Shown: positions 1 to 64,000 of the stretch, piece after piece
Position numbering within the stretch: the first letter of the stretch is position 1
How the letters are laid out: each line of letters opens with the position of its first letter
Notes under the pieces: generated by a model
Database searches by the model: none
Told to the model about the DNA's origin: nothing
Seen by the model: only the letters and a program-made list of their open reading frames with translations
Translations under genes and position numbers: made by a program
Virus record (IMG/VR): IMGVR_UViG_3300014205_000024
Location: 1,462 to 65,461 of that record
Source: a virus
Taxonomy: Duplodnaviria; Caudoviricetes
Direction: 5' to 3' (one strand)
Length of the DNA stretch: 64,000 bases

Positions 1-597
1 ATGCGGCTGCGGTTCTTTGGGGGCGATCTTTCCCTCATGTCCTTTCGGCTCGGAGAGCAAGAACTGTTCTCCGTCACCAAACATACGGGAGAAGATCGGT
101 TCTACTACCATCAGGAACACTTAATTAACTTCCTTTCTCATATGAAGAGGAATCTAACCCTCATGAATCAAGCCCCCTTTCCCAACAATGGAGCCGTCCA
201 GAGTATGGATTATGCAATCATGTGCAAGCGCAAGGGACTCAAGCAGTTGGATGCCCTGCTCTTTGAGGGGGAACACTTCCACGATTTGAAGTGGAGGGTT
301 GATGGGACTTGGATGATCTCGTCGCTCTACTCCATGTCGGAGATTGTCGTGTCCAGCAAGGAAGTTATGGCGATGCCTGTGGTTCCGTTTGCCGACCAGC
401 ATCCGGCACCTGTATCACGGCGTCCGAGAAATCCACGAGCACTTCTTCACGCCGGACAAGGGGTTCTTGATCTACTTGAACCTGATCCAGCAACTCGTTT
501 GCGACCTTTGCAAGGCGAAGCAGATCTGCCACGGAGATCGTCGCCGTCTTCTCCTGCTGTAGCTTCTGGTTCAGGCGCGACAGTCCGATCCCGGTAA
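1..597 (+). CDS. hypothetical protein (possibly 5'-truncated; C-terminal third overlaps an antisense gene)
   Basis: Open frame from window start; first ~120 aa look protein-like, tail is P/R/S-rich. Confidence 0.3.
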   Translation: MRLRFFGGDLSLMSFRLGEQELFSVTKHTGEDRFYYHQEHLINFLSHMKRNLTLMNQAPFPNNGAVQSMDYAIMCKRKGLKQLDALLFEGEHFHDLKWRVDGTWMISSLYSMSEIVVSSKEVMAMPVVPFADQHPAPVSRRPRNPRALLHAGQGVLDLLEPDPATRLRPLQGEADLPRRSSPSSPAVASGSGATVRSR

Positions 598-994
598 GAG
601 TAAGCGCACCATCTGACAATTGGGAACGGAGGCTGGCTTGGGCTGCGACGCGCTGCCTTGTCTGCTTAACCAGTTCGGCTGTCTGGTCTTTAACGATTCC
701 ATCCATGACCAAATCATAGTGCATATCACATCTGATTTGCCAATGATATTTGCGGGAGGCAAGGCGCATGCGGGACTGAATCTCATTCTCGTCTGTGCCA
801 ATCCCTTGCTCGATGGCCAGCCTGACTGCAAGTGGATACGTCCTACGAAGTCCGAGTCCGAAGTAGCACATGAAAAGATTGTGCTCCACGCAGGACTCAC
901 CCTTGATGCGGGATGCGGGATGATCGGGGTCGATCAACCCACGTCGTTTTCCGGGAGTAAGAAGGTCAAGCCAATGCTGTTTATCTCTTGTCAT
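365..994 (-). CDS. putative terminase small subunit-like HTH protein
   Basis: FMCYFGLGLRRT...RLASRKYHWQIRCDMHYD resembles the F..Y..LG..RS...W..R...D TerS-type HTH, followed by helical oligomerisation-like segments. Confidence 0.5.
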   Translation of the reverse strand: MTRDKQHWLDLLTPGKRRGLIDPDHPASRIKGESCVEHNLFMCYFGLGLRRTYPLAVRLAIEQGIGTDENEIQSRMRLASRKYHWQIRCDMHYDLVMDGIVKDQTAELVKQTRQRVAAQASLRSQLSDGALTLTGIGLSRLNQKLQQEKTATISVADLLRLAKVANELLDQVQVDQEPLVRREEVLVDFSDAVIQVPDAGRQTEPQASP

Positions 995-1036
995 GTTCGC
1001 TCAATCTGCTATCACATTCAACAGAAAGGTTACACT

Positions 1037-1177
1037 ATGTCCACCCCATTACGCAAGCTGTCACTGACTGGCCAACTCTTGTTCGCCGTCGTGCTTATCA
1101 CCCTGCCGTGGATTCTTGTGATTGATTCGATCAACACAATACTTTGCGGTCACGTGGTTGTGATGCTCTGGAAGTAA
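1037..1177 (+). CDS. small membrane protein
   Basis: AGAAAGG RBS, ATG at 1037, hydrophobic 46-aa product. Confidence 0.5.
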   Translation: MSTPLRKLSLTGQLLFAVVLITLPWILVIDSINTILCGHVVVMLWK

Positions 1178-1181
1178 GGCC

Positions 1182-1853
1182 ATGCCCTCTTTCGTCATCG
1201 CACCCAAACCATCCGGCTACTGCGCCAAGAACAAAGAGCCGGATAACATCAAACCCAAACTCGATGGACCCGCCCTGTTCCTCGATATGTCCCTGCTTTA
1301 TAAATCCCAGAACATAGTCCGCTTGGATAACATCTGCGAGCAGACCGGATGCTGGGTTGTTCCGCTGGGCCGCATGAAAAAGAATGAACACCAGTTCTGT
1401 GTCAGTCGCGACGCCATGATCATTCAAGCCGAGCTTCTTGGTTTGGAGAATACAGGAAATATCCTCCATCCAGCATGGCCCACGGATAGCGCAGACGGCT
1501 ATTCAAGATGTGTCGATAAGTGGCTTAAAGATCGGACACACAGCGACCGCAAATACGTCATCCTCGATGCCCGTTGCTCCATCGCCTACGGCAATACATG
1601 GAGCAACGTCATCAGACTCAGTCCCAAGGAACGGCTTATCCGCTATGAGGATATGTGCCAAGCCGTGAATATCCTGAGGGATTTCAAAACCTATATACCC
1701 AGAGCATCTGGGTGCAGTTCCTGCCGCAGTTGGACTCCGTCCACCAAATGGTGTGCTGAGTTCAACGCGAAGACATTCGGAATGTCAGACTGCCCCGCCT
1801 ATAAACAACGAACCAAGGAGTATCATGCAATCCACCAACACGCAACTGACTGA
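1182..1853 (+). CDS. hypothetical protein with C-terminal Cys cluster
   Basis: 223-aa ORF, CSSC...WC...C near C-terminus, packed operon. Confidence 0.6.
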   Translation: MPSFVIAPKPSGYCAKNKEPDNIKPKLDGPALFLDMSLLYKSQNIVRLDNICEQTGCWVVPLGRMKKNEHQFCVSRDAMIIQAELLGLENTGNILHPAWPTDSADGYSRCVDKWLKDRTHSDRKYVILDARCSIAYGNTWSNVIRLSPKERLIRYEDMCQAVNILRDFKTYIPRASGCSSCRSWTPSTKWCAEFNAKTFGMSDCPAYKQRTKEYHAIHQHATD

Positions 1854-2673
1854 ACCTCGTCCACTAAAACCACTCACCGTAGCCGAACTTACCGCACTGC
1901 GGGAGAAGGTTCACGCACTCGCACTGGAGCGAGACGCCAACGCCAAACCTGCCGAGTCGTTTATGATTGCCATCGGGAAGGAACCAACCGTCCCTCTGGA
2001 ATCCATCGACTTTGCAAATATGCGAACCGATGAAATATGGAAGACCCTGTGCTTCGAGCGGGGATGGAAGACTCTCAACGCTGGTCGATACACCAAGAAC
2101 AAATCCATGCCCCTTGTTGCCATGCATCTTGCCTCACTCTATGGCAGGAGCACTCGGGGATTTGAAACCTACGTGGGGATTGCCGAAAGCCTTCTTGCTC
2201 TAGGACGGAAGGAGCGTCAGTGGGCCATCGATGCCCTGCTCTATGATTGGATCATCAACCATCCCGAGTATCCCGTGGCAGGTCATCCGTCTGCCATAGG
2301 AAAGTCCCTGCGCATATCACGCGAACGAGTCGGACAACGCATGTGCAGGCTGACAGGCTACCGTCCTCGCTCCCTTCCGTTCTATGTGGAGAGGACCATC
2401 AAACGTCGGGCAAGTCAGCGTAAGACAACCGACTACCTCAATCGCCTTGCCGCCGCCGCCGAGGTGGTCATCGCACGGTCTGACAAAGACCTCGCCATCC
2501 TTACGTTCTTCGGACGCATCCCATCCTGTGGGGTGGAGCGATCCATCCTCGGGGTGCAGTTGGGAGGCGCACTCAAGCGTCGGGGCTTGGTCACTCAGGA
2601 ACAATGGGACGCTATCAACAAGTGGCCCGTGAAAATGAAGGAGCGTTTTGGACTCTGCCAAACAAATAGTTAA
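1825..2673 (+). CDS. hypothetical protein
   Basis: AAGGAG RBS before ATG 1825; overlaps neighbours. Confidence 0.7.
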   Translation: MQSTNTQLTEPRPLKPLTVAELTALREKVHALALERDANAKPAESFMIAIGKEPTVPLESIDFANMRTDEIWKTLCFERGWKTLNAGRYTKNKSMPLVAMHLASLYGRSTRGFETYVGIAESLLALGRKERQWAIDALLYDWIINHPEYPVAGHPSAIGKSLRISRERVGQRMCRLTGYRPRSLPFYVERTIKRRASQRKTTDYLNRLAAAAEVVIARSDKDLAILTFFGRIPSCGVERSILGVQLGGALKRRGLVTQEQWDAINKWPVKMKERFGLCQTNS

Positions 2674-4051
2674 CGACTGGTTGGCAGGATTCACCACAAC
2701 TCGTGAGTTCAAATCCATACCCGAGGTGTGCCCCGGCGACCTCAAGGAGCTTCTGCTTCCCTACCAACGTGAGGCTCCAGACCTGATGCTCAAGTCCCTA
2801 CGCAAGCGGGGTAAGGCACTGGACTGGTCAAGCATGGGGGTTGGTAAGACCTACATGCTGGCGGCTGTGGCTCAGGCCAGTGGGCTCAGGCCATTCGTGA
2901 TCTGTCGGAAGAACCACCTGACAGAAACCAAGAGGGTCTATCGCTCATTCGGCTGCGATGCCGAGGTATCCAACTACGAGAAGATCAGGACTGGGAGAAC
3001 CGGGTGGGGTGGATGGTATGCTGCTGGTCGCAAAGCCAAGCGGTTCCACTGGTCGCTGCCCAGTGACTCTCTGTTGATCATGGACGAGCACCACAAGTGC
3101 CGCGCCATCGGTGGGATGAATACCCAGATGATGGTGTCCTCGATCATGCAGAATGTCCCCATGATTATTGCCTCGGCTACCCCGGCAGAGAGTCCCATCG
3201 ATATGCAAGCCCTCGGATACTTCCTTGGGATGCACCGACTGATGGATTACTTCCCGTGGATGCTGCGCAATGGAGTGAAGATCACCCGGTATGGTCCCAA
3301 GTATTATGGGGATACGTCATTCATGGACAAGGTAAGGAACCTTGCACTGCCCGAATACGGCAACTGCATCCTCCCCTCCCAGCTTGGGGATCAGTTCCCC
3401 ATGACCTACATCGATGCGAAGTGCTACGACTCGGAGTGTGCGGAAGAAATCAAACAGGCATACCGTTCGGCAGCCCGTGACATCGATGCCCTGCGTGAGG
3501 ACAAGAGGAAGCGGGGCGTAGGGTTCACCCGTCTTGGCAGGTTGCAGACCGCCCACCAGATCGTGGAGTTGGCCAAGACAAGGCTGACTGCTGAGTTGGT
3601 GGAGGATTCGCTGGAGGTGGGACGGGCATGCCCGGTCTTCGTCAACTTCCGCGAATCGCTGTCTGCCCTCCATAGGCTCTTGGCAAAGCACAAGCCCTCC
3701 ATGATCTATGGCCAGCAGAAAGACCGTGACCGTCAAATTGAACGGTTCCAAACAGGTGAAACTGATGTGATCCTGTTGATGATCCAAGCCGGGGGCGAGT
3801 CCATCAGCCTCCATGCCAAGGCCGGGATGAAACCAAGGGAAGCCTATATCTCCCCATGCTGGTCGGGCTTTGACCTCAAGCAGGTCTTGGGCCGGGTGCG
3901 CAGGGCGGGAGGTCAGGATAGTTTCCAGCACGTAGTATTTGTAGCGGGGACTCAGGAAGAGAAAGCCTGTGTCAAAGTTCGAGCCCGTTTAACAAACATA
4001 GAAGCCATGACTGACTCGGACAGTCTTGGAGAAGAGGAATTGTTCGCATGA
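2648..4051 (+). CDS. SF2 (SNF2/DEAH-like) DNA helicase
   Basis: SMGVGKT (motif I), MDEHH (II), SATPAE (III), QAGGESISL (V), QVLGRVRRAG (VI); TTG start with AAGGAG. Confidence 0.9.
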   Translation: MDSAKQIVNDWLAGFTTTREFKSIPEVCPGDLKELLLPYQREAPDLMLKSLRKRGKALDWSSMGVGKTYMLAAVAQASGLRPFVICRKNHLTETKRVYRSFGCDAEVSNYEKIRTGRTGWGGWYAAGRKAKRFHWSLPSDSLLIMDEHHKCRAIGGMNTQMMVSSIMQNVPMIIASATPAESPIDMQALGYFLGMHRLMDYFPWMLRNGVKITRYGPKYYGDTSFMDKVRNLALPEYGNCILPSQLGDQFPMTYIDAKCYDSECAEEIKQAYRSAARDIDALREDKRKRGVGFTRLGRLQTAHQIVELAKTRLTAELVEDSLEVGRACPVFVNFRESLSALHRLLAKHKPSMIYGQQKDRDRQIERFQTGETDVILLMIQAGGESISLHAKAGMKPREAYISPCWSGFDLKQVLGRVRRAGGQDSFQHVVFVAGTQEEKACVKVRARLTNIEAMTDSDSLGEEELFA

Positions 4052-4332
4052 ATTCGACAGAGATATACAAGAAGATCATCGATGAAATCAAATCACAGGT
4101 GGACATGGATGCGAAAGCCCATGTCGTATCTGATAAAACCAACAAGCGTGCCGGGTATATGCTGCGGTCAGTCCGCGATGCCAATCGTGTTTCTCTGCGC
4201 CGGGTGGCCAAACAGATGGGGATCAGCGCCGCCTATCTGTGCGACTTGGAACTGGGACGGCGCTGGTGGAGCGTGGAACTGGTGCGCCAATATCGTGATG
4301 GGGTAAACGTATGCTTAGGACAAAGGAAGTAG
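4048..4332 (+). CDS. XRE-family HTH DNA-binding protein
   Basis: SLRRVAKQMGISAAYLCDLELGRR. Confidence 0.75.
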   Translation: MNSTEIYKKIIDEIKSQVDMDAKAHVVSDKTNKRAGYMLRSVRDANRVSLRRVAKQMGISAAYLCDLELGRRWWSVELVRQYRDGVNVCLGQRK

Positions 4333-4493
4333 TAATCAAGAGAGGTAAGCTGGAGTTCCTGCTTGAAGCAATCCGAATGGATGATGGCAAGGTGTTCGTG
4401 GTGAATCGCCAAGGAGGCAAGATCACCGTGTTCAACACCACATCCGAAGAACTAAAACAAATCGAGAAGGAATTCTCGGAGAGGAAACAATGA
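4311..4493 (+). CDS. hypothetical protein
   Basis: Short ORF with ATGA-type overlap to next gene. Confidence 0.45.
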   Translation: MLRTKEVVIKRGKLEFLLEAIRMDDGKVFVVNRQGGKITVFNTTSEELKQIEKEFSERKQ

Positions 4494-4786
4494 AGTATAA
4501 CTTGAATCGTCTGTGGGCACTCGGCTCTGCCGTTGTCGCCATTCCGTTTGTTGGCTTATGCCAGATTGTACTGACCATACTCATGTTTTTACATGTGGTA
4601 TCCTGTGCCCTGTTCCTGTTTATCCTTGAACTATTGTTCACGGGACTCAGGAGTTGTGACATGTGCACGTGCAGATTACTGATAACCATCCGCGCAGTGG
4701 CCAGCAACCGCATCATCCCTGTAAGTATTGAAGAATATGCCGAAGAAATCCTAAACCAAAGAGAGGAAGATACCAATGAAGAATAA
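4490..4786 (+). CDS. membrane protein
   Basis: Long hydrophobic N-terminal half. Confidence 0.55.
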   Translation: MKYNLNRLWALGSAVVAIPFVGLCQIVLTILMFLHVVSCALFLFILELLFTGLRSCDMCTCRLLITIRAVASNRIIPVSIEEYAEEILNQREEDTNEE

Positions 4787-5105
4787 GTATCGTCGTCCGA
4801 ATATTGAACACACCCGTTCTACCAAAGATGGGTGGTTCCAGAAACAGTTCGCCCATGAACGCGAAGTCATGATCCGTCGTATCGTCCGTCACATCCTCAA
4901 TCGGGGACGCAGGGATGGATACTTCTGGATGGATAAACTGAACCTTGGATTCGTCCCCCTGCGCGATGCCAACCTGATCGGCGTTGCCATGAAGCGGTTG
5001 CTCCATGCAAGACGGATCGAACGCATCAACTCAAGCCGTCCGTCCCAACTGCGAGAGCAGCATGGTCGGTTGGTCTGGTGCTACAACTATCTGGGGAGAT
5101 CGTGA
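4776..5105 (+). CDS. hypothetical (winged-helix-like basic) protein
   Basis: 109-aa basic ORF ending in LVWCY. Confidence 0.55.
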   Translation: MKNKYRRPNIEHTRSTKDGWFQKQFAHEREVMIRRIVRHILNRGRRDGYFWMDKLNLGFVPLRDANLIGVAMKRLLHARRIERINSSRPSQLREQHGRLVWCYNYLGRS

Positions 5106-5282
5106 ATGAAAACAATTAAACGCTCTGAATTGAGCAACATGAAGATGGCTACTGGTGGTGAGAAAAGGATCAGCCAAGTAATTATCGACGGGTCAGTAAT
5201 GCAGTGGGTGGGCATTGGTTGGGTGAATGAAGGAAAGGCCACCAAGAAACAACTCGCCACGCTGCCTCATGTGATTGATTAA
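5106..5282 (+). CDS. hypothetical protein (58 aa, not in ORF track)
   Basis: MKTIKRSELSNMKMATGGEKR...PHVID fills the gap exactly. Confidence 0.55.
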   Translation: MKTIKRSELSNMKMATGGEKRISQVIIDGSVMQWVGIGWVNEGKATKKQLATLPHVID

Positions 5283-5297
5283 CAAAGGAGAATAACT

Positions 5298-5495
5298 ATG
5301 AGAGATTACAGAGAAGTCGTATTGGAGTTTGAACACTTCAAGATCAAGCACGACTACACCATCCAAGCTGGATTCGACGACAGGTGGGAAGCATGGAACG
5401 GGCAGGAACTCGGCCAGTGCTTTGTCCTCCATGTCTGGACTCCGCAGGGAGCCCCGGCCACCTGTGCTGTATTCAAGCTGGAGGTGCCGTCATGA
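5298..5495 (+). CDS. hypothetical protein
   Basis: AAAGGAG RBS. Confidence 0.6.
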   Translation: MRDYREVVLEFEHFKIKHDYTIQAGFDDRWEAWNGQELGQCFVLHVWTPQGAPATCAVFKLEVPS

Positions 5496-5725
5496 GATTC
5501 TTGCCGTTCTATATACTTGTGGTCGTGGCGTGTGGCCTTGCTGCCGCCCTTGCTGGAGGGTTCGGCATCTTCACGGGGCTCATGCTTGGGATTGGGTGGG
5601 GCGTGTCTGACATCCCATCCTTATGCCTCTGGCAGATGTGGATATTCGGATTGGCTGGCCCCACCTATCTGGTGTGGGACTACATCACCGGGTTCATCCG
5701 TGAACTGAAAGCGAGGGAGTCATGA
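5492..5725 (+). CDS. membrane protein
   Basis: GGAGG RBS, ATGA overlap, hydrophobic. Confidence 0.6.
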   Translation: MRFLPFYILVVVACGLAAALAGGFGIFTGLMLGIGWGVSDIPSLCLWQMWIFGLAGPTYLVWDYITGFIRELKARES

Positions 5726-6246
5726 CCTGTGATAAGTGCATGGGAATAGGATGGAATCCGCGCCAGATAAACAACAGCGGTGAATGCGTCCAAGAACAAT
5801 GTGAAAACTGCAAAGGAACAGGAGTCATGAACAGCGACACGCCCAAGGAATGCCCTGAATGCAACAACATTGCGAAGCATCGTGACGGGTGCCGATACGG
5901 CAAGCTAGAACGCGAACTCGCCGCCCTACGCAAAGAGTTGGAGGAGGCGACTCCCACCAGAGAACAAGCAAGGGTGGAGTTAGGCGATGTATTGCGTCAT
6001 TCAGACGGCCCCCATCAGGCAAGTCATGGTTGCGTGGAAGTAACTCGCGCTATTGAGGTGGTCGATTACTACATTGCAAGACTCGCCTTGTCCGAGTCCC
6101 GTAACAAGGTACTGGAAGGGGCTTTGGAGAAAGCCCTAAACATGCCAAGAAACTGCCTGTATGAAATATCAAATGAGGAATTGGCTATATGGGATCAGCC
6201 CGAGCCGTCCTCACCAAGAAAGGAACCCCATGCCCATAAACAGTAG
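5722..6246 (+). CDS. hypothetical protein with N-terminal CxxC zinc motifs
   Basis: CDKCMGIG...CENCKGTG, CPEC. Confidence 0.6.
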   Translation: MTCDKCMGIGWNPRQINNSGECVQEQCENCKGTGVMNSDTPKECPECNNIAKHRDGCRYGKLERELAALRKELEEATPTREQARVELGDVLRHSDGPHQASHGCVEVTRAIEVVDYYIARLALSESRNKVLEGALEKALNMPRNCLYEISNEELAIWDQPEPSSPRKEPHAHKQ

Positions 6247-6562
6247 AGCCAAAGGTAAGCGCATCGAACTGGAACTAGCACACAAGCTGACCGAACTGGG
6301 CCACCCCGCCCGTCGCGGCCAGCAGTTCTCGGGTGGCAACAACTCCCCGGACATCGTGTGTCTGAGTCTCAATAACATCCACATCGAGTGCAAGGGGGCC
6401 AAGCGTGCCGACCCTGCCGCTTGGTATCGTCAGGCAGTCGAAGATGCTGGCGAGGGGAAGACCCCGGTGGTGATGTATAAAATCAACAACGACAGCTTCA
6501 AAGTCTTGCTATCACTGGAAGACTTTGTTAGCTTAATCAGTGAACGAAAGGACAAAGAATGA
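6230..6562 (+). CDS. Holliday-junction resolvase (Hjc-like PD-(D/E)XK)
   Basis: NSRAKGKRIELE...SPDI...HIECK. Confidence 0.8.
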   Translation: MPINSRAKGKRIELELAHKLTELGHPARRGQQFSGGNNSPDIVCLSLNNIHIECKGAKRADPAAWYRQAVEDAGEGKTPVVMYKINNDSFKVLLSLEDFVSLISERKDKE

Positions 6563-6774
6563 GTGACGGTTTAGAGTTGAGATATAAAGTCGAACGTGTG
6601 GATGGGAAGAATGACCCGGTTGATTCCGAATACTTCGTTCTCCGTCTTAATCACGAAGACCGCCGCAAAAGAAACGCTGCCTGTAATGCAGCAATCGGAT
6701 ACGCCCAGCTATGTGGAAACATGGAACTGGCACGTGATCTGTGCAAGAAATACAACATGCCCATGATGGGCTAA
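6559..6774 (+). CDS. hypothetical protein
   Basis: ATGA overlap; YFVLRL..D motif. Confidence 0.55.
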   Translation: MSDGLELRYKVERVDGKNDPVDSEYFVLRLNHEDRRKRNAACNAAIGYAQLCGNMELARDLCKKYNMPMMG

Positions 6775-6785
6775 AGGAGAACACC

Positions 6786-7472
6786 ATGATTACAAAGTCC
6801 CCTGATATTGCATTGCTCTCAGCAGCCCTGCTGGCAGCACAGAAAGAAATCGCCCCGGTCATCAAGGATGCGGATAACCCCTACTTCAAGTCGAAGTATG
6901 CCGACCTCGGGCAGATCATTGAACTGACCCGGCCCATCCTCAACAGTCACGGGCTGTCGGTCAGCCAGCATCCCGAGAGCAAACCCGAACTCAAGGTGTG
7001 CGGTTGCACTACGCTATTGCTCCATGAGTCGGGCCAGTTCTTGGAAAGCACCCTGCTCCTACCCCTTCCCAATGAGAAGTGGGATGCTCAGGCGTCTGGT
7101 GCTGCCGTCACCTATGCCCGTCGATATGCGTGGCAGTCGGTGATCGGCCTGTCTGCCACCGAGGATGATGATGCGGAGTCTGTCCGCGCCCCCAAAGCTG
7201 CGGCCAAGGAACCCGCAAGTCGCCGTGTCCCCCGTGGGTCAAAGATCCCGGAAGGTGATGGGCCTCCGCCTATCGCTGACATGCTCAAGTCCTATCTGGA
7301 CGAGAAGAAAATCCCGCTCAAGTTCGTGCTGGATCGGCTCAAGGAAGACAGTTCCGTGGCGGCTGATGTGGAAGAGTTGAAGCAACTCACCGAACCCATG
7401 CTCAACAACCTGTTCCGAAATCGCGAGAAGATCAACATAGCGTTTCAGGATTCGCTGCGGGGTAGCCAATGA
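6786..7472 (+). CDS. erf: ERF-family single-strand annealing protein
   Basis: KDADNPYFKSKYADL...GAAVTYARRY...EDDDA. Confidence 0.9.
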   Translation: MITKSPDIALLSAALLAAQKEIAPVIKDADNPYFKSKYADLGQIIELTRPILNSHGLSVSQHPESKPELKVCGCTTLLLHESGQFLESTLLLPLPNEKWDAQASGAAVTYARRYAWQSVIGLSATEDDDAESVRAPKAAAKEPASRRVPRGSKIPEGDGPPPIADMLKSYLDEKKIPLKFVLDRLKEDSSVAADVEELKQLTEPMLNNLFRNREKINIAFQDSLRGSQ

Positions 7473-8566
7473 TTACCTCACTCGTTGACGAGCGGCTTGG
7501 AGTTCCGTCATCGTCCAGTGCTGACCGCGACTTCCGTTGCGGTGCGGCCATGATGTATATCACGGAGAATGAGATTCCGAATCCTCCGACAGAAGCTTCG
7601 ATAAGGGGGGATCGCATTCATGCGGCCCTCCACTCGTCGAGTCTGGACGGTCTGGAGCCTGATGACATTGTCACCACCAAGATGATCATGGATCAGGAGG
7701 CTGGCCTCTTTGACGAATACGATCTGGCCCCTGCTGATGTGATCCGTGAAACCCGGTTCTGGCTCAAGGACGAAAACGGGAATGAGTTGTTCACCTCCAA
7801 GCCTGATGTGGCCTATCTCAAGAAGGGAATGTTTGTCACTGCCAACTATAAGACTGGCTTTGCCTACGTCACCCCGATTGAAATCAACTACCAGATCAGG
7901 ACAGAGTGTGCCGTCCTCTACCACCACTACGGTGAGCAGTATGGGATTGAAGTGGGTGAAGCATTCCTGCTCCATCCCCACGCTCCCAATGGCCCAATGC
8001 AGCGGTTCACCTTCACCCGAGAGCAGATGGAGGCTGACCTTGATCTGATCCGTGCGAAGTCGCCAAGGATTCAGTCGGGTCGGGAGGACTTCCATGCGGG
8101 TCTGATCCAGTGCCAATACTGCCCTGCCCGTGGGGGCTGCCCTGCGGCTGACATTGTCACCCGTGAGGTGGTAGCCAAGCCCATCATCCGTGGCGACATG
8201 GCCCCGAGTGACCTACGGCAGGAAATGGATTGGGCGTTGCTTGCCAGCAAGGTGATCGAGAAGCGCGAGGAAGACCTGCGCAACTTGATCCGTGCCGGGA
8301 AGGTGGAAGGGTATGCCCTCAAAGCCTACGAGCAACGCACCATCAGCCGGAAGGCATCACTGGAGGATTTGGTTCAGGCATGTGACGGTGTGATCAATCG
8401 CGCCGAACTGCTGGCCATGTCCCGGCTGACGATGACCGACATGGTGGCCATCCTGTGTTCCAAGTATGGAACCACCGAACCCAAAGCAAAAGAAATGCTG
8501 GCGCAGATGCTTGATGATCGCGGCCTGTTACAGGTCGATGCCAGAGAAAGGTTGAAGAAGTCATGA
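7469..8566 (+). CDS. PD-(D/E)XK exonuclease (DUF2800/Cas4-like)
   Basis: RGDRIHAAL, KPDV...NYKTG, QCQYCPARGGC; adjacent to ERF. Confidence 0.8.
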   Translation: MITSLVDERLGVPSSSSADRDFRCGAAMMYITENEIPNPPTEASIRGDRIHAALHSSSLDGLEPDDIVTTKMIMDQEAGLFDEYDLAPADVIRETRFWLKDENGNELFTSKPDVAYLKKGMFVTANYKTGFAYVTPIEINYQIRTECAVLYHHYGEQYGIEVGEAFLLHPHAPNGPMQRFTFTREQMEADLDLIRAKSPRIQSGREDFHAGLIQCQYCPARGGCPAADIVTREVVAKPIIRGDMAPSDLRQEMDWALLASKVIEKREEDLRNLIRAGKVEGYALKAYEQRTISRKASLEDLVQACDGVINRAELLAMSRLTMTDMVAILCSKYGTTEPKAKEMLAQMLDDRGLLQVDARERLKKS

Positions 8567-8742
8567 ACATTAAATCACTCGCTACCATGCTGTTCCTGCG
8601 CAGGGACAGGCACCCCGAGGTGACCCCGCAACAACACGCGGCTACCTGCATCCTCGATGCCCAAGTCTTTCACTCCTGCATGAAGGACTTCCAGAAAGCG
8701 CAGAACAAAGCCAAATTAACAGAACGTAAACAAAGGAGATAA
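8563..8742 (+). CDS. hypothetical protein (59 aa, not in track)
   Basis: ATGA overlap with upstream gene; ends 1 nt before next ATG. Confidence 0.5.
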   Translation: MNIKSLATMLFLRRDRHPEVTPQQHAATCILDAQVFHSCMKDFQKAQNKAKLTERKQRR

Positions 8743-8743
8743 T

Positions 8744-9091
8744 ATGCCCTCATTCTTAGACGAAGAAGGATTCCAACCCACCGAAGGCGAGAGCCGTCAC
8801 TTCGAGCCATCCGACAACGATGGTGGTGCAGACCCCCAAGATTACCGGGAACGCGAACACCGTTCCGAATCCCCCCGTGGTGGGGGACGCAGACCCTACG
8901 AGCAGAAGGACAACGACGGAGTTGCCTTCATTAATGACCGCAAAGAAAGCGACCGTGACCCGGACTTCCGTGGCCATTGCCTGGTTGGCGGGAAGAAGTA
9001 TGCAGTCTATATCCGCAAGAAAGTCGGCTCCAATAGCGGGAAGGAATTCCTGACCCTTGGATTCCGCGAGTGGAGGGACGACCCCCGATGA
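8744..9091 (+). CDS. putative ssDNA-binding protein (DUF736-like)
   Basis: GVAFINDRKESDRDPDFRG...KEFLTL; in recombination module. Confidence 0.6.
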   Translation: MPSFLDEEGFQPTEGESRHFEPSDNDGGADPQDYREREHRSESPRGGGRRPYEQKDNDGVAFINDRKESDRDPDFRGHCLVGGKKYAVYIRKKVGSNSGKEFLTLGFREWRDDPR

Positions 9092-9549
9092 AAAAGAGCC
9101 TACTCAAACGCCGCACTCCCCTCAACCGAGGGGGACGGCTTCGCCCCGTGTCCAAAGCCAAGGCCAGAACGAAGCGGAAGTATGCCAAGAAGCGCATCCC
9201 CTTCCTCCAGAAGCATCCGTGGTGCTGGTGGTCTTTGGTGATCCACGGCCAGTTGGTGCCATCCGACACCATCCATCACGCCTATGGCAGGGTGGGTGAA
9301 CTGGAGCATGACGAGACTCTGTTCATCCCGGTGTCGAGTTCTGTCCATCCCAAGGAAATCCATATCGAAAGCGTGAATGTTGCTCGTGCGGCAGGGTTTA
9401 TTATTGAGAATGGAACTCAGTTGGACTTTGCCAGAAACCTTGTTCGCATCATTGAACGTGGTGCGCGCAAATGGGCATGGCTCAAGGGTGATAAATCCTA
9501 TGGTCTGCCCCCTGAAATTGTTGCCCCAGCGGCACCCCCCGGTGTATGA
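9088..9549 (+). CDS. HNH-like nuclease
   Basis: Basic N-terminus, PWC...IHHAYGR...VH. Confidence 0.5.
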   Translation: MKKSLLKRRTPLNRGGRLRPVSKAKARTKRKYAKKRIPFLQKHPWCWWSLVIHGQLVPSDTIHHAYGRVGELEHDETLFIPVSSSVHPKEIHIESVNVARAAGFIIENGTQLDFARNLVRIIERGARKWAWLKGDKSYGLPPEIVAPAAPPGV

Positions 9550-9569
9550 TTACGCCAAGGAATCAACCC

Positions 9570-10076
9570 ATGAAAACCTCCAAAAACACCAAACGCTTCA
9601 AACTGCTTATCCAATCCGAAGGGTCTGACCGACCCATCATCACCGTAGAAAGTGACATCACCGGTGAGAAAAGATCAGCGTGTTCGCAGTGTGGGGATTT
9701 GATGGAGGCTTTCGCCATGGGATCATATATCATCAAGGACCTATTTGGATTCGATCCAGAACTGGCACTCCGGTTCCGCTATTCGATGGGGCTGCCCAAA
9801 GAAAGGGCAATCGATGTCGCACGGTCCAAGCACAATCTGACCGACGAAGATGCAAAGGAAGATGTGATGGCCATGGTCCGGTTCATCCGTGGCCTGCGCG
9901 GGTTCCTTGATGAAACCCTGCTGGCCAAGGAACAGAAGGATGACCTGATGATTCAAGCTGCCCGTCTGTTTCCACATGCCTTCATCATTGCCCAGCGATA
10001 TTCTGATGAAGCCAAAGCAATCCCCCAGTGTCCGGTTGGTAGTGAAGACGATGATGACGACATGGGGGAATTTTAA
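9570..10076 (+). CDS. hypothetical protein
   Basis: AAGGA RBS; acidic C-terminus. Confidence 0.6.
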   Translation: MKTSKNTKRFKLLIQSEGSDRPIITVESDITGEKRSACSQCGDLMEAFAMGSYIIKDLFGFDPELALRFRYSMGLPKERAIDVARSKHNLTDEDAKEDVMAMVRFIRGLRGFLDETLLAKEQKDDLMIQAARLFPHAFIIAQRYSDEAKAIPQCPVGSEDDDDDMGEF

Positions 10077-10552
10077 TGTCCAACCAATCTGTCAGTGAGG
10101 AACTGATTCTGCTGATCAGGCGTCTGTTCTTCAAAGACCGGGAAAAAGAGTTCTTCCAGCAACGCGACCTGATCCTCCAAGCCATCACCTACCCTGCCCA
10201 TTACCTACACGGGCGGGGCGTGGGGATGGACGAGGAACCCTATCGCGATCTGGTGAAGGGCGTGATTCTGGACATTCATTCCAAATCCCCGGTGATCAAG
10301 TTCTTTGGAGCCTACTTCCTCGGGGCCATCCAGAAGCACATGGTCTATCGGGGGGAGAAGTATTACTACGAGGGGGTCAAGGCCCGTAACAGGCTGACCC
10401 CCCTTGTTGAGGGGATTATGGCAGCCAAGGCATTCGCCCCACGTTCACGTGAGAAGAACTGCGAGGCCCTCGCCTTGGCCCATACCGCTCTCAAGACCAG
10501 CCGGAAGCGCAGGATAGCCCCCAGTGCGGGGAAACAACTATCGCTGATCTGA
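10076..10552 (+). CDS. hypothetical protein
   Basis: TAATG overlap; converges on giant gene. Confidence 0.6.
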   Translation: MSNQSVSEELILLIRRLFFKDREKEFFQQRDLILQAITYPAHYLHGRGVGMDEEPYRDLVKGVILDIHSKSPVIKFFGAYFLGAIQKHMVYRGEKYYYEGVKARNRLTPLVEGIMAAKAFAPRSREKNCEALALAHTALKTSRKRRIAPSAGKQLSLI

Positions 10553-13500
10553 GGTCTTGGTATGCTTGGCCTGCTGTAGTTCCTTGATCACCTCAAGGGC
10601 CACCTCGTCCAGCATCTTCTCCATCTGGGGCTGCCGTCGTTCGTATTCGACGGCAGCTTCCATGACCTTCTTTTTGATCAGCCCACCCTTGTCATTCACA
10701 TAGGCCACGAAGTCCGCTTTCGAGGATTCGGCCAGACCTGGCGCAGAGTAGGGGCTCAGGTAGGACTTCACCTTGTCCAACTCCTGAACCGTCTTGATCT
10801 CTTCCTTCCCAATGAGCGCACGCAGGGCCAGCTTTACTTCGTTCCTGTCGCCCTTGATCAGGCCGTAGCGCAAAGCACGCCTGTCTGCTGTCGGCTGATC
10901 CCAAGGATCAGACTGGCCTGAGCCTTTTTTCTTTCCGATCTTCGTATTGAAGTCATCGATGATCTGGTAAAGCGAGGGCTCGGCACGTTTAATGTCAAGA
11001 CCCGCAACCTGTGCCGCCCTGATCCACTGGGGTTGAGGCGTCAGTTCATAGCGTCCACGGGGCAGGTTGCCTTCTCCAAAGACTTTATTTGCACCATACC
11101 CCACAAGCGGGGGGGCCATCAGGAACCAAAGCTTCTGTCCCATCTTGGCGAAGTTCCGGGTCGAAGCGTATTTGTCCACGGTGTATTTGCTGCCCGTCAT
11201 GGGATCAAACCCGGCAACAATCTGGAGTGCCTGAACCAAGGGCAACTGGTCAGTGACCGCCGAGTAGTTCAGCAGTCGTTCGACAAGCCGCTCGGGATTG
11301 ATGATGTCCGAAGAGTTGCGGAATCCAAGGACAGCGCCAAATGGGTTGAGGCTCGAAGCATCAAACATCAGTTGGTATCCCTGTCCTTCGCGGATAGGAA
11401 GCAGCCCCGTATTCATCCGAGCCAAAAGTTGGCCATAGCGTTCATACACCGATTCCAAATCGTCGTCGTCTGCTCCATACATTCCCTTGAAGGCTTGGGT
11501 CATGAGCATCGGAAGTCCGAGGACAAGCCCCAGCCGCGCACTCTTGCTATGCCATGCGTTCTTGAAGACTCGTCCCATTTCCAGATTCACTGCATCCGTG
11601 GCCAAGTTCTTCACTTCACCCGGAATCTGTCTGACGATGTTCTCTCCAATCTTTCCGGTCTGCTGGGCAAAGGAGGCAAATGGCATCACCGTGCGCTTGA
11701 TCCATTTGAAGGTCTGTGTCTTCGGGGTCATGTCGTAGTAGGGGAAATACTTCCTCACCTCACGGGCAGCTTCCTGCTTGCTCATGCCATCAGCAAGATA
11801 ACTGTAGTAGGTGGAAAGCTTTGTCACACTTTCGGAGAAGTCATACCCGCGCCCTACTTTTTTGTTTAATTCGATCAGGGCCTCAAACATGGCGTTCTTA
11901 TCCTTCGCACTCATGTTCTTGAGTAGGTTGGCCATTTCTTCGCCATATCCCTTGGTCAGTTCGGTGGCAGAGAAGTTACCCGCGATCACCCCAAGCTTAA
12001 GGGCTTCCGCATAATCATCCCCACCATTCCAGATGTCGCCGATTGCCTTGGAGTAGTGGTTCCAGTTGCCGGGATACCACGGGGAATTACCCGCGATGAA
12101 TGCCATTGCCGAATCCGAGATCGCGTTGTGCGTCCATGTGACGGGATTGTATTTGGTCTTGGCCGACTTCCATCCCATCATGCCCCGGTCATACCACTTC
12201 ATGATCGTTCCCGGCAATTCCAGCGGGTCGGCAATTTCCTTATACACGCTCTCCTTGATGAAGTTCCCTGTCAGAATCTCCCCGTATTTCTTGGGCGCAA
12301 GGTCATGGCGCTTCTCATGATCCATCAGCTTATGCCACTTCTTCTTTTCGCTGGGGTCAAGCTTCTCGTATTCCATCGGCGTGATAACTCCGCCTTCCTT
12401 GAGTAGGGCATCACCTGCATTATCCAAGAACTCGGCGTTGGCTTGGTCGGTGAAGGCTGTGGCGATGGCGCGTGGGATGATGTAGGCAGGATCAATGATC
12501 ATCCCGCCCATCAGTTGCCCGGTGTCCTGATCCTTCATCAGCATCACCTTCTCGTCGAATGTCAGGGGTTTGTTCACAGCGTATTTGCTGCGGACAGAAT
12601 CCCATGCTGCATTGGCGTCAGCGTTCTTGGCTTGGATCAGCTTGATGAACTCCTTGAGTCCCACCTTCTGCGTGCGGGACGAGTTGTAGAGCCCGAACGC
12701 TTCCTTGGTGACGACCTGATTCAGGGCAGAGACAGCCTGTTTGCGGGAACGGATTCGCTTCCCACGTTTGTTGTCAACCACCAGCATACCGCCCTTTTGT
12801 TTGTAGCCCCATGCGGAAAGCTTGTTGAGTTGAAGCTGGTCGGAGTCGGTATTGGCCAGCACCTGACCCACCATGTTCTGGAGTTCTTTGGCTTCCCGGT
12901 TGTAGTAATACTCGGGGAGGTATTTGTCTTTGTTGAAGTCGAAGGTTTCTTGGCTCATTTCCCCACGGTCCACCCTCGCCTGTCCAACGTCAGTCAGAAT
13001 CTGTCTCACCTTGTCATGGATGGCGCGGAGTCCGGGGCTCAACTTGTCGCGGGTCATTCCCTTTTCTCCCTTGAGTGCAAGGGTCAGGGCGATGCGTCCG
13101 GTTTCATCAGCCTCGCTGGGATCGAGGGTGATTCCGGTAATGTGTCCTGTGCCGCCTTGGGTCAGGAGTGTCTGGAGTTCCTTGGCTATTGCCATTCCGT
13201 AGTTGCGAGCAGCAGATCGTTCGACCACCACCTGACGGACTTCCTCTGGGCTGTGCGCCATGAAGCGGAAGGGTGCAACCAGATTGGTCGCAATCTCTTT
13301 CGGGCTGAGGGAATAACTCAGGTCAGAGTCTTTTTTTTTAAGCTCGTCCGAAATGTCGAATGAGCTACGGGCTGCCGGGGGGTAGGCTCTGGCCGGAACA
13401 GAGAAGTCTGTCCCATACTGGGCCATCTTTGCATCCTCCTGACGTTGATTCTCAATAATCTTGGCCACCGTTTCATTAGAGAGTGCGTTGGTTTGGCCGA

Positions 13501-16500
13501 GGTCACCCACCAGATTGGTCAGCTTCTCGACGTAGCCGGGGTCTTCCCGGTTTGGCACGATCACGGGGCTCAGTTCGCTGGCCAGATAGGAAAGCTTCTG
13601 GTTAATCGATGCCTTGGGATCAAGGCTGAATTGCAGACCGGAAAGTTTCTTGGCCAGTTCGGCGTTGGCCTTGTCCTGATCAGTGGGGGCAGACTCCTTC
13701 GCTTGAAGGGGCTTCTTCTTTTTCGGCTCGTTGTCAGGAATTTCCACTCCCTCAAGTTCTTTGACCTGTGCGGCTTCCGCATCGGCGCGTTCCTTGAGTG
13801 CCGCCTGCCACCTGTTGCCCAAGGGCTCCGTAGTGGGGAAGCTTTGCATTTCCAGAGGCACTCCGAACTCGTTGTAGAATTCCTTCATGATCTTCGGATC
13901 AATCGTGAACGGCTTACCGGGTTTGTATTTCCCAGCCAGATCATCCAGCAACTGACTGACCCGTAGTCCGGTGATTTCTTGGCCCGTGCTGTTGGCGATT
14001 TCCAAAACTTTTTTCGCGCTGCGCTTGGCAAGCGGTTTGGTGCGAAGTCTGTTGGCTTCCTCAAACTCAGGAGCCGACGGCCCCTTGCCACGATCCGATT
14101 GAACCGGACTGGCGGGAATGGTTTGGAGTTCATCCACAATGCCACGGATGCGGGTTGTTTCCCCGCCGCCCGTGATGTCAGAACTGGCACCACCACCCAT
14201 GGAAGAACCAAGGATGTGCGTGCGGACTTGGCCGAGGATGTTGGCGATGCGCTTGCGCTCAATCGGATCGGTGATCTTCTGGTTCAGGGCAGAGAGGTTT
14301 GGGTAACGCTTGGCGTTTTCCTTGTTCACCTTCTCGGCTTCTGCGGCCTCTTGCGGCGTGATAACCCTGATGTTCTTCTCAGGGATTCCGTCAAAGAGTT
14401 GGGTCAGCGTTAGTTCCTCACGGGACATATTGGACTGTCTCAGTGCCTCGGCAATAGCGTTGGTAACCTCGGGGTTCGGCACGCCGGGTTCCTTTGACCT
14501 ATCCCGATTAAAGGACGGGCCTTTACGCTCGCTGGAAAGCGGCTTGGACTTCTTGCGATCATCCATCCATGTGCGCTTGCCTTGGGATTCCTTGCTGAGT
14601 TCCCGTCCGGTGGCGATGTCTTCACCGTGCTCGGCCAGTTGTTGCTGCTGGGCGACTTTGTTATTGAACCTCGGGCCATTCAGATCGATGCCGTATTTCT
14701 TGAAGTAGTCCCGCAGGATTCCGAGGACTTCCCCGGAACTCATTTGGTTCATGGCTGCCGTCACACCCAGAGGGGAGAAGGCATCATCGTTCTCACCCAG
14801 AATCTTGAGTGAGGCGTTGTCCGTCTTGGAGGCACGGGTGATCTTGATGATCTCGTTGCTGGAGGCAGCAGCTTTGCGAAGGACGTTTCCGCCTTCATCC
14901 ATGATCCCGTTGTTTTCGTTCTCACGCTGATAGACGGCTTTGGCGGCACGGTTCAGTGCGGCCTTGCGGGTTTGTGATCCTCCAAATCCCATGGCGACGT
15001 AGGTTTCGATCAGGTCTTTGACCGTAACAGACATACCGGGAGTATCCGTATAGGAGCCGTCAGGATTCTTAACTCGGGTCACTCCACGGTTCGGGAAGAA
15101 GATAGGCTGCGAAGCATCGGGATCACTCATGATCTTAGCATATACCAAGGCTGGTGAGTTCGCTCCGATCCGAGCAAAGTTGGTCTGGCGATCCGCATCC
15201 AAGTTATCCTGAATTTCTTCGATGATCCGTTTCTTATAGGAATCCCTGATCTCTTGGGCCGTATTGTCAAAGGCTTCCAAAGCATCACCCAGTTTCCCGG
15301 TGAGGCCGGGCGCTCCATCGGAGTCGATGTAGTCACTGATGTCCAGACGCCCATCGTCAATGCCCTGTTCGTTCTGGGACTTCCACTTGTTGTAGCGTTG
15401 CAGTTCCTCCCACAGATCGGGACGAAGCTGTTGTATGTCAGCAAAGTTCTGCTTCAACTCTTCGGCCATGTCGGCGTTGAGTCTGGCACGGAACCGGGAC
15501 ATGCTGCGCTCGGTGTAGGTTCCTGTCGGTGCTTCAAAAGAGTTTCGGTAGATGGCAGCAGTGAGGGCTCTGGCGTATGATGCCATGCGATCAGCTTCGG
15601 TTTCACCTTCAATGGTGGCCACGTTATCTGACGGGGAATCCGAGTCACCCGCAGGAGCCCCGTCCACATCATCAATCAACGGAACCTTGGTGATCTTGCC
15701 GGGGCCAATAACCTCGGGCTCAAGATACTGCCTCACGAAGTCACGGTTGATCGCTGCGTAAAGCTGTTGGATGAACTGCTTCCCGTCCTTGAATTGGGAC
15801 TTCGCGCTCTTTCCTTCCATCCCGGTTTCAACGGCATTGTCACCAAGTCCCGTGAGTTCCTTGTTGTTCTCGGTCTGGGGGACGCTGTTGAGGATGGTTA
15901 GATCGACGTTTCCGCTTTTGCCCTTGGTGGTTCCAAAGCGTCCGCTCGCCTTCCACTTGATCAACTGCTGGATGGCAAAGGCTTCGGCCAATCCTTCGGC
16001 AGCAGCAGGGGAAATCCCCATCTGTCCACCGAATCGGCTGCCCCACCAGTAACCGTGGTTACGGGCCATTTCACGGATGCTGTCGAATCCGGTTCCGCCC
16101 TTTGGCCCCTCGACACCGGGTAGGCGGCTGGTGAACAGGCGCATGAGGTCAGGATCAAGGGCGATGGTGTTCTCCTTGGCTTCCTTGGAGGTCTGCTCGA
16201 TCTTCTTGAGCACGCCGCGAATGTCGCCAACCTTACCAGATGCGATGTCCAGCAACTCAAATCCGGTCAGGTTCTGGATGCCGCTCAGTGCGGTGGCGTA
16301 ATCGTCGATGGCCTTGCGCTGTTGGGGCGTCAGGTCGGTGATCGGAATCCCTCCCTCGAAGATGGTCTTGCGGCCACGGGTTTCGCGTGCTGCGACAACG
16401 TCCGCATTCTCATTGCGTCCTGCAAGGAGTTCCTTGCGCTTGCCCTCAGTGGCATCAACGGCTTCTTCATCATCCATTCCCACTTCGGATTTCAGCAGGG

Positions 16501-19500
16501 TTCGGAGGTCTTTCAGCTTCCCACGATTGTTGGCATCGATGGGCCTGATGACTTCCTTCTCTTCCTTGAGGGTGCGAGGAACCGGAAGCTTGGCATACTG
16601 CCGCTTGGCCTTTTCGGCAACCCCCTGCATGAACGGTGAGTTCTTGATGTAGTTGCGCACCATGCGCTCCGCATTCCGGCGAAGGTTGTTGAGGCGCACC
16701 GTGGAGGCACGGGCGGCACGGTTGATCTGGAAAGCATACTGGGACATCGCATCCGTGGTGCTGGTGAAAGTCTTCTGGACGTTACCCGTTTTGTCTTCCA
16801 CTTGGACGATGTCCTGAACCAGATCGCCCCACTTGTCGATGTTGCTGGAGTGCAGAACGTCGAGCAGCCCGTCCTTAGTGTAACGCTTGGCGAACACTTC
16901 CCCGAGGTGGGCAACCAGTTCTTCATTCAGGGCAGCCGTGAATTCGGCCTCGCTGATCTTGGGGTTGTTGGCGCGGAGAACCCTGTCGTAGGTGTCCTTG
17001 AAGTGGTCGAAGTTGTAGTAGCCAAGCTGGTTGAAGAAGTCAGGCCCCGAACTCTGGATCAGTCCAGCCAGTGCGGTGACGTTGTCTCTGGTCATCAGCC
17101 CGTTTTCGAGCAAGCTGTTGAGTTGGCGATGGGTCGCTTCGTGTCCGTATTTCTGGGCGATGAAGTTGGAAATCTCCGACTTGATCGGGATAGCCAAAGC
17201 ATACCGGGCATTGATGAAGATCGTGCCGGATGCCGTATCGATGAACGCAGGTTGGACTGCGGCCTCGGGGCCAAACATCTTAACGATTTCCTCGGGCATG
17301 AGGATTTTGACGGACTTGGAGTTCTCGCCATACTTCTTTTCCACTTCCTTCTGGAGGATTTGGCGGCGGGTTTCGATCTCCTTTTTGACCTGCTCGCTGG
17401 TGGAAAGCTTCGTGCTGGAGGCTTTCATCAGTTCCCCAGCTTCGTTCTTCTGCTGCTCGGCAATCAGGTAAACCTTGTATGCCTGTTCGTAGGCGCGAGC
17501 CCGGTAGTCGGGCGATGCGGCGATGGCGTCAACGTCCTCTTGGAACCCGATGGTGTCTGGGTTGTCGGCATCGAAGTGTCCTTCCGGGTCAGCGGAGAAC
17601 TTGATGTCACGGGCCTTGGCTTCCATGGCCTTGATGGCTTCGCGGGTCGCATCGATCTCGTCGCGTGCGGCCTTGGCTTCCTTGCCCTTGAGATCGGAGG
17701 ATTCGTAGGCCACCTTCTGAGCGTTCAGCTTGGCCCTGAGTGCGGCCATGTCGGCGTTGAACTTCTTGATGGAGTTGGCAGTTTCATTCTCAGCCCCCGG
17801 CGCTTTGGCCTCGGGCTTGACTCCGAGTGCTTCCTGCAATCGCGAATAGCGAATGCCGTTGTTCCATGTCCAGAAGGCTTTCTTGCCGCCCTGCCTGTTG
17901 AATGAGGCCCCATCCTTTTCAGAGAACCCATAGGCACGGAGCGAGGTTTCCTGCCGTCCATGAATCTTATTCAGGTGCGACAAAAGTTTTTGCGTCGGCT
18001 TGTCGCCGGGTTCGCTTTCCCAGTCCTTGATCACCGGGAACCCGCTCTTACCCTTGGGTTCTTTAATGCCCTTTTCAGCCTTCACCTTGGTCTTCTTCTC
18101 GGGAACAACGGACTCAGGCGTCTTGGCCTCGGGCTTGCCTTCCGGGATTTCGATCTCATCCAGCTTGGCGTCCACTTGGGGAACAGCTTCATCCAGACCA
18201 CGGCTGATCTCAGACAAGGACATTTCTCCAATACCCTTATCCATCGCCTTGATGGTTTCGGGGCTGACCTGTGCGCCTTGGGCAACGTAGTTGCGCAGGG
18301 CTTGTTCACGGGCTCTGGCAGAAAGATCGCTCAGTGCTGCTGAACTGATCGCAGGATCACGGGAAACAAGTCGTTCAATCAGGTCGGTGTCGTCCTTGGC
18401 TGCGGGAATATCCTCGATGGATTTGATCCCGGCTGCGGCATGCTGGTTGGAAAGGGTGGCGTTGGCCTTGGCGATCTCGCTGACGCGCCATGCCTCGTCC
18501 GTCATTTCGACGATTTCCTCATTTTCCTGAGGGGTCGAAGAATCTTGGGCAATGGTGGTGTCCGTGGTGGCTACCTTGGCCTTTTTGACTTTGGCCACAG
18601 TCTGGGCGGCAGCCGCAGTGGACTCGGCAGCACTGACCTTGGCGCGTTCTTCGGCGGCGGCTTTGGCTTCGGGGCTCAGGAACTTCCCGGCCATGACGGC
18701 TTTGGTTTTGGCAGCAAACGAGGCGAGTTCAGCCGCATTGAAGTTGGCCATACCAATCCGCTTCCCGTCTGAGAACAGCTTGTTGGTTTCGCTGATCTTG
18801 GTCATCCCGCTCATGGGGCCGGATGCCATCAGGGTGAGCAGGTAGGTGTTGGTGTATTCATCCAAGTCGAACTTCTTATCTCGAACGACGCTGCCCGCAA
18901 TATCTCCTGCGGCTTGCGTGCTGAGTTCTTCGACGGGCTCCTTGATGAAGGTGTCCAGACCAACTTCTTTTGCCAGATAGGCAACACGACGGGCAATACC
19001 GGGGCCACCAACGGCTTTGATCTGTTCGATCAAGCCCTTGCCCTTGTTGAATTCACCGAATCGTCCCAAGAGTTTGTTCATGGCAACTGCGGTGATGGCC
19101 TGTGCTCCAGCTTCAATCTGCTTGGCTTTTTCGATCTCGTCAGGAGTCATGTCCGCATAGTTCGGATCGTTGGCATACATGCGCTCAAGCTGTGCGCGGT
19201 CACCACCATACTCTTGAAGTCCGGTGATGGCATACATCCCCCACTTGGTTCCGTTGATCAGGCCCGTGCGAATGGCCGGGATCATATTCCCGATCACGCC
19301 AACTCCCTGACCAATCAAGCTGGACTCCACATTGGGATTGATCCCTCTGTTGAAAATGTATTTCCCTGCCATGTCTGCGATCTCATTGGTCGCTTGGTCA
19401 ATCCGCTTGGGAGACTCGGCATACCGATCTGCTACCGCATCAAAGCCTTTGACTCGCACCAAACCAGATGTTGCGCCAGCAAGCAGGGATGCCGTGCCGC

Positions 19501-20809
19501 CGATCAGGGTAGCCAGTCCGCTTACCGCTCCCTTTCCAAGAATGGGCAGTGCGCTGAGAACCTTTTCCTTGCCCTCGTCCTTGAGGTAGTTCTTCTGGTA
19601 TTCGCGCATGGCCTGATACTTGGACATGCCGGGACGTTCTTCCATGAAGTCCTTGAAGTCTCCATAGCCCTGATTAATAAACTCGTCGGCTGTGGCTTCT
19701 TCGATCTGACGACGCTGCTTTTCCAGCACGCCCTTCATCATGTTGCCGTCTTCGGACTGAATCTTCCCACCCTTGACCGCAGCATCGATGGCGTCATAGG
19801 TCTTGATGAAATCCGCATCGTTTTTGATCCGGTCTTTCAGAACAACCGGGCGACCATCAAATGAGAAAACCGTGTCCTCGTCCTTGAGGTCTTTCTTGAA
19901 CTGCTCGGGGATTGCGGTGGAGTCTTGGAATGCCGTGGCGATGGCACCATTGACATCGATCTGTTGGTTCTTGGCCAAGTCAGACCAGATGCGCTGGAGT
20001 GATTCGTTGGCCTTTTCCACTGTGATCACACCGTTCTGGACATCACGCTCAAACATTTGTTTGGCTTCATTGAACTCAGGAACATCGCGGAGTTGCTTGC
20101 CGATCTTTCCCTCGAAGTTGCGCTGGACGTATTGATCAATGTCCTCCACATCGGAAACCTTTTCACCGTTCAGCCTATCCTCAAGTGCCTTCTGGTCTTC
20201 TTCCTCGACGAGGATATTGGCACGCACCCCTTCCTTGGGGGCTTCCTGCTTGGGATAGAGGCGACGGAAATGGTCAGGGGCGAGTCCCTTTTTTGCAGAC
20301 TCTTCATCGTTGTCGTGGATGTTCTGCTTGTAGAGGTCGTAATACTCACGAAGCTTGGTGTCGTCCTTGGGGAATCCGTCGGCATCGAGATCGGAAGTAT
20401 TATCCTCCAAACGTGCTGTCAGTGGTGTGGCCGATTGGTCGTCCTTCTTTTTATCACGCTTAAAGTATTGGCCGAAGGTCATTTCCTTCCGCTTCACGGA
20501 TGCGGCGATCTCCTGCTTGCGCAGTTCCTTTGCATCCTCTTCTTCCTGAGTGGGCTTGGTGTAGTCCTTCCGTGCGCCATAAAGTGAGCGCATGGCCTTA
20601 TCGATGTCGCCCTCATGCTGGAGGTAGGCAGTGTCAAAGTTCTTGGCGACAGCATCAACCTGTTGCTGGTTGACCTTTTTGCTCCCGATCATGTCGAGGA
20701 CGTAGCGTTGCTTGGCAATGTCAGCCTCACTCGGTTCGGGCTGTTCTACAGCCTCAGGTTCGAGTGCGGCATCTTCTTCATCTTGAAGCGGGAGTTTAGT
20801 GAGTGGCAT
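10538..20809 (-). CDS. giant internal virion/ejection protein with zincin-like metallopeptidase domain
   Basis: 3423 aa, last gene of virion operon; GHEATH + EELVAH; C-terminal KSAKTKYNP..HN and FPYYD...MPFASF motifs typical of large phage virion proteins. Confidence 0.8.
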   Translation of the reverse strand: MPLTKLPLQDEEDAALEPEAVEQPEPSEADIAKQRYVLDMIGSKKVNQQQVDAVAKNFDTAYLQHEGDIDKAMRSLYGARKDYTKPTQEEEDAKELRKQEIAASVKRKEMTFGQYFKRDKKKDDQSATPLTARLEDNTSDLDADGFPKDDTKLREYYDLYKQNIHDNDEESAKKGLAPDHFRRLYPKQEAPKEGVRANILVEEEDQKALEDRLNGEKVSDVEDIDQYVQRNFEGKIGKQLRDVPEFNEAKQMFERDVQNGVITVEKANESLQRIWSDLAKNQQIDVNGAIATAFQDSTAIPEQFKKDLKDEDTVFSFDGRPVVLKDRIKNDADFIKTYDAIDAAVKGGKIQSEDGNMMKGVLEKQRRQIEEATADEFINQGYGDFKDFMEERPGMSKYQAMREYQKNYLKDEGKEKVLSALPILGKGAVSGLATLIGGTASLLAGATSGLVRVKGFDAVADRYAESPKRIDQATNEIADMAGKYIFNRGINPNVESSLIGQGVGVIGNMIPAIRTGLINGTKWGMYAITGLQEYGGDRAQLERMYANDPNYADMTPDEIEKAKQIEAGAQAITAVAMNKLLGRFGEFNKGKGLIEQIKAVGGPGIARRVAYLAKEVGLDTFIKEPVEELSTQAAGDIAGSVVRDKKFDLDEYTNTYLLTLMASGPMSGMTKISETNKLFSDGKRIGMANFNAAELASFAAKTKAVMAGKFLSPEAKAAAEERAKVSAAESTAAAAQTVAKVKKAKVATTDTTIAQDSSTPQENEEIVEMTDEAWRVSEIAKANATLSNQHAAAGIKSIEDIPAAKDDTDLIERLVSRDPAISSAALSDLSARAREQALRNYVAQGAQVSPETIKAMDKGIGEMSLSEISRGLDEAVPQVDAKLDEIEIPEGKPEAKTPESVVPEKKTKVKAEKGIKEPKGKSGFPVIKDWESEPGDKPTQKLLSHLNKIHGRQETSLRAYGFSEKDGASFNRQGGKKAFWTWNNGIRYSRLQEALGVKPEAKAPGAENETANSIKKFNADMAALRAKLNAQKVAYESSDLKGKEAKAARDEIDATREAIKAMEAKARDIKFSADPEGHFDADNPDTIGFQEDVDAIAASPDYRARAYEQAYKVYLIAEQQKNEAGELMKASSTKLSTSEQVKKEIETRRQILQKEVEKKYGENSKSVKILMPEEIVKMFGPEAAVQPAFIDTASGTIFINARYALAIPIKSEISNFIAQKYGHEATHRQLNSLLENGLMTRDNVTALAGLIQSSGPDFFNQLGYYNFDHFKDTYDRVLRANNPKISEAEFTAALNEELVAHLGEVFAKRYTKDGLLDVLHSSNIDKWGDLVQDIVQVEDKTGNVQKTFTSTTDAMSQYAFQINRAARASTVRLNNLRRNAERMVRNYIKNSPFMQGVAEKAKRQYAKLPVPRTLKEEKEVIRPIDANNRGKLKDLRTLLKSEVGMDDEEAVDATEGKRKELLAGRNENADVVAARETRGRKTIFEGGIPITDLTPQQRKAIDDYATALSGIQNLTGFELLDIASGKVGDIRGVLKKIEQTSKEAKENTIALDPDLMRLFTSRLPGVEGPKGGTGFDSIREMARNHGYWWGSRFGGQMGISPAAAEGLAEAFAIQQLIKWKASGRFGTTKGKSGNVDLTILNSVPQTENNKELTGLGDNAVETGMEGKSAKSQFKDGKQFIQQLYAAINRDFVRQYLEPEVIGPGKITKVPLIDDVDGAPAGDSDSPSDNVATIEGETEADRMASYARALTAAIYRNSFEAPTGTYTERSMSRFRARLNADMAEELKQNFADIQQLRPDLWEELQRYNKWKSQNEQGIDDGRLDISDYIDSDGAPGLTGKLGDALEAFDNTAQEIRDSYKKRIIEEIQDNLDADRQTNFARIGANSPALVYAKIMSDPDASQPIFFPNRGVTRVKNPDGSYTDTPGMSVTVKDLIETYVAMGFGGSQTRKAALNRAAKAVYQRENENNGIMDEGGNVLRKAAASSNEIIKITRASKTDNASLKILGENDDAFSPLGVTAAMNQMSSGEVLGILRDYFKKYGIDLNGPRFNNKVAQQQQLAEHGEDIATGRELSKESQGKRTWMDDRKKSKPLSSERKGPSFNRDRSKEPGVPNPEVTNAIAEALRQSNMSREELTLTQLFDGIPEKNIRVITPQEAAEAEKVNKENAKRYPNLSALNQKITDPIERKRIANILGQVRTHILGSSMGGGASSDITGGGETTRIRGIVDELQTIPASPVQSDRGKGPSAPEFEEANRLRTKPLAKRSAKKVLEIANSTGQEITGLRVSQLLDDLAGKYKPGKPFTIDPKIMKEFYNEFGVPLEMQSFPTTEPLGNRWQAALKERADAEAAQVKELEGVEIPDNEPKKKKPLQAKESAPTDQDKANAELAKKLSGLQFSLDPKASINQKLSYLASELSPVIVPNREDPGYVEKLTNLVGDLGQTNALSNETVAKIIENQRQEDAKMAQYGTDFSVPARAYPPAARSSFDISDELKKKDSDLSYSLSPKEIATNLVAPFRFMAHSPEEVRQVVVERSAARNYGMAIAKELQTLLTQGGTGHITGITLDPSEADETGRIALTLALKGEKGMTRDKLSPGLRAIHDKVRQILTDVGQARVDRGEMSQETFDFNKDKYLPEYYYNREAKELQNMVGQVLANTDSDQLQLNKLSAWGYKQKGGMLVVDNKRGKRIRSRKQAVSALNQVVTKEAFGLYNSSRTQKVGLKEFIKLIQAKNADANAAWDSVRSKYAVNKPLTFDEKVMLMKDQDTGQLMGGMIIDPAYIIPRAIATAFTDQANAEFLDNAGDALLKEGGVITPMEYEKLDPSEKKKWHKLMDHEKRHDLAPKKYGEILTGNFIKESVYKEIADPLELPGTIMKWYDRGMMGWKSAKTKYNPVTWTHNAISDSAMAFIAGNSPWYPGNWNHYSKAIGDIWNGGDDYAEALKLGVIAGNFSATELTKGYGEEMANLLKNMSAKDKNAMFEALIELNKKVGRGYDFSESVTKLSTYYSYLADGMSKQEAAREVRKYFPYYDMTPKTQTFKWIKRTVMPFASFAQQTGKIGENIVRQIPGEVKNLATDAVNLEMGRVFKNAWHSKSARLGLVLGLPMLMTQAFKGMYGADDDDLESVYERYGQLLARMNTGLLPIREGQGYQLMFDASSLNPFGAVLGFRNSSDIINPERLVERLLNYSAVTDQLPLVQALQIVAGFDPMTGSKYTVDKYASTRNFAKMGQKLWFLMAPPLVGYGANKVFGEGNLPRGRYELTPQPQWIRAAQVAGLDIKRAEPSLYQIIDDFNTKIGKKKGSGQSDPWDQPTADRRALRYGLIKGDRNEVKLALRALIGKEEIKTVQELDKVKSYLSPYSAPGLAESSKADFVAYVNDKGGLIKKKVMEAAVEYERRQPQMEKMLDEVALEVIKELQQAKHTKTSDQR

Positions 20810-20814
20810 AGGAT

Positions 20815-21315
20815 TTATCTCGGGAATGAGGTGGGGGCAAACCGTTCATCTTCTGTTTCAATCGTGACACCACCCTGATTGAGCGTTCCCAAAGGAAGCT
20901 TCTTGGAGGATGGGGGTCTTGTCAGGCGAACAGTGGGGGCTGGTGGGATGATGATGTCGCCACCAGAACTTCCTCCGCGTCCACCGGTTCCCGTATATCT
21001 GCGCTCTGTCGCGCCAACTTCGGCTTCGAGAAGACTCTTCTGGAGTGGACGGAGTTCTTTGGAGTATTGGTAGCTCTCCTGTGCGCGATTCTCAGCAGGA
21101 GCGCCCGTGATGCCACCGGTCAGACCCGAAGCAGCAGAACTAATACCCTTGGCGATGGACGCTCCGAATTCCTTGGTTCCTTCCGCGAGGCTCTGGTAAT
21201 CCACCGGAGGGGCGATCTCCGAGCCGGGACGGAACTCCAAAGGACGATAGGCGGGGGCCTCGAATGAGCCTCCCCGTGACGGGGCGATCCTCGGAAGGTA
21301 ATCAAGAAGGCTCAT
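20815..21315 (-). CDS. putative internal virion protein
   Basis: G/S/A-rich, position before giant protein. Confidence 0.55.
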   Translation of the reverse strand: MSLLDYLPRIAPSRGGSFEAPAYRPLEFRPGSEIAPPVDYQSLAEGTKEFGASIAKGISSAASGLTGGITGAPAENRAQESYQYSKELRPLQKSLLEAEVGATERRYTGTGGRGGSSGGDIIIPPAPTVRLTRPPSSKKLPLGTLNQGGVTIETEDERFAPTSFPR

Positions 21316-21316
21316 A

Positions 21317-21745
21317 TCAGCGGTAGGTTCGAGTATTGACGCCCTGCTTACTCAGAAGGGTGTTCGATTGCCCAAGGTAACCAGTTCCCTGTCCGCTTTC
21401 AAGCGAGGAATCATACTGCTTTTTGAGTTCGTCCTGCACCTTCTGGAACCCGGCAAGCTGCCGTCCTTTGTCCACCCCGGAAGTATCCACTCCGGTTCCT
21501 GTGGCTCCAGCGGCTGCGGCTGCGGCACGGGCGGCATCGGCATCGGCCTGAACGGCACGCTGACGCTCCATCGCTTGGGCTTGGGACTCGGCTGACTGAG
21601 TGGATTTCTCCTTCTCAATGCGTGCCTGTTCCTGCTGCCAGCGCAACTCTTCGCGTTCAGCATTCTGCCGTGCTGTTTCGGCTTGAATACGGGCGGCGGC
21701 TTCCGCTCCCGAGTCGATTGTTCTTCCTGATCCACCGAAGCTCAT
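21317..21745 (-). CDS. putative internal virion protein
   Basis: MSFGGSG start, coiled coil. Confidence 0.6.
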   Translation of the reverse strand: MSFGGSGRTIDSGAEAAARIQAETARQNAEREELRWQQEQARIEKEKSTQSAESQAQAMERQRAVQADADAARAAAAAAGATGTGVDTSGVDKGRQLAGFQKVQDELKKQYDSSLESGQGTGYLGQSNTLLSKQGVNTRTYR

Positions 21746-21760
21746 AGTTTTATCTCCTAA

Positions 21761-22405
21761 TTATGCTGTGGGTTTATTGGATTGCTGGCGTGTCGTCACA
21801 CTGTTACCACCCAACTCTCTCCCGAGAGCACCCTTGGTATTCTTCATCTGAATCACACCTTTGTAGAAATCTGAAAGTCCACTGGAAGACGATGCTCCAC
21901 CTCCGACAGTTGATCCGATTGTGCTGGCCACCCCAGCAAGCTGCTCGGCCTTGGCCGCTTCCTCTGCCTGTTTTGCACGGGCAGCTTCAACTTTACGGGC
22001 ATCAGCTTCGAGAGGCGCATTCATTTGCTTGCGCAGACCCTCGGCCCAGTTGACGAGTTCGGTGTATTGGGAACCAACGAATTCTTTATCCGCCCCGAAC
22101 TTACCCACATCAGGGGTGACGTTGAGGACATTCTCCTGATCCTTGGTCACGGCACTCAGGATTCCCTTTTGTGTGTCGAGTTGACGCTGGAGGCGCAGGG
22201 TTTCGGGATTGATCGTCTGGCCACTGGCCGCGTAACGATTGAAGGCTGATTCGATCAGTCCTTCGGTTTTATTCACATCACCAATAACACCCGTTCGCAC
22301 GGTCTGTTGCTTGGCAAGTTCCTGCTCCTGCACCAAACGGCGACGTTCGTTTTCCAGTGCGATTGCGCTCTGGTCTAGTGCTCTTTGCTGTTGATCAAGG
22401 CTCAT
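21761..22405 (-). CDS. putative internal virion protein
   Basis: Q/E-rich coiled coil in ejection-protein block. Confidence 0.6.
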   Translation of the reverse strand: MSLDQQQRALDQSAIALENERRRLVQEQELAKQQTVRTGVIGDVNKTEGLIESAFNRYAASGQTINPETLRLQRQLDTQKGILSAVTKDQENVLNVTPDVGKFGADKEFVGSQYTELVNWAEGLRKQMNAPLEADARKVEAARAKQAEEAAKAEQLAGVASTIGSTVGGGASSSSGLSDFYKGVIQMKNTKGALGRELGGNSVTTRQQSNKPTA

Positions 22406-22406
22406 G

Positions 22407-23216
22407 TCAGGACTCCGTTTCGATGTAGCCGGATTGGGCCGCAGGGTTTATCTCACGAAAACTGGCATGGATATTTTTTACCTTCGCCCCGATTTTGGGG
22501 CAATGAACCGTGCTGGCAAGGTTTTTGTTGTAGCAGTGGTTACAGTGGCGGTAAAAGTCCGGGTTGAAAGTCTTGTCTTCCAGCGACTGTCCATCCGGCG
22601 CATAGCGCAGCAGGTTCATGGGAATGTCGTTTTCCTTGTGGAAGTCCCATACGTCCTGATCCGTCCAATCGATCAGCGGGAAGGTGAGGTCGGGGTCTGG
22701 CCGGGGCTGGAACACATGCTCGTTCTCGATCTTGATCCTCCCGTAGTTCAGGTCTTCGTCCGTGGCCTTATGTCCGATCAGGAGCAAATCCCATCTCCAC
22801 TGGTAATTGCCCAGCGGACGTTCGAGGAAGACATCTTTGCCGCAGTGGTAGGGAAGTCCGTCCTCGGGCACCACCCAACCGATGGGCATGTAGATTCCGA
22901 AGTTGCCCGTGCAATAGGTATTGATCACCTCAGTCCTGCCGTTGCTATGGAGTAGTCCGGTTGCCGATGGGGGGATGTCGGAGATCACGTTTAGGTTCCA
23001 CTCCGATATGATGCGGTCTGCAAATGTCCACTTGCGAGGGTCAACACTCTGACGGAAGCAGATCAGGTCGATCTTACTCAGGTCATACCACTGCTTGAGC
23101 ATGTAGAGCAGCACCATGCTGTCCTTGCCGAAGCTGCAAAGCAGGGCCGGTTTCCGATGTGACCCGAGGGCCGCATCAATCGCCGTGCATGCCGAGTTGA
23201 TCAGTTCTTGTTTCAT
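22407..23216 (-). CDS. PAPS-reductase-family (PP-loop) protein
   Basis: CSFGKDSMVLL PP-loop; FPLIDWTDQDVWDF; C-terminal CNHC...HCP. Confidence 0.85.
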   Translation of the reverse strand: MKQELINSACTAIDAALGSHRKPALLCSFGKDSMVLLYMLKQWYDLSKIDLICFRQSVDPRKWTFADRIISEWNLNVISDIPPSATGLLHSNGRTEVINTYCTGNFGIYMPIGWVVPEDGLPYHCGKDVFLERPLGNYQWRWDLLLIGHKATDEDLNYGRIKIENEHVFQPRPDPDLTFPLIDWTDQDVWDFHKENDIPMNLLRYAPDGQSLEDKTFNPDFYRHCNHCYNKNLASTVHCPKIGAKVKNIHASFREINPAAQSGYIETES

Positions 23217-23962
23217 CAGAAGATCGCCGCTCCACCGATGGCACCGACGGCACCGATACCCGCACCGATAAGCTGTCCGGTCATGGCCATCTTGGCTCCG
23301 CGCATGGCGTTGTCAGCCGAAGCCGCACCCGCACCCCACTGCTGGATTGCCGCTTGCATGCGCTGGTCTTGGTTGTTTTTGTCCACTAGATTCTGTCGGT
23401 TGATGCCGACCAATCCGGCTGCCTTGTTGTTTCGGGCATCCATTCTGGCCTGATCGGTGGCGTATTTGTAGCCCACCAGTTCACCCGCATTGGGGATGAC
23501 CCTTTCTGTCTCGCCCTGATTGAGCGAGAAAGCAGCCTGATCCTGCTGCTTGTCCCGGTAGTCCAGAAGCCCACGGCCCAACACGTTCCCGGTAGCCGAG
23601 GCTCCCCGGCTGAGTCCTCGATAAATGTTCTGACCTTGGCTCAGGGCGCTGGCCAAACCGGACTTGGTGAGTTCGTCTTTAACGTATTGATCCGGCCCCT
23701 TGAGGTCGGCCAAGGTTTGGGCCTTGAGTTCGTCCCTGATTCCCGCATAGGGATCAAGTTCAGGGTTATTCTTTCGCACCATGTCTGCATACTTTTGCAG
23801 TTCGATGGTGTCTTCCATCATCTTCTTGGGATCGAAGTTGGCAACCTCAGGATTGTAATACTTTTGATAGGCATCAGCCTGTGTCTGAGCCCAATCGTTA
23901 TTGGCTTTGTCCGCAACGGCAAATGCCTGTGGACTTGAATAGGTTGATGCTGATCCGCCCAT
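23216..23962 (-). CDS. DNA ejection/pilot protein
   Basis: MGGSAS start; Gly/Ala-rich hydrophobic C-terminus GAGIGAVGAIGGAAIF. Confidence 0.7.
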   Translation of the reverse strand: MGGSASTYSSPQAFAVADKANNDWAQTQADAYQKYYNPEVANFDPKKMMEDTIELQKYADMVRKNNPELDPYAGIRDELKAQTLADLKGPDQYVKDELTKSGLASALSQGQNIYRGLSRGASATGNVLGRGLLDYRDKQQDQAAFSLNQGETERVIPNAGELVGYKYATDQARMDARNNKAAGLVGINRQNLVDKNNQDQRMQAAIQQWGAGAASADNAMRGAKMAMTGQLIGAGIGAVGAIGGAAIF

Positions 23963-23963
23963 A

Positions 23964-24374
23964 TTATGTTCCCTCGATTTTGGTAGGACACGGCGCGGCA
24001 TAGATTTCCATGTTGCGCCGGATCATTCCGAGTTTTTCCAAAAGGTGTGGTGTAAAATTGGCCTCTCCAAGAGGGACGGTTACATAGCCGGGGGGACGAT
24101 CTTCCAGTGCGCCTGATACCTGACCATGTCCAAGCACCCGCTTCATGGTTTCAATGGTGATTGCCGGGTTTGATTTGCCGGGATGGAATGCGAAGAAGTG
24201 GACGGGTGCCATGGTCATTTGCACATAGCCAACAAGCTGTCCGTCCTTCTGCACGGCAAGGATCGGTTCCTCAAAGTCGGCATCATGAAGTTTGTGCCGG
24301 AAGGACAGGGCAAATTCTTTCAGCCGTGCTTTATCGGCATCCGTTTTAACAAGGATGAATTCCAAGTTCTGCAT
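23964..24374 (-). CDS. GNAT-like acyltransferase (virion-associated)
   Basis: KDGQLVGYVQ...LEKLGMIR pattern; position between nozzle and ejection proteins. Confidence 0.55.
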   Translation of the reverse strand: MQNLEFILVKTDADKARLKEFALSFRHKLHDADFEEPILAVQKDGQLVGYVQMTMAPVHFFAFHPGKSNPAITIETMKRVLGHGQVSGALEDRPPGYVTVPLGEANFTPHLLEKLGMIRRNMEIYAAPCPTKIEGT

Positions 24375-24384
24375 AATCAACACC

Positions 24385-26448
24385 TTAGAGGGCCTCCTTT
24401 TTCCCAGCAATACTTATCGTGGGCTGTGACTCGTAGCTTTGAGTGTTTCTTGAGCAGGGAAGGCAGTCACTGCAATTCGTATCCTCCGTCCAAGCCACCG
24501 GGATCGAGGAATAAAACCTCTCACGGAACTTGGGGGTGAGCGGCATGGCAAAAGCATAGGCACTGTAGGAAGAATCGACAACGGCTGGGGCTGTTGGGCT
24601 CTTGGTGTATTTCGCGCCGACCCTCGGGATTCTTAGAGACTTTCCAGCCTCTGTCAGAAGGTTGTAGGAGTCCTCGGGCTTCACAATGGAGCCCACCGAC
24701 TTCTCGTTCCACGGCTGGAGCATCATCCGGTAAACCTCGATAGCCCCTTCACCGCACCACTCAAAGAGCATGCTGAATGCGCGGCCAATGCTGGAATTCC
24801 AGTTGGTTTCCACGGAAAAGTCTCTGTCAATGTCCTTCACTTCCTCTGTGCTGAGTCTGCGGGACTGTGGACGGAGTCCAGTCAGGCCCACGATCTCGTC
24901 CAAAAGCGGATTGGTGCTATTGAAGTTGTCCACTTGGGCGTTGATCTCGACTTCCATGATCTTCTTATAAGTTCCCTGTGTGGAAGCATAAGATGCCCTG
25001 AAATAAACGTCATTCTTGAGTTCGCACAGGTCGATGTCGGCATACTTGATCTGCTTCAAGTCCATCCCATCCCCATGCTGCTTGGTTTCGACGGCGCAGT
25101 AGATTCTGGAGCGTTTTTCCTGCACTTCTCCACCGTCATCCACCTCAAAGTAAACATCCCGTCGCTCGGGCTGAAAGGATTCCCAAATCTGGTTGAAGCT
25201 TTGTGTGCCTTCGGTGGCCTGATACCCAATGCTGGCGTGGAAGATGTGCAGGCGTCCGTCAATTCGTGCGCTGGTCCACTGGATCGGACGGGTCCCGGTC
25301 CATACCCCGTTCCAAGCCATGATCCCTTCCTTGTCGGTGTCGCTGTAGGAGGGAGAACTGTCTAGAACCATCGTGTGGTTGTTTAGTCCGTCGCCAGAAG
25401 GCACACTGATCAACAGGTAACCCTCAAAAGAAGCCGCACAGATTCCGTCGATGTTGTCCGCAAGCTTCGCCCTGCTGATAGCCATAGCGGTATCACGATA
25501 TTTGACAGCACTGGTCAAAAAATTGGCAGATGCGGAGTCGTATCCGATCAAACCACCCCTCGAATACCACCAAAGAAAGCCCGAGTGGTTGACGATGGAG
25601 CGTCCCGCCACACATCCGATGTCCGGATAAACCAAACTGGAGAAGTCGGTAGTCGTATCCCATGTTTCGCGGTCCAAGATGTAGCTCTTGATCGTGTGAG
25701 TGCTGGATTCGGTGAAAACCATGAGGGCAGATTGCCTGTTCTCCGTGGTTCCATTCTCCAAGCCTGTAATAAAGTTGTCGTATTTCTCGTCGCCACGCCC
25801 GGTTCCAGTCAGCCGTTCCTTGAAGGTCAAGGGATCGGCAAGATCAGATGCAAGGACAGCGTTCTCACGGGCAATCCACAGTCTGCTGCCAGACCACTTC
25901 ATCCACGTTCCCGTGGGAGTCTCGTAAGCGGGTTCCGTCTCGTCTAGAAGGGCCGCCGTTTCCCCGTCCCAGTAGCCAGCGGGACCGATCCCATCCTGCA
26001 TGACAAGCACGGAGTAGGTTGGAACAATGGTGACTGCGCCTTGGGCCTGTCCTGCGCTTTTTTCACATGCTGCCCAGTAAACCATCTTGGCTGTGGGTTT
26101 GAAAAAGACCCCGTTTAACCGATAGGCATCCCAGTTTTTTGGCTGGGCGGTTCCGAAAGCGATGGCATAGACGATTCCATTCACCGAAAAGATATGGTAG
26201 GTCGTTGCTTTAATCCCATCTTTCGAGGTGGTGAATGTGGTATATCCTTGGAAGTTCCCATCGGGAACCACATAGATCAACTTGTGGCCATAACGGGTCT
26301 GGAGAACGCCACCCCGGTTGACGACGTTGATGCCCCACCGGAATTGGCTATCCTTGAGAAGCCATGGCATACGCAGGGAATCGCAACCGTCGAACCACCC
26401 GGCTCCAGCTTTTTCGTCCCTGCTCTTGGCTTGTTCTTCTGGGCGCAT
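24385..26448 (-). CDS. tail nozzle (tubular protein B / P22 gp10-like beta-propeller)
   Basis: GVLQTRYG, GSRLW, SDLADP, GCVAGRSI motifs; synteny. Confidence 0.8.
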   Translation of the reverse strand: MRPEEQAKSRDEKAGAGWFDGCDSLRMPWLLKDSQFRWGINVVNRGGVLQTRYGHKLIYVVPDGNFQGYTTFTTSKDGIKATTYHIFSVNGIVYAIAFGTAQPKNWDAYRLNGVFFKPTAKMVYWAACEKSAGQAQGAVTIVPTYSVLVMQDGIGPAGYWDGETAALLDETEPAYETPTGTWMKWSGSRLWIARENAVLASDLADPLTFKERLTGTGRGDEKYDNFITGLENGTTENRQSALMVFTESSTHTIKSYILDRETWDTTTDFSSLVYPDIGCVAGRSIVNHSGFLWWYSRGGLIGYDSASANFLTSAVKYRDTAMAISRAKLADNIDGICAASFEGYLLISVPSGDGLNNHTMVLDSSPSYSDTDKEGIMAWNGVWTGTRPIQWTSARIDGRLHIFHASIGYQATEGTQSFNQIWESFQPERRDVYFEVDDGGEVQEKRSRIYCAVETKQHGDGMDLKQIKYADIDLCELKNDVYFRASYASTQGTYKKIMEVEINAQVDNFNSTNPLLDEIVGLTGLRPQSRRLSTEEVKDIDRDFSVETNWNSSIGRAFSMLFEWCGEGAIEVYRMMLQPWNEKSVGSIVKPEDSYNLLTEAGKSLRIPRVGAKYTKSPTAPAVVDSSYSAYAFAMPLTPKFRERFYSSIPVAWTEDTNCSDCLPCSRNTQSYESQPTISIAGKKEAL

Positions 26449-26452
26449 GGCA

Positions 26453-29400
26453 TTATTCCATGTGATCGGAAGGATTGGTTCCGACCCGGTCATTGACTTG
26501 GAGCAGTGCCACAGCGGGTCCCTCTTCGATGATCTTCTCGTCTTCCAGAAGACCAACCGCAGTGTCCATCATTTTCCCGCCCTGCTCCACAAAGTTGTCG
26601 CGCATTAGTTCGAGCGCCCTGACGGCAAAGACAATGGCCATGCTGCTGGAAATCGGGATGAAGTCATTCTCGCTTTGGATGCGGAAGAACCGTTTCTTGT
26701 ATCGAATCCGAATCCATGTCTGACAGGAGTTCGGGATTCTAATCCGCCGATACTGGGGCAGGGTTTCAAAGGGTTGCAGTTCACCGATCACGGTGATGTT
26801 GTCATTGCGCCCGGTATCCCATGCGTAGATTCGCATGACCCCATCGGAGAGTTCCTTGTGGATTCGCTCGATTCTGGAAACCAGATAATTGGGGATAATT
26901 TGAACCAAGGAATTATTGGGTTCTCCCTCGCTGGTGTAGGAGAGCCGTCCGGTGATAGCTTCGAGATCGGTCGCGTGTTCTGCTGTGTCATAAAGTTCGA
27001 TTTGTCCATCATTGATCCGACGCACGTAGTAATCCTGAACCAAGATTGGCGAAGGAAGGGTTCCGGTGGTTTCAATCGTCACCAAGTCCCCGTTGATGTA
27101 GTTGTTGGAAGGAACCTCCAGAGTGGTGGATGCCACAGGATTGAACTCCGCTTCAATAACAACGGCATGATCGCCGGAACCAATGTTGTTGATGTTCACA
27201 ACGGTTTCGGAAATGTCTTTGAGAGTAACAGACTCTCCATTGACCACGGCGATGTAGGTCGTTGAAGTGGTGAATGGGGCCGGAAGTGTTCCGGTGGTGA
27301 TCAGGGTAACCTGCGCACCGCTCTTGATGTAAGAACCGTCAGGAATGCGGAAGTTGGTAGAGGCCGGAACGGTATCAACTCCACGCTCACGAACAACGTA
27401 GAAGATGCCCTCTCCGAATCCAAGGATCAGGAGCTTGGCAGCATCCACAATGCCTTCGGTAACCGTGGTTGTCGGTTCGTTGGGGCCGACTGAGGTATAG
27501 GTAAAATGGTCGGCATCCGTCACGGTGACTTGGACTCGCTCGACATTATAGGCGTTAGGGGTATTGGCATATCCATTCACCACAGTTTTTGGAGTGATGG
27601 TCGCACCGGAACCCGTGGTCACCGTAAGTGTCAGGGTGCTCAAAAGCGTGAAGCCAGATCCGGGATAGTTGATGGTCACATCAACCAGCTTGCCCGTATT
27701 GACAGCGAGTGTTCCAGAACCCGTAGTTCCAAGACCCGAGATCGAAACGGTTTCTCCGTTGACGAACCCGCTTCCACCATCGGAGATTGAGATCGCTTTG
27801 ATCTGTCCTGCGTTGACGTTGCTGGTTGTCCCAACCTTGAGCACGGCACCCGATCCTCCAGCACCCGTCATCGTCAAGCTTTCCAAGGCAATGAATCCGT
27901 ATCCAGCACTGGTGACAGCAACTGCGGTAATCGGGTTTCCACCACCACTGACAGTGATGATGCCCGTGGCAACTGCGCCACTGGTGTCGCCCGTCAGTGT
28001 GACTGTGGTGTTTGTGGTATATCCGGTTCCACCGGAATTTACGGTAACTGTGGCAAGTGCATTCGATCCGTCGTAGGTCACAATACCCTTGGCGATCTTT
28101 CCGGTTCCGCTGCGCAGAGTGGTTTCCATACCAACCGCCCATCCTGATCCGCCCGAGTTGACGGTGACTCCGGTGGCGGGAGAAGCCTTAACCGTCCCGG
28201 TGGCGGTCTTGCCAGATGAAGTGATTGTGGCGGTTTCCCCGTCCACATAGCTCGAACCTTGAACGGTGACGTTGATTTCGGTAAGTGCTCCATTGAGGGT
28301 TTCAGCAACCCCGGCAACCTCGACATAATCATTGGTCACAAACCCATGGCCCACAACTTGGAGGGTGGCCACGTCGGATGCCCTGCCCCGCTGGCTAACA
28401 GACTTCGGACTGAACAACGATCCAGCCTCGGACTCGTAGAGTTCGATCTGCTTGTCATCGATCTTACGGACGTAGTATTGGGCGTCAGGGTCAATCGTCG
28501 GCGTGGCCTGAGGGAAAGCAACCGACGTATCCAGCTTCACGGTAGTTCCCGTGGAGAGGTTGGTGGCATCGGTTTGGATGACTCCAGTAAATCCCGTTGA
28601 GAACACCCGGCTGACGACAATCAGAAGCTGTCCACCACCGGAACTCAGGAAGCTGATCTCCTGTCCAGCCGTAGTTTCAACGGTGAACGTGTCGGTGGAT
28701 ACCGGACCTTTGACCCGATACACCGTGCTCTGGGCGAGCGTTCCGATGCTGCCGCTTCCCGGTGGGATTTCGACAGACGGGAATGCCCCACTACTGGAGA
28801 ATTGGACATAGTCGCCCACAGTCAATCCATGACTAGGAGAAGTAATCTGGCTGGTTGTTCCAATGGAAGCCGTGGCATTGGCCGTCTTGACGAGAGAAGA
28901 AACCCCGCTTCCCGCTCCGGTCAGGGCAATCGGATCGGTTCCGGCATTTGCACTGGCGAGCGTGTAGTGGAGAGTAACCGTCTTGCTGTCGATATAGCGG
29001 ACGTAGTAGGAAATGTTGGGGACCAGAGGGGGAGGAACACCACCCGATGGACTCACCACGGTCACTTGGTCGCCCTGCTTTAAGTTGTGTGGAACTTGGA
29101 AGCTGAACCGGGTGATCGGATTGGAAATCTCTTTGAGTCGGGCAACCACGGAAGAACCCGCATCGGTCATGTTGATGGGATCGACATTGTTCTCGGCGTC
29201 TGTTTTTGAGGCATGCACCGTAAAGCTATTCGCATCCACTACTCTGGCATAGTAGTCGGTATCTTCGACCAGCGGAGTAGGGAGAATAAATCCACTGATT
29301 TCAAGGAGTGATCCCGTGGAAAAGAGATGTGGAGTGGGGCTTTGGAAAAGAGTTTCCACTTCGATTTTGCGTTCGTCCCTGAGATTAAGAGTTGATCCCA

Positions 29401-30172
29401 CATCAATAGAACTGAATTGAACAGCCCCGCTTCCAGTCAGTGCGCCACTACGGGTGACATGGAGCGTCACCGTGTCGCCGTCAACCCGCAGGTAGTATCC
29501 GGTATCCGCAAGCAATGGACTGGGAATTGGAGGAACTGTGGCAGTCAGGATGGCAAGCTGCCCGGTCATGAAGCTGTTGTTTGAAGAAGCCAAGTCCAGC
29601 ATGGAAAGCGGAGTGATGGTGAAGTCTCTCACGAACCTGCGATCAGGATCGTCGATGATCATTCCGTCGGCGTAGTCTGCGAGGATGTTGATCGGGAGAT
29701 AGAATCCGTCAATGAACGATCCATCGGGATTCTGGCTTCGGATGTAGCGACCTTCTTGGTCATAGCCAATCACCCTGATTTTTCGATTGAGGTCGGTCTG
29801 GAGGTCGGCTACGCAAATCAACCTGCTGGGCTCAATCATGTCCCGGAACGTCGCGAACCTTCCCGTATCATCCCAAGTGTAGTTCACCCGCTGCATTCCA
29901 GCGTCCCCATTGATATGGAACTCGGCCCACTTGTTGCGCATGATCATGGGCTGGCCATCGATCATCACAGCAAGCGGAGTGTCCACATCCCACGGAAGCG
30001 TGAAGGTTCCTCTATCCGTAGCGGCACAGATGTCCACATAACCAAGGCAAGGATTCCATCTTCCCTTATTGGAGAGAACGGTTACCGCATCGGTCAACCT
30101 GCGAAAGATTGTGGCGTCATCTGCACGACCCAAAATCTCCCGGATGTCGGGCATGATTTCGGAAACGAGCAT
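26453..30172 (-). CDS. head-tail adaptor (tubular protein A-like) with ~900-aa repeat insertion
   Basis: Helical N-terminus plus FTLPWD; C-terminus IRIRYKK...MAIVFAVRALE; eight H-x-G-D...YYV..D...L modules between. Confidence 0.7.
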   Translation of the reverse strand: MLVSEIMPDIREILGRADDATIFRRLTDAVTVLSNKGRWNPCLGYVDICAATDRGTFTLPWDVDTPLAVMIDGQPMIMRNKWAEFHINGDAGMQRVNYTWDDTGRFATFRDMIEPSRLICVADLQTDLNRKIRVIGYDQEGRYIRSQNPDGSFIDGFYLPINILADYADGMIIDDPDRRFVRDFTITPLSMLDLASSNNSFMTGQLAILTATVPPIPSPLLADTGYYLRVDGDTVTLHVTRSGALTGSGAVQFSSIDVGSTLNLRDERKIEVETLFQSPTPHLFSTGSLLEISGFILPTPLVEDTDYYARVVDANSFTVHASKTDAENNVDPINMTDAGSSVVARLKEISNPITRFSFQVPHNLKQGDQVTVVSPSGGVPPPLVPNISYYVRYIDSKTVTLHYTLASANAGTDPIALTGAGSGVSSLVKTANATASIGTTSQITSPSHGLTVGDYVQFSSSGAFPSVEIPPGSGSIGTLAQSTVYRVKGPVSTDTFTVETTAGQEISFLSSGGGQLLIVVSRVFSTGFTGVIQTDATNLSTGTTVKLDTSVAFPQATPTIDPDAQYYVRKIDDKQIELYESEAGSLFSPKSVSQRGRASDVATLQVVGHGFVTNDYVEVAGVAETLNGALTEINVTVQGSSYVDGETATITSSGKTATGTVKASPATGVTVNSGGSGWAVGMETTLRSGTGKIAKGIVTYDGSNALATVTVNSGGTGYTTNTTVTLTGDTSGAVATGIITVSGGGNPITAVAVTSAGYGFIALESLTMTGAGGSGAVLKVGTTSNVNAGQIKAISISDGGSGFVNGETVSISGLGTTGSGTLAVNTGKLVDVTINYPGSGFTLLSTLTLTVTTGSGATITPKTVVNGYANTPNAYNVERVQVTVTDADHFTYTSVGPNEPTTTVTEGIVDAAKLLILGFGEGIFYVVRERGVDTVPASTNFRIPDGSYIKSGAQVTLITTGTLPAPFTTSTTYIAVVNGESVTLKDISETVVNINNIGSGDHAVVIEAEFNPVASTTLEVPSNNYINGDLVTIETTGTLPSPILVQDYYVRRINDGQIELYDTAEHATDLEAITGRLSYTSEGEPNNSLVQIIPNYLVSRIERIHKELSDGVMRIYAWDTGRNDNITVIGELQPFETLPQYRRIRIPNSCQTWIRIRYKKRFFRIQSENDFIPISSSMAIVFAVRALELMRDNFVEQGGKMMDTAVGLLEDEKIIEEGPAVALLQVNDRVGTNPSDHME

Positions 30173-30174
30173 AA

Positions 30175-30375
30175 TTATTGTCCCGCATCAATTTCCTGCT
30201 GCATGGCAGCCTGTTCCGGGGTCATGCCAGCATTCATCGGAGGCATCTGACGACCGGCGGATTGCTGTGCGGTTGAGGAAATGGCCGCATCAAGCAGGGC
30301 TTGGACGGCAGTGATCGCCTCCATGGCTTGCATGAGGGCGGCTTTGGGAATTGTGATTGTAACCATTTCGTCCAT
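30175..30375 (-). CDS. hypothetical protein
   Basis: Tightly packed ORF. Confidence 0.5.
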   Translation of the reverse strand: MDEMVTITIPKAALMQAMEAITAVQALLDAAISSTAQQSAGRQMPPMNAGMTPEQAAMQQEIDAGQ

Positions 30376-30376
30376 A

Positions 30377-30757
30377 TTACTCCTTCACCTCGTCGTCGGG
30401 CTTTTCTTCGCCTTCCTCCGGGGTTTCTTTTTCAGCCTCTTGAAGGCCCTTTTCGATTTCAGATTCGTCATCGGCTTCCGGGTCTGCCACGGGGGCTTTC
30501 TTCTTTCCTTCACCAAAAGTGATGTCCAGAACTTCAAGTTCGATATTGGACTTGTTGTTCTTAATGTCCTTGCCGAGATTTTTTACCCGGTAGTTGATGG
30601 CGGCAGTTCCTTCCTCGGGCACATCGGCCAAGTCCGTCTTCACTCCATTGATGTAGAGGCACGGATACCATTCTTTTTCTTCACACACAGCAACCGTGCT
30701 GGGCGTGTCCTTTTCGGGAGTTTGTTTAAGATCGATCTTTTTCATAGAATTCCCCAT
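30377..30757 (-). CDS. hypothetical protein
   Basis: Tightly packed; acidic tail. Confidence 0.65.
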   Translation of the reverse strand: MGNSMKKIDLKQTPEKDTPSTVAVCEEKEWYPCLYINGVKTDLADVPEEGTAAINYRVKNLGKDIKNNKSNIELEVLDITFGEGKKKAPVADPEADDESEIEKGLQEAEKETPEEGEEKPDDEVKE

Positions 30758-31479
30758 TTGGTGGCTGCGATTGGTGCAATTAGAACACCCGCGCCATCGG
30801 TGTCCAAGACAAATGTAGAACCTCCCAGGATTGTATTGGGTGAGGTCACGCTGATTGTAGCGTTGTTTGATCCGAGCCTGACGATATTAAATCGCTTCCC
30901 GGTGAGGTAGCTGGAGATCAAGGAAAGCGTCAGAGTCACAGGACCAGAAGAAGTATCGATCACAATGCACTCATGCAGATCGGTAGCCGTGGTATCGGCT
31001 GTGATTGTAGCAATTGAAAGAACCGGGGAACTGGATGAACCGGGAGGGCCGGGATCGCCCTGTGGGCCAGAGGGAGCAACGACAAAGACTTCCCAATCCG
31101 ACGGATTGCTGCTCGGAAGTTTGTTGGTGTTATCGGTCAGGGCGATGTAAAGCGTGTTGCCAGTGGGTCCGATGCGGACAATGGAGCGTTCGAGGTAGGT
31201 CGTCCCTGAATTCCATTCTCCCAGCCAACTGATACCGAAGATGCCAATCAGCCGCAGCACATATTCCAGATACCCCTCACCCTCATGGCGGGGGAATCCG
31301 GCGGCCTCACTGGAAGTCAGCGTGGGAAATGTCCATGTGGCACGGCCATTGATGATCGACTTGATCACCTCGCCAAATAGGTTGAGCGTCAGGTTGTCGA
31401 GGGTGGATGCAACGGATTCCTCCGGGTTTGTCCGGTTACACGGGCCTCTGGAAGGTGTAGGGCATCCACATCCACTCAT
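30742..31479 (-). CDS. virion protein with CBM5/12-like carbohydrate-binding module
   Basis: WLGEWNSGTTY...IV...GNTLYIA...NKLP...DWE. Confidence 0.65.
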   Translation of the reverse strand: MSGCGCPTPSRGPCNRTNPEESVASTLDNLTLNLFGEVIKSIINGRATWTFPTLTSSEAAGFPRHEGEGYLEYVLRLIGIFGISWLGEWNSGTTYLERSIVRIGPTGNTLYIALTDNTNKLPSSNPSDWEVFVVAPSGPQGDPGPPGSSSSPVLSIATITADTTATDLHECIVIDTSSGPVTLTLSLISSYLTGKRFNIVRLGSNNATISVTSPNTILGGSTFVLDTDGAGVLIAPIAATKWGIL

Positions 31480-32117
31480 ACGATCTCCAAAATTTGTTTG
31501 AGGGCTTTGTCGGTCACATCGTCTTTGCGTCCAATCGGACGGGCTACTTGCTTGTGGCTGACGATCTTGCTCTTGGGGATGTTCCATTTGGCCATCCATG
31601 AGTGAATTTTTTCAACGGCACTGGCGAGTTCCTGAGGATTCAGGTCGCGGTCATTGGTATCACCGGAGAAGGCAATTCCGAGCGACATCGAGTTCACCCG
31701 CTTATCCCCGTTGTATTCTCCAACGCCAACGTGCCATGCGCGGAGTTCATCGGGAACCATGACCGTGCGCTCTCCGTTGTAGTCGAGGACGCAGTGGTAG
31801 CTTACTTGAGAGTTGTGGGACTTGACCGTGATCCAGTCGATGGTTCCAAGATAGGAACCGCAACTGTGGTGGACTACGATGATTGAAGGCGTCATTCCAC
31901 GGGCATCGCACCATGGAGAACGAACTGTCTTTTCCACGAATCTTTGGGTGGACGCTGATGGTGCTTGGCCGATAGGCGTAGGCACTTGCGCTGGTAGTGA
32001 AGCATTTGCTCTGGCGACCAGTCTATCAAACGCTCCGATGGTTTCGCTTCCGGGTTTCCCGTCGTCATCAACTCCGAGTTTGCGTTGGACATAAATTGTG
32101 AAGTCGGTGGGGTTCAT
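31476..32117 (-). CDS. endolysin, N-acetylmuramoyl-L-alanine amidase (Amidase_2)
   Basis: IVVHHS, SYHC, AWHVG, SLGIAF, IVSHKQV; N-terminal LGVDDDGKPG PG-binding motif. Confidence 0.9.
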   Translation of the reverse strand: MNPTDFTIYVQRKLGVDDDGKPGSETIGAFDRLVARANASLPAQVPTPIGQAPSASTQRFVEKTVRSPWCDARGMTPSIIVVHHSCGSYLGTIDWITVKSHNSQVSYHCVLDYNGERTVMVPDELRAWHVGVGEYNGDKRVNSMSLGIAFSGDTNDRDLNPQELASAVEKIHSWMAKWNIPKSKIVSHKQVARPIGRKDDVTDKALKQILEIV

Positions 32118-32362
32118 GGAATTTCGTTCTCCTGTTTCCACTGCAATACTCGGGGAGTCCAGAGTTTTGCCTTGGTGGCCCATTCGACAAGTTCTTTGGA
32201 AACAGTATAGGTTCCGTCATCATTGGCGGATTTGACCGGGTCTTTCCCGACCACAGGAAATGATGGAGTCGGCGGGAAGGGCGTAAGCTTGGGAGCATTG
32301 CTCTGCGTGCTTGCGCATCCCGCCAACAACATCAGGAATCCGAGTTGGATCAGTGTCCTCAT
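32114..32362 (-). CDS. outer-membrane lipoprotein, o-spanin-like
   Basis: Lipobox LLAGC, Pro-rich, in lysis cassette. Confidence 0.7.
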   Translation of the reverse strand: MRTLIQLGFLMLLAGCASTQSNAPKLTPFPPTPSFPVVGKDPVKSANDDGTYTVSKELVEWATKAKLWTPRVLQWKQENEIP

Positions 32363-32578
32363 TCAATCACCCCAGAGGTTGTTGAGATTTTGGACACCTT
32401 CCTTCGCCTTGGCGATGGCGGCTGCTACCTCGACATCGCTGGCTTGGGTTCGTGCGAGTTCCTTCTTCCTGTCCTGTTCACGCAACCATGCGCGGACTCC
32501 ACCGATAGCTTGCTCGGCAAAGCCGAGTATCTTTGGGAGAGCCGTGATGGCGTTAAGGGCTAGGATGAAGATGCTCAT
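32363..32578 (-). CDS. i-spanin/holin-like membrane protein
   Basis: N-terminal TM plus coiled coil. Confidence 0.5.
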   Translation of the reverse strand: MSIFILALNAITALPKILGFAEQAIGGVRAWLREQDRKKELARTQASDVEVAAAIAKAKEGVQNLNNLWGD

Positions 32579-32949
32579 TGTGTGATGGGTTTGGCTTTGA
32601 GGCTTCCGGCGAACAAGGACACTGCTTTGTATCCTTCGTAGAGGACTTCGATCAGGCTGGCGGCTTGCTCGACCACCACCTCGATCTTCTCTTGCGGGAT
32701 GTCAAATCGCGCCTTGAAGATTGCGACCAGTTCGGCCTTCTCGGCTGGGTCCAAATCGGCAAGTTCAGCGCGAATGTCGGTGACATTGGATACTGCGGAG
32801 AAGATGCCCATCGCTACGGCGGGAAGTCGGGCCAGAAGCCCCACATCGGCCATGTTGATTTTCCCATCTTCAAGTGCGGCACCAACGATATTCCCGAACT
32901 CTGCGAGAATTTCGACGGCTACTGTGATTTTTTCGATACCTTGGGTCAT
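32575..32949 (-). CDS. hypothetical protein (lysis region)
   Basis: GAAAGG RBS, amphipathic helices. Confidence 0.55.
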   Translation of the reverse strand: MTQGIEKITVAVEILAEFGNIVGAALEDGKINMADVGLLARLPAVAMGIFSAVSNVTDIRAELADLDPAEKAELVAIFKARFDIPQEKIEVVVEQAASLIEVLYEGYKAVSLFAGSLKAKPITQ

Positions 32950-33020
32950 AATTACCTTTCGTGTTTGTTTGGTTACTGTCGTTCAAATCCTGCTCTGAAA
33001 TTCTTTTTATTCAATCCTAA

Positions 33021-34247
33021 TTACGCCACCTTGGTGAACTGGGCATTGAGGTAGATTTCGTCGATGCCACCAGCATTGATGGCCTTCCCAAATCCAAAGC
33101 CGGAAACAGCATTGCTGGAATATTGGTCGATCCCAATGCTCTTGCTGGCAGCAATGGTGAACTTGCCTTCCATGTGGAGCGATCCCCCATTCCAATAGTC
33201 CGTGCTGAAAACAACCGTATGATCGAGTAAGGCATTTTGCCCATAGGCAATGACCACGCTATCCGTGAAGTTCCAAAGACGCAGTCTGGATTGGTCTGTT
33301 CCGCAACCGGATGCAGTCACCTTGAACTCGTAGGTTCCGGCAGCAAGAGTGACCTTGTTGGAGGATGCCGCCGAACAGGCCCCCCCGCCGTTTTCAATGG
33401 TGTGAGTAATCGGACGGGCCGCCCAGCCAGAGGCCGCATTGCCACCGTTGTTGTTAGCCGCAACCTTATGCTGGAGAAGAATATACAAACGTGTCGCCAG
33501 AGTAGTGGGAACCCATGCTGACCCATTCCAAGTGACCGTATCGCCTGTTGCTGCGGCACCTCCAGCAATGTCGGTGAGTGGGTGGGTGTGCGGGGATGGG
33601 GGATAGGCGGAATCTTTCCCGGTAATGGCAGACCATGGAAAGCTACTGGGAATCTCGATAGGGGGATAGACATAAATCTGGGTAGAGTTCAGCGCAACGG
33701 CAACCGCACGGGAATAAACCTCATTGGCTCCAGATGGCTTGGTGACGGTCAGAGTTCCGGCAGAGGACGAGGAAACGTAAAGCGGGGCTCCAATCGTGTA
33801 GGAGTTTGCCAGCGTCATGATCCCGGTAATGACCGTGGTAAACTTTCCGGCGTCTGCTGACTTCACTACACCCAAGATCGACTGGATGTTTGCCGCTGAG
33901 TTGGCCTGTGCAAGAACGTAGGACGATGCGCTGCGGCGAACAACGGCACCGGGGGCAAACGTATTAGAGGTCACTGTCTCAAAGGAAATCTCAGTCGGAT
34001 TGCTGTTGTCCGTCCGAAGCCACTGGGCGGCAGAGGTTGTGGCATCTACGCAGACCCACACCCGGTCATCCGTCAGGTTGATCCAGACCGAAAGAACCCC
34101 ATAGCCAGCCGTGTTGTCGTCGGTGACGGATGGATCGCTCGTTCCGTCGGTCTTGCACTTGATCGCCGTGGGCTTTCCGGCCCCGTTCATGAACAGGAGG
34201 CCAGTGAGTGCGGAAGAACCAGGCAGGAGATGGAGGGGAAGGCTCAT
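33021..34247 (-). CDS. modular fibre / receptor-binding protein
   Basis: DDNTAGY..SVWIN module, cement-like module, HTH-box (SPHTHPLTDI), C-terminal beta-sandwich head. Confidence 0.7.
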   Translation of the reverse strand: MSLPLHLLPGSSALTGLLFMNGAGKPTAIKCKTDGTSDPSVTDDNTAGYGVLSVWINLTDDRVWVCVDATTSAAQWLRTDNSNPTEISFETVTSNTFAPGAVVRRSASSYVLAQANSAANIQSILGVVKSADAGKFTTVITGIMTLANSYTIGAPLYVSSSSAGTLTVTKPSGANEVYSRAVAVALNSTQIYVYPPIEIPSSFPWSAITGKDSAYPPSPHTHPLTDIAGGAAATGDTVTWNGSAWVPTTLATRLYILLQHKVAANNNGGNAASGWAARPITHTIENGGGACSAASSNKVTLAAGTYEFKVTASGCGTDQSRLRLWNFTDSVVIAYGQNALLDHTVVFSTDYWNGGSLHMEGKFTIAASKSIGIDQYSSNAVSGFGFGKAINAGGIDEIYLNAQFTKVA

Positions 34248-34627
34248 GAATTGTTCTCACGTTTTGCTCTATCCAGCAGGACAGCTACCACGCTGGCATT
34301 TTTGTTTTGGGCTTCGGTATTTTTATTTGTGGCATCCTTGAGTTCCTTGATTGACTCATTCAGTTCCACACGCACACGGTGGCTCTCTTTGGCGTCCGCC
34401 TCAAGTAAAAGAATGCGCTCATGGTGCGCAGCGATATTCTGATCAAGCGAGTCCTTGAACTGCTGGCGGCTCTCTTCTTCCTCAGATTTATGTTTGTCGA
34501 ACTTTGACTTCCGAAGATAAAAATTATCCAGAGCAAACAAGACTCCTATTCCGATAAATCCCAATACTGACATAATCGAAAAAATTTCAGTCCAGCTATC
34601 GGGCGATGCAAATAGGGTGGCAATCAT
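34244..34627 (-). CDS. membrane protein with coiled coil (holin-like)
   Basis: N-terminal TM, AT-richer than neighbours. Confidence 0.55.
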   Translation of the reverse strand: MIATLFASPDSWTEIFSIMSVLGFIGIGVLFALDNFYLRKSKFDKHKSEEEESRQQFKDSLDQNIAAHHERILLLEADAKESHRVRVELNESIKELKDATNKNTEAQNKNASVVAVLLDRAKRENNS

Positions 34628-34842
34628 AATGCGTCTTTCTTTTGCGGTTCAATTTTTTTAAGCCCAAGTTGTTCAATGCGGGCCTCCGCCGCAGCTTTGG
34701 AGGCAAACTCTTCCAACTCCCATATAGTGACTGTGACGCCAGTTCCCTCAAACAGGCCAATCAGATCAGTGCCGTCATAGACCAACCTCCAGGATTTACC
34801 TGCTGCGGATTTATGGACTGGTTTATTGGGTATTGTTGTCAT
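34624..34842 (-). CDS. hypothetical protein
   Basis: ATGA overlaps both sides. Confidence 0.6.
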   Translation of the reverse strand: MTTIPNKPVHKSAAGKSWRLVYDGTDLIGLFEGTGVTVTIWELEEFASKAAAEARIEQLGLKKIEPQKKDAL

Positions 34843-35894
34843 ATTGCGGTAATGGTTGGCAGGGGCGCGGAGCCTGAAATCGCCACCCAGGTAGTCACCA
34901 GGTCGGGAGTGTCCCCAAATCCACCCTCATAATAGGCTATCAAAGATGTTGTATTATATATGAGCCATGCATCCCCACTCCAAATAATGTGATAGTCAAC
35001 TCCGCCGGAATTGGCGGCGTATGTAGGAGTCCCAAAACCGCTAAATCCCACGAGCACAAAATCAAGATTTACGGCGCTTGTGCCCGCGCCGCTGACGCGC
35101 ATATTCTGCGGCGGCGTCATTGTCAGTGTGCAGCCTAGTGACAATGCCTGACCATAGGCTATCACGCCGCCACCCGTGGGGGGATTTGGACTAGTGCAGG
35201 ACAAAACGCAACCATTATCGTTGGCAACCAAAAAATTAAGCAGATCGTTAATGCATTCTGATGTGTAGTTAGGCGCGTCCAGAAATAGCGTGAATAACAT
35301 AGAGCTTGTGTCTTGTAGGTAGTTGTGGTGAGGCTCATTGGTAATAATCGTCGCGGCAGCGGCCGATGGATAAATGACGATACCGCCCCCGACGTGCCCA
35401 AGGGTAATCTGCATGGTCAAATCAGAGTGAGCTAGGAGCAGGTTCTGGCCTACTGTCAAAACCTCCAATATAATGTTCTCAACATTGCTCGCAGGCATAA
35501 TTAGTAGCCCACCCGTAACTATCAGACGCAATGGTACCGACGGATATCCGGTGGGATTTGGCATAAACGCTAACTCGCCCTCGCGGCGGTAGGGCAACCC
35601 ACCAACCTCACAATCGGCCGCAAAAACTTCTTGTGGGATGGAGTTGTAGGGATCAGGATCAGGACCGGGTCCCGGATCTGGAGTAATGGCGGCTTCCTTG
35701 AAAAGTTCAACCAACTTCCGCAGGGCCATGTTGATCGACATCGATGGAGCAATGGCGTTTGGATCATTTGTTCCAGCTACTCCAAGGAGGCGGCGCACGG
35801 CTACCTGATCATCCATGCTGGGGGCAATGGCGTCGGGGTTTGATGTCCCCGCAATACCAAGGAGGCGGCGTAGGAAGGTATTGGTTTCGCTCAT
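34839..35894 (-). CDS. putative capsid decoration/head-fibre protein
   Basis: Directly after MCP; two 25-aa N-terminal repeats, PG/PD linker, beta-rich C-terminal domains. Confidence 0.6.
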   Translation of the reverse strand: MSETNTFLRRLLGIAGTSNPDAIAPSMDDQVAVRRLLGVAGTNDPNAIAPSMSINMALRKLVELFKEAAITPDPGPGPDPDPYNSIPQEVFAADCEVGGLPYRREGELAFMPNPTGYPSVPLRLIVTGGLLIMPASNVENIILEVLTVGQNLLLAHSDLTMQITLGHVGGGIVIYPSAAAATIITNEPHHNYLQDTSSMLFTLFLDAPNYTSECINDLLNFLVANDNGCVLSCTSPNPPTGGGVIAYGQALSLGCTLTMTPPQNMRVSGAGTSAVNLDFVLVGFSGFGTPTYAANSGGVDYHIIWSGDAWLIYNTTSLIAYYEGGFGDTPDLVTTWVAISGSAPLPTITAI

Positions 35895-35958
35895 AATCTT
35901 GGATTAGTTCAAAGGGACCCCCTCGTAGAGAGGGGGCCGCATGAACCAATCAGAGATT
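35895..35958 (-). terminator. long intergenic stem-loop after MCP (terminator/processing site)
   Basis: GACCCCCTC/GAGGGGGCC inner stem and GATTAGTTCA/TGAACCAATC outer stem. Confidence 0.6.
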
Positions 35959-37174
35959 ACAGACCAACTCCACCGTAGGAGAAGTCGCAATCCGAGAACC
36001 CGAGGTCCGTGTTGCAACGCTTCACCAGAACCGGGACAATCGCGTGCGGACGAACCGGGCGATAGGCGCGGGTGATCTGGTAGAGGTGCTGGCCGAAGTC
36101 ACCATACAAGTTGCAATCCCAGTCGCGCTGAGCGAACCATTCCAGTTCCCCGGAATACATCTGGGGCGCGAACTTGAAGGTGCCTTCACCCACATAGCGT
36201 TCGGGAGCCAGACGCTCGAAGCTGTCGGCACCGACCACGAAGATCACTTCGTAGGGGGCGGCAACCCAAGCGGGGTTGGTGCGGCTGGCAACACCGTTGG
36301 TGACGCTGACCGCGATTTCAGGCTCAACCAGAGCCAGATCGCCGTCTTCGTCGAACCCGGTGCAGCGCAGAGGCTGGGGGTCAACACCAAACGAGAAGCC
36401 CCGATAGGGTCCCTCGAAGTGGTAGCCTTGGAGGCTCTTGCCGCCGAGGTTGTAGGAACCGGAGGCGAGGTAGTTCAGGTCTTCCTTCACTCCCAGTTCG
36501 TTGCGGAAGGCTTCAATGCTGTCATCGGAACCGATCACACGATACATCGTGCCCTTGTCGGACTCGTAGGGGGCCACCGAAAGATCTTCGCGGAGGAAGC
36601 CGCCAAGCTTGCGGAGGGCAGCAAAGGTCATGGCACCCGTAGGCAACGCATCTTTGAACTGCACATCGACCTGCTGGGCATCGCCCGTGATCAACTCGTC
36701 AAAGCCGTAGCCCTTGGCCGCGACCATCTTGACGCCAGAACGCTTGTAGAGCGTGTGGCGAATGTCCGAGTTGGTGATTTTAACAATCCCCTTTTGGAGG
36801 GATTCCTGAGCCCGGCGGTAGGAATCTTTGAACGCGGTGCGGGAGGTCTTCACGCAAACGCGGGGACCCTGGCCACGGAGGGTTCCGAGGCGGTAGGTAT
36901 ATTCGGTTGAACCGACTTGATCGCTCGATCCACCCGTTCCGCAGGTTTCGGTATCATTGACGAATACCGGAGCGGCGAGTGAAGTGGCAAGAACGGCCTG
37001 TTCCTGCACAACAGAGCGGACCACATCGGAGTCGAGTCCGAAGGTGCCACCCTTGAGGATGTTGGTGAAAGGGGTGCTCTTGGTGAGAACTTCACCAATT
37101 TTGCCCTGAATACGGTTGGTGTCTTTAGCGGCGAAATCATTCGCTGCGGCTAGACTGATACATTCGGCTGCCAT
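35957..37174 (-). CDS. major capsid protein
   Basis: 405 aa, after scaffold; long structured leader, stem-loop downstream; strong codon bias. Confidence 0.8.
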   Translation of the reverse strand: MAAECISLAAANDFAAKDTNRIQGKIGEVLTKSTPFTNILKGGTFGLDSDVVRSVVQEQAVLATSLAAPVFVNDTETCGTGGSSDQVGSTEYTYRLGTLRGQGPRVCVKTSRTAFKDSYRRAQESLQKGIVKITNSDIRHTLYKRSGVKMVAAKGYGFDELITGDAQQVDVQFKDALPTGAMTFAALRKLGGFLREDLSVAPYESDKGTMYRVIGSDDSIEAFRNELGVKEDLNYLASGSYNLGGKSLQGYHFEGPYRGFSFGVDPQPLRCTGFDEDGDLALVEPEIAVSVTNGVASRTNPAWVAAPYEVIFVVGADSFERLAPERYVGEGTFKFAPQMYSGELEWFAQRDWDCNLYGDFGQHLYQITRAYRPVRPHAIVPVLVKRCNTDLGFSDCDFSYGGVGL

Positions 37175-37367
37175 AAACTGTTTACTCCAGTTGTCGGAGT
37201 TGAGGGTTGGTGCTCGCTCCCCGACGGGTTTAACTTCGATTGCTTTGTGAGCGTGAGCCCACGTTGGAACCGAGTTGGCGAGTCCTCGAACATTCAGCCG
37301 TGTTCAGTTTAACGATCCGAACTATCGCGGAATGTGGTGGTGCCATTCCGAGCACAAGGGAAGTAGA
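37175..37367 (-). promoter_or_regulatory. structured 193-nt leader of MCP
   Basis: CGGAATG/CATTCCG hairpin, GTGCT/AGCAC enclosing stem, GAACA/TGTTC hairpin. Confidence 0.4.
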
Positions 37368-38342
37368 TCACTTCTTCCTTTTGCGGTCAACTCCTTTTCT
37401 CAATAAGGATTCGATTTTCTCAACAGGGACGATGTCCAGCGCACAGCGGCAATCGTTCCATCCATAGCTGACGATGAAGTTTTCTTCATGCCTGACGAGC
37501 CCACCGGGAAACATCACCAATGGACGCCATCCCGCATTGGGTTCCAGCTTGTAGCGCAGATCGAGGGACTTGTCCGCCCAGCCCATCCGATCCATTTCCA
37601 AAAGAATCCTCACCTTGAGGGTCTTGAGGTCGAGGCTATACCAGCCCGAGGAATAGACCCTCTGGCCACCATCTCCCATGATCCATTTGTGGAATAGACC
37701 AACATAGGTGCTGTCCTTGAGGTGGACCAAGGGGGTTCCCCCACTGTAAATCCATGGTTCAGACTTGGGCGCTTCCCCGATCTTCACCGGGACAAATCCC
37801 TTATCGTCTTCAAATTTATAGATCGAGAGCGGGTTGATCCAGTGAACGAGGCAGAGTTCATCATCGGCTGTTACCAGCGGAGTCCAGTTTTTCTCAATGG
37901 CTTGTTCTCTCCCATTGAAGTTGCAGTAATTCAGGTTGTTCCCAATCCGTGGGAGAACGCTGCGCCCAATGGTTCCATCGATAGTCAGCTCATTGAGCGT
38001 CTGGCAACTGGATTGCTGCCAGAGCCGCTTGGTGGAATACGTCGCCTCACAAGCCAGTATCCACGTTCTTCCACGCCACCGGAATAGCCTCGGGTCTTCA
38101 ATGCTATTGATCCGGGAACTGGACCGGGCAATGCGTGCCTGTTTGTATTTGGACTTTGGCTTTCCATGGATGTCCAGCGTCACCAGATTGACATCCGAAA
38201 GCCAACTGTTCAGATTGGGTTCTGTCCGGTAGGCCATCAGAAGATCATCCCCCCGCTTTACGATGGAGGGGTTGTAGCACTTCTTGATTCCTGAGTTGAG
38301 TTGGTTGTTTTCGATCCAGATCAAACCTTCGTTGAATTTCAT
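37368..38342 (-). CDS. GH130-like five-bladed beta-propeller glycosidase/phosphorylase
   Basis: YNPSI, EDPRLF, EKNW, GGTP, FPGG motifs. Confidence 0.8.
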   Translation of the reverse strand: MKFNEGLIWIENNQLNSGIKKCYNPSIVKRGDDLLMAYRTEPNLNSWLSDVNLVTLDIHGKPKSKYKQARIARSSSRINSIEDPRLFRWRGRTWILACEATYSTKRLWQQSSCQTLNELTIDGTIGRSVLPRIGNNLNYCNFNGREQAIEKNWTPLVTADDELCLVHWINPLSIYKFEDDKGFVPVKIGEAPKSEPWIYSGGTPLVHLKDSTYVGLFHKWIMGDGGQRVYSSGWYSLDLKTLKVRILLEMDRMGWADKSLDLRYKLEPNAGWRPLVMFPGGLVRHEENFIVSYGWNDCRCALDIVPVEKIESLLRKGVDRKRKK

Positions 38343-39265
38343 GAGTTCCTTCCTTGGGTATTCCAGCTTCCATAACAGGCATATCCGACATGCGCGCATT
38401 CCAGTCCGAGGTCCACATAGGGTTGGTGTCCTGCTTCAAGGGCAGCCTTGCAGAAGTTCACATCCTCACCCGCATCGGGGGTTTTGTGAAAATAGGTAAA
38501 TCCGCCCTGACCGGTGGTATCATTCTTCCATTCCGGGTGCTTGGCCTGAATGTCCAGATACACCTGACGATGGACCAGCATGCACCCAGTTGCCACCCAG
38601 CGGGTCGGAAGCAGGGAGTCGCTGCCAGACCGTGCGGCTTTGCTCTCGGGGCCGTTCTTCATGCCTTCCGCGAACATGGCGGGGGCATTGGGGTGGCGTC
38701 CGAAGTAAAGTCCTCCCACAAGGGTCTTCTTATGGGACATCAGTCGGTGGATAACATGGCGACCCGCCCGTGCGTCGGGGTATCCCGGCGGCGATGAGGT
38801 GTAGTGCTTGAACAATCCAGCCCTTCCGATGGGGAAGATCATGTCGTCATCAATCCAGAGGGACCATTCGGAGCCTGAGTCCATGAAGTCCTGAACCAAC
38901 CGGTTGCGGGAATTCTCAATGATGGCATCACCGTGGCGCATGTAGGATCGGATATTTTCCTTTCCCATGTCCAATGCCAGAGCAAAGAGGAAATAGGCTG
39001 TGGCGGGGTTTGTGGTCTTGTAAAATGGGAGCAGCAAGCAAAGGTTGCGGCCAGCAAAGTCGGCGTGCTTGTCCCATTCCCGGTCCCCGCTTCCGGCCAT
39101 CACCACGTTCTTCACGTAGTTGGTGACGACCTCGGCAGAGGGACGGTGTGTTCCTGCGGCGTATCGCTTGAGGACACTGGGGTAAGCACCCAAAAGCTTG
39201 GATGCTTCCTCCATATCCGTCGAAGCCAGATACTCACGCACCTGATCTTCGATGGTGTTACTCAT
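38339..39265 (-). CDS. GT-A (GT2-like) glycosyltransferase with N-terminal HTH-like segment
   Basis: RNRLV, WSLWIDDDM, ATGCMLVHR, GEDVNFC, PYVD...HVG. Confidence 0.85.
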   Translation of the reverse strand: MSNTIEDQVREYLASTDMEEASKLLGAYPSVLKRYAAGTHRPSAEVVTNYVKNVVMAGSGDREWDKHADFAGRNLCLLLPFYKTTNPATAYFLFALALDMGKENIRSYMRHGDAIIENSRNRLVQDFMDSGSEWSLWIDDDMIFPIGRAGLFKHYTSSPPGYPDARAGRHVIHRLMSHKKTLVGGLYFGRHPNAPAMFAEGMKNGPESKAARSGSDSLLPTRWVATGCMLVHRQVYLDIQAKHPEWKNDTTGQGGFTYFHKTPDAGEDVNFCKAALEAGHQPYVDLGLECAHVGYACYGSWNTQGRNS

Positions 39266-40512
39266 GCCCCAGCCTCTCTCAATCCGGCCTCAATGGCATC
39301 GTCATCACTCATATCCATTTTGTTGGTAGGAGCGGGAGGACGGGTCAGACCACGACCCATGCTGGTTGTGGAACCCGCAGACTTGATCGCCTTGAGTTCA
39401 GCTTCCAACTTCTGCGCATACTGGGTCATCAGTTGAAGGTCCCCCTGCACCTTGGGGAATGCGGCTGCGAAGATCGCCGTCTGGGCGCGAACCCGAGGGT
39501 CCGTGCTTTCGAGGGCTTGCATGAAGCGCATTTCGGTTTCTTCCACGAAGGCGTTGTGTGATTCGATCTGCTTGCGCACATCATCATTCGCATCTTTGGG
39601 AATCTCCAGCTTGTTGGCCCATGCGGTGAGGGGTCGGACCTTGTCGATCTCTTCCAAGACCACAGATTGGAACTGTTCCCGTTCTTTAACGGCGACTTCC
39701 TCTTTCTGCTTCTTGATGGTGTCGTAGTTCTTGGTCGCACTCTCGATCTCTTTGGCCTTATCGCCTTCCAGCTTGAAGACTTCGTCCAGTTTGCTGACCA
39801 GCTTGTTCTTCTGGATGGCATACTCAGGATCGCCTTCGAGGGCGGACACCACATTCTTGGACCACCACTTCATGTCCTTGCTGCGGACACCACCAGATTC
39901 CTTCATGGCTTTAAGGTCTTCATCAGAGGCCCCGGCTTCTTTCATGATGCCGTAGATTTCCTCTTCGGCAGCACCGATGGCCGTCTCGAACTTCTTGGTG
40001 AACTCGGGATCACTCTTTACATCCATCGTGCGACGGAATGTGCGGAGTTCTTCGAGTTCCTTTTGAATAGGCTCGGGAAGTTTTTCGCCCTTCTCGTAGG
40101 AGGCCAGAGCCTTGACGGCTTCCTCATACTTCGGCTTGAGGGTGTGGACTTCCTTTTTGTAAGTCTCTGCCTTGGTGCGAAGGTCCTTCCACTGAGCCCG
40201 TTTTTCGGGGCTGTCATTGCGCGGTTCGGTGTATTCCTTGAACTCGGGGTCTTCTTCCTCACCGGGCTTCGGCGTAGGTGTAAGAGCAGGATCGGGATCA
40301 CCTTCCGGCTTGGGGGTGGGGTCGGGTTCCTCAGTAGGAGTCGGGGTGGGCTCGGGGGCTGGATCGCCTGTGGGCTTTGGAGTGGGTGTCGGAGTAGGAG
40401 TGGGCTCGGGCGTGTCTTGGTTCTCCAAGGGGAGAGCGTCAAGGGCTGCGTCCAGTGCGGCCAAATCAGATTGGTCAGTTACTTCGACGTTGGGGTTTTC
40501 GATGGGAGGCAT
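39262..40512 (-). CDS. capsid scaffolding protein
   Basis: Coiled-coil, P/T-rich N-terminus, short acidic C-terminal helix; between portal and MCP. Confidence 0.75.
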   Translation of the reverse strand: MPPIENPNVEVTDQSDLAALDAALDALPLENQDTPEPTPTPTPTPKPTGDPAPEPTPTPTEEPDPTPKPEGDPDPALTPTPKPGEEEDPEFKEYTEPRNDSPEKRAQWKDLRTKAETYKKEVHTLKPKYEEAVKALASYEKGEKLPEPIQKELEELRTFRRTMDVKSDPEFTKKFETAIGAAEEEIYGIMKEAGASDEDLKAMKESGGVRSKDMKWWSKNVVSALEGDPEYAIQKNKLVSKLDEVFKLEGDKAKEIESATKNYDTIKKQKEEVAVKEREQFQSVVLEEIDKVRPLTAWANKLEIPKDANDDVRKQIESHNAFVEETEMRFMQALESTDPRVRAQTAIFAAAFPKVQGDLQLMTQYAQKLEAELKAIKSAGSTTSMGRGLTRPPAPTNKMDMSDDDAIEAGLREAGA

Positions 40513-40524
40513 AGATTTCCTTTC

Positions 40525-40752
40525 TTAGATGTGGTCACGGGTTTTTCCGCCCTGCTTTTCAGGTGCGATCAATTTCTCGATGGTTCTCAAACATTGTTCA
40601 TACCCTTCGGCAATCGATGCGGTCTTCACCACATCTTCACCCTTGGATACGATGGGAGGACGCTGGGAGGCAACCTCCGCGAAGAGGTCCTTCCAGTGTT
40701 GCGATTGGGCTTGGGCTCGCAATTGGGCCTTGGTTTCATTTGCTAGTGCCAT
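40525..40752 (-). CDS. small protein following portal
   Basis: Typical small gene position after portal. Confidence 0.6.
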   Translation of the reverse strand: MALANETKAQLRAQAQSQHWKDLFAEVASQRPPIVSKGEDVVKTASIAEGYEQCLRTIEKLIAPEKQGGKTRDHI

Positions 40753-40756
40753 AAAT

Positions 40757-42928
40757 TTATCTCACTGGGGGCATCCCTGCGGCTGCGGCTGGCATTCCAC
40801 CAGCCATCAGTCCACTTTGGGGGAGTCCTTTGACGGCTTGCATGGCGGCTTGGAGTTCGCCATGAGCCTGTGCGCTGAATGCCATCTGTTCGGCAAGTCG
40901 GTCTTTCTGCGTTCCCTTGCCCTGTGCGGCTGCCAAGTGTTCGTCGAAGTGATCCAGCACATTGGACATGACGCCGAGACTTTCTTCGGTGAACCCGGCT
41001 TCCTTGAGGGATTCCATTAGGTGACCGGACTTCTGGATGATCACGTTCATGTGGATCATATCGTCGTCCCGTTGCGAGAGCGGAATCTTTTCCCCGATCA
41101 GGAGGGTCTGCATTTCGATCAACTGGAGCCGGGTCTGCTCGGAGGTGATGGTGTTGTCTTCCTCGGGGATGATCAACTCCTTGGCCTTGTTGTAGCCCAG
41201 CTTGGAACTGATGTGCTCGTTCATCAGTGCGGTCTGACGGATACTCGGATTGCCGATGTATTGTTTGGCGACTTCGTCAATCGCAGGAGCCAGACGAACC
41301 GCATCATCCTGCGCGGCTTCGCGTGGATTGCAGTTGGCCAACTCGAAGATTTCCTCGGGTTCAAGACCATCGCGCATCATATCCACACAGGCCATGATCG
41401 CATCGTAGTTCGGGTCGTTGTCATCAACCTGTGGGCCTTGGGCTTCTTTGCCGAGGATGCGGGAGATAAACCGGGCCATGGAGGCACGGATGCCACGGGC
41501 CTGCGACTGGACTTCCTTTGCATAGATGTCACGGGCCATCTGGATATTCGAGTCGCGACAGATTTTGCGCTGGATCATCCAGACCATGCGTTGGATTTGG
41601 CGCTCGAAGCGTTCCATGAATGCGTTGCGCAGTTCGATTTCAATCTCCTGCACGTATTTCACATATGCTGCCACACGTTGGTTGGTGTTGTCGTAAAGCT
41701 GGGCTGGCATGAATGCGCCTACCTGTAATTCCGCAAGCTGGGAGAAGTGTCTATCGAGGGCTTGGAAGGCTTCGTAGTTCACACGGAAGGTTGATGACTC
41801 AACCTCGAACTTCGGATCAACCACGGCTACCGGATGGGTGACGGTGATGGCGGCTTCGGTCATTCCGGCTGTGGTTCCCTTGAGGATTAGCATCCCGGCA
41901 AGATATAGGTTGTCTGCGATCAGGTTCCGGGATTGTTCAATGGAAACATGGGTGTTGTAGAGAACCCTTCCAGCCCCCATGGAGGCGTGGAGAAGTCCGT
42001 GCTGGACGGCGAAGTTGCTCAGGCAGTCCCGCATGGATTCAAACCGATCATGGCGCACGAAAAGAAGCTTCTTACTGTCCTCGTCGATGATGTAGTGGCT
42101 GACTTTCCCGGTGAGTTCCTTCACCAGAATATGGGCACCCTTGACCACGTTGACACCAGCTTGATAGGAGGCGCCAATGGTGGAGGCTCGGACAGTATCT
42201 TCGTATCGCCGCTCGTTGTCTGGTGTCGAGTTCTGGCGGGAGTCGTCAGGCTTGGCCTTGTTGATGGATTCAACCAGCGCCTCGGGAATCCATCCCGCCG
42301 CTTGGGATACTGCCGGGTTAATCAGGTTCTGCGCGAGTTCGTGGATGTAGAAGCGTTGGCGCAGTGCGAAAAGGGGAACGAGTGAGGCTTCCTGCGGACA
42401 TTCATCAGGGAAATAGGCATCGTCCTGACGGAAGAACTGGGGGAACCATGCTTCCTCGTCGGTGTATCCGACACTGGCATAGCCGAATACCACATTCTCA
42501 CCGGTGATGTCGTTGAGCATGTCATCCCAGCGTTCGTGTCTGCGGATTGTGCGGGTGATGGTGGTTCGGAAGGTTTCGCTTTTCTGGGTGGACTCGGGAT
42601 CGGTGGCATCGAGTTTGGATAGCGTGAGAACCGGGGTGGAATTGATGAAGCGGATCAGGGGCGGGACGATTCGTGATACCATCGTCGGGAGAAACCCGGT
42701 TGCCCGGTTGTTGCGCCAGTTCTGGTTGGCCGCATCGAGGTCGGCTTGGGACCATGGCTGTTCATGGTTCAGCTTGCCTTGGATTTTCGCATTCTTTTTG
42801 GTGCGATCATCGTTGGCTTTCTTGAGGGTTTCGTATGCGCCCCACACTTGGGATTCATCTTGGAATGCCCTGCGGAATTCCAGTGTGACGGGGTCGATTC
42901 TTTCTTGGGTTTCAAGTCCAGTGCTCAT
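40757..42928 (-). CDS. portal protein
   Basis: ~720 aa helical protein between TerL and scaffold. Confidence 0.75.
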   Translation of the reverse strand: MSTGLETQERIDPVTLEFRRAFQDESQVWGAYETLKKANDDRTKKNAKIQGKLNHEQPWSQADLDAANQNWRNNRATGFLPTMVSRIVPPLIRFINSTPVLTLSKLDATDPESTQKSETFRTTITRTIRRHERWDDMLNDITGENVVFGYASVGYTDEEAWFPQFFRQDDAYFPDECPQEASLVPLFALRQRFYIHELAQNLINPAVSQAAGWIPEALVESINKAKPDDSRQNSTPDNERRYEDTVRASTIGASYQAGVNVVKGAHILVKELTGKVSHYIIDEDSKKLLFVRHDRFESMRDCLSNFAVQHGLLHASMGAGRVLYNTHVSIEQSRNLIADNLYLAGMLILKGTTAGMTEAAITVTHPVAVVDPKFEVESSTFRVNYEAFQALDRHFSQLAELQVGAFMPAQLYDNTNQRVAAYVKYVQEIEIELRNAFMERFERQIQRMVWMIQRKICRDSNIQMARDIYAKEVQSQARGIRASMARFISRILGKEAQGPQVDDNDPNYDAIMACVDMMRDGLEPEEIFELANCNPREAAQDDAVRLAPAIDEVAKQYIGNPSIRQTALMNEHISSKLGYNKAKELIIPEEDNTITSEQTRLQLIEMQTLLIGEKIPLSQRDDDMIHMNVIIQKSGHLMESLKEAGFTEESLGVMSNVLDHFDEHLAAAQGKGTQKDRLAEQMAFSAQAHGELQAAMQAVKGLPQSGLMAGGMPAAAAGMPPVR

Positions 42929-43160
42929 GGGGGCAGGTTTCCGTTGCAAGACGCGATTTTAATGATACGAGGCAAGTGCATACGCCGCACTGCTTTGTTT
43001 CCGGTAGATAGTGCTCACATGCCTTGCATGCTGCAAGCCTATTCTTGCGGTCTTCTTCTGAAACGAGGTAAGGTCGGTTGGCAAGGAAGGATGATATGAC
43101 TCTTCCCGCTGCCTTGGTGACCAGCCAGACGGACTTGGCTTTTAATCGCGGAGCCAGCAT
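42912..43160 (-). CDS. small Cys-rich zinc-binding protein (DUF6171-like)
   Basis: RLAACKAC...QCGVCTCLV...CP. Confidence 0.7.
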   Translation of the reverse strand: MLAPRLKAKSVWLVTKAAGRVISSFLANRPYLVSEEDRKNRLAACKACEHYLPETKQCGVCTCLVSLKSRLATETCPHEHWT

Positions 43161-43717
43161 CGTGAGTCCCTCCCGCTTTTTGTTCCCAAGTGTCCCAACT
43201 CCAAATGAACGCCAGCAGAGATTTCCATGCCGTCGGCAGCACACCCACCAAGGGCATTCTTGATCTTGGACTTCCGGCCAGACCGGATGATGGCTGCTGA
43301 TGTTCGGGCAATCTGCGCGCAGTTCGGGCAATCGCCCTGATAAAGTTGGTTCATCGGACAGGTCGCGCAAATCTTGGCCCGACGGGTGGCTTCCTCTGGG
43401 GAAACATAATGAATCTTCACGGAGAGCATGGTGTCCAGCCAGACGTTGACCCGGTCCACAAACCTTTCGACATTCCGCTTGGGGACATCACCGGTTCGTT
43501 TGCCTCGACAGTAATCGGGAGCCCTGCCGCAAATCTGATCCTCGATTTCATCCAGCACGCTTCCTGTGACGATGCCGTGCCGGGTTCGGAATTCTTCCAC
43601 CAGCCGGATCAGGGTTTCGGGATCGCTGGCTTTGATCTCAATCTTCTGCCCACGGAATTCCTGATCGTAGGTCCACCCTCTCGGGGGAACCATGCCAGTT
43701 TTCATTCGGGTCTTCAT
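43142..43717 (-). CDS. Cys-rich protein
   Basis: EEATRRAKICATC...CPNC; QIC...YC. Confidence 0.7.
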   Translation of the reverse strand: MKTRMKTGMVPPRGWTYDQEFRGQKIEIKASDPETLIRLVEEFRTRHGIVTGSVLDEIEDQICGRAPDYCRGKRTGDVPKRNVERFVDRVNVWLDTMLSVKIHYVSPEEATRRAKICATCPMNQLYQGDCPNCAQIARTSAAIIRSGRKSKIKNALGGCAADGMEISAGVHLELGHLGTKSGRDSRCWLRD

Positions 43718-43721
43718 GGGA

Positions 43722-44078
43722 TTATCCTGCCACCGGAGTATCTTGGATGCCAAGGACTTTCAAACGCGCCTCCCTGCATGACCATCCCCCGACTGGGAAT
43801 AGAGCACATGGCGTTGGGCGTTCTTTGTAGATCGAGCAGGACACGCATTTCCCCGGTGTCCCAAATAGCGCTATACATCGTGATCCTTTTCCCGCATGAC
43901 GCCGATGGTTCCCATTGGGGAAACTCTTGTTCACTTGGGTATCCATCAGGGTGGGGCGCATGGGATTCCGGTAGATGTCAGGTATCCGGTCCTCCTTGAG
44001 AATCACGGGCCATGACCACCTGTAGGCGCAGCAAGCACCGCAGGACTGGCAGTCAAACTTATCCGGCTCTGCGTTCAT
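43722..44078 (-). CDS. YkgJ-family CxxCxxCC cluster protein
   Basis: CQSCGACC, RCIAL, CSIY.ERP..C..FP. Confidence 0.85.
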   Translation of the reverse strand: MNAEPDKFDCQSCGACCAYRWSWPVILKEDRIPDIYRNPMRPTLMDTQVNKSFPNGNHRRHAGKGSRCIALFGTPGKCVSCSIYKERPTPCALFPVGGWSCREARLKVLGIQDTPVAG

Positions 44079-44260
44079 GTTTTTCTAAGGCAACAAAATT
44101 TCAGCTTCTTTCCACTGCCGCATGCGCACGGACTATAGGGGTCTATCTGTCTGGACTTTCTCTCTCTGGAAGTAAGCTTCCTATTCACAATGACATACAT
44201 TCCTCTGTCCTTTGCGGGGATTTCTTTTTCTTCAACGATCATTCCTGTTCTTGTGTCCAT
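44075..44260 (-). CDS. SEC-C motif protein
   Basis: PYSPCACGSGKKLKFCC. Confidence 0.85.
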   Translation of the reverse strand: MDTRTGMIVEEKEIPAKDRGMYVIVNRKLTSRERKSRQIDPYSPCACGSGKKLKFCCLRKT

Positions 44261-44271
44261 GGTTTTCTTTC

Positions 44272-46095
44272 TTACATTCTCATGTAGTTGTGCCGATCTA
44301 CGACGGAAAACTTCGGTGTCCGTCGCTGTTGGCGTGTGGGCTTTTCTTTCCTAAAGAGTTCCTCTTTACCAGCAAGCATCCTCGCAGTCAAAATATCATT
44401 GAGCCGGAAGTCATGGACGAGCAGGTTGATGGAGTCTGCTTTGTCGGGGGATTTCTTTTCGTGCCTCCGCTTGTATTCATCCTTCGGTTCAACGACGGTG
44501 AGGCCCCGTGGCCCCGGCCCGTAGAGTCGGTCGGTCATCTGGATGAACAGGTCGGAGTCCACCCACATGTTCTTCCCGATCTTTACTGCCCCGAACTCCA
44601 TCATCTTCCTCGCAGCAAACCAAACCTCCGTATGGATTTTGTAGTAGAGTTGCTCGGCAATCTCTTCGTCATCCTCCATGATCTTGCGCCGGGTGCATCC
44701 CTCGGCAAAGTGAACCGCCCTGATCTCTGGCCCCAGCCGGGTTGGTTTCTTAAGAATGTCATAAACTCCTGATCCATTCCCGGTTCTGTCGAAGATCACG
44801 AAGCGGGGTTTGACCAGCATGGACTTGGTGATGTCGAAGATTCGATCAGCCACCTCGACGGTGTCCCCTCCTGGAATCTCCATGTAGCCATCAACCTGCA
44901 AGGCTGGCCGGGGTTCAGCAAACTTGATGAACTCCCCGCTATCATTCTCCCATCCAACAGCCCTTCCGCATCGTCCGTGGGCTCCGGTGATCTTGTCACC
45001 GGTCAGGGCCAAGTCCCATGCGAGTCCGCGTTCGACTTCACCGACAAAGACGTATTCCCCTTTGGCCGCATTGAAGATGTTTGGAGGAATGACGCTGATC
45101 TTTGAGCCCATGGTCGGTGGCCAGCCCCTCGCCTGACTCCACCATGTCGGGGAAGCTTCACCGCCTGAGGATGCGCGAAGTCGCTCAAATCCCTCAAAGG
45201 TCTGGAGGCCGGGAAAGACGACCTTCTGCTGAACGACGTTCTCGCACTGGGCCGCATCCAGATGCAGGACTTGGAACCCAGCTTCGGACATCCACTCGCT
45301 CTTAGTGCCAATATCAAACCATCCACCGGGGGGCTTGCAGCGGCGGCAGTATTCGGAGTTGATGTCGATGGGGTTGGTTGCTCCCACGATCTTCACGTGT
45401 TCCTCGTCGAAGGCAGCCAAGAGCATGTTGTCCACATCTTCCCAGATGCCCTCAGGTAGAAGTTCCGCTTCATCGAGGATTACCCGAACTCGGGTCATGG
45501 GAAACTTGGGATGGGGGGTTGTTCGGGGCCGGGGGGCCAGACCGCGCAGCCGACCCTTACCGGAGTTCTGCTGGGGCACGGTGAGTAGTTCCATGCCTGA
45601 GCGTTTATCGTTGGGGTCTGCAAGGATTCGGTCGCGCCTCGCAATTCCCACCATCGGAATAATTGTTTCTCTATGAAGCTCAAGTAGATGCGCAAACAAG
45701 TTGGTTTCTGCGTGGGCCGTGGAACAACTGACCACCTTAGTCATCGTATTGTAGGGGTCCCGTTGCCAGTCGAGGTAGAAATACGCCCCGGCGGTATAAG
45801 TTTTGGACATCTTCGCTGCCCCCAAGATAAGTAGGGCCTTGTTATTGCGAATGTTTCTCACTACGTCCTTCACGCACTGGGGGTCGGGGTTGTATCTCCC
45901 TTCCCCCCAGAGTAGAAGCGCGGCATCCGTCATCTTCTCCGCATCCAGTAGAGCCCTGACGTAGGCCCTCATGATGGACTGGGCTTGTTCGGGGTCGGTG
46001 GTGCGTGTGGGCTTCGCTGCGTCTTCGCAGATCGCATTGGAAGCATGCACTACCCCTTTGGCGTGGATCAGATGTCGGATTTGCTTGGGTGTCAT
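44272..46095 (-). CDS. terL: terminase large subunit
   Basis: GAAKMSKT Walker A, VILDEAE Walker B, AWD.A, FDRTGNG, SPDKADS. Confidence 0.9.
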   Translation of the reverse strand: MTPKQIRHLIHAKGVVHASNAICEDAAKPTRTTDPEQAQSIMRAYVRALLDAEKMTDAALLLWGEGRYNPDPQCVKDVVRNIRNNKALLILGAAKMSKTYTAGAYFYLDWQRDPYNTMTKVVSCSTAHAETNLFAHLLELHRETIIPMVGIARRDRILADPNDKRSGMELLTVPQQNSGKGRLRGLAPRPRTTPHPKFPMTRVRVILDEAELLPEGIWEDVDNMLLAAFDEEHVKIVGATNPIDINSEYCRRCKPPGGWFDIGTKSEWMSEAGFQVLHLDAAQCENVVQQKVVFPGLQTFEGFERLRASSGGEASPTWWSQARGWPPTMGSKISVIPPNIFNAAKGEYVFVGEVERGLAWDLALTGDKITGAHGRCGRAVGWENDSGEFIKFAEPRPALQVDGYMEIPGGDTVEVADRIFDITKSMLVKPRFVIFDRTGNGSGVYDILKKPTRLGPEIRAVHFAEGCTRRKIMEDDEEIAEQLYYKIHTEVWFAARKMMEFGAVKIGKNMWVDSDLFIQMTDRLYGPGPRGLTVVEPKDEYKRRHEKKSPDKADSINLLVHDFRLNDILTARMLAGKEELFRKEKPTRQQRRTPKFSVVDRHNYMRM

Positions 46096-46098
46096 GGC

Positions 46099-46542
46099 TT
46101 ACCGTTTCAGGCGCAGCGCACGATTCACATCTTCCTCGGGGAATGCCTTGATCTTCCAACTGCGGAAGTTCTTGAGCAGCCGCTGGGCCATGTCCACCTT
46201 GCAACCAAAGTTGGATTTGCCAAGTGCAATCCTCCCCTCCAGCGCACCTTTGACCAGCGCACTCTTGGTGACGATCTCAAGGTCCCGTTCAGCGAGATTC
46301 TTGAATTTGTCGTTGATGTGGCAGATGGCGGCGATCAAAGTCGCAGCTTCCACGGTGTTTTCGCCATAGGGTTCAAAGAACTGCACGCGCTGGACTTCCT
46401 GCCCGTCGAGGCGGTAGTGTCCGGTGGCGAAGCCGGGGAAGGACGAGCGCAAGCTACCAGAGAAGACGAAGCGCACGGTGGCGTCAGACTTCTGTTTGTG
46501 ATCCACTTGGATTGGCAGTTCAAATTGTTCTACTACAAACAT
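46099..46542 (-). CDS. RNase HI-fold protein lacking catalytic carboxylates
   Basis: Spacing of FSGS..., TVEAATLIAAI, IVTKSALV, AQRLLKNF, P.EDVNRA follows RNase HI secondary structure. Confidence 0.5.
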   Translation of the reverse strand: MFVVEQFELPIQVDHKQKSDATVRFVFSGSLRSSFPGFATGHYRLDGQEVQRVQFFEPYGENTVEAATLIAAICHINDKFKNLAERDLEIVTKSALVKGALEGRIALGKSNFGCKVDMAQRLLKNFRSWKIKAFPEEDVNRALRLKR

Positions 46543-47058
46543 CTTTTTGCTCCCCGCAAGTTACTCTAATGCAGGCTGATCTGGATGCAATCCAAAATAA
46601 TAGTTGATCCCACGGGGAGTTGGTGTATGGTTCATTTATCCAAGCGGGGTGCAATCCGTGAGGAAACTCAGGGATCATCCCGCAAAGAAGCCCGATCAAG
46701 GTCTGCACCCCCTTTGGTCGGGCTTTCTGCTTTCTAGCCCATGCCTCCTGTCGAGGAAAAGCATCGGCCCACCCACGCCTGAAAATGGTTGATGGTTCAA
46801 GGTCGGATCGGTATGGGGGAGCGTTGAACGCCAAAGCAGCAATGCCTAATCCCACCTCCTGTAAATCGTGTTCCCCAGCAATGGGGAGTGAGCGTCGGTA
46901 TCTTAGTGTGCAACTGGCACTCCGAGCTAAGCCCCGGCTAGAGTTTCTGCAACTTCCTATTCAACAGGGGTGGTTGACTTAACTGCTTATCCCTCGGTGG
47001 GGTGAGCCGTAGAGATGCACTGAAACCTTTCAAGGGGTGGATTAACCTAAGGAGAAGT

Positions 47059-47409
47059 ATGAAGCAGTTTCCGATGATACAGAAGCCGAAAAGACCAACA
47101 GAGTTTGAGCTACAGGCTGACCTCTATGCCCGACTCAAGGCTGAAAAATACGATGTCAGGGGTGAAGTTTCTGCCTACCATGATGGAACTGGCAGCAGAA
47201 TGGACTTGGTGATCTTTGTGAACGGATTCGCATCAGTGGTCATCGAAGTAAAGGACACCCCGCATTGGGATGCTGTCAGAGGAAAAAAGACACGGCAGCG
47301 CAGAAAGTATGAGCAGTATGGGATTCCGCTTCTCTACTATACCCCGGAGTTTACTATTGAAGGAACCTTGAAGCGCATTAGAAGTTTGATGAAAGAGTGT
47401 GGATATTAA
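47059..47409 (+). CDS. PD-(D/E)XK (DUF559/Vsr-like) endonuclease
   Basis: TEFE...RMDLV...VIEVKD...Q...Y. Confidence 0.7.
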   Translation: MKQFPMIQKPKRPTEFELQADLYARLKAEKYDVRGEVSAYHDGTGSRMDLVIFVNGFASVVIEVKDTPHWDAVRGKKTRQRRKYEQYGIPLLYYTPEFTIEGTLKRIRSLMKECGY

Positions 47410-47597
47410 TGAAGAAAGAGAAAGAGAATCAGAAGCCAGTGTTGGCATACCCTCCGTGTGCCTGTCCTGATTGTAATGAGTGGATTGCTGAGGATGATCC
47501 CTTCCAGAGAATTGGATTTCATGGAAAACCCTACTGCCTTCGCTGTGGAACATTTCTGCTGAACCAAGAAAAGGGGAGAAAGATGGGATACAACTGA
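47409..47597 (+). CDS. small zinc-finger protein
   Basis: CPDC...YCLRC. Confidence 0.55.
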   Translation: MKKEKENQKPVLAYPPCACPDCNEWIAEDDPFQRIGFHGKPYCLRCGTFLLNQEKGRKMGYN

Positions 47598-47776
47598 AAA
47601 TAAAACGGCAGCCCAAGACCGAAAGGAGGGAACCATGTCAGAACCCCTGTCACCGTCACCGATGACAAAATCTTGGACTGCCTTGAAGTGAAGCCTACAA
47701 AGAATCTTTCCCCAGTCCACCGATTTCTGTTGCACTCAGCCGTTCGTTCAGCCATTATCTAAACCGAAAGCAAACC

Positions 47777-48289
47777 ATGAAAGAAGTTCCCAACCATACA
47801 GGATGCCCGGTTCAGCCGCTTGAGAAGTTCCGTCCGCATCCCATGAATCCGATCCTCCACCCACCGGGGCAGATCAATCTCTTGGCCAATATCCTTGAAT
47901 ACCAAGGCTGGCGCAACCCGATTGTCGTATCCGAGTTGTCAGGCTACATCGTCGCTGGCCACGGAAGACTCGCCGCTGCGATCCAGCTTGGGCTTGATGT
48001 GGCCCCCATCAGCAGCCAAAAGTTTACCGACGAAGCGCAGGAAATCGCGCACATGCTGGCCGACAACCGCATCGCGGAACTCGCCATCAAGAATCTGAAT
48101 AATCTCAAAGACCTCGTCCTCCACATTGATACCGGAGCGTTCAACATGGACTTGACTGGTTTTACTGAGGAAGACCTTTCCACCCTGTTCATGCCACCGA
48201 AAGAGCCTGAACCCGAACCCCAACCCAAGGAGATCAAGAGCGAAGAGACTTGCCAGCAATGCTGCCGCCGCGTCCACTTCCTTGATTAA
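47777..48289 (+). CDS. ParB/Srx-like N-terminal domain protein
   Basis: PHPMNP..H...GWRNPIVV...IVAGHGR...ADNR. Confidence 0.85.
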   Translation: MKEVPNHTGCPVQPLEKFRPHPMNPILHPPGQINLLANILEYQGWRNPIVVSELSGYIVAGHGRLAAAIQLGLDVAPISSQKFTDEAQEIAHMLADNRIAELAIKNLNNLKDLVLHIDTGAFNMDLTGFTEEDLSTLFMPPKEPEPEPQPKEIKSEETCQQCCRRVHFLD

Positions 48290-48294
48290 ATACC

Positions 48295-49689
48295 ATGCCA
48301 GAATCAGATAATGCATTACACGAAGTTAGAACATACTTGGAACCCCAATGCCAGGGTGACACAATGACCAGAAGGGTGACAACTTGTGGAGTCTTCAACT
48401 ACCAAGGCAACAGCTTTGGAACCACGCTTTATGGTGGGTTGGTGGTTGGTGTTTTGGCTCAAACAAATGATCTGCCACAGGAATCCACCGTTGCTGCTCT
48501 ACGCAGAGAAATCGAGAATGCCATACTGGGTTCGCGCCAATTCGGAATGCCTATTCGCTTGCAGGTTGGAGAGAATAGAAATGTTCTGATCGTGCACAAT
48601 CCCGAGCCTCTTGTAGCTCCAGAAAGCCGAGAACAACTTATGGGATTCTGCGCGCACTACCGAGTGCTGGCAGAAATTTCCAATGAACAAGTTCTTGTTT
48701 ACTCGGAGGCAGACTTGTCCAGCCGTTGTGTATCTTTTATTAAGAAGCAGACAGTCGATGGAGTATATTATGTTGAGGCAACCATCAAAGTCTTCGACCG
48801 TCATGACTGGGAAACCATGTATCTGTTGAGTCTGCGCAATACCTACGATCAGGTCGGACCTAATGGACGCTTCGACTATCCAACTCCGCCATGGATGACT
48901 TGGAGAGGAAGCGGATCAAGCCATATTCCTCCTACTCCCGTCCCCTATTGCGAGCCCAACATCGATCCGCTCAGATATGATCGTGAACTGTCCATGACTA
49001 GTCAGACTCCGGCGTTTGTATTTGCATTGCGCCAGACCACACTCTGCGAATACTGGCCCAAGCGTGATAACTTCGACTTGGCCCATGGACTTAATCAAAT
49101 TGATCGGCCCACTTCGGAGGTGATTAGGGAAGCCCTTGATAGCATGCTGGAATTGCCCGAGGCTTTGTGTGTTGCCAGGACACGGATCAACAACAGTAAG
49201 TTTCCATGGAGAGCACTGGATCGCAAGAAGTTTACCTTCTGCGATACTCCGTCCTATTTGTTCCCGCATGAAAAAGATGGCGTCACACACATGATTCCCG
49301 TGATCCCCATAGGAAGTTGGCAGCTTCACTTGGTTGCGGTGTGGTTTAATGAGAACTACGATTCTCAGATACAACCTTCCGGCTATGAGTTTTGCGAGGC
49401 TACAATGGGCAGTGAACCAGGTGGTGATTCGTGCGCGGTGGTCCAGTCTGAATTTATCCAAAGAGATGTTGAGCGGGTTGAGCGGCAGATGCAGCAAAAC
49501 CGCGCAGACGCTGCCTCATTGTTGTCGGAAGCCGCCCACCGTGAAGCGGTTATGAGAGCACAGACCCATGGACTTGATCCCGATAGTCGATTCAATATCC
49601 AGAGCGTTTGCGACGAATCGGCCTATCTAACAGCCCAAGAACTAAGTCCCCTTGACCGTGTAGCCAGAACATTTCGGAGGTTTGTATGA
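48295..49689 (+). CDS. hypothetical protein
   Basis: 464-aa ORF, no recognised motif. Confidence 0.65.
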   Translation: MPESDNALHEVRTYLEPQCQGDTMTRRVTTCGVFNYQGNSFGTTLYGGLVVGVLAQTNDLPQESTVAALRREIENAILGSRQFGMPIRLQVGENRNVLIVHNPEPLVAPESREQLMGFCAHYRVLAEISNEQVLVYSEADLSSRCVSFIKKQTVDGVYYVEATIKVFDRHDWETMYLLSLRNTYDQVGPNGRFDYPTPPWMTWRGSGSSHIPPTPVPYCEPNIDPLRYDRELSMTSQTPAFVFALRQTTLCEYWPKRDNFDLAHGLNQIDRPTSEVIREALDSMLELPEALCVARTRINNSKFPWRALDRKKFTFCDTPSYLFPHEKDGVTHMIPVIPIGSWQLHLVAVWFNENYDSQIQPSGYEFCEATMGSEPGGDSCAVVQSEFIQRDVERVERQMQQNRADAASLLSEAAHREAVMRAQTHGLDPDSRFNIQSVCDESAYLTAQELSPLDRVARTFRRFV

Positions 49690-50330
49690 CAACGGTTATT
49701 CTTTCAGGCCACGATGCCAATATGGCTGAACTGGCGGGACTCTGTCTTCCATCAAAGCTTCGGTTCTCCGAGGCCATTGGTGCGCCCCTGCGCGTCATGA
49801 CCCCCGAGTTCTACGAAGACTTCCCCGATGAACATCCCTCGTTCACCAAGCTGCGCATCATCAAGAAGCACATGGAGGAATTCGAGCGGGTCATCTGGCT
49901 GGACGCAGATAGCATCATCACCAACCCGGAAGCCTTTCCGCATATCCGCGACGAAGCGTGTCTGACGGTTTCCATGGACTATCCCATCGAGGACCAACGA
50001 CCGAAGTTCAACAACTGGTCCGCTGGCAACATGGTCTGGAACAGCAACTTCTGGTCGATCCAGTTCATCCAAATCTCATTGGACTTTGTCATGTATAAGA
50101 ACAGGCCCTACTGGGATCAGAATGCCATGCAGCACACGCTGACCAAAATCCCCAGCTATCGTCCGTTCATCGACATCCTTGATCCCAACAAACTCAACGC
50201 CGTCCATCCCGAGGTCGGCTCCATCCAAGCTGCCAAGTGGCAGAAAGGAGACTTCCTCGTTCACCTGACAGGCATGACCCACGCATCCCGCGAAGTCATT
50301 GCCCGTCTTAACTATTCGGAGTATCTGTGA
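49686..50330 (+). CDS. GT34-like (GMA12/MNN10) glycosyltransferase
   Basis: FTKL, IWLDAD, SAGNM, WDQNA, WQKGDFLVHLTG. Confidence 0.85.
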   Translation: MTTVILSGHDANMAELAGLCLPSKLRFSEAIGAPLRVMTPEFYEDFPDEHPSFTKLRIIKKHMEEFERVIWLDADSIITNPEAFPHIRDEACLTVSMDYPIEDQRPKFNNWSAGNMVWNSNFWSIQFIQISLDFVMYKNRPYWDQNAMQHTLTKIPSYRPFIDILDPNKLNAVHPEVGSIQAAKWQKGDFLVHLTGMTHASREVIARLNYSEYL

Positions 50331-50584
50331 AAGTAGAAGACTATCCACCCAATGGGGAAATGATCTATCGCCATCGCTCGGACATCGAGCATGAGATCAA
50401 ACCCGCCATCGAGATCACCAATGAACTCAACCAAACCATCAATGCCGCCATCACTCAATCGATCAACATGGGTATACACATTACATCCTTGGAGTTGGCC
50501 CCGGTCACTGATTACGCCAAGGAGCCCATTGACGAAACCAAAGTTGCAATCCACGTTATCATCCGTGGTAGAAAGAAAGCATGA
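50327..50584 (+). CDS. hypothetical protein
   Basis: GTGA overlap. Confidence 0.55.
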
Positions 50585-50853
50585 AGAACGAATTCTCGAA
50601 CGGCCCCGGCAAGGGGGACTCCCCGCGCCCGGTAAACCAATCCAAGTTCAGGATGAGCTACGACTCGATTAATTGGCACAGGAAAAAGTCTACGCTCGAA
50701 GAACACCTGCTGGATGCCAAGAACTGGATATGCGAATGCGGCCAACGCTGCGATCCATCATCCGGTCAGTGGCGATGGAACGGTTCCGCATGGGAACACC
50801 ACCACGACTATCCAATGGGACACGTTCCCGCAATAAGAAAGGAGCCGTCATGA
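50581..50853 (+). CDS. hypothetical protein
   Basis: GPGKGD.PRP...Y motif plus CECG. Confidence 0.6.
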
Positions 50854-51161
50854 AACTCATAGAATTCAAAGAGCAGACCACTGTGTTCGCCAAAGACCAG
50901 AAACAATATAACCCACTCCCATGCCATAAATTCGAGTCCAATACACTCGAAGGAATTCATGAGGGGCGCATTGCCTGTGTCTGGAAGCTTACCTTCATTG
51001 AGCGCATCAAGGTTCTATTCACCGGAAAAATCTGGCATCAGATACTTACGTTCAACAATCCTCTTCAACCACAGCTTCTCACAGTTGAAAAGCCAGACAT
51101 GACTAAGTCCTTGAGTATTCACCGAGTCATGAAAATTCCATATGGAGCACCCAAATCATGA
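50850..51161 (+). CDS. hypothetical protein
   Basis: AAGGAG RBS; FAKDQ..Y.PLP...WKLTF.ER motif. Confidence 0.65.
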
Positions 51162-51442
51162 ACAGACCCAACGGAGCATTCGGAAACGGCAAACCCAAAT
51201 CCTTTCCAGAGGGATACTACGAACGAGCAGAGGCCGCACATCAACTCGGCCTCGCCAAGTTCCAACTCCTGATCACTGGATCAATCTCCGAACCAACAGC
51301 ACATCGCCTTGGAGTCCTAGCCCAGCACCCGCTTCTCAAGGATGAACCATGGGCCATTGCCATTAACTCTGCACTCACACCGGAACCCACCCATGAACCC
51401 GACCCTGCAACGGATCAAACAGCACCAGACCCCCAAGCCTGA
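51158..51442 (+). CDS. hypothetical protein
   Basis: ATGA overlap. Confidence 0.5.
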   Translation: MNRPNGAFGNGKPKSFPEGYYERAEAAHQLGLAKFQLLITGSISEPTAHRLGVLAQHPLLKDEPWAIAINSALTPEPTHEPDPATDQTAPDPQA

Positions 51443-51608
51443 TCGCATTCCTCCCGGTTACTTCACCATCAGGCAGTGGTCGGACTCTTGGGGTCTGTCC
51501 CCATCCTATGTCCGTCACATCCTGCTTGCGGAGGTTCGCGCCAAACGCTGGACTCGCAAGAAATTCCGCACCCCCAGACTGACCAACTTCTTCAAGGAGA
51601 ACCCATGA
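51393..51608 (+). CDS. small HTH DNA-binding protein
   Basis: YFTIRQWSDSWGLSPSYVR. Confidence 0.55.
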   Translation: MNPTLQRIKQHQTPKPDRIPPGYFTIRQWSDSWGLSPSYVRHILLAEVRAKRWTRKKFRTPRLTNFFKENP

Positions 51609-51841
51609 CCCTTATCGAATTCCAAGCCAAGATGTCCGACCTCAACCAATGGGCGCAGCACGGCTGCACCGACAGCAACTGCCGCATTGAAAGGACACCG
51701 GGCATGGCGACCAACGGGGGCTGCCAATGCAGTCCGAGAGCATTCGCGGAACACCTCTTGGCTCTGGCATGCGAACTCGACAAGGGAGGCAAATATGCCA
51801 GATGGGAACCATACCCCCCCACACCCAAGGAGAACCCATGA
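51593..51841 (+). repeat. 16-bp direct repeat CAAGGAGAACCCATGA (51593-51608, 51826-51841)
   Basis: Exact copies containing RBS plus overlapping start/stop. Confidence 0.85.
51605..51841 (+). CDS. Cys-rich small protein
   Basis: HGCTDSNC...GMATNGGCQC. Confidence 0.6.
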   Translation: MTLIEFQAKMSDLNQWAQHGCTDSNCRIERTPGMATNGGCQCSPRAFAEHLLALACELDKGGKYARWEPYPPTPKENP

Positions 51842-52170
51842 AGACCAAAGGCCAAGAACTTCTCGAAGCGATCCGCGCCAACCCCAAGGACGCTATCGCC
51901 CTCCAGTGTGCCATCAACCTCGCCCGTGAGGCCCTCCGTGTCCACGACTACACCCAAGACCTCGACACCCTTGCCACCCGCCTTCTCGACGAAACCGGAC
52001 TCTCCCTCGACGACCTCCGCTCCAAGTCCCGATCCAACCACCACGCCATCGAAGCCCGTAAACAATTCTGCCGCATCGCCCACGCCCTCCACATCCCCAT
52101 CCCCACCATCGCCAAGTTCATCAACCGGAAACGCACCTCCGTTTACAAAACGGTATCCCCACTATCATAG
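51838..52170 (+). CDS. protein with DnaA domain-IV-like HTH
   Basis: LRSKSR...ARKQF...IAKFINRKRTSV. Confidence 0.6.
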   Translation: MKTKGQELLEAIRANPKDAIALQCAINLAREALRVHDYTQDLDTLATRLLDETGLSLDDLRSKSRSNHHAIEARKQFCRIAHALHIPIPTIAKFINRKRTSVYKTVSPLS

Positions 52171-52177
52171 CCAACAC

Positions 52178-52435
52178 ATGAATGAAAAAGAATACAAGCT
52201 GGCCAATGCCAAGGTTCTCGTCCGCGAACAAGAATCCAGAGTTCGTGAGGCCCAACGCAACCTCGATGAGGGTTACAAAAACGGAGAGGCCAAAATAGCC
52301 ATGGCCAAGTCTGATGCCGAACGTGACTATACGCACCTCAAAGAAGAACTCGAACGCGCCAAAATGCAACTGGAGCGCGAAAAAAATTGGGTTTTAAACT
52401 GCGAGGCCGACCTACAACGTGGCTACGAAGCATAA
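52178..52435 (+). CDS. coiled-coil hypothetical protein
   Basis: Heptad-rich. Confidence 0.6.
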   Translation: MNEKEYKLANAKVLVREQESRVREAQRNLDEGYKNGEAKIAMAKSDAERDYTHLKEELERAKMQLEREKNWVLNCEADLQRGYEA

Positions 52436-52442
52436 TACCTCT

Positions 52443-52928
52443 ATGACCGGACTCATTGCCATCCACAAGGACGCCATCCCCACCATCACTGCCATGCTCC
52501 CAGTCTGGCAGGCCACCCTCGATCACATCATCTGGGTCGTCAACCCACACGAAGTCTATCCCCGCTGGTTTCCCGACGGTCCCTACTTCATCCCCGATGG
52601 CTCCGGTCGCGACGGCCTCTCTTCCATCCAGAAACTCCACTCCGTCCTCCGCTATGCCCACACCCTCAATACCGACATCGCCCTCCTCGAATACGACTCC
52701 ACTCTCCTGACCAAGGCCCCCCACGCCCCTATCCCCAAAGCCTCCCTCTTCGGCTCCCAACTCTTCACCGCCAACCCCATCATGGGCGACAAGGGCTATC
52801 TCGCCCGTCGGTTCATGCACTCCCCATACCTCCTTTCCCATACCGCCATCGGCATCATCCTCGAAACCCTCGACCAGTGGCAGACCCCAGATGGTGGATA
52901 CTACTGGATCGAGAAGGGTATGGGTGAC
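52443..52928 (+). pseudogene. glycosyltransferase-like gene, 5' part (interrupted by cassettes)
   Basis: IALLEYDS DxD-like motif; C-ending codon bias stops near 52900. Confidence 0.6.
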
Positions 52929-52976
52929 GTATGCGTCAGCGACGGGCCTGGTTGGTCGTTGACCATGAAAGGAACT

Positions 52977-53297
52977 ATGCAAAACACAATAAACGAAGAT
53001 CTGGCAAAGCTGCCTACTGAGGAAAAAAGGAAATTCATGGACGCCTTCGCGGAAGGACTGGCCCGCGCTGGAATGCGGCGCGGATCAGCAAGGTCGATAA
53101 GTCTACGTGGTAGGACGCTGCCGAAGCTGGAATGCGGCATCTGCGGAACAATCCATACCGTCGAAGAGGTGCTAGAAAAGCAGAAATGCACTGTCTGCGA
53201 AAACGCAGGGCCAGAAAGCGAATGGAATGAATATCCGCCCAACAATAAACTGACCCAATCGGCTGATGATACAGCCAAACCAAAGGAGCAAAAGTGA
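52977..53297 (+). CDS. cassette 1 ORF, zinc-ribbon protein
   Basis: AAAGGA RBS; CGIC...CTVC; ends PN-NKLT in attC arm. Confidence 0.65.
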   Translation: MQNTINEDLAKLPTEEKRKFMDAFAEGLARAGMRRGSARSISLRGRTLPKLECGICGTIHTVEEVLEKQKCTVCENAGPESEWNEYPPNNKLTQSADDTAKPKEQK

Positions 53298-53361
53298 GTG
53301 ACGAAATGAAAGACAAACCGCAGGACGTTATAGCCGATTGTGGTCAAGCGGCTGGTTCGGA
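53237..53361 (-). mobile_element. attC site 1
   Basis: Minus strand: R'' TCCGAAC, L'' CTTGACC, CAATCGGCT/AGCCGATTG stem, L' GGTCAG, R' GTTGGGC. Confidence 0.85.
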
Positions 53362-53650
53362 ATTGTGGCTGCACATGGTCAATAACCATGGAATCCATCT
53401 GCTCGATTCAGAGGTCAATGACCTTAAGTGGGTGGCGCACCGCGAAATAATGGAGGAAAAAAACTTGATCGCCAACTCTGCGGCGAGAGAAATCGCGGTG
53501 CTGAGGGATGCTCTACGGACTGCAAAGAAAGACGCGCACAGTCCGGGCGTGTATGAAGCCATCGCCTATGCGCTAGGAGAAGCGGACGACATTGATGATA
53601 TTCCGAACGCAAAGCTCTCCCATGAGGCGGGCGGAGAGGAGCCACAATGA
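53294..53650 (+). CDS. cassette 2 ORF, hypothetical
   Basis: GTGA overlap inside attC1 loop; ends PN-AKLS in attC2. Confidence 0.65.
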   Translation: MSDEMKDKPQDVIADCGQAAGSELWLHMVNNHGIHLLDSEVNDLKWVAHREIMEEKNLIANSAAREIAVLRDALRTAKKDAHSPGVYEAIAYALGEADDIDDIPNAKLSHEAGGEEPQ

Positions 53651-53699
53651 CAGCTAGTGCGTCTCCGCCCGCCGAATTGGGAGCAGCGCCTTGTTCGCC
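53602..53699 (-). mobile_element. attC site 2
   Basis: Minus strand: R'' GGCGAAC, L'' CTGCTCCCA (extrahelical G), 12-bp stem, L' TGGGAGAG, R' GTTCGGA. Confidence 0.88.
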
Positions 53700-53922
53700 G
53701 TTTTTGGCCGACTTCAATGCGGCGCGTGTGATTTGGGGCCGCGCCGACGCATGGCGCGGAGAGGAACCGACGCTCGCACAGCGCGCCTGGAATGGCCTGC
53801 AATACTCCGCCGCCAAAACCGATCAATGGGGACCGCCCGAGCAGATGGCCCTCGAATCTGCGCAGGTCGAATTTGAGGCCCGGCTACGCCTCGCGTTTTC
53901 GGCGAACGCTGGCTCTGCCTAG
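53647..53922 (+). CDS. cassette 3 ORF, hypothetical
   Basis: GGAG RBS and ATGA overlap inside attC2 loop. Confidence 0.6.
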   Translation: MTASASPPAELGAAPCSPFLADFNAARVIWGRADAWRGEEPTLAQRAWNGLQYSAAKTDQWGPPEQMALESAQVEFEARLRLAFSANAGSA

Positions 53923-54116
53923 CCGCCGCTACCTCAGGCTTTACCCTCCGCTCCGTCGGCATCTCCCATGTCTCCAATACCATCCCCGACACCCAAACCC
54001 TCCACCACCTTCTCCAGACCCTCCCCCTCTCCATTCACGGCGTCAAAAACCCCTCCTTCTCCCCCATCCTCCTTGACTTCATCAAGGCCAACGACTACCT
54101 TCCATCTGTGGGGTAG
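53907..54116 (+). pseudogene. glycosyltransferase-like gene, 3' part
   Basis: RWLCLAAATSG...SNT...IHGVKT...; same frame and same NNC codon bias as 5' part; no own start codon. Confidence 0.65.
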
Positions 54117-54160
54117 ATCAGTCAGGCAGATCGTCGGGTTCAAATCCCGCCCCCGCAACC
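54107..54160 (+). pseudogene. tRNA-fMet-derived element lacking the anticodon arm
   Basis: 7-bp acceptor stem, GATC/GATC D-stem, CGGG-TTCAAAT-CCCG T-arm, ends GCAACC. Confidence 0.7.
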
Positions 54161-54168
54161 CTTTCAAC

Positions 54169-54243
54169 AAGTCTGTGGTGTAGCTGGTAGCACGGAAGCC
54201 TCCAAAACTTCCTGCCTCGGTTCGATCCCGAGCGGACTTGCCA
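54169..54243 (+). tRNA. trnW: tRNA-Trp (CCA)
   Basis: Full cloverleaf, loop CTCCAAA, GGTTCGATCC, encoded CCA. Confidence 0.92.
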
Positions 54244-54829
54244 ACTTCGGGCCGCATGCTCCCATCCCCAAAAAGCATGACCGGGTCACAGAACCCGCTT
54301 TCATATGGTATCCTCCTAGGCCCCTCGGCAGCCCTCAAAGCTTCCGGGGGGTCTTTCTTTCCCGGTATGGGATTTCCAACCACGCCAGACCCAACCTACC
54401 CCTACGACACCACGACCCCTGAGAGCACTCCCACTTGTCAACTTCCCCTCCATCCTTGCAGAATTTTTAAGTGTCCAAAATTTATAAGCCATTCTCCACC
54501 AACGGCGGCGGCCTCCTCCCCTGCGTTTCCGACTTTCTGTGCTGCAAAAAACCAGCAAGGCACATCAGTTTGGAGGGGAACCCTACAATTCTCTTAGGGT
54601 CAACCTGCGCGGCAGACCCCGGCCATACCCCATAGGGGCCGGGTCGGGCCAGACTTTTCCATGCCCACTTCCCGGCTTTCCCCTGTCTCCAGCCTCCGCC
54701 ATTGAAGGAAAGAAACCTCCATGGCTTATACTTTGTGGAAGGAACGAGAGAGACAGGACAGTGTCCCCAATGGATGCTGCCCAGTGGTAAATGCCTCTGT
54801 CTGAGTCCCTTCCATAGGAGTATCAACAC

Positions 54830-55213
54830 ATGAACATCAACTACACCACGCTGGCCAAGGCCATCCTCAAGGAACAGGCCAAGTCCGCACCCGTCGAAAC
54901 CACCAAAGTCAGCCGTAAGGCCAGCACCAAGGTCACCAAGAAGTCCTCCAAGGCAAACGACTATGTCAAGAACATGGTTGCCGCTGCCCATCCCGCTGAC
55001 CTCAGCGTCCTCCGCGAAGTCCTCGGCTTGCCTTCCGGCAAGGTCACCCTCGGCTCCCTCGTCGGCAAGACCTTCGCCATGACCCCGGCTGGCTCCACCG
55101 CCTACCGGGCCGCGAAGTGGAGCGTCCGCCGATTGTTGGCCGATCATGGCCTTAAGTTCGAGTGGGCGATCAAGGCCGATAAGGCCAAGGTCACCCTGAC
55201 CGCCGCTTCCTGA
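54830..55213 (+). CDS. basic K/A-rich protein (histone-like N-terminus)
   Basis: AGGAG RBS, strong codon bias. Confidence 0.75.
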   Translation: MNINYTTLAKAILKEQAKSAPVETTKVSRKASTKVTKKSSKANDYVKNMVAAAHPADLSVLREVLGLPSGKVTLGSLVGKTFAMTPAGSTAYRAAKWSVRRLLADHGLKFEWAIKADKAKVTLTAAS

Positions 55214-55215
55214 GC

Positions 55216-55785
55216 CCCGGCCAGCGTATCGGAAAGGCTCGGAGTCCCATCCTCCCAGCCTTATGCACTATCGAGTGCCGCTTCCCTGCTGGGGAGGCGT
55301 CCTTCGGCAGTGAGATTCACTCGCAACAAGATGGTTGAGTGAGGATCACTTCCCCCTTGTCCTTGAGGATAAGCGGCTTACGGCAGGAAGGTGCTTTGGT
55401 AGCGCTGGATGATGGGATGTGTCTGTGCCTATGGGTAGGACCATACCATGCTGCCGTAAGATCGCCTTGTCCTGAGTCTAGAGCCTTAACGGGTTCTGGA
55501 AAGGGAAGGGAAAGACTGGTCGGTGGTGTGTTGTCTCCCTAGTGGGGAATCTCATGCTGCCGACAGACCTTGTCTTAGAAGTCTGGCCAATACCATGGAG
55601 AAAGGGATTGGCTAGACGGGTGGGAACAGGTGCTGTGTCTAGCTATAGGCAACCATCATAGGCTGCCCGTGCTGGAATCTGGTGCTTGTTCCTGATGGGT
55701 AAGGGTTTAGCCAGAACTGTGCCTTGGGGCATGGGGAAGGCGGGAAGTGTGTCCATCCCTATTGGGAACATCGTATGCTGCCGGG
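55216..55785 (+). ncRNA. candidate ~570-nt structured non-coding RNA
   Basis: No credible ORF; three nested long-range stems and many local hairpins. Confidence 0.55.
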
Positions 55786-55795
55786 AAAGGGAAGA

Positions 55796-55993
55796 ATGAA
55801 TGGAATCACGCTGTGTAGGATAATTATAGTAGTGGGACTTATTGGCCTTATTTTGGCCGCGAACTATAGCGCAAAGCTACCTCAAAACCATGTGACACCA
55901 TACAAGATAATGGTTGTAACCATTGATGGAGAGGACTACATCGTGGCAAAAAGTTGGTATGGAATAGGCATCTGTCCGAAGGTGGCCAAATGA
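55796..55993 (+). CDS. small exported/membrane protein
   Basis: N-terminal hydrophobic segment. Confidence 0.55.
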   Translation: MNGITLCRIIIVVGLIGLILAANYSAKLPQNHVTPYKIMVVTIDGEDYIVAKSWYGIGICPKVAK

Positions 55994-56178
55994 ATGGAAG
56001 GCTGATACGTATCGAGATTACTCCCTGTAAGTCTGTCCACGGGTTGAACCTGGTGGAGATATGGGAGGATGGGGATAAGAGGCCGTGCTTCATGCCTAGG
56101 GCGGTTGCCATGGAAGTCATGGAGGCATTGGGGCTGGCGAAACTGAACATCAACACTCAACATGGAGTAAACAAATGA
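55990..56178 (+). CDS. hypothetical protein
   Basis: ATGA overlaps. Confidence 0.55.
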   Translation: MNGRLIRIEITPCKSVHGLNLVEIWEDGDKRPCFMPRAVAMEVMEALGLAKLNINTQHGVNK

Positions 56179-56261
56179 GCTTCTATCGAAAGCTGTGCAT
56201 ACTGCTTGTGGTCATCTACATCATCTGTGCCGCAATATGCTTCTTATTGTGGCCCGTGTAG
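56175..56261 (+). CDS. 28-aa membrane peptide
   Basis: GGAG RBS, ATGA overlap, MSFYRKLCILLVVIYIICAAICFLLWPV. Confidence 0.5.
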   Translation: MSFYRKLCILLVVIYIICAAICFLLWPV

Positions 56262-56356
56262 GGGCTTGCCTTGAGGCACGCAATGGGGGGTTGCGACCAG
56301 CAATCCAACCCCTCCATGCCTGTTCCAATGAAGGAGTAGGACAACAAGGAGATACC

Positions 56357-56551
56357 ATGAAACGTATAATCAAAACCAGTGCATGCTGCATGTATGTGCT
56401 GGCTGCTATTGCAATCGCGCTCATCCCGTTCGCCATCGGGTTTGTGCTGTCGCCCGTGGTCGACGGGTTCAGGGGCGGTCTTGTCCGTGGCCCCGAGTGC
56501 TTGAAGCGGGTTCAGGATGCCATGATGGCTGGATTGCGGGGTGCCAAATGA
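56357..56551 (+). CDS. membrane protein
   Basis: AAGGAG RBS. Confidence 0.6.
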   Translation: MKRIIKTSACCMYVLAAIAIALIPFAIGFVLSPVVDGFRGGLVRGPECLKRVQDAMMAGLRGAK

Positions 56552-56778
56552 GCGGTAACCCGCTGATGCTGGCCGATTGCCAGCCTGAACAGGACAACAC
56601 TGCCCCTCGCATCAAGGGTGCTGTCGCGTCCATCAAGCAGATCAAACATCCCCTGATGCGCAAGAACTTGAAGCGGGAAGCACACCGTTTCGAGCGGAGG
56701 ATGGCCAAGATGTCGCTGCGTCGTGGGGATGATCCTCTTGACCTCGGTGGCGTCTTCGATGGGGAGGCGGAGGAATGA
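56548..56778 (+). CDS. hypothetical protein
   Basis: ATGA overlaps. Confidence 0.55.
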   Translation: MSGNPLMLADCQPEQDNTAPRIKGAVASIKQIKHPLMRKNLKREAHRFERRMAKMSLRRGDDPLDLGGVFDGEAEE

Positions 56779-57065
56779 ATCCCAGAGCACAACAGGTCGC
56801 CATCGCAGCGATACTCGGGTGGGCCTACGACAGCGTCGTGCATGGGTGGAGACACAAATCCACCAGACACATGTTCAGCGACTGCCCTGACTACCCGAAC
56901 GACCTCGACGCCATGCACGATGCGGAGAAAACGCTGACCGCAGAGCAAAGGACGAACTACATCTTCGCTATGGCTCAGATCACTGGGCATCAATCAACCT
57001 TTGCCACTGCTGCCCAGCGTGCCGAAGCGTTCCTCCGCGTCCATGGGAAGTGGGTGGAGTCATGA
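56775..57065 (+). CDS. phage ABA-sandwich-like protein
   Basis: PDYPNDLDAMHDAE...ATAAQRAEAFL. Confidence 0.65.
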   Translation: MNPRAQQVAIAAILGWAYDSVVHGWRHKSTRHMFSDCPDYPNDLDAMHDAEKTLTAEQRTNYIFAMAQITGHQSTFATAAQRAEAFLRVHGKWVES

Positions 57066-57277
57066 GTGGGTTGATCAAGGTTGCCCTTCCTCCTATCGCT
57101 GTTCCCGCTGGGAAATGGTGCTGGAATTGGGTCGAACCCAAAGGTCGTATCTGCCCACACTTCGACAATAGCGAATGGATACGGTGCGAACAGCACATTG
57201 GGCGACCCATCCGTGATGGCGACAATGGATACCTGAAACCCAAGGAATGCTTGGCATTGAAGGAGGTGGAGTCATGA
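57062..57277 (+). CDS. Cys-containing small protein
   Basis: WC...CPHF...C...KPKEC. Confidence 0.55.
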   Translation: MSGLIKVALPPIAVPAGKWCWNWVEPKGRICPHFDNSEWIRCEQHIGRPIRDGDNGYLKPKECLALKEVES

Positions 57278-57486
57278 ACGATTTATGGTTAGTGAATGAT
57301 GGCTGCCGTGATGTTACCTGTCCCATCTGCCTCAAAAAGTTCGGCGTAGAGTGGAGCACGGAGTATGGAGACCCAGTGCAAGGATACAGTGAAGTTTATT
57401 TCCCGTGTTGCCAAAAGAGTATCATCGTGGAAGTTGACATCACCGTAACCTATTCCCCAAGGCTCAATCGACCTGCTGATCTATGA
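57274..57486 (+). CDS. zinc-ribbon protein
   Basis: GGAGG RBS; CPIC...PCC. Confidence 0.6.
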   Translation: MNDLWLVNDGCRDVTCPICLKKFGVEWSTEYGDPVQGYSEVYFPCCQKSIIVEVDITVTYSPRLNRPADL

Positions 57487-57580
57487 CAGCATGGCCCACT
57501 GGTGACAGCAGTGGGTCTAGCTCTCACCATTCCCTGTGTGGGGAGTGGTTCGAGAATCAACAAACGAAAGGATACCAATC

Positions 57581-57772
57581 ATGAGCACTGAAATGAGGGA
57601 GATGCTGGAAGCACGGCTCTCCGAACTGAGGACGCGGGCGTCATCGCTCGATGCCATCTGTAACTGGGCAGGGTGGGCGACCACTCCCCAGCAGAAACAT
57701 GCGCGTGAGTTGCATGCTGCCAATACCCGGCAACGTGTCGCCATCGTGCGTAAGCTGGAGGTGATGCGATGA
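57581..57772 (+). CDS. hypothetical protein
   Basis: GAAAGG RBS. Confidence 0.6.
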   Translation: MSTEMREMLEARLSELRTRASSLDAICNWAGWATTPQQKHARELHAANTRQRVAIVRKLEVMR

Positions 57773-58341
57773 AGCTGCCCGAAGGATTGCCGCAACCTCC
57801 CGACGGCTACGTTTACCTTGGGCGAGGCGGCGAGTTCAAGCTTCTTGAATGCAAGTCATTCATGGGGAGGATTTATCACAGTCCTCCCACCGTATGGGGA
57901 AGCGTGGACACTTCTTGGATTGGACACGATCCCGGCTATCACTACTGTGCCATTGCCGGAAGTGAGATCGTCAACATCAACCGCGAAACCAACGTCGGTG
58001 TGGTGCAGATTCCCGAGGCTCTGGATACCCAGCCCAAGGGATTCAAGTGGGTCAGCGTGCGGGATGGGCTGCCCACGGTGAAGGACGCATACCAAGGTTG
58101 TGTGCTGGCGAAGCACCAGACGGGTTACATTCAGGTGGTGTCTTGGAACCTTGTCAAAGACAAGTCCTTTGCTGTGGTTGCATGGGCTGACATGAATAAC
58201 CTGCCCGAGTATCACATACCCACCACCAAAGAGTTGTTCGATGCGTGGTTCGACAGGCTGGTGCCACCGGATGGGCTGTCGAATGCCCAGATTGCCAAGT
58301 GGTATGCCGAGCAGACGCTGGCTTGGAAGGAGGGGAAATGA
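57769..58341 (+). CDS. hypothetical protein (DUF551-like central segment)
   Basis: WVSVRDGLP...VL...WADM..LP. Confidence 0.6.
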   Translation: MKLPEGLPQPPDGYVYLGRGGEFKLLECKSFMGRIYHSPPTVWGSVDTSWIGHDPGYHYCAIAGSEIVNINRETNVGVVQIPEALDTQPKGFKWVSVRDGLPTVKDAYQGCVLAKHQTGYIQVVSWNLVKDKSFAVVAWADMNNLPEYHIPTTKELFDAWFDRLVPPDGLSNAQIAKWYAEQTLAWKEGK

Positions 58342-58967
58342 ATCCGAAGATTACCTACAACAAGACTGGCTACACCCAGATTCCCAAGGGGTATCGACTG
58401 GTTCACAAACCTTATCCAAAGTATGCACAGGTCGGTGACCTTGGTGGATATGCAAACAAGGAGGGAAACAGCAAGGCCATGCTGGACAGGTGGCATACTA
58501 TCGATGTCGTCGTTAATGCGTGGGTGCATGACTACATCATCATCAGGAAGATGGGCGAGGGCGAAGTGAACGAGCGCAGGGTGAGCGCACTGGAAAATCA
58601 TGTGTGCCATCACGGACGCAAGCGTGTGGTCAAAGCGCCCAAGCCTACCCCCATCAAGGAACCCGTGCTGCTCAAGCGTGTCCACTACCCGTTCAGCCTC
58701 AAGGCTGCGCACTGTGGAGTCAAGGTGCTGACCCGTGCCGGGAAGCATGTGTCTCGCTTGGAGTATGTGAAGGAAACACAGATGGTTGGAGGAACCCTTG
58801 GAAACAAGCGGTGTTTCTGGAATATGAACGGCAAGTGCGATCAACCCGAGCGCGACCTGTTCCTCGTCCAAGACCCACCGAAGAACGTGAAGTATCTCCA
58901 CTCCCTGCTGGATGATACTTATCGGGCATTGCAGGAACTAGCCGGGAAGTTGGGACGGAGGCTGTGA
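58338..58967 (+). CDS. hypothetical protein
   Basis: VLTRAG...W...G...DLFL phage domain. Confidence 0.65.
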   Translation: MNPKITYNKTGYTQIPKGYRLVHKPYPKYAQVGDLGGYANKEGNSKAMLDRWHTIDVVVNAWVHDYIIIRKMGEGEVNERRVSALENHVCHHGRKRVVKAPKPTPIKEPVLLKRVHYPFSLKAAHCGVKVLTRAGKHVSRLEYVKETQMVGGTLGNKRCFWNMNGKCDQPERDLFLVQDPPKNVKYLHSLLDDTYRALQELAGKLGRRL

Positions 58968-59245
58968 TGATAGCAAATACCATCAGCGCAGAGGCATCCA
59001 TGCTCAAGCAGGACAGGCTCAATGTGATCCAAGCCACCGAGTTGATGTATGGCCCCGGCCCTGCGTTACTGGGTGAGAGACGATCCATCCTGATCAACTT
59101 CCTCTGCGCCCTGTCCAACACCAATACCCACTGTAGAACCAAGGGGATTATCTACCTTGGCCTGTATGCGCAGTGGGTGGAGGACGGATCGCCCGAGGAA
59201 GAAGCATTCCAAGCTTGGTGGAATGTTCACAGGCCCAAGCAATGA
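58964..59245 (+). CDS. hypothetical protein
   Basis: GGAGG RBS. Confidence 0.55.
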   Translation: MMIANTISAEASMLKQDRLNVIQATELMYGPGPALLGERRSILINFLCALSNTNTHCRTKGIIYLGLYAQWVEDGSPEEEAFQAWWNVHRPKQ

Positions 59246-59317
59246 GACACTGTCCCTTGGTAACAGCAGGGGACAGCAATCTCATGACTGAGTCAGCCAT
59301 TCAGGCTGGCCGGGAAC

Positions 59318-59500
59318 ATGAGCACTAGGAGATACACGTATGATCATCATCCAACCGTCTGCCAAAGAGAGCAGACCATCTCAGCAAACCTCGCCTTCGA
59401 GGATCGTCAGCGTCGTAACAAAGAGTTGCGCCGCATCGAGGCGACCAAACGACAACTCGGCTCCGTTGCCGAGGCGTTCAAACATGCCGTCCGTCTGTAA
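59318..59500 (+). CDS. hypothetical protein
   Basis: Basic coiled coil. Confidence 0.5.
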   Translation: MSTRRYTYDHHPTVCQREQTISANLAFEDRQRRNKELRRIEATKRQLGSVAEAFKHAVRL

Positions 59501-59633
59501 GATCGCACGGAAAAACATCACCCAAGCCCGGAAGTGGAAGCGCAAGTCTGAGAAATCCGGCTACGCATGCGGCAATGTTGTCGTGTGGGTGGGCCGAATC
59601 CATCGGTGGCGCAGATACGCCGGGCGAAACTAA
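59484..59633 (+). CDS. small basic protein
   Basis: GAGG RBS; 49 aa K/R-rich. Confidence 0.45.
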   Translation: MPSVCKIARKNITQARKWKRKSEKSGYACGNVVVWVGRIHRWRRYAGRN

Positions 59634-59678
59634 GGAAAACCAGTCCCGCTTATAGCGGGATAGCATAAGAAACAAACT

Positions 59679-60674
59679 ATGACAACAACCAAAGTAACCA
59701 AGAAGATTCGCCGTCCATCCCGTAAACCCGTGGCCCCCAAACCCCGGATCACAGGCAAGACGGTGCGAAACATGAAGCGCGCACAGGTTGCGCTCAAGAA
59801 GCCGGACAGTGCCACCTTGGAATACCTCAACACGCTGCGGAACTTCCGTCGCCAGTTGAAGCAGCCGGGTGTCGTATCCAACGTCTATACCAAGGTCAAG
59901 GCAGCGTTCAAGTCGGACAACCAACAGTTCATCACCGTCCTGCGTGACGAGGGCATGCTTGCATCCGGCAAGATTCGCCTTGCAAGCGTGGAGTTGGAGT
60001 GCTTCTTCCTATCCAATGAAGATGAAAACCAGGCATGTCGCTTCATGGAGCAGCAGAAGTTGACCGTGATCAGCAATGATCCTTCGGTGACTGAATGTGC
60101 CTCGGGTGCGAGTGGCTATGAGTTCAAGGTGACCTCGATTGTCGGACGGTGGGAGCGGCTCAAGCAGATCGCTTCCTTCATCGAGGGCGCGGCAACGACG
60201 GATGCCTCATGCGGAATGCATGTTCACCTGTCGGTCGGCCACCTCACGGAAGAGCGTCAAAGGATCGCCGGGAAGCGGTTGTATAACAACCTCAGACACT
60301 GGCTCTATCAGTGCGTCCCGTTGTCCCGGTTCAATAGTAGCTACTGCTGCCCAAGTAACAACCATGACAGATACGGACGTTACTGCGCGATCAACATGGA
60401 AGCCATCCACTGCCACAGCACGATTGAAATGCGGTTCCCTCCGGGATTCTCCTGCGCCAACGACATTGTTGGCTGGCCCATGGTGGGGTCGTTCCTGCTG
60501 GATTCCCCCCGTTCCTACCGTGACTGGCAGGACTTCCTGACCCATGCCGACGGGAAGCTGGAGCCGTGGGTGATCGCTTGGTTGAGCCAACTGCGTGCTG
60601 CCAACCAAGGCACGTGGCTTAATGCCGACGGGTCGCGTAACAGTATCTGCCCGAACTTCAAACCACTATCCTGA
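59679..60674 (+). CDS. putative amidoligase (COOH.NH2 ligase type 2), copy A
   Basis: SVELE, DPSV, YEFK, SCGMHVHL, RYCAIN, TIEMR. Confidence 0.88.
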   Translation: MTTTKVTKKIRRPSRKPVAPKPRITGKTVRNMKRAQVALKKPDSATLEYLNTLRNFRRQLKQPGVVSNVYTKVKAAFKSDNQQFITVLRDEGMLASGKIRLASVELECFFLSNEDENQACRFMEQQKLTVISNDPSVTECASGASGYEFKVTSIVGRWERLKQIASFIEGAATTDASCGMHVHLSVGHLTEERQRIAGKRLYNNLRHWLYQCVPLSRFNSSYCCPSNNHDRYGRYCAINMEAIHCHSTIEMRFPPGFSCANDIVGWPMVGSFLLDSPRSYRDWQDFLTHADGKLEPWVIAWLSQLRAANQGTWLNADGSRNSICPNFKPLS

Positions 60675-60684
60675 AAGGAGTTAC

Positions 60685-61830
60685 ATGAATGCATTACAAA
60701 GACACGCATTGTTTGAGAAGCAGATCGAGGCACACGAACTCAGCGAATACGCCGGGCCGTCCCTGATCTACAATCTATCTGAAATCTCCAGCCTTACCAA
60801 CCTCACCCGGTTGCGCATACTGGCACGCAAATCCCGAGGCAATCCCGATTGCTTCCGTCGGTCTGCGAGGTATGTGAAGGAGGCCCAAATCCATGGGCAG
60901 AAGAATACCAAGGAAGCTGCCATATTGATGGTGGACATGCTTCGCGCTGCGGCACAGTTCCTCATTGATGGGAAGCGGATCATCCGACAGACCAGCAAGG
61001 CATCACCCACATCCTCACGCTCGTTTGTCGAAATGATCAAGCAATCCAACACGGCCCAAGGTTCTGTTGAGATGATGAACCGGGTAATCAAGCCGGGGTT
61101 CGGTGTGACCATCGAAATCGAATGCTTCCTGCGTGAGGCTGGCGTCTCCGATGCGGTGGATAGGTTGCTTAAAATCCCCATGGTTCAGGTCAAGGAGGAT
61201 GGCAGCCTCTATGCCTACAGATACAAGGATACAAACTACCACGGAAGGGAGATTGTGGTTACGGCAGGACGCAACAACATCTTCGACAAGTTGAAGAAGG
61301 TGTGCGACATCCTTCGTGACTTCGGATATGCACAGGCCAATGAAATGTGCGGGTTGCACGTTCACTTGGACTGCCGAAATCTGGCACAGGACTCGGCGTT
61401 TAACTTCGCCAGTCGTCTGAACAAGGCGATGCCGTGGTTGTCCAAGCTGACCCCGCCGGATCGTCGGAACAATCGGTTCTGTAGATTCGAGGAAAAGCTG
61501 GACATGCACAGTTCGGAACGCTACTGGGCGGTGAACTTCCAAGCCTACCACCGTCACAAGACCGTGGAAATCAGGCAGTTCCACGGGTCCGTCCGCTACC
61601 AACAGATCAAACAATGGGTATCCCTGATCCTGTTCCTCGCTGACCGTCGCACGAATGTTACCACACTCGATGCGTTCTTCTCCAGCCGTGCTCCGACTGG
61701 CCTCAAGAACTGGGTGCTGGCGCAATACAACACGCACAACCCCAGCGAGAAAGTGAAGTCCGATCAGGTTCCCAAGAACATGCGGGTTGCCGCCCGTGTG
61801 TTGGAGGAATCCGGCATTGAGATCGAGTAA
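60685..61830 (+). CDS. putative amidoligase (COOH.NH2 ligase type 2), copy B
   Basis: GVTIEIE, KEDGSL, GREIV, CGLHVHLD, RYWAVN, TVEIR. Confidence 0.9.
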   Translation: MNALQRHALFEKQIEAHELSEYAGPSLIYNLSEISSLTNLTRLRILARKSRGNPDCFRRSARYVKEAQIHGQKNTKEAAILMVDMLRAAAQFLIDGKRIIRQTSKASPTSSRSFVEMIKQSNTAQGSVEMMNRVIKPGFGVTIEIECFLREAGVSDAVDRLLKIPMVQVKEDGSLYAYRYKDTNYHGREIVVTAGRNNIFDKLKKVCDILRDFGYAQANEMCGLHVHLDCRNLAQDSAFNFASRLNKAMPWLSKLTPPDRRNNRFCRFEEKLDMHSSERYWAVNFQAYHRHKTVEIRQFHGSVRYQQIKQWVSLILFLADRRTNVTTLDAFFSSRAPTGLKNWVLAQYNTHNPSEKVKSDQVPKNMRVAARVLEESGIEIE

Positions 61831-62014
61831 CATCATCGGAACAGTTCACAACCATATCCCCTATGTGGTAAGGGTATTCAGCAATGGGACATGCGCCTTG
61901 CATTTGTCCGATTGTTCTGTCCTCTACCGCAATCTCAACAACGCAGCGAAATCAATCAGAATGCGGGGAGGAATGTTCTTCCTACTCCGCAACCAACTCA
62001 ACCTAAGGAATTAA
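61817..62014 (+). CDS. small hypothetical protein (TTG start)
   Basis: GGAGG 9 nt before TTG; fills gap. Confidence 0.4.
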   Translation: MRSSNIIGTVHNHIPYVVRVFSNGTCALHLSDCSVLYRNLNNAAKSIRMRGGMFFLLRNQLNLRN

Positions 62015-62018
62015 ATAT

Positions 62019-62906
62019 ATGTGTAAAATTGGAGCTATCGTATTCAGCAAGCCAGTCGAATGGAATGAAACTCTGAGCAAAGTCGTGGACTCGTTCCACA
62101 AAACCCTCTGCTCCAGTGAGCGTGATGGGTTCGGGTTCATCATCCAGAGCCAAGCCAAGTCCCGTTATATCGAACGCTATGTGGACCCGGTGGATTACAT
62201 CGGCATCGGCAAGGCATTCGTGGAACGCGCCAAGCTTGGACCGATGAGCAACATGGTCGAAGGCGTCTTCGGACGGGACGGTAAGGTGCCCAAGAAAGTC
62301 CGAGCAATTATCCTTCATGGCCGCACCTCGACCAATGAGAAGAACCTTCCCAATACCCACCCGTTCTGCAAGAAGGGCTGGGCGATTGTCCACAACGGGG
62401 TGGTTGACTTCGATGCCCCGAAGGGATGGGCTTACTACTCCACCTGTGATTCGGAGCACATCGTCAATGTGCTGGCCAACCGTGGGCCGAAAGGACTGCA
62501 TGACATCAGTGGTTATATGGCCATTGTCGGACTCAATCCGCACAACGATGTGATCGTGGGACGTTGCTCCACGGCACGACTGCATGTGAGTTCAGCTGCC
62601 GTGTGTGAGACTCCCGCTCTGGTATTCGGAACGACGAGCGACAACATCACCAGCATGTTCAAGGACATCAACGTGGTGGACTATACGTCCCCCAAGATGA
62701 TCCGTGATGGCAAGCTGGTCACCCTCCGTGGTGCCAAGCAGATTGCGGTTGATGACTTCGATCTGCGTGCCGCTTCGACCTATGCCCGTAGCCAGCAACA
62801 ACGCTCGCTCGGATTCCAAACCACCAGCGGGACTTCCTCTGTCACATCGAAGACAACCTATCCAAAGTATAATGTGGTGAACGCATCTGATGTGGTGAAC
62901 GCATGA
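62019..62906 (+). CDS. class II (Ntn) glutamine amidotransferase
   Basis: N-terminal MCK, RDGFG, HGRTST, NTHPF, HNG, CDSE. Confidence 0.92.
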   Translation: MCKIGAIVFSKPVEWNETLSKVVDSFHKTLCSSERDGFGFIIQSQAKSRYIERYVDPVDYIGIGKAFVERAKLGPMSNMVEGVFGRDGKVPKKVRAIILHGRTSTNEKNLPNTHPFCKKGWAIVHNGVVDFDAPKGWAYYSTCDSEHIVNVLANRGPKGLHDISGYMAIVGLNPHNDVIVGRCSTARLHVSSAAVCETPALVFGTTSDNITSMFKDINVVDYTSPKMIRDGKLVTLRGAKQIAVDDFDLRAASTYARSQQQRSLGFQTTSGTSSVTSKTTYPKYNVVNASDVVNA

Positions 62907-63130
62907 GCGTGGTCAGAAAAGAAACACACCGGGTAAAATTCCCTGATGGAAGCCAACTGGAATACGACGATGCCGAGAAGGCGTTGCAGGCAGCCAAGCT
63001 TTCCGGAGGAAAGGTAACCAGCATATGTCCACTAACCGCCATAGACTGCGTCATTATCGCGGTGCTCTTGATCATGCTTATCGCATGCGTCGGGAGCGTC
63101 TTACTCAATCGCTGCACGGCAACCGGATGA
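62903..63130 (+). CDS. small membrane protein
   Basis: ATGA overlaps, C-terminal TM. Confidence 0.55.
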   Translation: MSVVRKETHRVKFPDGSQLEYDDAEKALQAAKLSGGKVTSICPLTAIDCVIIAVLLIMLIACVGSVLLNRCTATG

Positions 63131-64000
63131 ACCCAGTGTTACACCAGCAAATCTTAACCAACCCACTGGAAAGTGGGGATGAAGGAATAATTAATATGCA
63201 AACAGCAGTTGACTCGGCACTCGACTTTGTCGAGAAGCAAAAGAAGCGCTACAATCCCACGCTTGGAAGCAGTGACACGCCCTTTACGGGTGATGAATTG
63301 TCTGATCGTGAGGCCAGCGAACTGCCTGATAAGCAGTGGATTGTGGCCGATCTGCGCAGGGAGCATGACAAGAATCTGTGCATGATGATGCTTGCCCTCG
63401 GCAAAGCCATTGCTCTGTCGGATGTACGGTATGAACCGCATGATATTTGTCTGGTAACCATCCCGACAAAGTCATTCGAGAATCCCGATCACAAGACGGC
63501 GTGGCAGGGAGCACAGTATCTCAAGTATCTATTGCGTGGATACCGACTCGCATTCCCACATACCAGCATTGTCAGCAATGACATCTTCGGTGTGCTGGGT
63601 GAGATCGCATCAGGGTGGGCCAACTACTGGGGAATTGACATCAAGAAGGATCACTATAACTACGTGATGCTTCCGCCTTCATCTGCCCTGATGGACTATC
63701 CCAAGCGATCTGTTGATGCTGGCTTGGAGATGCTGCGCAAGATGCTCGGCGGTTCCTGTCTGACTATCAACATGACCGATCACATCGAGTATAGTGCGGC
63801 ATGTATCTTGGCATCCAAGCATGGACACAATTCGTTCTTCACCTTGGAGTCCTTTAGCAACGTCCGCATGATCTCTCCGGTATGGAAGGACGAACTGCTC
63901 GGCAGCAAGATCGAGCGTGCCGGGGAATACTCGTCGCACTATGTCAGAAAGAACAAACACAAAACCAAAAGACATGATCGGCTCGAGGATTACTACGATA
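63127..64000 (+). CDS. hypothetical protein, 3'-truncated by window end
   Basis: Open from ATG 63127 to the end (MNPVLHQQILTNPLESG...). Confidence 0.65.
   Translation, partial: MNPVLHQQILTNPLESGDEGIINMQTAVDSALDFVEKQKKRYNPTLGSSDTPFTGDELSDREASELPDKQWIVADLRREHDKNLCMMMLALGKAIALSDVRYEPHDICLVTIPTKSFENPDHKTAWQGAQYLKYLLRGYRLAFPHTSIVSNDIFGVLGEIASGWANYWGIDIKKDHYNYVMLPPSSALMDYPKRSVDAGLEMLRKMLGGSCLTINMTDHIEYSAACILASKHGHNSFFTLESFSNVRMISPVWKDELLGSKIERAGEYSSHYVRKNKHKTKRHDRLEDYYD

Follow-up and report, generated by a model that had tools for sequence, protein, structure and literature searches.

Probable integron-type gene cassettes of inverted format in the genome of a phage without recombinase genes

Integron cassettes carried by phages are a documented route for accessory genes between phages and bacteria (Qi et al. 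2023). A short stretch of small genes in a phage genome raised the question whether it consists of such cassettes and, if so, how they are built and how they might be exchanged. The genome is a record of 65,461 bp from IMG/VR which carries direct terminal repeats and was judged complete, and the window analysed here is 64 kb of it; the majority of the window proteins could not be assigned to a family. An original prediction had seen in this stretch an array of three cassettes acquired from a host integron and captured inside a phage gene, with no integrase in the window. Our analysis makes it probable that the region ~53243-53906 represents two complete integron-type cassettes in an inverted format, with a probable remnant of a third at the left and with the integrase supplied in trans. 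The array is a CALIN (a cluster of attC sites that lacks an integrase) in a phage that encodes no recombinase. Phage CALINs are a kind that is already published (Qi, Rajabal, Ghaly, Tetu, Gillings 2023, PMC9892861), and the idea itself is therefore not new. What the locus adds is a family of attC cassettes circulating among diverse phage backbones, and one that turns the classical layout inside out: the recombination site harbours translation signals, and the crossover preserves the reading frame.

Two attC-like sites and the cassettes they delimit

The window was searched with a scanner for AAC and GTT triplets lying 45-150 nt apart, with at least 5/7 box positions pairing and with a stem of at least 9 bp that starts 4-7 nt inside and contains at most 2 single bulges. 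The scanner detected sites A and B (Table 1) and nothing else in the 64-kb window, while Markov shuffles gave 0.32 matches per 64 kb. Two attC-like sites with perfect stems of 9 and 12 bp and with extrahelical bases had been predicted at these positions, and all of these elements were found. Site A is composed of 6-nt spacers, a 15-bp stem whose 3′ arm carries two bulged bases (A and T at positions 16 and 21 from the 3′ end), of which 9 bp form a perfect inner stem, and a 67-nt loop. Site B has 5-nt spacers, a 9-bp L stem, a small internal loop and then a perfect 12-bp stem, with one bulged C at position 16 of the 3′ arm. In both sites the bulges are confined to one arm, namely the 3′ arm of the + strand, 5/7 box positions pair within the site, and the AAC/GTT triplets are present; beyond these triplets the RYYYAAC / GTTRRRY consensus is partly matched, the R boxes being GTTCGNN here. 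The two sites are located 240 nt apart on one strand with no integrase nearby, which is the configuration that defines a CALIN (at least two attC sites less than 4 kb apart).

No inverted repeat in the 64-kb window is stronger than site B, which folds as single-stranded DNA with -27.9 kcal/mol (z = -4.4). The folding check that had been proposed thus turned out positive for this site and negative for site A, which alone folds no better than shuffled sequence (z = -0.8). Lacking a folding signal and being marginal by covariance model (E 0.015), site A weighs against the interpretation as cassettes.

For both cassettes the 3′ box of the attC is the exact complement of the 5′ box at the far end of the cassette, as had been predicted: GTTCGGA (53355) matches TCCGAAC (53602) at 7/7 positions, extending to 9/9, and GTTCGCC (53693) matches GGCGAAC (53901) at 7/7, extending to 8/8. 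The boxes of the latter pair fall in conserved codons of ORF3 (Cys-Ser-Pro and Ser-Ala-Asn), so that this one complementarity could partly reflect protein constraint. The crossover positions given for cassette 2 are transferred from relatives. For cassette 1, the ORF3 module shares DNA homology with five other contexts over 53682-53908, with the right end at CGAA|C (53906|53907); the left edge at 53682 is at odds with a whole-cassette unit in the more distant copies.

Three open reading frames, ORF1, ORF2 and ORF3, tile the stretch on the + strand with ATGA/GTGA overlaps. Searches against Pfam and PHROGs assigned nothing to them, with the exception of weak rubredoxin-like matches for ORF1. No homologue of ORF1 or ORF2 was found, and only ORF3 can therefore be traced elsewhere. 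It belongs to a family of small proteins (~90-120 aa) with 13 homologues, down to E 2e-29, and its loci are L002-L010; relatives were found in phage contigs and in one bacterial MAG.

Table 1. Features of the cassette region and its flanks (positions refer to the 64-kb window).
Feature	Position	Strand	Description
Upstream phage ORF	52419..52928	+	translated; C-rich coding strand; runs in frame into ORF1
Left boundary zone	52865..52930	.	composition change; sole AAC left of ORF1 at 52865-67; in-frame GAC at 52926-28
GTTGGTC box	52951..52957	+	6/7 complementary to GCCCAAC of site A
ORF1, 110 aa	52965..53297	+	ATG at 52965; CxxC...CxxC zinc-ribbon motif; open in frame from upstream ORF
attC site A	53237..53361	+ (= bottom strand)	boxes 5′ GCCCAAC, 3′ GTTCGGA; model R2 15.0 bits, E 0.015
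Cassette 2	53243..53607	- (attC top strand)	site A and ORF2 body; crossover points 53242|53243 and 53607|53608
ORF2, 118 aa	53294..53650	+	GTG start and AAGGAG ribosome-binding site in site A loop; ends in site B loop
attC site B	53602..53699	+ (= bottom strand)	boxes 5′ TCCGAAC, 3′ GTTCGCC; model R2 29.0 bits, E 1.1e-6
Cassette 1	53608..53906	- (attC top strand)	site B and ORF3 body
ORF3, 91 aa	53647..53922	+	conserved small-protein family; last four codons and stop beyond crossover
Right-hand crossover box GGCGAAC	53901..53907	+	junction 53906|53907; AAC is an in-frame Asn codon of ORF3
C-rich stretch after array	53907..54116	+	open in the frame of the ORF starting at 52419
tRNA-Trp	54169-54243		downstream of C-rich stretch

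Borders of the array and the flanking phage genome

The + strand near the cassettes is coding and unusually C-rich, and the sign of the GC skew flips between ~52.9 and 53.92 kb. A two-state likelihood analysis placed the left change in composition at ~52889 (support ~52865-52915) and the right one somewhere in 53850-53920. Neither the scanner nor the covariance model detected an attC in the left boundary zone, and of the three cassettes that had been proposed two are complete while the third site escaped both methods. The interrupted stem which had been read as this decayed third site is real; its 3′ arm, however, lies at 53060-53070, there are no AAC/GTT boxes, and the bulge is on the wrong arm. 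Three candidates for a third attC, at 52861-52957 (with a CTCGACCAGT / ACTGGATCGAG stem), at 52904-52957 and via the stem 52937-48 / 53060-70, were rejected on box and spacer geometry and by the models. The GTTGGTC box shares its codon phase with the other 3′ boxes and is possibly the 3′ box of a lost third attC, judging from its sequence; taken alone the match is not significant (chance ~0.2, an estimate). The 300-370 bases left of the two cassettes are probably the remains of a third one.

Three positions come into consideration for the left junction. The first, 52866|52867, is at the only AAC and fits the composition, with a poor fit of the frame. The second, 52927|52928, is at an in-frame GA|C, and the upstream gene would then end in ...GD-AGSA-stop. 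The third, 52928|52929, is that of the original prediction and restores the frame of the upstream ORF (52419) as far as 54116. The capture inside a phage gene that was part of the original prediction did not gain ground: a shift in composition and an open frame were found, and no empty-site relative came to light, since no homologue of the flanking ORF turned up in the databases searched. A phage gene may have been interrupted here, in which case the C-rich stretch after the array would be its C-terminal part; this stretch is either that or non-coding DNA. Its codon score is weak and the same on both strands, and neither Pfam nor PHROGs assigned it to a family.

The upstream ORF, whose codon usage favours frame +3, may be a small glycosyltransferase-like gene, since its neighbours in the ESM Atlas, 177-222 aa in length, are small viral or glycosyltransferase-like proteins; we regard this as a lead only. 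Pfam and PHROGs returned no family for it, a pattern search of IMG/VR no relative, and a set of 5.8 billion proteins none either; the pattern search of IMG/VR likewise gave no relatives of the neighbouring 464-aa gene. An AlphaFold2 model of the 170-aa N-terminal part, computed with no alignment, was unusable (pLDDT 35). Paralogy of the halves of the flanking ORF with an upstream GT34-like gene was considered, and none was convincing. Rfam at gathering thresholds recovered the tRNA-Trp only and no match to an attC family, and a group I/II intron or another known RNA was rejected on this basis.

A Logan contig of 12.3 kb from a landfill metagenome run covers both junctions with zero differences and with no alternative joint, which speaks weakly against a chimeric assembly. 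This single run, read as contigs, is probably the source of the phage DNA, and the contig is therefore not independent of the window. No excised or empty form was seen in these contigs.

Related arrays and an integrase-bearing relative

The same family of sites occurs in other phage contigs in arrays of 7-12 sites. A pattern scan of IMG/VR followed by a covariance model, R2, that was built from 18 sites of the loci L004, L005, L007 and L008 and contains zero window sequence, revealed arrays in seven contigs. The pattern scan itself yielded 62 matches, roughly the number that a pattern of 15 fixed bases would yield by chance, and only the 7 loci with model matches are counted. Applied to the window, R2 recovered sites B and A only, on the + strand and with exact ends, and nothing else in 50-58 kb; in a search of 344 kb site B was found with E 2.3e-5. 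In locus L005 the homologue of ORF3 is the final gene of an eight-site array with the same layout, in which each 3′ box is complementary to the next 5′ box. A 20-pair structure over seven well-aligned sites is paired at 90.7% and shows compensatory changes in 11 pairs, compared to 21-44% pairing in slid controls. This structure was set by hand, RNAalifold having returned no structure on the raw MAFFT alignment of 12 sites, which was misaligned. The model made from the seven sites was then refined on the 18 sites to give R2.

As a control with a true integron we used the Vibrio anguillarum chromosomal integron that is carried in phage MK672802 and named in PMC9892861. The attCs which the scanner detected there are complementary in 12/12 links, and their bulges lie on the 5′ arm when the gene strand is read. 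R2 finds 16 of the attCs of this integron (E 4e-7 to 1e-3), all opposite to the gene strand, that is, on the bottom strand. In the reverse direction, a model built from Vibrio sites only (R3) recognised three sites, representing two distinct cassettes, in L005 and L007 (E 0.0025-0.026); on the window R3 gave 8.4 bits and E 1 for site B and no match for site A. The chain of complementary boxes is found in 2/2 links of the window and in 19/24 links at 7/7 across four arrays. With the Vibrio array it reproduces the claim of the original prediction that cassette-specific complementarity is the footprint of the integron integrase (IntI).

One could object that ordinary inverted repeats and CGAAC pentamers have been read as attC sites by chance. 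Perfect 9-bp inverted repeats are indeed expected about twice per kb, CGAAC/GTTCG likewise, and site A is without an energy signal. Chance would, however, have to place both scanner matches (2/2) side by side, to let an independent model match at their exact coordinates and to repeat the architecture, with covariation, in dozens of sites elsewhere, and we consider it highly improbable.

Evidence for the exchange of cassettes comes from two of the related arrays. L005 and L007 have two cassettes in common, with 95-98% identity and at different array positions, and this homology has four breakpoints which, on either side, coincide with the AAC of a 5′ box. The mosaicism at AA|C is documented for these relatives and not for the lineage of the window phage. 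Such modules could also be shuffled by general or phage homologous recombination of the Erf/exonuclease type at short boundary sequences, similar to the lambdoid ‘linker’ or the T4 PeSL. Related arrays are located directly behind ERF/YqaJ, DnaC-like or DnaB-like genes: L004 has ERF and YqaJ genes, L008 a DnaB-like gene, and in L005/L006 a DnaC-like loader precedes the array, and a small terminase of Sf6 type and a portal of T7 type follow it. Furthermore, a conserved CTTGTTCG motif in the 3′ flank of the sites might provide micro-homology, and the homology of ORF3 also breaks near the left 3′ box (53682). Micro-homology would, however, not yield box complementarity that is specific for each cassette; neither a bulge at a fixed position nor breaks at one phosphodiester of the 5′ box would be expected from it, and the model that recognises these sites also finds true attCs with strict strand polarity. 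We therefore judge homologous recombination to be quite unlikely as the mechanism that shuffles the modules, and the exchange of cassettes by an integron integrase remains the preferred reading.

The most direct link to such an integrase is locus L041 (IMG/VR contig 3300017707_001413), which carries 11 chained sites, all links being 7/7 (12 sites are listed by the model search), with R2 scores of 28-44 bits. Its last 3′ box is the complement of an attI-like box, GGCTAAC, which lies 30 nt before an integrase ORF that scores 274.9 bits on the TIGR02249 integron integrase model (cut-off 265). This integrase gene points away from the attI-like box, as in classical integrons, and its orientation fixes the polarity of the sites independently. 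The polarity that had been proposed, with the attC top strand being the minus strand of the window, is right by the arm of the bulges, by the strand of the model matches and by this integrase. The L041 cassettes encode C5 and N6 DNA methyltransferase domains, and these share their strand with the integrase gene. The viral status of L041 is that of its IMG/VR label, and no hallmark phage gene was found in the 20 kb examined (Pfam/PHROGs, 10 large ORFs).

In the window phage the situation is different from L041: the predicted lack of an integrase in the window holds for the whole genome too, with no match to TIGR02249, PF00589, PF00239 or PF01797 anywhere in the complete 65.5 kb, and thus no tyrosine, serine or Y1 recombinase. 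Since the phage encodes no recombinase, any exchange must rely on an integron integrase in trans. In the mechanism we propose, each cassette would consist of one attC and one small gene, with the attC top strand on the minus strand of the window. The + strand, when single-stranded, would fold into a hairpin of R box, unpaired spacer and L box in which the base 16 nt from the 3′ end is extrahelical, and would be cleaved at AA|C in the 5′ box. The integrase could be supplied by the host or by a co-resident element, for example an integrase-bearing relative such as L041. IntI may in this way have placed the cassettes in the phage, and they may still be mobile. Sites A and B together with the L041 integrase represent concrete substrates for asking whether IntI acts on phage genomes during infection.

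Insertion by IntI has been described at secondary attG sites with a GWT target, which leaves a complete distal attC (Loot et al., bioRxiv 10.1101/2022.09.11.507474). An insertion of this kind would explain cassettes off the integron platform, and the AAC (= GTT) at the right junction of the window array fits GWT, but the left end of the array is without a complete distal attC, and an allele with an empty target is not known. A complete attC at the left end should have remained after insertion by IntI, and the failure to find one weighs against it.

Inverted format and comparison with known systems

A classical cassette has its gene upstream of the attC and in the direction of the attC top strand. 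The window array departs from this, as the attC bottom strand encodes all three ORFs, and ORF2 and ORF3 have their starts, with predicted ribosome-binding sites, inside the attC loops. The loop of site A contains the stop of ORF1, a ribosome-binding site and the start of ORF2, and the loop of site B the stop of ORF2, a ribosome-binding site and the ATG of ORF3. Likewise, the genes of L005, L007 and L041 are on the attC bottom strand with starts in the attC loops. The bottom-strand format is thus described for the window, L005, L007 and L041, and in the GC-rich loci L050 and L033 the open frames do not separate the strands. In 23/28 sites, compared to one third expected, the 5′ box has its AAC in the reading frame of the upstream gene, and these include all three boxes of the window. 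Because the crossover at AA|C is in frame and the starts and stops are in the loop, the gene upstream of a cassette receives its final 10-20 codons and its stop from that cassette. Genes on the bottom strand, signals in the loop and an in-frame crossover together mean that gain or loss of a cassette keeps the polycistronic frames. Such an inside-out format would explain how very small phage genes without intergenic space can be exchanged as units.

The loop contents also suggest another role for the hairpins, namely as elements for translational coupling or processing of the mRNA of a small phage operon, the likeness to attC being a relic or convergence with no role in recombination here. Both loops hold a stop, a good ribosome-binding site and the next start, several members of the family keep a G-T(U) pair which exists only on the sense strand, the genome is without a recombinase, and the contigs of the landfill run show no variant forms. 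The complementarity between a 3′ box and the next 5′ box, the breaks of L005/L007 homology at AA|C and the presence of the same site family next to an integron integrase are left unexplained by a role in the mRNA, and we regard this as an unlikely account of the sites when taken as the sole one. A role in the mRNA and a role in recombination are not exclusive of each other.

The published case closest in setting to the window is the Tetrasphaera phage TJE1, a phage CALIN, and published phage attCs were recombined by IntI1 (Qi et al. 2023, PMC9892861). TJE1 and the window have in common at least two attC sites, no integrase, small accessory genes and chained box complementarity. The attCs of TJE1, however, are 50-60 nt long, follow genes on the coding strand and have their bulges on the 5′ arm, whereas the window sites are 98-125 nt long; TJE1 shows the classical orientation, while the window genes are on the attC bottom strand with starts in the attC loop. 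R2 with default filters gave no match in the TJE1 genome. The Vibrio anguillarum integron (Va_90-11-286_p16, MK672802) is similar to the window in having attCs of ~100-130 nt with R box, spacer, L box and an extrahelical position 16, as well as perfect chain complementarity, and one covariance model detects both. It is different in that most Vibrio cassette genes use the top strand and point away from intI, that there is no overlap with the next attC, that its boxes are GTTAKNN compared to GTTCGNN in the window, and that its integrase is in cis. The position of the bulges follows the same division, being on the 3′ arm of the gene strand in the window and L005 sites and on the 5′ arm in Vibrio and TJE1.

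With respect to these sequence features, a bottom-strand format unlike that of Vibrio and TJE1 points to a phage-associated cassette pool. The original prediction that the cassettes came from a host integron did not gain support, given that the relatives of ORF3 are in phage contigs and one bacterial MAG and that the format is unlike the classical one. We found no description of a bottom-strand, translation-embedded cassette format in the literature searched, and the format appears to be undescribed. We lean slightly towards the view that a distinct format is in use among phages and in at least one element with an integrase, with the gene on the bottom strand, stop, ribosome-binding site and start in the loop and an in-frame Asn crossover, in which cassettes would dock seamlessly in a packed operon that reads toward attI/intI. 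This would be a phage-adapted variant of the integron, and phages without a recombinase would draw on its pool in trans.

L041 has the same site family as the window, bottom-strand genes, starts in the loops and an AAC that is mostly in frame, and unlike the window it has its own integrase of the TIGR02249 class and an attI-like box. It is reminiscent of the ‘inverted integrase’ integrons of Treponema, in which transcription of intI runs toward attI and gene and attC are arranged within the cassettes in the classical way (PMC3607928). In both, the integrase and the cassette genes point the same way. In L041, unlike the Treponema type, intI is transcribed away from attI and the genes are inverted relative to the attC. 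The extrahelical bases of attCaadA7 are G16/T23 (PMC5027507); the L005 sites have G16 and T23 as well, counted from the 3′ end, and in the window the corresponding bases are C16 in site B and A16 and T21 in site A.

An integron of the window's site family

The IMG/VR contig L041 carries a complete integron of the window's attC-like site family. Its 11 attCs are chained, with the 3′ box of each site complementary to the next 5′ box at 7/7 positions at every link, and are accompanied by an attI-like box (GGCTAAC) and a TIGR02249-class integrase. The cassette genes, among them C5 and N6 DNA methyltransferases, lie on the attC bottom strand and are directed toward intI.

Cassette arrays in two related phages

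The podovirus-like phage contigs L005 and L007 are close relatives that differ in the content and order of their cassettes, and two cassettes common to both occupy different array positions. The pair is a clean natural case of cassette shuffling. A conserved 90-aa ORF follows a DnaC-like loader and precedes the array start in both.

Coordinates of features in the window and in related contigs
Feature	Location	Details
Integron, same site family	L041:56-6585	IMGVR_UViG_3300017707_001413, contig 30441-36970
Cassette arrays	L005:1640-4617; L007:1994-4689	
Conserved 90-aa ORF	L005:1220-1492; L007:1249-1521	
tRNA-Trp (CCA)	window 54169-54243	
GT34/nucleotide-diphospho-sugar transferase-like gene	window 49686-50330	Pfam E 6e-9
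Single 3423-aa ORF	window 10538-20809	minus strand

Surroundings of the window cassettes

The coding strand is strongly C-rich in window 51150-52900 and 53920-55200 (GC skew as low as -0.48), which is uncommon for a sense strand. Proteins encoded there have a high content of Pro, Ser, Thr, Leu and His, and no family was found for them. Within window 54107-54243, tRNA-Trp follows a short tRNA-like stretch that received no call from ARAGORN or Rfam.

Further right, window 55216-55800 holds few ORFs and three related hairpin units (e.g. 55377-55392 pairing with 55445-55460), each of which terminates in a CATGCTGCCG-like 3′ strand. This region may be a structured RNA; Rfam gave no match for it. 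On the left of the cassettes, the GT34-like gene lies 2 kb upstream and, together with a possible GT-like ORF at 52419, suggests a glycosylation module. For the 3423-aa ORF, the presumed product is a giant protein of the virion or for ejection.

Follow-up and report, generated by a model that had tools for sequence, protein, structure and literature searches.

A probable integron-type cassette array of reversed polarity within a phage gene, and the reading phase of its crossover points

At 52928-53906 a phage gene is interrupted by a run of small coding units associated with attC-like hairpins. Are these units mobile cassettes, and is the frame in which their recombination points are read set by a rule? 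The window, by which we mean the whole 64,000-nucleotide stretch that was analysed, belongs to a phage record that is a complete 65,461-bp virus genome with direct terminal repeats. A preliminary description, drawn from the window alone, had proposed ORFs that begin in attC loops, cross each recombination point in an in-frame AAC and could be shuffled in any order as translationally coupled units. We consider it probable that the segment is a three-cassette array of the integron type, that is an attC cluster without an integrase, lying in a non-essential phage gene, and that its cassettes are phase-fixed and of reversed polarity; their movement by an IntI-type enzyme and their translational coupling are inferences.

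The interrupted gene and its three cassettes

The N-terminal part of the interrupted gene (52419..52928, + strand, frame 0) reads in frame into the first cassette, and the two together form a 292-aa fusion ORF that ends at 53297. The C-terminal remnant (53907..54116, + strand) is startless, stays open in frame 0 and has the same C-ending codon style as the N-terminal part. GC skew is -0.3 to -0.5 in the host gene part versus +0.1 to +0.2 in the insert, with the flip at approximately 52928-53906. No Pfam or PHROG family could be assigned to the N-terminal part, and no relative of the interrupted gene was found in viral contigs, phage records or a 5.8-billion-protein database. An intron or ribozyme identity for the 979-bp insert was considered and rejected; Rfam at E≤1 returned tRNA-Trp only. 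Among sequencing runs the only one holding this DNA is probably the source assembly, a landfill metagenome available as contigs only; it contained no variant, joint or excised form and is uninformative either way. As a separate observation, conservative excision would remove 979 bp and would not rejoin the host frame downstream (53907..54116).

Cassette 1 (52928..53242, + strand) is 315 bp long if the left cut is placed at GA|C. Its ORF has possible ATG starts at 52965 or 52977, ends in PPN at the crossover and carries a CxxC...CxxC zinc-ribbon motif, for which only weak rubredoxin-like and zinc-finger matches were obtained; a search for homologues of this ORF was empty. Cassette 2 (53243..53607, + strand, 365 bp) carries ORF2 (53294-53650, 118 aa), whose body ends in DIPN and whose last 13 residues and stop are supplied by the hairpin of cassette 3. 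ORF2 matched only itself in the protein database, and the protein atlas gave no more than lead-level phage hypotheticals. Cassette 3 (53608..53906, + strand, 299 bp) carries ORF3 (53647-53922, 91 aa), a helical-bundle protein without assigned function that reads FSAN at its crossover.

All three crossover triplets are read in frame: AAC 53241-43 (CCC AAC) within ORF 52419-53297, AAC 53606-08 (CCG AAC) within ORF 53294-53650 and AAC 53905-07 (GCG AAC) within ORF 53647-53922. The third is a half-site at the junction between cassette and host. At this right junction (53905..53922, + strand) AA|C is followed by host DNA, which encodes the last four residues of ORF3 (AGSA) and its TAG stop. Successive window ORFs overlap by GTGA (53294-97) and ATGA (53647-50), both within hairpin loops. 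The coordinates, frames and spacings (365 and 299 bp) first reported for this array were thus reproduced, as was the statement that ORF2 and ORF3 have no stop within their own cassettes. When each of these cassettes is circularised on paper, its ORF runs the full circle and closes on a TGA that overlaps its own start, as had been predicted. The cassette anatomy is established.

ORF3 is a real protein-coding gene, because its relatives show an excess of third-position substitutions (4/5/16 and 14/10/30 by codon position) and its fold is confidently predicted as helical. The AlphaFold2 model, computed with the family alignment, has a pLDDT of 86. Residues 18-88 form a helical bundle, and confidence is low for the N-terminal leader, which the hairpin encodes, and for the tail beyond the Asn. 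No structure matched this model at E≤0.001 in the PDB or BFVD fold searches, and no family match to ORF3 pointed to a function.

Hairpin structure, polarity and relatives

The attC of cassette 2 (53241..53363, + strand) consists of the AAC, a spacer, GACC and CAATCGGCT stems, a 67-nt loop that holds AAGGAG and GTGA (53294-97), and the R box GTTCGGAAT; a single T is bulged, in the 3' arm. Taken as a fold, the hairpin 53241-53357 (9+4 bp stem, 67-nt loop) is not energetically significant (z -1.0), and it was accepted as an attC because of end complementarity rather than fold energy: GTTCGGAAT (53355-63) is the exact reverse complement of ATTCCGAAC (53600-08) at the far end of cassette 2, a 9-nt distal match compared with 3 nt against the in-situ flank. 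In the attC of cassette 3 (53600..53700, + strand), whose R box is CGAAC/GTTCG, 4-5 nt are left unpaired as a spacer and the 9-bp L box contains a bulged C; a 3x4 internal loop and a 12-bp GC stem come next, and the loop, of 24 nt, carries GAGGAG and ATGA (53647-50). The extra bases of this attC are on the 3' arm only. This hairpin (53604-53697; DNA fold -27.9 kcal/mol, z -4.2) is the sole significant fold in the window array. Between its 3' R box GTTCGCCG (53693-700) and CGGCGAAC (53900-07) the pairing extends over 8 nt, versus 5 nt in situ.

Each attC of an integron array has a hybrid R' box, and the two ends of one cassette are complementary to each other as a consequence of the circular intermediate. 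We compared both pairings in 14 cassettes from the window and related loci. Runs of the 3' R box against the distal flank were 9, 8, 4, 7, 9, 7, 8, 6, 5, 8, 8, 0, 12 and 8 nt (median 8), and those against the in-situ flank of the same cassettes were 3, 5, 3, 3, 3, 3, 5, 7, 5, 3, 3, 3, 7 and 5 nt (median 3). The cassettes are integron-type, since the 3' R box pairs with the far end of its own cassette and not with the adjacent flank. This end complementarity is established for the set as a whole.

The left end of the array has a different appearance. The left junction (52926..52958, + strand) reads GAC, in frame with the host ORF, followed by a 4-bp mini-hairpin and then by GTTGGTCG, of whose 8 positions 7 are complementary to CGCCCAAC, the sequence at the distal end of cassette 1 (53236-43). 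The remnant hairpin (52926-52953) begins with GAC, spans 28 nt only and fails the attC length criterion of approximately 57-141 nt. No full hairpin folds at the left end, and a full-length attC there (e.g. 52865-52953) was rejected, its fold being multibranched and its arm score low. The left junction is probably a decayed attC of cassette 1 that has lost its upper stem and loop.

The window hairpins and those of related loci (L001, L002, L004, L023 and L045) share their AAC...GTT ends, an L box and a spacer of 4-5 unpaired nt. Lengths of 81-127 nt meet the attC criterion, and the loops measure 24-67 nt. One or two single-base bulges (G or C, then T) were confined to the coding-strand 3' arm in all of the strong hairpins (10/10), which measure 88-127 nt. 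Because the bulged bases are on its 3' arm, the coding strand corresponds to the recombining 'bottom' strand. As judged from these sequence features, the window cassettes and their relatives are real integron-type cassettes. Arm-pairing scores of 20-24 occur genome-wide at a background of approximately 0.5 matches per kb, and for this reason only hairpins scoring at least 24, or junctions defined by homology breakpoints, were used. A DNA pattern of one attC family matched 31 viral contigs, with approximately 50 chance matches expected, and only three of these contigs (L023, L026 and L045) contained real hairpins. Five phages related to L002 through a flanking gene (L047-L051) had almost no strong hairpins.

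Homologues of ORF3 are few, with 12 found among 1.8 billion representative proteins. In their alignment the conserved core ends at the Asn aligned with N87 (AAC 53905), and the tails beyond it are unrelated and of variable length. One distant homologue (among P0006-P0015) sits on a 314-kb contig. DNA of the closer relatives was obtained from metagenomes and IMG/VR (L001, L002/L003/L014, L004, L005/L006 and L007); L008-L013 and L015, which came from the metagenome and genome-contig scans, were aminotransferase false matches and were excluded. A scan of viral contigs with alignment A3 gave no match. The ORF3 cassette is present in five further phage contexts and is cut at the same AAC each time. 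For the family members in L001, L002/L003, L004 and L005/L006, the Asn codon stands exactly at the homology breakpoint, with unrelated tails after it, and the dependence of the tail on context is established.

The preliminary description had suggested a search for the same cassettes in different orders, and their occurrence in different surroundings is likewise established. The L002 and L004 copies of the ORF3 cassette share 98% identity from AAC 3888 to AAC/AAT 4223 (L002 3888-4232 is matched in L004), and both flanks differ. A second cassette is shared by the same two loci (L002 3020-3409 = L004 2150-2538), again with different neighbours. In this comparison the upstream hairpin travels with the ORF and the downstream hairpin stays behind; therefore what moves is a hairpin together with the ORF that follows it, and the cut falls at the 5' AAC on the coding strand. 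Bulge side and breakpoints agree on reversed polarity, as far as sequence comparison can establish it, and this bears out the earlier view that the ORFs lie antisense to the canonical attC layout. All of the contexts are phage-like, with ERF and YqaJ exonuclease, a DnaC-like loader, an M15 endolysin, a DnaB-like helicase and RusA. The cargo of the related arrays is mostly unannotated, one RusA being the exception. The sample is small, and its members L002, L003 and L004, being related, are not fully independent.

Reading phase at the crossover

From the window alone, the probability of a shared phase by chance is approximately 1/9 to 1/27, and that of both NTGA endings is approximately 0.02. 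The case for a frame rule rests on comparative data and not on the window alone. In a frame-blind scan, hairpins with an arm-pairing score of at least 24 were taken and the incoming frame was defined as the longest open stretch. On the gene strand the AAC was in phase 0 in 13 of 16 hairpins (binomial P = 1.2e-4 versus one third), and a stop lay inside the hairpin in 12 of these 13. One of the misses is a junction between a phage gene and a cassette (L026), another is an ORF ending in a TAA that overlaps the AAC (L002 1846), and for the third (L023 1653) an overlapping frame had been picked; in the alternative ORF 1341-1688 the AAC is in phase 0. A phase-0 hit inside a large nuclease-like ORF (L045 975) is probably not a cassette.

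In the curated set, which adds the homology-breakpoint junctions, 17 non-homologous ORFs read the crossover AAC in phase 0 (Asn), with one exception. The GTT end of the same hairpins served as an internal control, and there the phases of the downstream ORFs were distributed 6/5/2, with none fixed. The minus-strand control of the blind scan gave phase 0 in 8 of 14 hairpins (P = 0.06). Since 37% of background AAC triplets are in phase 0, the null for the blind scan is not exactly one third. These results establish that the crossover phase is fixed, and the in-frame AAC, suggested at first for the three crossover points of one array, holds as a rule across the related arrays.

Other features of the design proved to be tendencies. 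A cassette length of 2 mod 3, proposed as a conserved property, fits both complete window cassettes and was found in only 7 of 11 unique cassettes (remainder 0 in two, 1 in two). It is not an independent fact, because it follows arithmetically from an in-frame AAC combined with a 4-nt NTGA overlap. The NTGA overlap of stop and start in the loop holds likewise for both window junctions and is exact at only 7 of approximately 15 junctions overall; at the others stop and start are separated by -8 to +33 nt, with some gaps of 16-33 nt and a few starts just after the hairpin. The cassettes had also been thought to need no ribosome binding site from the host site. They do appear self-sufficient in this respect, but they are not free of such sites, as several bring their own Shine-Dalgarno motif in the loop. 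This motif is strong in some loops (AAGGAG before 53294, GAGGAG before 53647); other cassette starts lack it and would rely on the ATGA overlap.

Could these be ordinary small phage genes that homologous or illegitimate recombination has shuffled, with hairpins between them that are regulatory or fortuitous and with coincidental frames? The window offers only two complete cases, one of its hairpins is weak, and low-score AAC...GTT matches are spread over the genome at the background density given above. We nevertheless disfavour this explanation as scarcely credible, given the distal-end complementarity, the identical AAC breakpoints in independent contexts, the one-sided bulges in every strong hairpin and the phase statistics. 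A different proposal accepts the exchange of cassettes and assigns it to a phage-native, integron-like system run by a non-IntI enzyme, Xer-like or some other phage-carried tyrosine recombinase, so that these would not be captured bacterial cassettes. Every context found is a phage, no IntI was found in any locus examined, and the ORFs are co-oriented with phage transcription and would be silent behind a canonical Pc promoter. Against this, the geometry fits canonical attC bottom strands in the AAC cut site, the spacer and the G/T bulges on the far arm, IntI1 recombines phage attC sites (PMC9892861), and no candidate phage recombinase was seen in the examined genomes. We regard a phage-native system as unlikely, while keeping it as a serious alternative.

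The phase itself could also have arisen without selection for coupling, being inherited or imposed by sequence constraints on the same anatomy. The last codons of the ORFs are at the same time the R' box (TCG AAC, CCG AAC, GCG AAC), and attC families such as that with the GATGAGC L box may be copied together with their reading phase, one L-box phase leading to an immediate TGA. Some of the hairpins are indeed clearly homologous (L002 1846, L023 1653 and L045 4161; L002 3394 and L004 1861) and give unrelated ORF bodies a common N-terminal leader. The inexact NTGA overlaps, the longer gaps and a minus-strand control that is not flat point the same way. However, the phase belongs to the individual upstream ORF body, as measured from that body's own end, and 17 non-homologous bodies have it in common. 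The GTT end, which is equally constrained by pairing, has no fixed phase. In addition, all of the phase-0 cassette hairpins in the blind scan (12/12) supply an in-phase stop inside the hairpin. A phase merely inherited or imposed is in our judgement quite improbable.

A model for the array and comparison with known systems

Under the preferred reading of an integron-type array with phase-fixed, inverted cassettes, each cassette would be an attC hairpin followed by an ORF and would be cut at the hairpin's 5' AAC on the coding strand. The ORF would start in or just after the loop, pass through the 3' arm and the cassette body, and cross the recombination point as an in-frame AAC (Asn); its stop would lie 1-22 codons past this AAC, inside the hairpin of the next unit and often on the next start (NTGA). 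By inference from integron biochemistry, an IntI-type tyrosine recombinase would fold the coding strand and exchange cassettes at AA|C. A search for tyrosine recombinases (PF00589) gave no match in the complete 65,461-bp genome, and none was found in four related records, so the recombinase is presumed to be supplied in trans by the host or a co-infecting element. Entry of the array into the phage gene probably took place at a GWT-like secondary site, an inference for which the left junction, G|TC on the top strand, can be cited. The left attC would then have decayed to its 28-nt remnant, with the host ORF fused in frame to cassette 1.

Since the array contains no predicted promoter or terminator, expression is inferred to depend on read-through from phage promoters in the local + direction. 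An upstream ribosome would enter the 5' arm in the only frame whose stop lies in the loop, melt the hairpin and hand over to the next start. That the fixed phase serves translational coupling in any cassette order is inferred from the anatomy, and there are no expression data. A broader hypothesis is that phages keep their own pool of reverse-polarity cassettes with a phase-0 Asn crossover, much as exon phase is kept in exon shuffling, such that the operon is intact and translationally coupled in any order and only a short disordered C-terminal tail is exchanged at each move. The inversion may moreover place the recombining strand on the lagging-strand template with the genes co-directional with transcription and replication. 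We offer this hypothesis tentatively, as one that could well be right and that we would not yet assert.

The usual picture is of promoterless cassette genes that end before the recombination site and depend on a single platform promoter. In the phage cassettes the recombination site doubles as coding sequence and translation signals, and the phase rule keeps the genes readable after reshuffling. If general, this design would account for the carriage and exchange of small accessory genes, in ready-to-express form, by virulent phages that have no integrase. It would also supply an annotation rule, namely to look for attC-like hairpins whose 5' end is an Asn codon, and a counterpart in the bacterial world of phase-compatible exon shuffling.

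In an ordinary integron cassette, which is cut at the 3' GTT, the ORF is encoded by the top strand, precedes its own attC and usually has its stop before or within that attC. The phage cassettes resemble ordinary ones in their AAC...GTT R boxes, unpaired spacer, L box, extrahelical bases on one arm and variable loop; their joined ends likewise form an R box, the same cassettes recur in different arrays, and the cut falls at the AAC of the strand with 3'-arm bulges. They differ in that the ORF is on the bottom strand, downstream of its own attC, in that the crossover lies inside coding sequence in a fixed phase, and in that the loop contains the start together with the neighbour's stop. Compared with a complete integron, the phage array lacks intI, attI and a Pc promoter and is at most CALIN-like. 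The small ORFs of the hyperplastic regions of T4-type phages are reportedly also flanked by stem-loops and shuffled between related phages; these 'mobile regulatory cassettes', or PeSLs, said to have been described by Arbiol, Comeau and Krisch in 2010, are promoter plus stem-loop units thought to be moved by homologous recombination. PeSLs are not known to have the AAC/GTT sites or the end complementarity of circular cassettes, unlike the units described here.

Clusters of attC sites without an integrase (CALINs) are known from virulent and temperate phages, and some of them were recombined by IntI1 (Qi et al. 2023, PMC9892861). The cassettes reported there are oriented as in bacterial arrays or divergently, and inverted ORFs, in-frame crossover and tail swapping are not described in that study. 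Our full-text literature search returned no description of reverse-polarity cassettes with an in-frame crossover. IntI cleaves within the AAC triplet and can use secondary genomic sites, termed attG, with the consensus GWT (bioRxiv 10.1101/2022.09.11.507474). The array resembles attG insertions in lying outside attI and inside a coding sequence, with a left junction (G|TC) close to GWT; it differs in that the target is a phage gene, the flanking attC is decayed and removal of the 979 bp leaves the downstream frame unrestored. Hairpins of attC sites impede ribosomes. In attI1 a short ORF, ORF-11, lies upstream of the cassette and terminates at or close to where the cassette begins; through coupling, ORF-11 increases translation of the cassette (PMC8876359). 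Phage attC clusters, secondary-site insertion and ORF-11 coupling are all known already, and it is the inverted, frame-locked design that is apparently undescribed. ORF-11 is a coupling element within attI that acts on canonical cassettes, whereas in the phage array each cassette would couple the next.

Excision arithmetic at the interrupted host gene

The three-cassette insert divides a phage gene into an N-terminal part (52419-52928) and an open frame-0 remnant (53907-54116). If the insert were excised conservatively, with the equivalent triplets GAC 52926 and AAC 53905 as end points, 979 bp (1 mod 3) would be lost and the host ORF would terminate as ...GMGD-AGSA at the stop TAG 53920. Such an excision would not rejoin the remnant to the host ORF. 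The preliminary description had counted 978 bp and held that precise excision restores the host gene; both the count and the claim are off by one. The frame mismatch could be due to a later 1-nt indel, to imprecise insertion or to a deletion by which the left attC was shortened as well. On its downstream side the remnant is directly adjoined by a tRNA-Trp (54169-54243; ARAGORN; Rfam, 51 bits). A tRNA-like fragment that had been proposed to precede this tRNA was called by neither ARAGORN nor Rfam (region 54107-54243).

Hairpins at and away from cassette boundaries

In two phage-like contigs recovered as relatives of the third cassette, L002 and L004, the cassette blocks are closed by a conserved mini-hairpin of 46-48 nt (L002 1300-1347; L004 2524-2569; pattern AAC..GAGGTGAGCCACGG..CCGTTGGC..GCCTGGTT), with AT-rich non-coding DNA after it. 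Window positions 52946-52953, where the insert has its left edge, are similar to the 3' end of this mini-hairpin, GCCTGGTT.

A strong 75-nt AAC...GTT hairpin in the viral contig L045 (975-1049) lies in frame, without a stop, within a nuclease-like ORF of 320 aa that carries a Cys cluster at its C-terminal end. This hairpin probably does not mark the boundary of a cassette. At window 55625-55690, a 66-nt AAC...GTT hairpin does not look like attC, despite its arm-scan (arm-pairing) score of 26. Window 55216-55785 is G-rich, lacks an ORF and has nested long-range complementarity; Rfam gave no match there.

Cassette proteins and their N-terminal leaders

In the phage-like contig L007, a homologue of the cassette-3 ORF is joined, without an Asn boundary, to a longer protein of 208 codons (162-785), and may represent a cassette that was domesticated or fused. 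Three ORFs whose bodies are unrelated (starting at L002 1884, L023 1694 and L045 4201; L023 is also viral) have a leader in common, about 19 residues long (MN.KS.V.AG..SLDPL...). The codons of this leader lie in the loop and 3' arm of attC hairpins that are homologous to one another. Thus, the recombination site sets the N-termini of different proteins.

Follow-up and report, generated by a model that had tools for sequence, protein, structure and literature searches.

A candidate large structured RNA domain in the gap between two orphan phage genes

Why would a tightly packed phage genome carry some 570 nt without an evident protein product between the stop codon of one gene and the ribosome-binding site of the next? 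The question is raised by positions 55216-55785 of a 64,000-nt stretch of viral DNA (the window), which comprises bases 1462-65461 of an IMG/VR virus record of 65,461 bp that has direct terminal repeats and is rated complete. Large structured RNAs are seldom encountered in phages, and what most of them do is not known. A reading made from the letters alone (hereafter the sequence-only reading) had proposed that the locus is either a new large phage ncRNA, with three nested and sequence-related long-range stems, or a self-nested inverted-repeat element. The motifs, stems and other sequence features that it had listed are all present. The structural anomaly at this locus is well supported, and a new large phage RNA element is a credible reading of the modelled fold. 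With one sequence and an energy model as its basis, a large structured RNA of the plus strand is the leading reading, and we infer that the element works as RNA. What has been added to the original description is an array of tandem units, the Shine-Dalgarno-like starts formed by GGA runs at the unit ends, and a further long-range helix, stem D.

The gap and its genomic setting

The gap extends over 582 bases (55214-55795), from the stop codon of the upstream gene to the AUG at 55796. It had been described as ORF-free, and indeed 55214-55723 is the sole interval of at least 250 nt in the 64-kb window that lacks a 70-aa ORF in all six frames. The longest ORF inside the gap amounts to 67 aa from a GTG start (55339-55542), and a frame of 35 codons (55554-55661) follows the second ATGCTGCCG. 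GC content is flat over codon positions 1, 2 and 3 (0.54-0.57 in all frames, against a GC3 of 0.84 in the upstream gene), and codon periodicity is absent from every frame. Alternative genetic codes were considered and set aside, as no frame opens in the gap under code 4 or with TAG read as Q. The sequence-only reading had named a conserved ORF as the finding that would speak against an RNA; none is present, the internal short ORFs being without a family match and giving only noise against Pfam and PHROG at E up to 1. Intrinsic terminators and sigma-70 promoters in or beside the gap are no more frequent than in shuffled sequence.

The genes around the gap all lie on the plus strand, are small and are orphans (Table 1). 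No family match in PHROGs, Pfam or PADLOC was obtained for the five neighbouring proteins scanned, for the 127-aa protein encoded directly upstream or for the 65-aa protein encoded directly downstream. Searched against 5.8 billion protein clusters, the 127-aa protein and a 131-aa protein each retrieve nothing but themselves. A role of the 127-aa protein as an RNA binder was considered and dropped, since ESM Atlas, AlphaFold2 (pLDDT 61) and Foldseek gave nothing usable and no fold match. Its gene stops at a TGA (55211-55213) located 2 nt before stem A, the closing helix of the predicted fold. The downstream gene has a purine-rich Shine-Dalgarno sequence (55787-55794) ahead of its AUG at 55796, and its product would have 72 aa if started at the AUG at 55775 instead. 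This gene is subject to an indel: a minority contig joins 55794 to 55989, a difference of 194 nt that removes it, and the ends of the indel are 11-nt direct repeats (AATGAATGGAA) at two gene starts. The tRNA genes that had been placed about 1 kb from the gap prove to be a single one, for Trp, at that distance.

The phage itself is novel. PHROG matches for phage structural proteins are lacking, and an ORF of 3423 aa has no sequence match in Pfam or PDB, for which reason its interpretation as an N4-type virion RNA polymerase was dropped. A search for related loci with five phage proteins (127, 190, 292, 411 and 405 aa), encoded near the gap or elsewhere in the genome, found nothing. The same search with a conserved 607-aa protein found one relative (G001), the sole one in IMG/VR, which shows 40% identity over that protein and shares structural genes only; nothing in it matches the gap, and the largest gap of its own shows no structure.

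The gap sequence occurs in one public run, a DNA run of a landfill metagenome. An independent Logan contig over 54500-55805 shows 0 differences at a depth of 12.6, which means that the region did not arise as an artefact of a single assembler. The contigs of this run contain no variants inside the gap. By blastn, the gap matches none of 50,697 phage records and none of 72,556 plasmids. The pattern CATGCTGCCG..CCTTGTC hits 69 loci in IMG/VR, none of them gap-like by blastn or nhmmer, and two copies of ATGCTGCCG spaced by 85-115 nt occur at no fewer than 117 loci there, none gap-like among the matches listed (blastn, nhmmer). A three-part pattern searched in metagenomes returned 23 loci, all of them unrelated coding repeats, and the stem C pattern in the genome contigs returned only 5 chance palindromes.

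The predicted fold

Folded as RNA, the plus strand of the whole gap reaches -271.8 kcal/mol (z -5.82), a value that 0 of 100 shuffles equals, while the minus strand has a z-score of -3.20. The sequence-only reading had singled out shuffled controls as a point on which it could fail; shuffles fold worse, both for the whole gap and for its core (z -5.82 and -7.18, respectively). Across the genome, 1274 windows (400 nt each, both strands) were folded and their energies corrected for composition by regression; the top outlier is 55301-55700 of the plus strand (z -5.46; the next reaches -3.77). The neighbouring genes fold with z-scores from about 0 to -2.6. Segment by segment, z-scores from dinucleotide shuffles (Table 1) place the signal in the core and its three domains. 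Domain 2 is specific to the plus strand because it depends on G.U pairs (z -4.47, versus +0.19 on the minus strand). With DNA parameters in place of RNA ones, both strands again fold significantly (z -4.5 and -3.0).

Table 1. Position of genes, predicted structural elements and tandem units at the gap; z-scores are from dinucleotide shuffles of the segment and are given for the plus / minus strand
Feature	Position	Strand	z (+ / -)	Basis or remark
tRNA-Trp	54169-54243	+		ARAGORN; Rfam RF00005, 51.4 bits; ~970 nt upstream of the gap
Upstream gene, 127-aa basic orphan protein	54830-55213	+		ORF; GGAG Shine-Dalgarno; GC3 0.84
5' part	55216-55342	+	-1.7 /	Weakly better than shuffles
Stem A, 5' strand	55216-55231	+		CCCGGC-c-AGCGUA-u-CG; closes the domain; pairs with 55772-55785
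5' segment, three local hairpins	55234-55342	+		55234-55262, 55266-55312, 55317-55342
Stem B, 5' strand	55304-55318	+		UCGGCAG-UGAGAUUC; complementary to 55547-55563
Core	55343-55754		-7.18 / -3.85	
Stem D, 5' strand	55343-55362	+		Pairs with 55733-55754; encloses the three core domains
Unit U1	55346-55460	+		MAFFT alignment
Core domain 1	55363-55476	+	-4.97 / -3.77	Extended stem C and two capping hairpins; minimum-energy fold
Unit U2	55461-55566	+		MAFFT alignment
Core domain 2	55477-55580	+	-4.47 / +0.19	Hairpin 55477-55500 and local stem; minimum-energy fold
Unit U3	55567-55672	+		Ending decayed to AGGCTGCCCG at 55660-55669
Core domain 3	55581-55693	+	-5.59 / -4.12	Hairpin 55581-55617 and long hairpin 55622-55693; minimum-energy fold
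Unit U4	55673-55787	+		MAFFT alignment
3' segment	55694-55785	+	+0.2 /	
Stem D, 3' strand	55733-55754	+		Minimum-energy fold
Stem A, 3' strand	55772-55785	+		Holds the third AUGCUGCCG (55775-55783)
Downstream gene, 65-aa small protein with N-terminal hydrophobic helix	55786-55993	+		ORF; position includes the Shine-Dalgarno

Pair probabilities are 0.9-1.0 in most helices of the predicted fold. Stem A comprises 14 bp in the minimum-energy fold, with a probability of 0.75-0.99, and its 3' strand contains the AUG 55775 of the third AUGCUGCCG, which is in frame with the downstream gene and lies 21 nt before AUG 55796. Stem D, absent from the stems originally proposed, forms 19 bp in four segments (probability 0.82-1.00). 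In domain 1, the extended stem C (55363-55386 / 55451-55476) has 23 bp, including the perfect duplex of CUUACGGCAG with CUGCCGUAAG. The stem of domain 2 is formed by the second AUGCUGCCG and GUCGGUGGUGUG (12 bp, 4 of them G.U), and the long hairpin of domain 3 starts with a 13-bp helix containing 5 G.U, followed by further pairs. Positions 55786-55795, including the downstream Shine-Dalgarno sequence, are unpaired in both the minimum-energy and the centroid folds. The predicted hairpin loops contain no GNRA tetraloop or receptor-type motif.

The three nested stems of the sequence-only reading hold as complementarities, and two of them, A and C, are found in the minimum-energy RNA fold; stem B is not. 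It consists of 15 Watson-Crick pairs and a 2-nt bulge, with its 5' strand located in the 5' segment, and it is missing from that fold because the second AUGCUGCCG pairs locally, so that enforcing it costs 9.5 kcal/mol. Stem B does appear in the plus-strand centroid obtained with DNA parameters and, on the minus strand, in the folds with RNA as well as with DNA parameters. In the energy model it is read as an alternative pairing, which would belong to a competing conformer.

The gap has the generic properties of a structured ncRNA, being non-coding and folding better than composition-matched shuffles, with the minus strand weaker. Against a functional RNA, it has to be considered that inverted or tandem repeats can yield extreme folding z-scores without any RNA function, and that the minus strand also beats its shuffles (z -3.2 to -3.9). 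The preference for an RNA of the plus strand comes from the weaker folding of the minus strand throughout, from the helices rich in G.U (4 of 12 and 5 of 13 pairs) and from the neighbouring genes, all of which are on the plus strand. Both halves of the original proposal survive in part. A new large phage ncRNA is favoured by the shuffles, by the lack of a conserved ORF, by the first rank among the genome's outliers and by the strand bias, but neither a known family nor a homolog stands behind it. A self-nested inverted-repeat element fits stems B and C, built from Watson-Crick pairs only, but not the G.U-rich helices confined to the plus strand.

Tandem units and matched partner strands

The element ATGCTGCCG is present in 3 copies in the gap and 5 in the window, where 0.68 would be expected, and CCTTGTC is likewise found 3 times in the gap. 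These recurrences belong to four units of ~105-115 nt, which align over their full length with a mean column identity of 61% (MAFFT). Each unit opens with a sequence like CCTTGTC and closes with TGTGT, 19-23 nt and ATGCTGCCG. Pairwise local alignment scores exceed those of shuffles for U1-U4 (z 7.7), U2-U4 (6.9), U2-U3 (4.9) and U3-U4 (3.9). The array escaped detection by TRF owing to the low identity of its units. When searched with a profile of the four units, neither the 64-kb window (E up to 1000) nor G001 yields a further copy, and a possible fifth copy upstream of the gene for the 127-aa protein (54724-54821) is weak, being seen by pairwise alignment only (z 5.4). The proposal that a C-rich upstream region is an inverted copy of the gap was not significant and has been dropped.

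The unit ends resemble translation starts, with GGAC, GGGGA or GGGAA followed after 4-7 nt by AUG CUG CCG. In U1 this start-like motif stands directly before a UAA, in U2 it opens the 35-codon frame, and in U4 its frame is that of the membrane-protein gene downstream. The array originated by tandem duplication of a ~105-nt unit ending in a translation-start-like sequence, with four units following a 5' segment of 130 nt. The common ATGCTGCCG is better explained by this shared descent, as the conserved 3' end of the diverged units. The units have no consensus fold in common, which rules them out as independent folding modules and implies that the global fold was assembled after the duplication.

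Three 5' strands carry CGGCAG, and each is matched to one particular CUGCCG unit end. The cognate duplexes reach -23.3 (A5'/U4), -29.2 (B5'/U2) and -29.5 kcal/mol (C5'/U1) by RNAduplex, whereas the non-cognate combinations in the 3 x 4 matrix of 5' strands and unit ends lie between -12.6 and -17.8 kcal/mol. Among random pairs of 25- and 27-nt segments taken from the window, -25 kcal/mol or lower is attained in 0.04% and -20 or lower in 2%. The matches extend past the 6-nt CGGCAG/CUGCCG core into flanks that differ from stem to stem: the pair adjoining the core is A-U in stem C, U-A in stem B and C-G in stem A. To judge from these sequences, the flank differences probably represent compensatory variation between paralogous helices. 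The pairings appear to be kept by selection, since units that have drifted to ~60% identity would otherwise lose matched partners of 13-23 bp. The unit array does not include two of these partner strands, A5' and B5'.

Readings of the element and known systems

The reading that we favour, while granting it somewhat less than an even chance, is that 55216-55785 forms a non-coding, structured RNA domain of the plus strand that acts in cis within a rightward polycistronic transcript, in the interval between the genes for the orphan 127-aa protein and the small membrane protein. Stem A would clamp both ends of the domain, starting 2 nt past the upstream stop codon and ending 1 nt before the exposed Shine-Dalgarno sequence, and stem D would enclose the three separately stable domains. 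The untranslated spacer of 570 nt would in this way be folded away and the stop and start placed side by side, a proximity that could allow the downstream gene to be translated in a coupled or gated manner. The spacer, G-rich, C-poor and tightly paired, should in addition be resistant to Rho and RNases. The CGGCAG/CUGCCG strands are interchangeable, with stem B set against the local pairing of U2, and could provide an alternative conformer and possibly a switch. If the model is made to keep the 5' strand of stem A unpaired, as it would be under a terminating ribosome, the 3' strand of the stem is not freed and re-pairs with the region of B5', so that a simple stop-start coupling is not clearly predicted.

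It is possible, if on the unlikely side, that the element is instead a stand-alone large ncRNA, excised or self-transcribed, which acts in trans as a scaffold, a multimer or a platform for a phage or host protein at its repeated AUGCUGCCG helices. The length of ~570 nt, the phage origin and the nearby tRNA gene are in keeping with such an RNA, as are the discrete ends created by the closing stem and the multi-domain fold with its very high pair probabilities. In addition, the AUG-containing AUGCUGCCG is kept in stems A, B and C even though it is paired differently in each, which hints at a constraint on the sequence. The ends of the element, however, coincide exactly with a stop codon and a ribosome-binding site, as would rather be expected of a cis element, and the gap has no promoter or terminator of its own above the level of shuffles. 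Nor do its predicted hairpin loops offer motifs of the GNRA tetraloop/receptor type, its sequence match Rfam at E up to 10, or its searches return homologs, whereas the known large ornate RNAs form widespread families.

Rather unlikely, in our estimate, is a non-functional scar, in which empty leader/ribosome-binding-site cassettes were left by the duplication and deletion of small ORFans in a hyperplastic region, the structure being a by-product. Such an origin would account for units that end in a Shine-Dalgarno-like run and ATG CTG CCG, the first then meeting TAA and the last in frame with a real gene, and for the lack of a common fold among them. The surroundings also look the part: the next gene shows an indel polymorphism with its 55794-55989 junction between 11-nt repeats, the five neighbouring proteins have no family match, two proteins match only themselves in the collection of 5.8 billion clusters, and there is the weak possible fifth unit copy upstream of the gene for the 127-aa protein. 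What disfavours a scar is chiefly the behaviour of A5' and B5', which lie outside the array and yet each match one diverged unit end over 13-15 bp, a correspondence that neutral decay to ~60% identity should have erased. Moreover, domain 2 owes its stability entirely to G.U pairs on the plus strand, the gap is the strongest fold outlier in the genome, and a useless spacer of 580 nt would be unusual in a tightly packed phage genome.

An element acting at the level of DNA seems improbable, whether as phased iterons of a replication origin or partition site or as nested inverted repeats for recombination or inversion. In its favour, a direct repeat of 19 nt recurs four times at intervals of 106 to ~115 bp, about ten helical turns; the inverted repeats of stems B and C contain Watson-Crick pairs only and have a CGGCAG/CTGCCG core in common; with DNA parameters, each strand has a significant fold (z -4.5 and -3.0); and a 170-aa ORF 7 kb upstream (47777-48289) looks ParB-like by eye on its translation. 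Sites of one protein would, however, not be expected to have partner-specific flanks, and much of the folding signal comes from G.U pairs, which become C.A mismatches on the other strand. The contigs of the sole DNA run contain no inverted or rearranged form, and no recombinase or initiator gene was seen among the neighbouring ORFs scanned. Finally, a cryptic or decayed protein-coding sequence, to which the short ORFs (55339-55542, 67 aa; 55554-55661, 35 codons) might point, has already been largely refuted by the lack of codon periodicity, of Pfam or PHROG matches beyond noise at E up to 1 and of an open frame under alternative codes.

The gap, represented by one landfill-metagenome sequence, is a candidate for a new large RNA element of phages that has no relationship to known families. 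If the candidate is genuine, it would offer a model for the origin of big RNA folds, in which the duplication of a leader/ribosome-binding site is followed by the recruitment of matched partner strands, and its three related, mutually exchangeable helices would be open to simple compensatory mutants. If it acts in cis, a tightly packed phage operon would tolerate an untranslated insert of 570 nt, folded shut between stop codon and ribosome-binding site. A bolder proposal, which we regard as doubtful, is that the element represents a new class of large phage RNA derived from a duplicated translation-initiation region, whose four decoy starts, held in three interchangeable CGGCAG/CUGCCG helices, might serve as a multi-state switch or as a platform to which ribosomes, initiation factors or an RNA-binding protein of the phage would attach, controlling the membrane-protein cassette or, in trans, host translation.

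Among known RNAs, none accounts for the gap. A cmscan search of Rfam 15, which the sequence-only reading had called for, assigned it to no known family, and in the window only the tRNA passes the gathering thresholds. At E up to 10 over 54000-56600, the gap matches are noise far below the gathering scores (SNORD71, G-CSF_SLDE and SOX2OT). Covariance models of GOLLD, ROOL, OLE and raiA gave no match even at this level, and the same applies to group I and II introns, RNase P, tmRNA, 6S RNA and self-cleaving ribozymes; ARAGORN likewise found no tmRNA.

CsrB and RsmZ are GGA-rich protein sponges, and the gap resembles them as a repetitive RNA of several hundred nt in which GGA is frequent: the motif occurs 22 times, where stretches of 586 nt in the genome average 13 (sd 4.3). 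Only about 4 of the 22 have an unpaired G-G-A core, the unpaired probability of most being near 0. A sponge of this type was rejected, given that most GGA are buried in stems and that Rfam gives no match to CsrB, RsmY or RsmZ. A CRISPR or mini-array was set aside on account of the ~105-nt period and of a similarity that spans whole units.

The ToxI RNAs, type III antitoxins, consist of near-identical 34-45-nt tandem repeats directly upstream of the toxin gene. The gap is comparable in that a small gene of the same orientation directly follows its tandem-repeat RNA, but its units are ~105 nt long and ~60% identical, and the 65-aa membrane protein encoded downstream matches neither ToxN nor PADLOC. 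A type III toxin-antitoxin system was consequently discarded: TRF detects no array, the units are ~61% identical, and the downstream proteins have no PADLOC match.

The PeSL promoter/stem-loop cassettes of T4-type phages are reportedly short motifs dispersed before many genes. The gap shares with them repeated intergenic motifs among small ORFan genes and the gain or loss of sequence between short repeats at gene starts. It differs in its units of ~105 nt, which are arranged in tandem at a single locus without intervening genes and engage in long-range pairings, and in that no promoter consensus is recognised in it. A dispersed cassette of the PeSL kind was rejected, as the four-unit profile finds just four copies in 64 kb.

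ROOL and GOLLD each form a widespread family. These large ornate RNAs of phages and prophages have been found by cryo-EM to form multimers (bioRxiv 10.1101/2024.12.08.627333). The gap is like them in extending over several hundred nt, in being non-coding and phage-encoded near a tRNA gene, and in its predicted multi-domain fold. Unlike them, it matches no covariance model and lacks homologs, and its domain, known from sequence alone, consists of four diverged tandem units that fill the interval from a stop codon to a ribosome-binding site.

For the preferred cis-acting domain, a parallel in mechanism is offered by the 'Min Jou' interaction of MS2, a long-distance pairing between the coat and replicase regions that couples the translation of neighbouring cistrons. 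The gap departs from it in that the Shine-Dalgarno sequence and AUG 55796 are predicted to be exposed, only the in-frame AUG 55775 being held in the stem, in that its spacer of 570 nt has an elaborate predicted fold of its own, and in that an opened stem A is modelled as re-pairing instead of being released. What the two have in common is a long-range helix that connects the terminus of a reading frame with the initiation region of the following one, with its upstream strand placed where a terminating ribosome would unwind it.

A short form of the locus without the membrane-protein gene

Downstream of the structured region, the candidate RNA domain at 55216-55785, lies a gene for a 65-aa membrane protein that is subject to an indel (55795-55988). 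In the one DNA run that holds the sequence, a landfill metagenome, a 49-nt Logan contig runs from 55794 straight into 55989 at depth 3. The depth of the full form, which contains 55795-55988, is 7.7; the gene is therefore absent from a minority of the phage population. The break is flanked by 11-nt direct repeats, AATGAATGGAA, each located at the start of one of two consecutive genes, both of which encode proteins beginning with Met-Asn-Gly. In the short form, the gene at 55990-56178 adjoins the structured region and its ribosome-binding-site context is unchanged.

Alternative pairing and the C-rich upstream stretch

Stem A is the predicted long-range stem closing the structured region, and its 5′ strand includes GGCCAGCGU (55219-55227), a perfect 9-nt complement to ACGCUGGCC (54848-54856), which lies 18 nt into the upstream gene for a 127-aa orphan protein. 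When 54244-55800 is folded as one molecule, this pairing is used in the predicted structure, together with several that join C-rich with G-rich stretches. The structured region's fold therefore has an outer boundary that varies with what is transcribed and translated.

Between tRNA-Trp and the 127-aa gene, the 586 nt at 54244-54829 are rich in C and poor in G. No codon periodicity was found in the listed ORFs of this stretch, and its fold marginally beats shuffles (z -1.8); it may represent a second untranslated stretch, besides the structured region, and one whose base composition is that of a Rho-loading site. Within it, 54773-54807 is similar to the junction of U1 and U2, the first two of four diverged ~105-nt tandem units, and 54724-54821, just 5′ of the ribosome-binding site of the 127-aa gene, is possibly a degenerate fifth copy. 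Local alignment of U2 with this segment gives z 5.4 against shuffles; the unit profile has no hit there with the E cutoff raised to 1000. While the sequence-only reading spoke of tRNAs in the plural, ARAGORN and Rfam call a single one, and neither detects a tRNA-like gene at 54107-54161, adjoining tRNA-Trp.

Other features of the window

Positions of motifs and further coding features
Feature	Position	Strand	Remark
CGGCAG, two copies	54326, 54610		in 54244-54829
ATGCTGCCC	54773		in 54244-54829
Two adjacent Amidoligase_2-domain proteins and one GATase_6-domain protein	59679-62906		4-7 kb downstream of structured region
3423-aa ORF	10538-20809	-	

A search of IMG/VR for close relatives of the 411-aa amidoligase returned none. 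The 3423-aa ORF belongs to no Pfam family, shows no match by sequence to solved structures and is matched by none of the ORFs of G001, the sole IMG/VR relative found, in protein comparison. In size, it is reminiscent of N4-like phage virion RNA polymerases.
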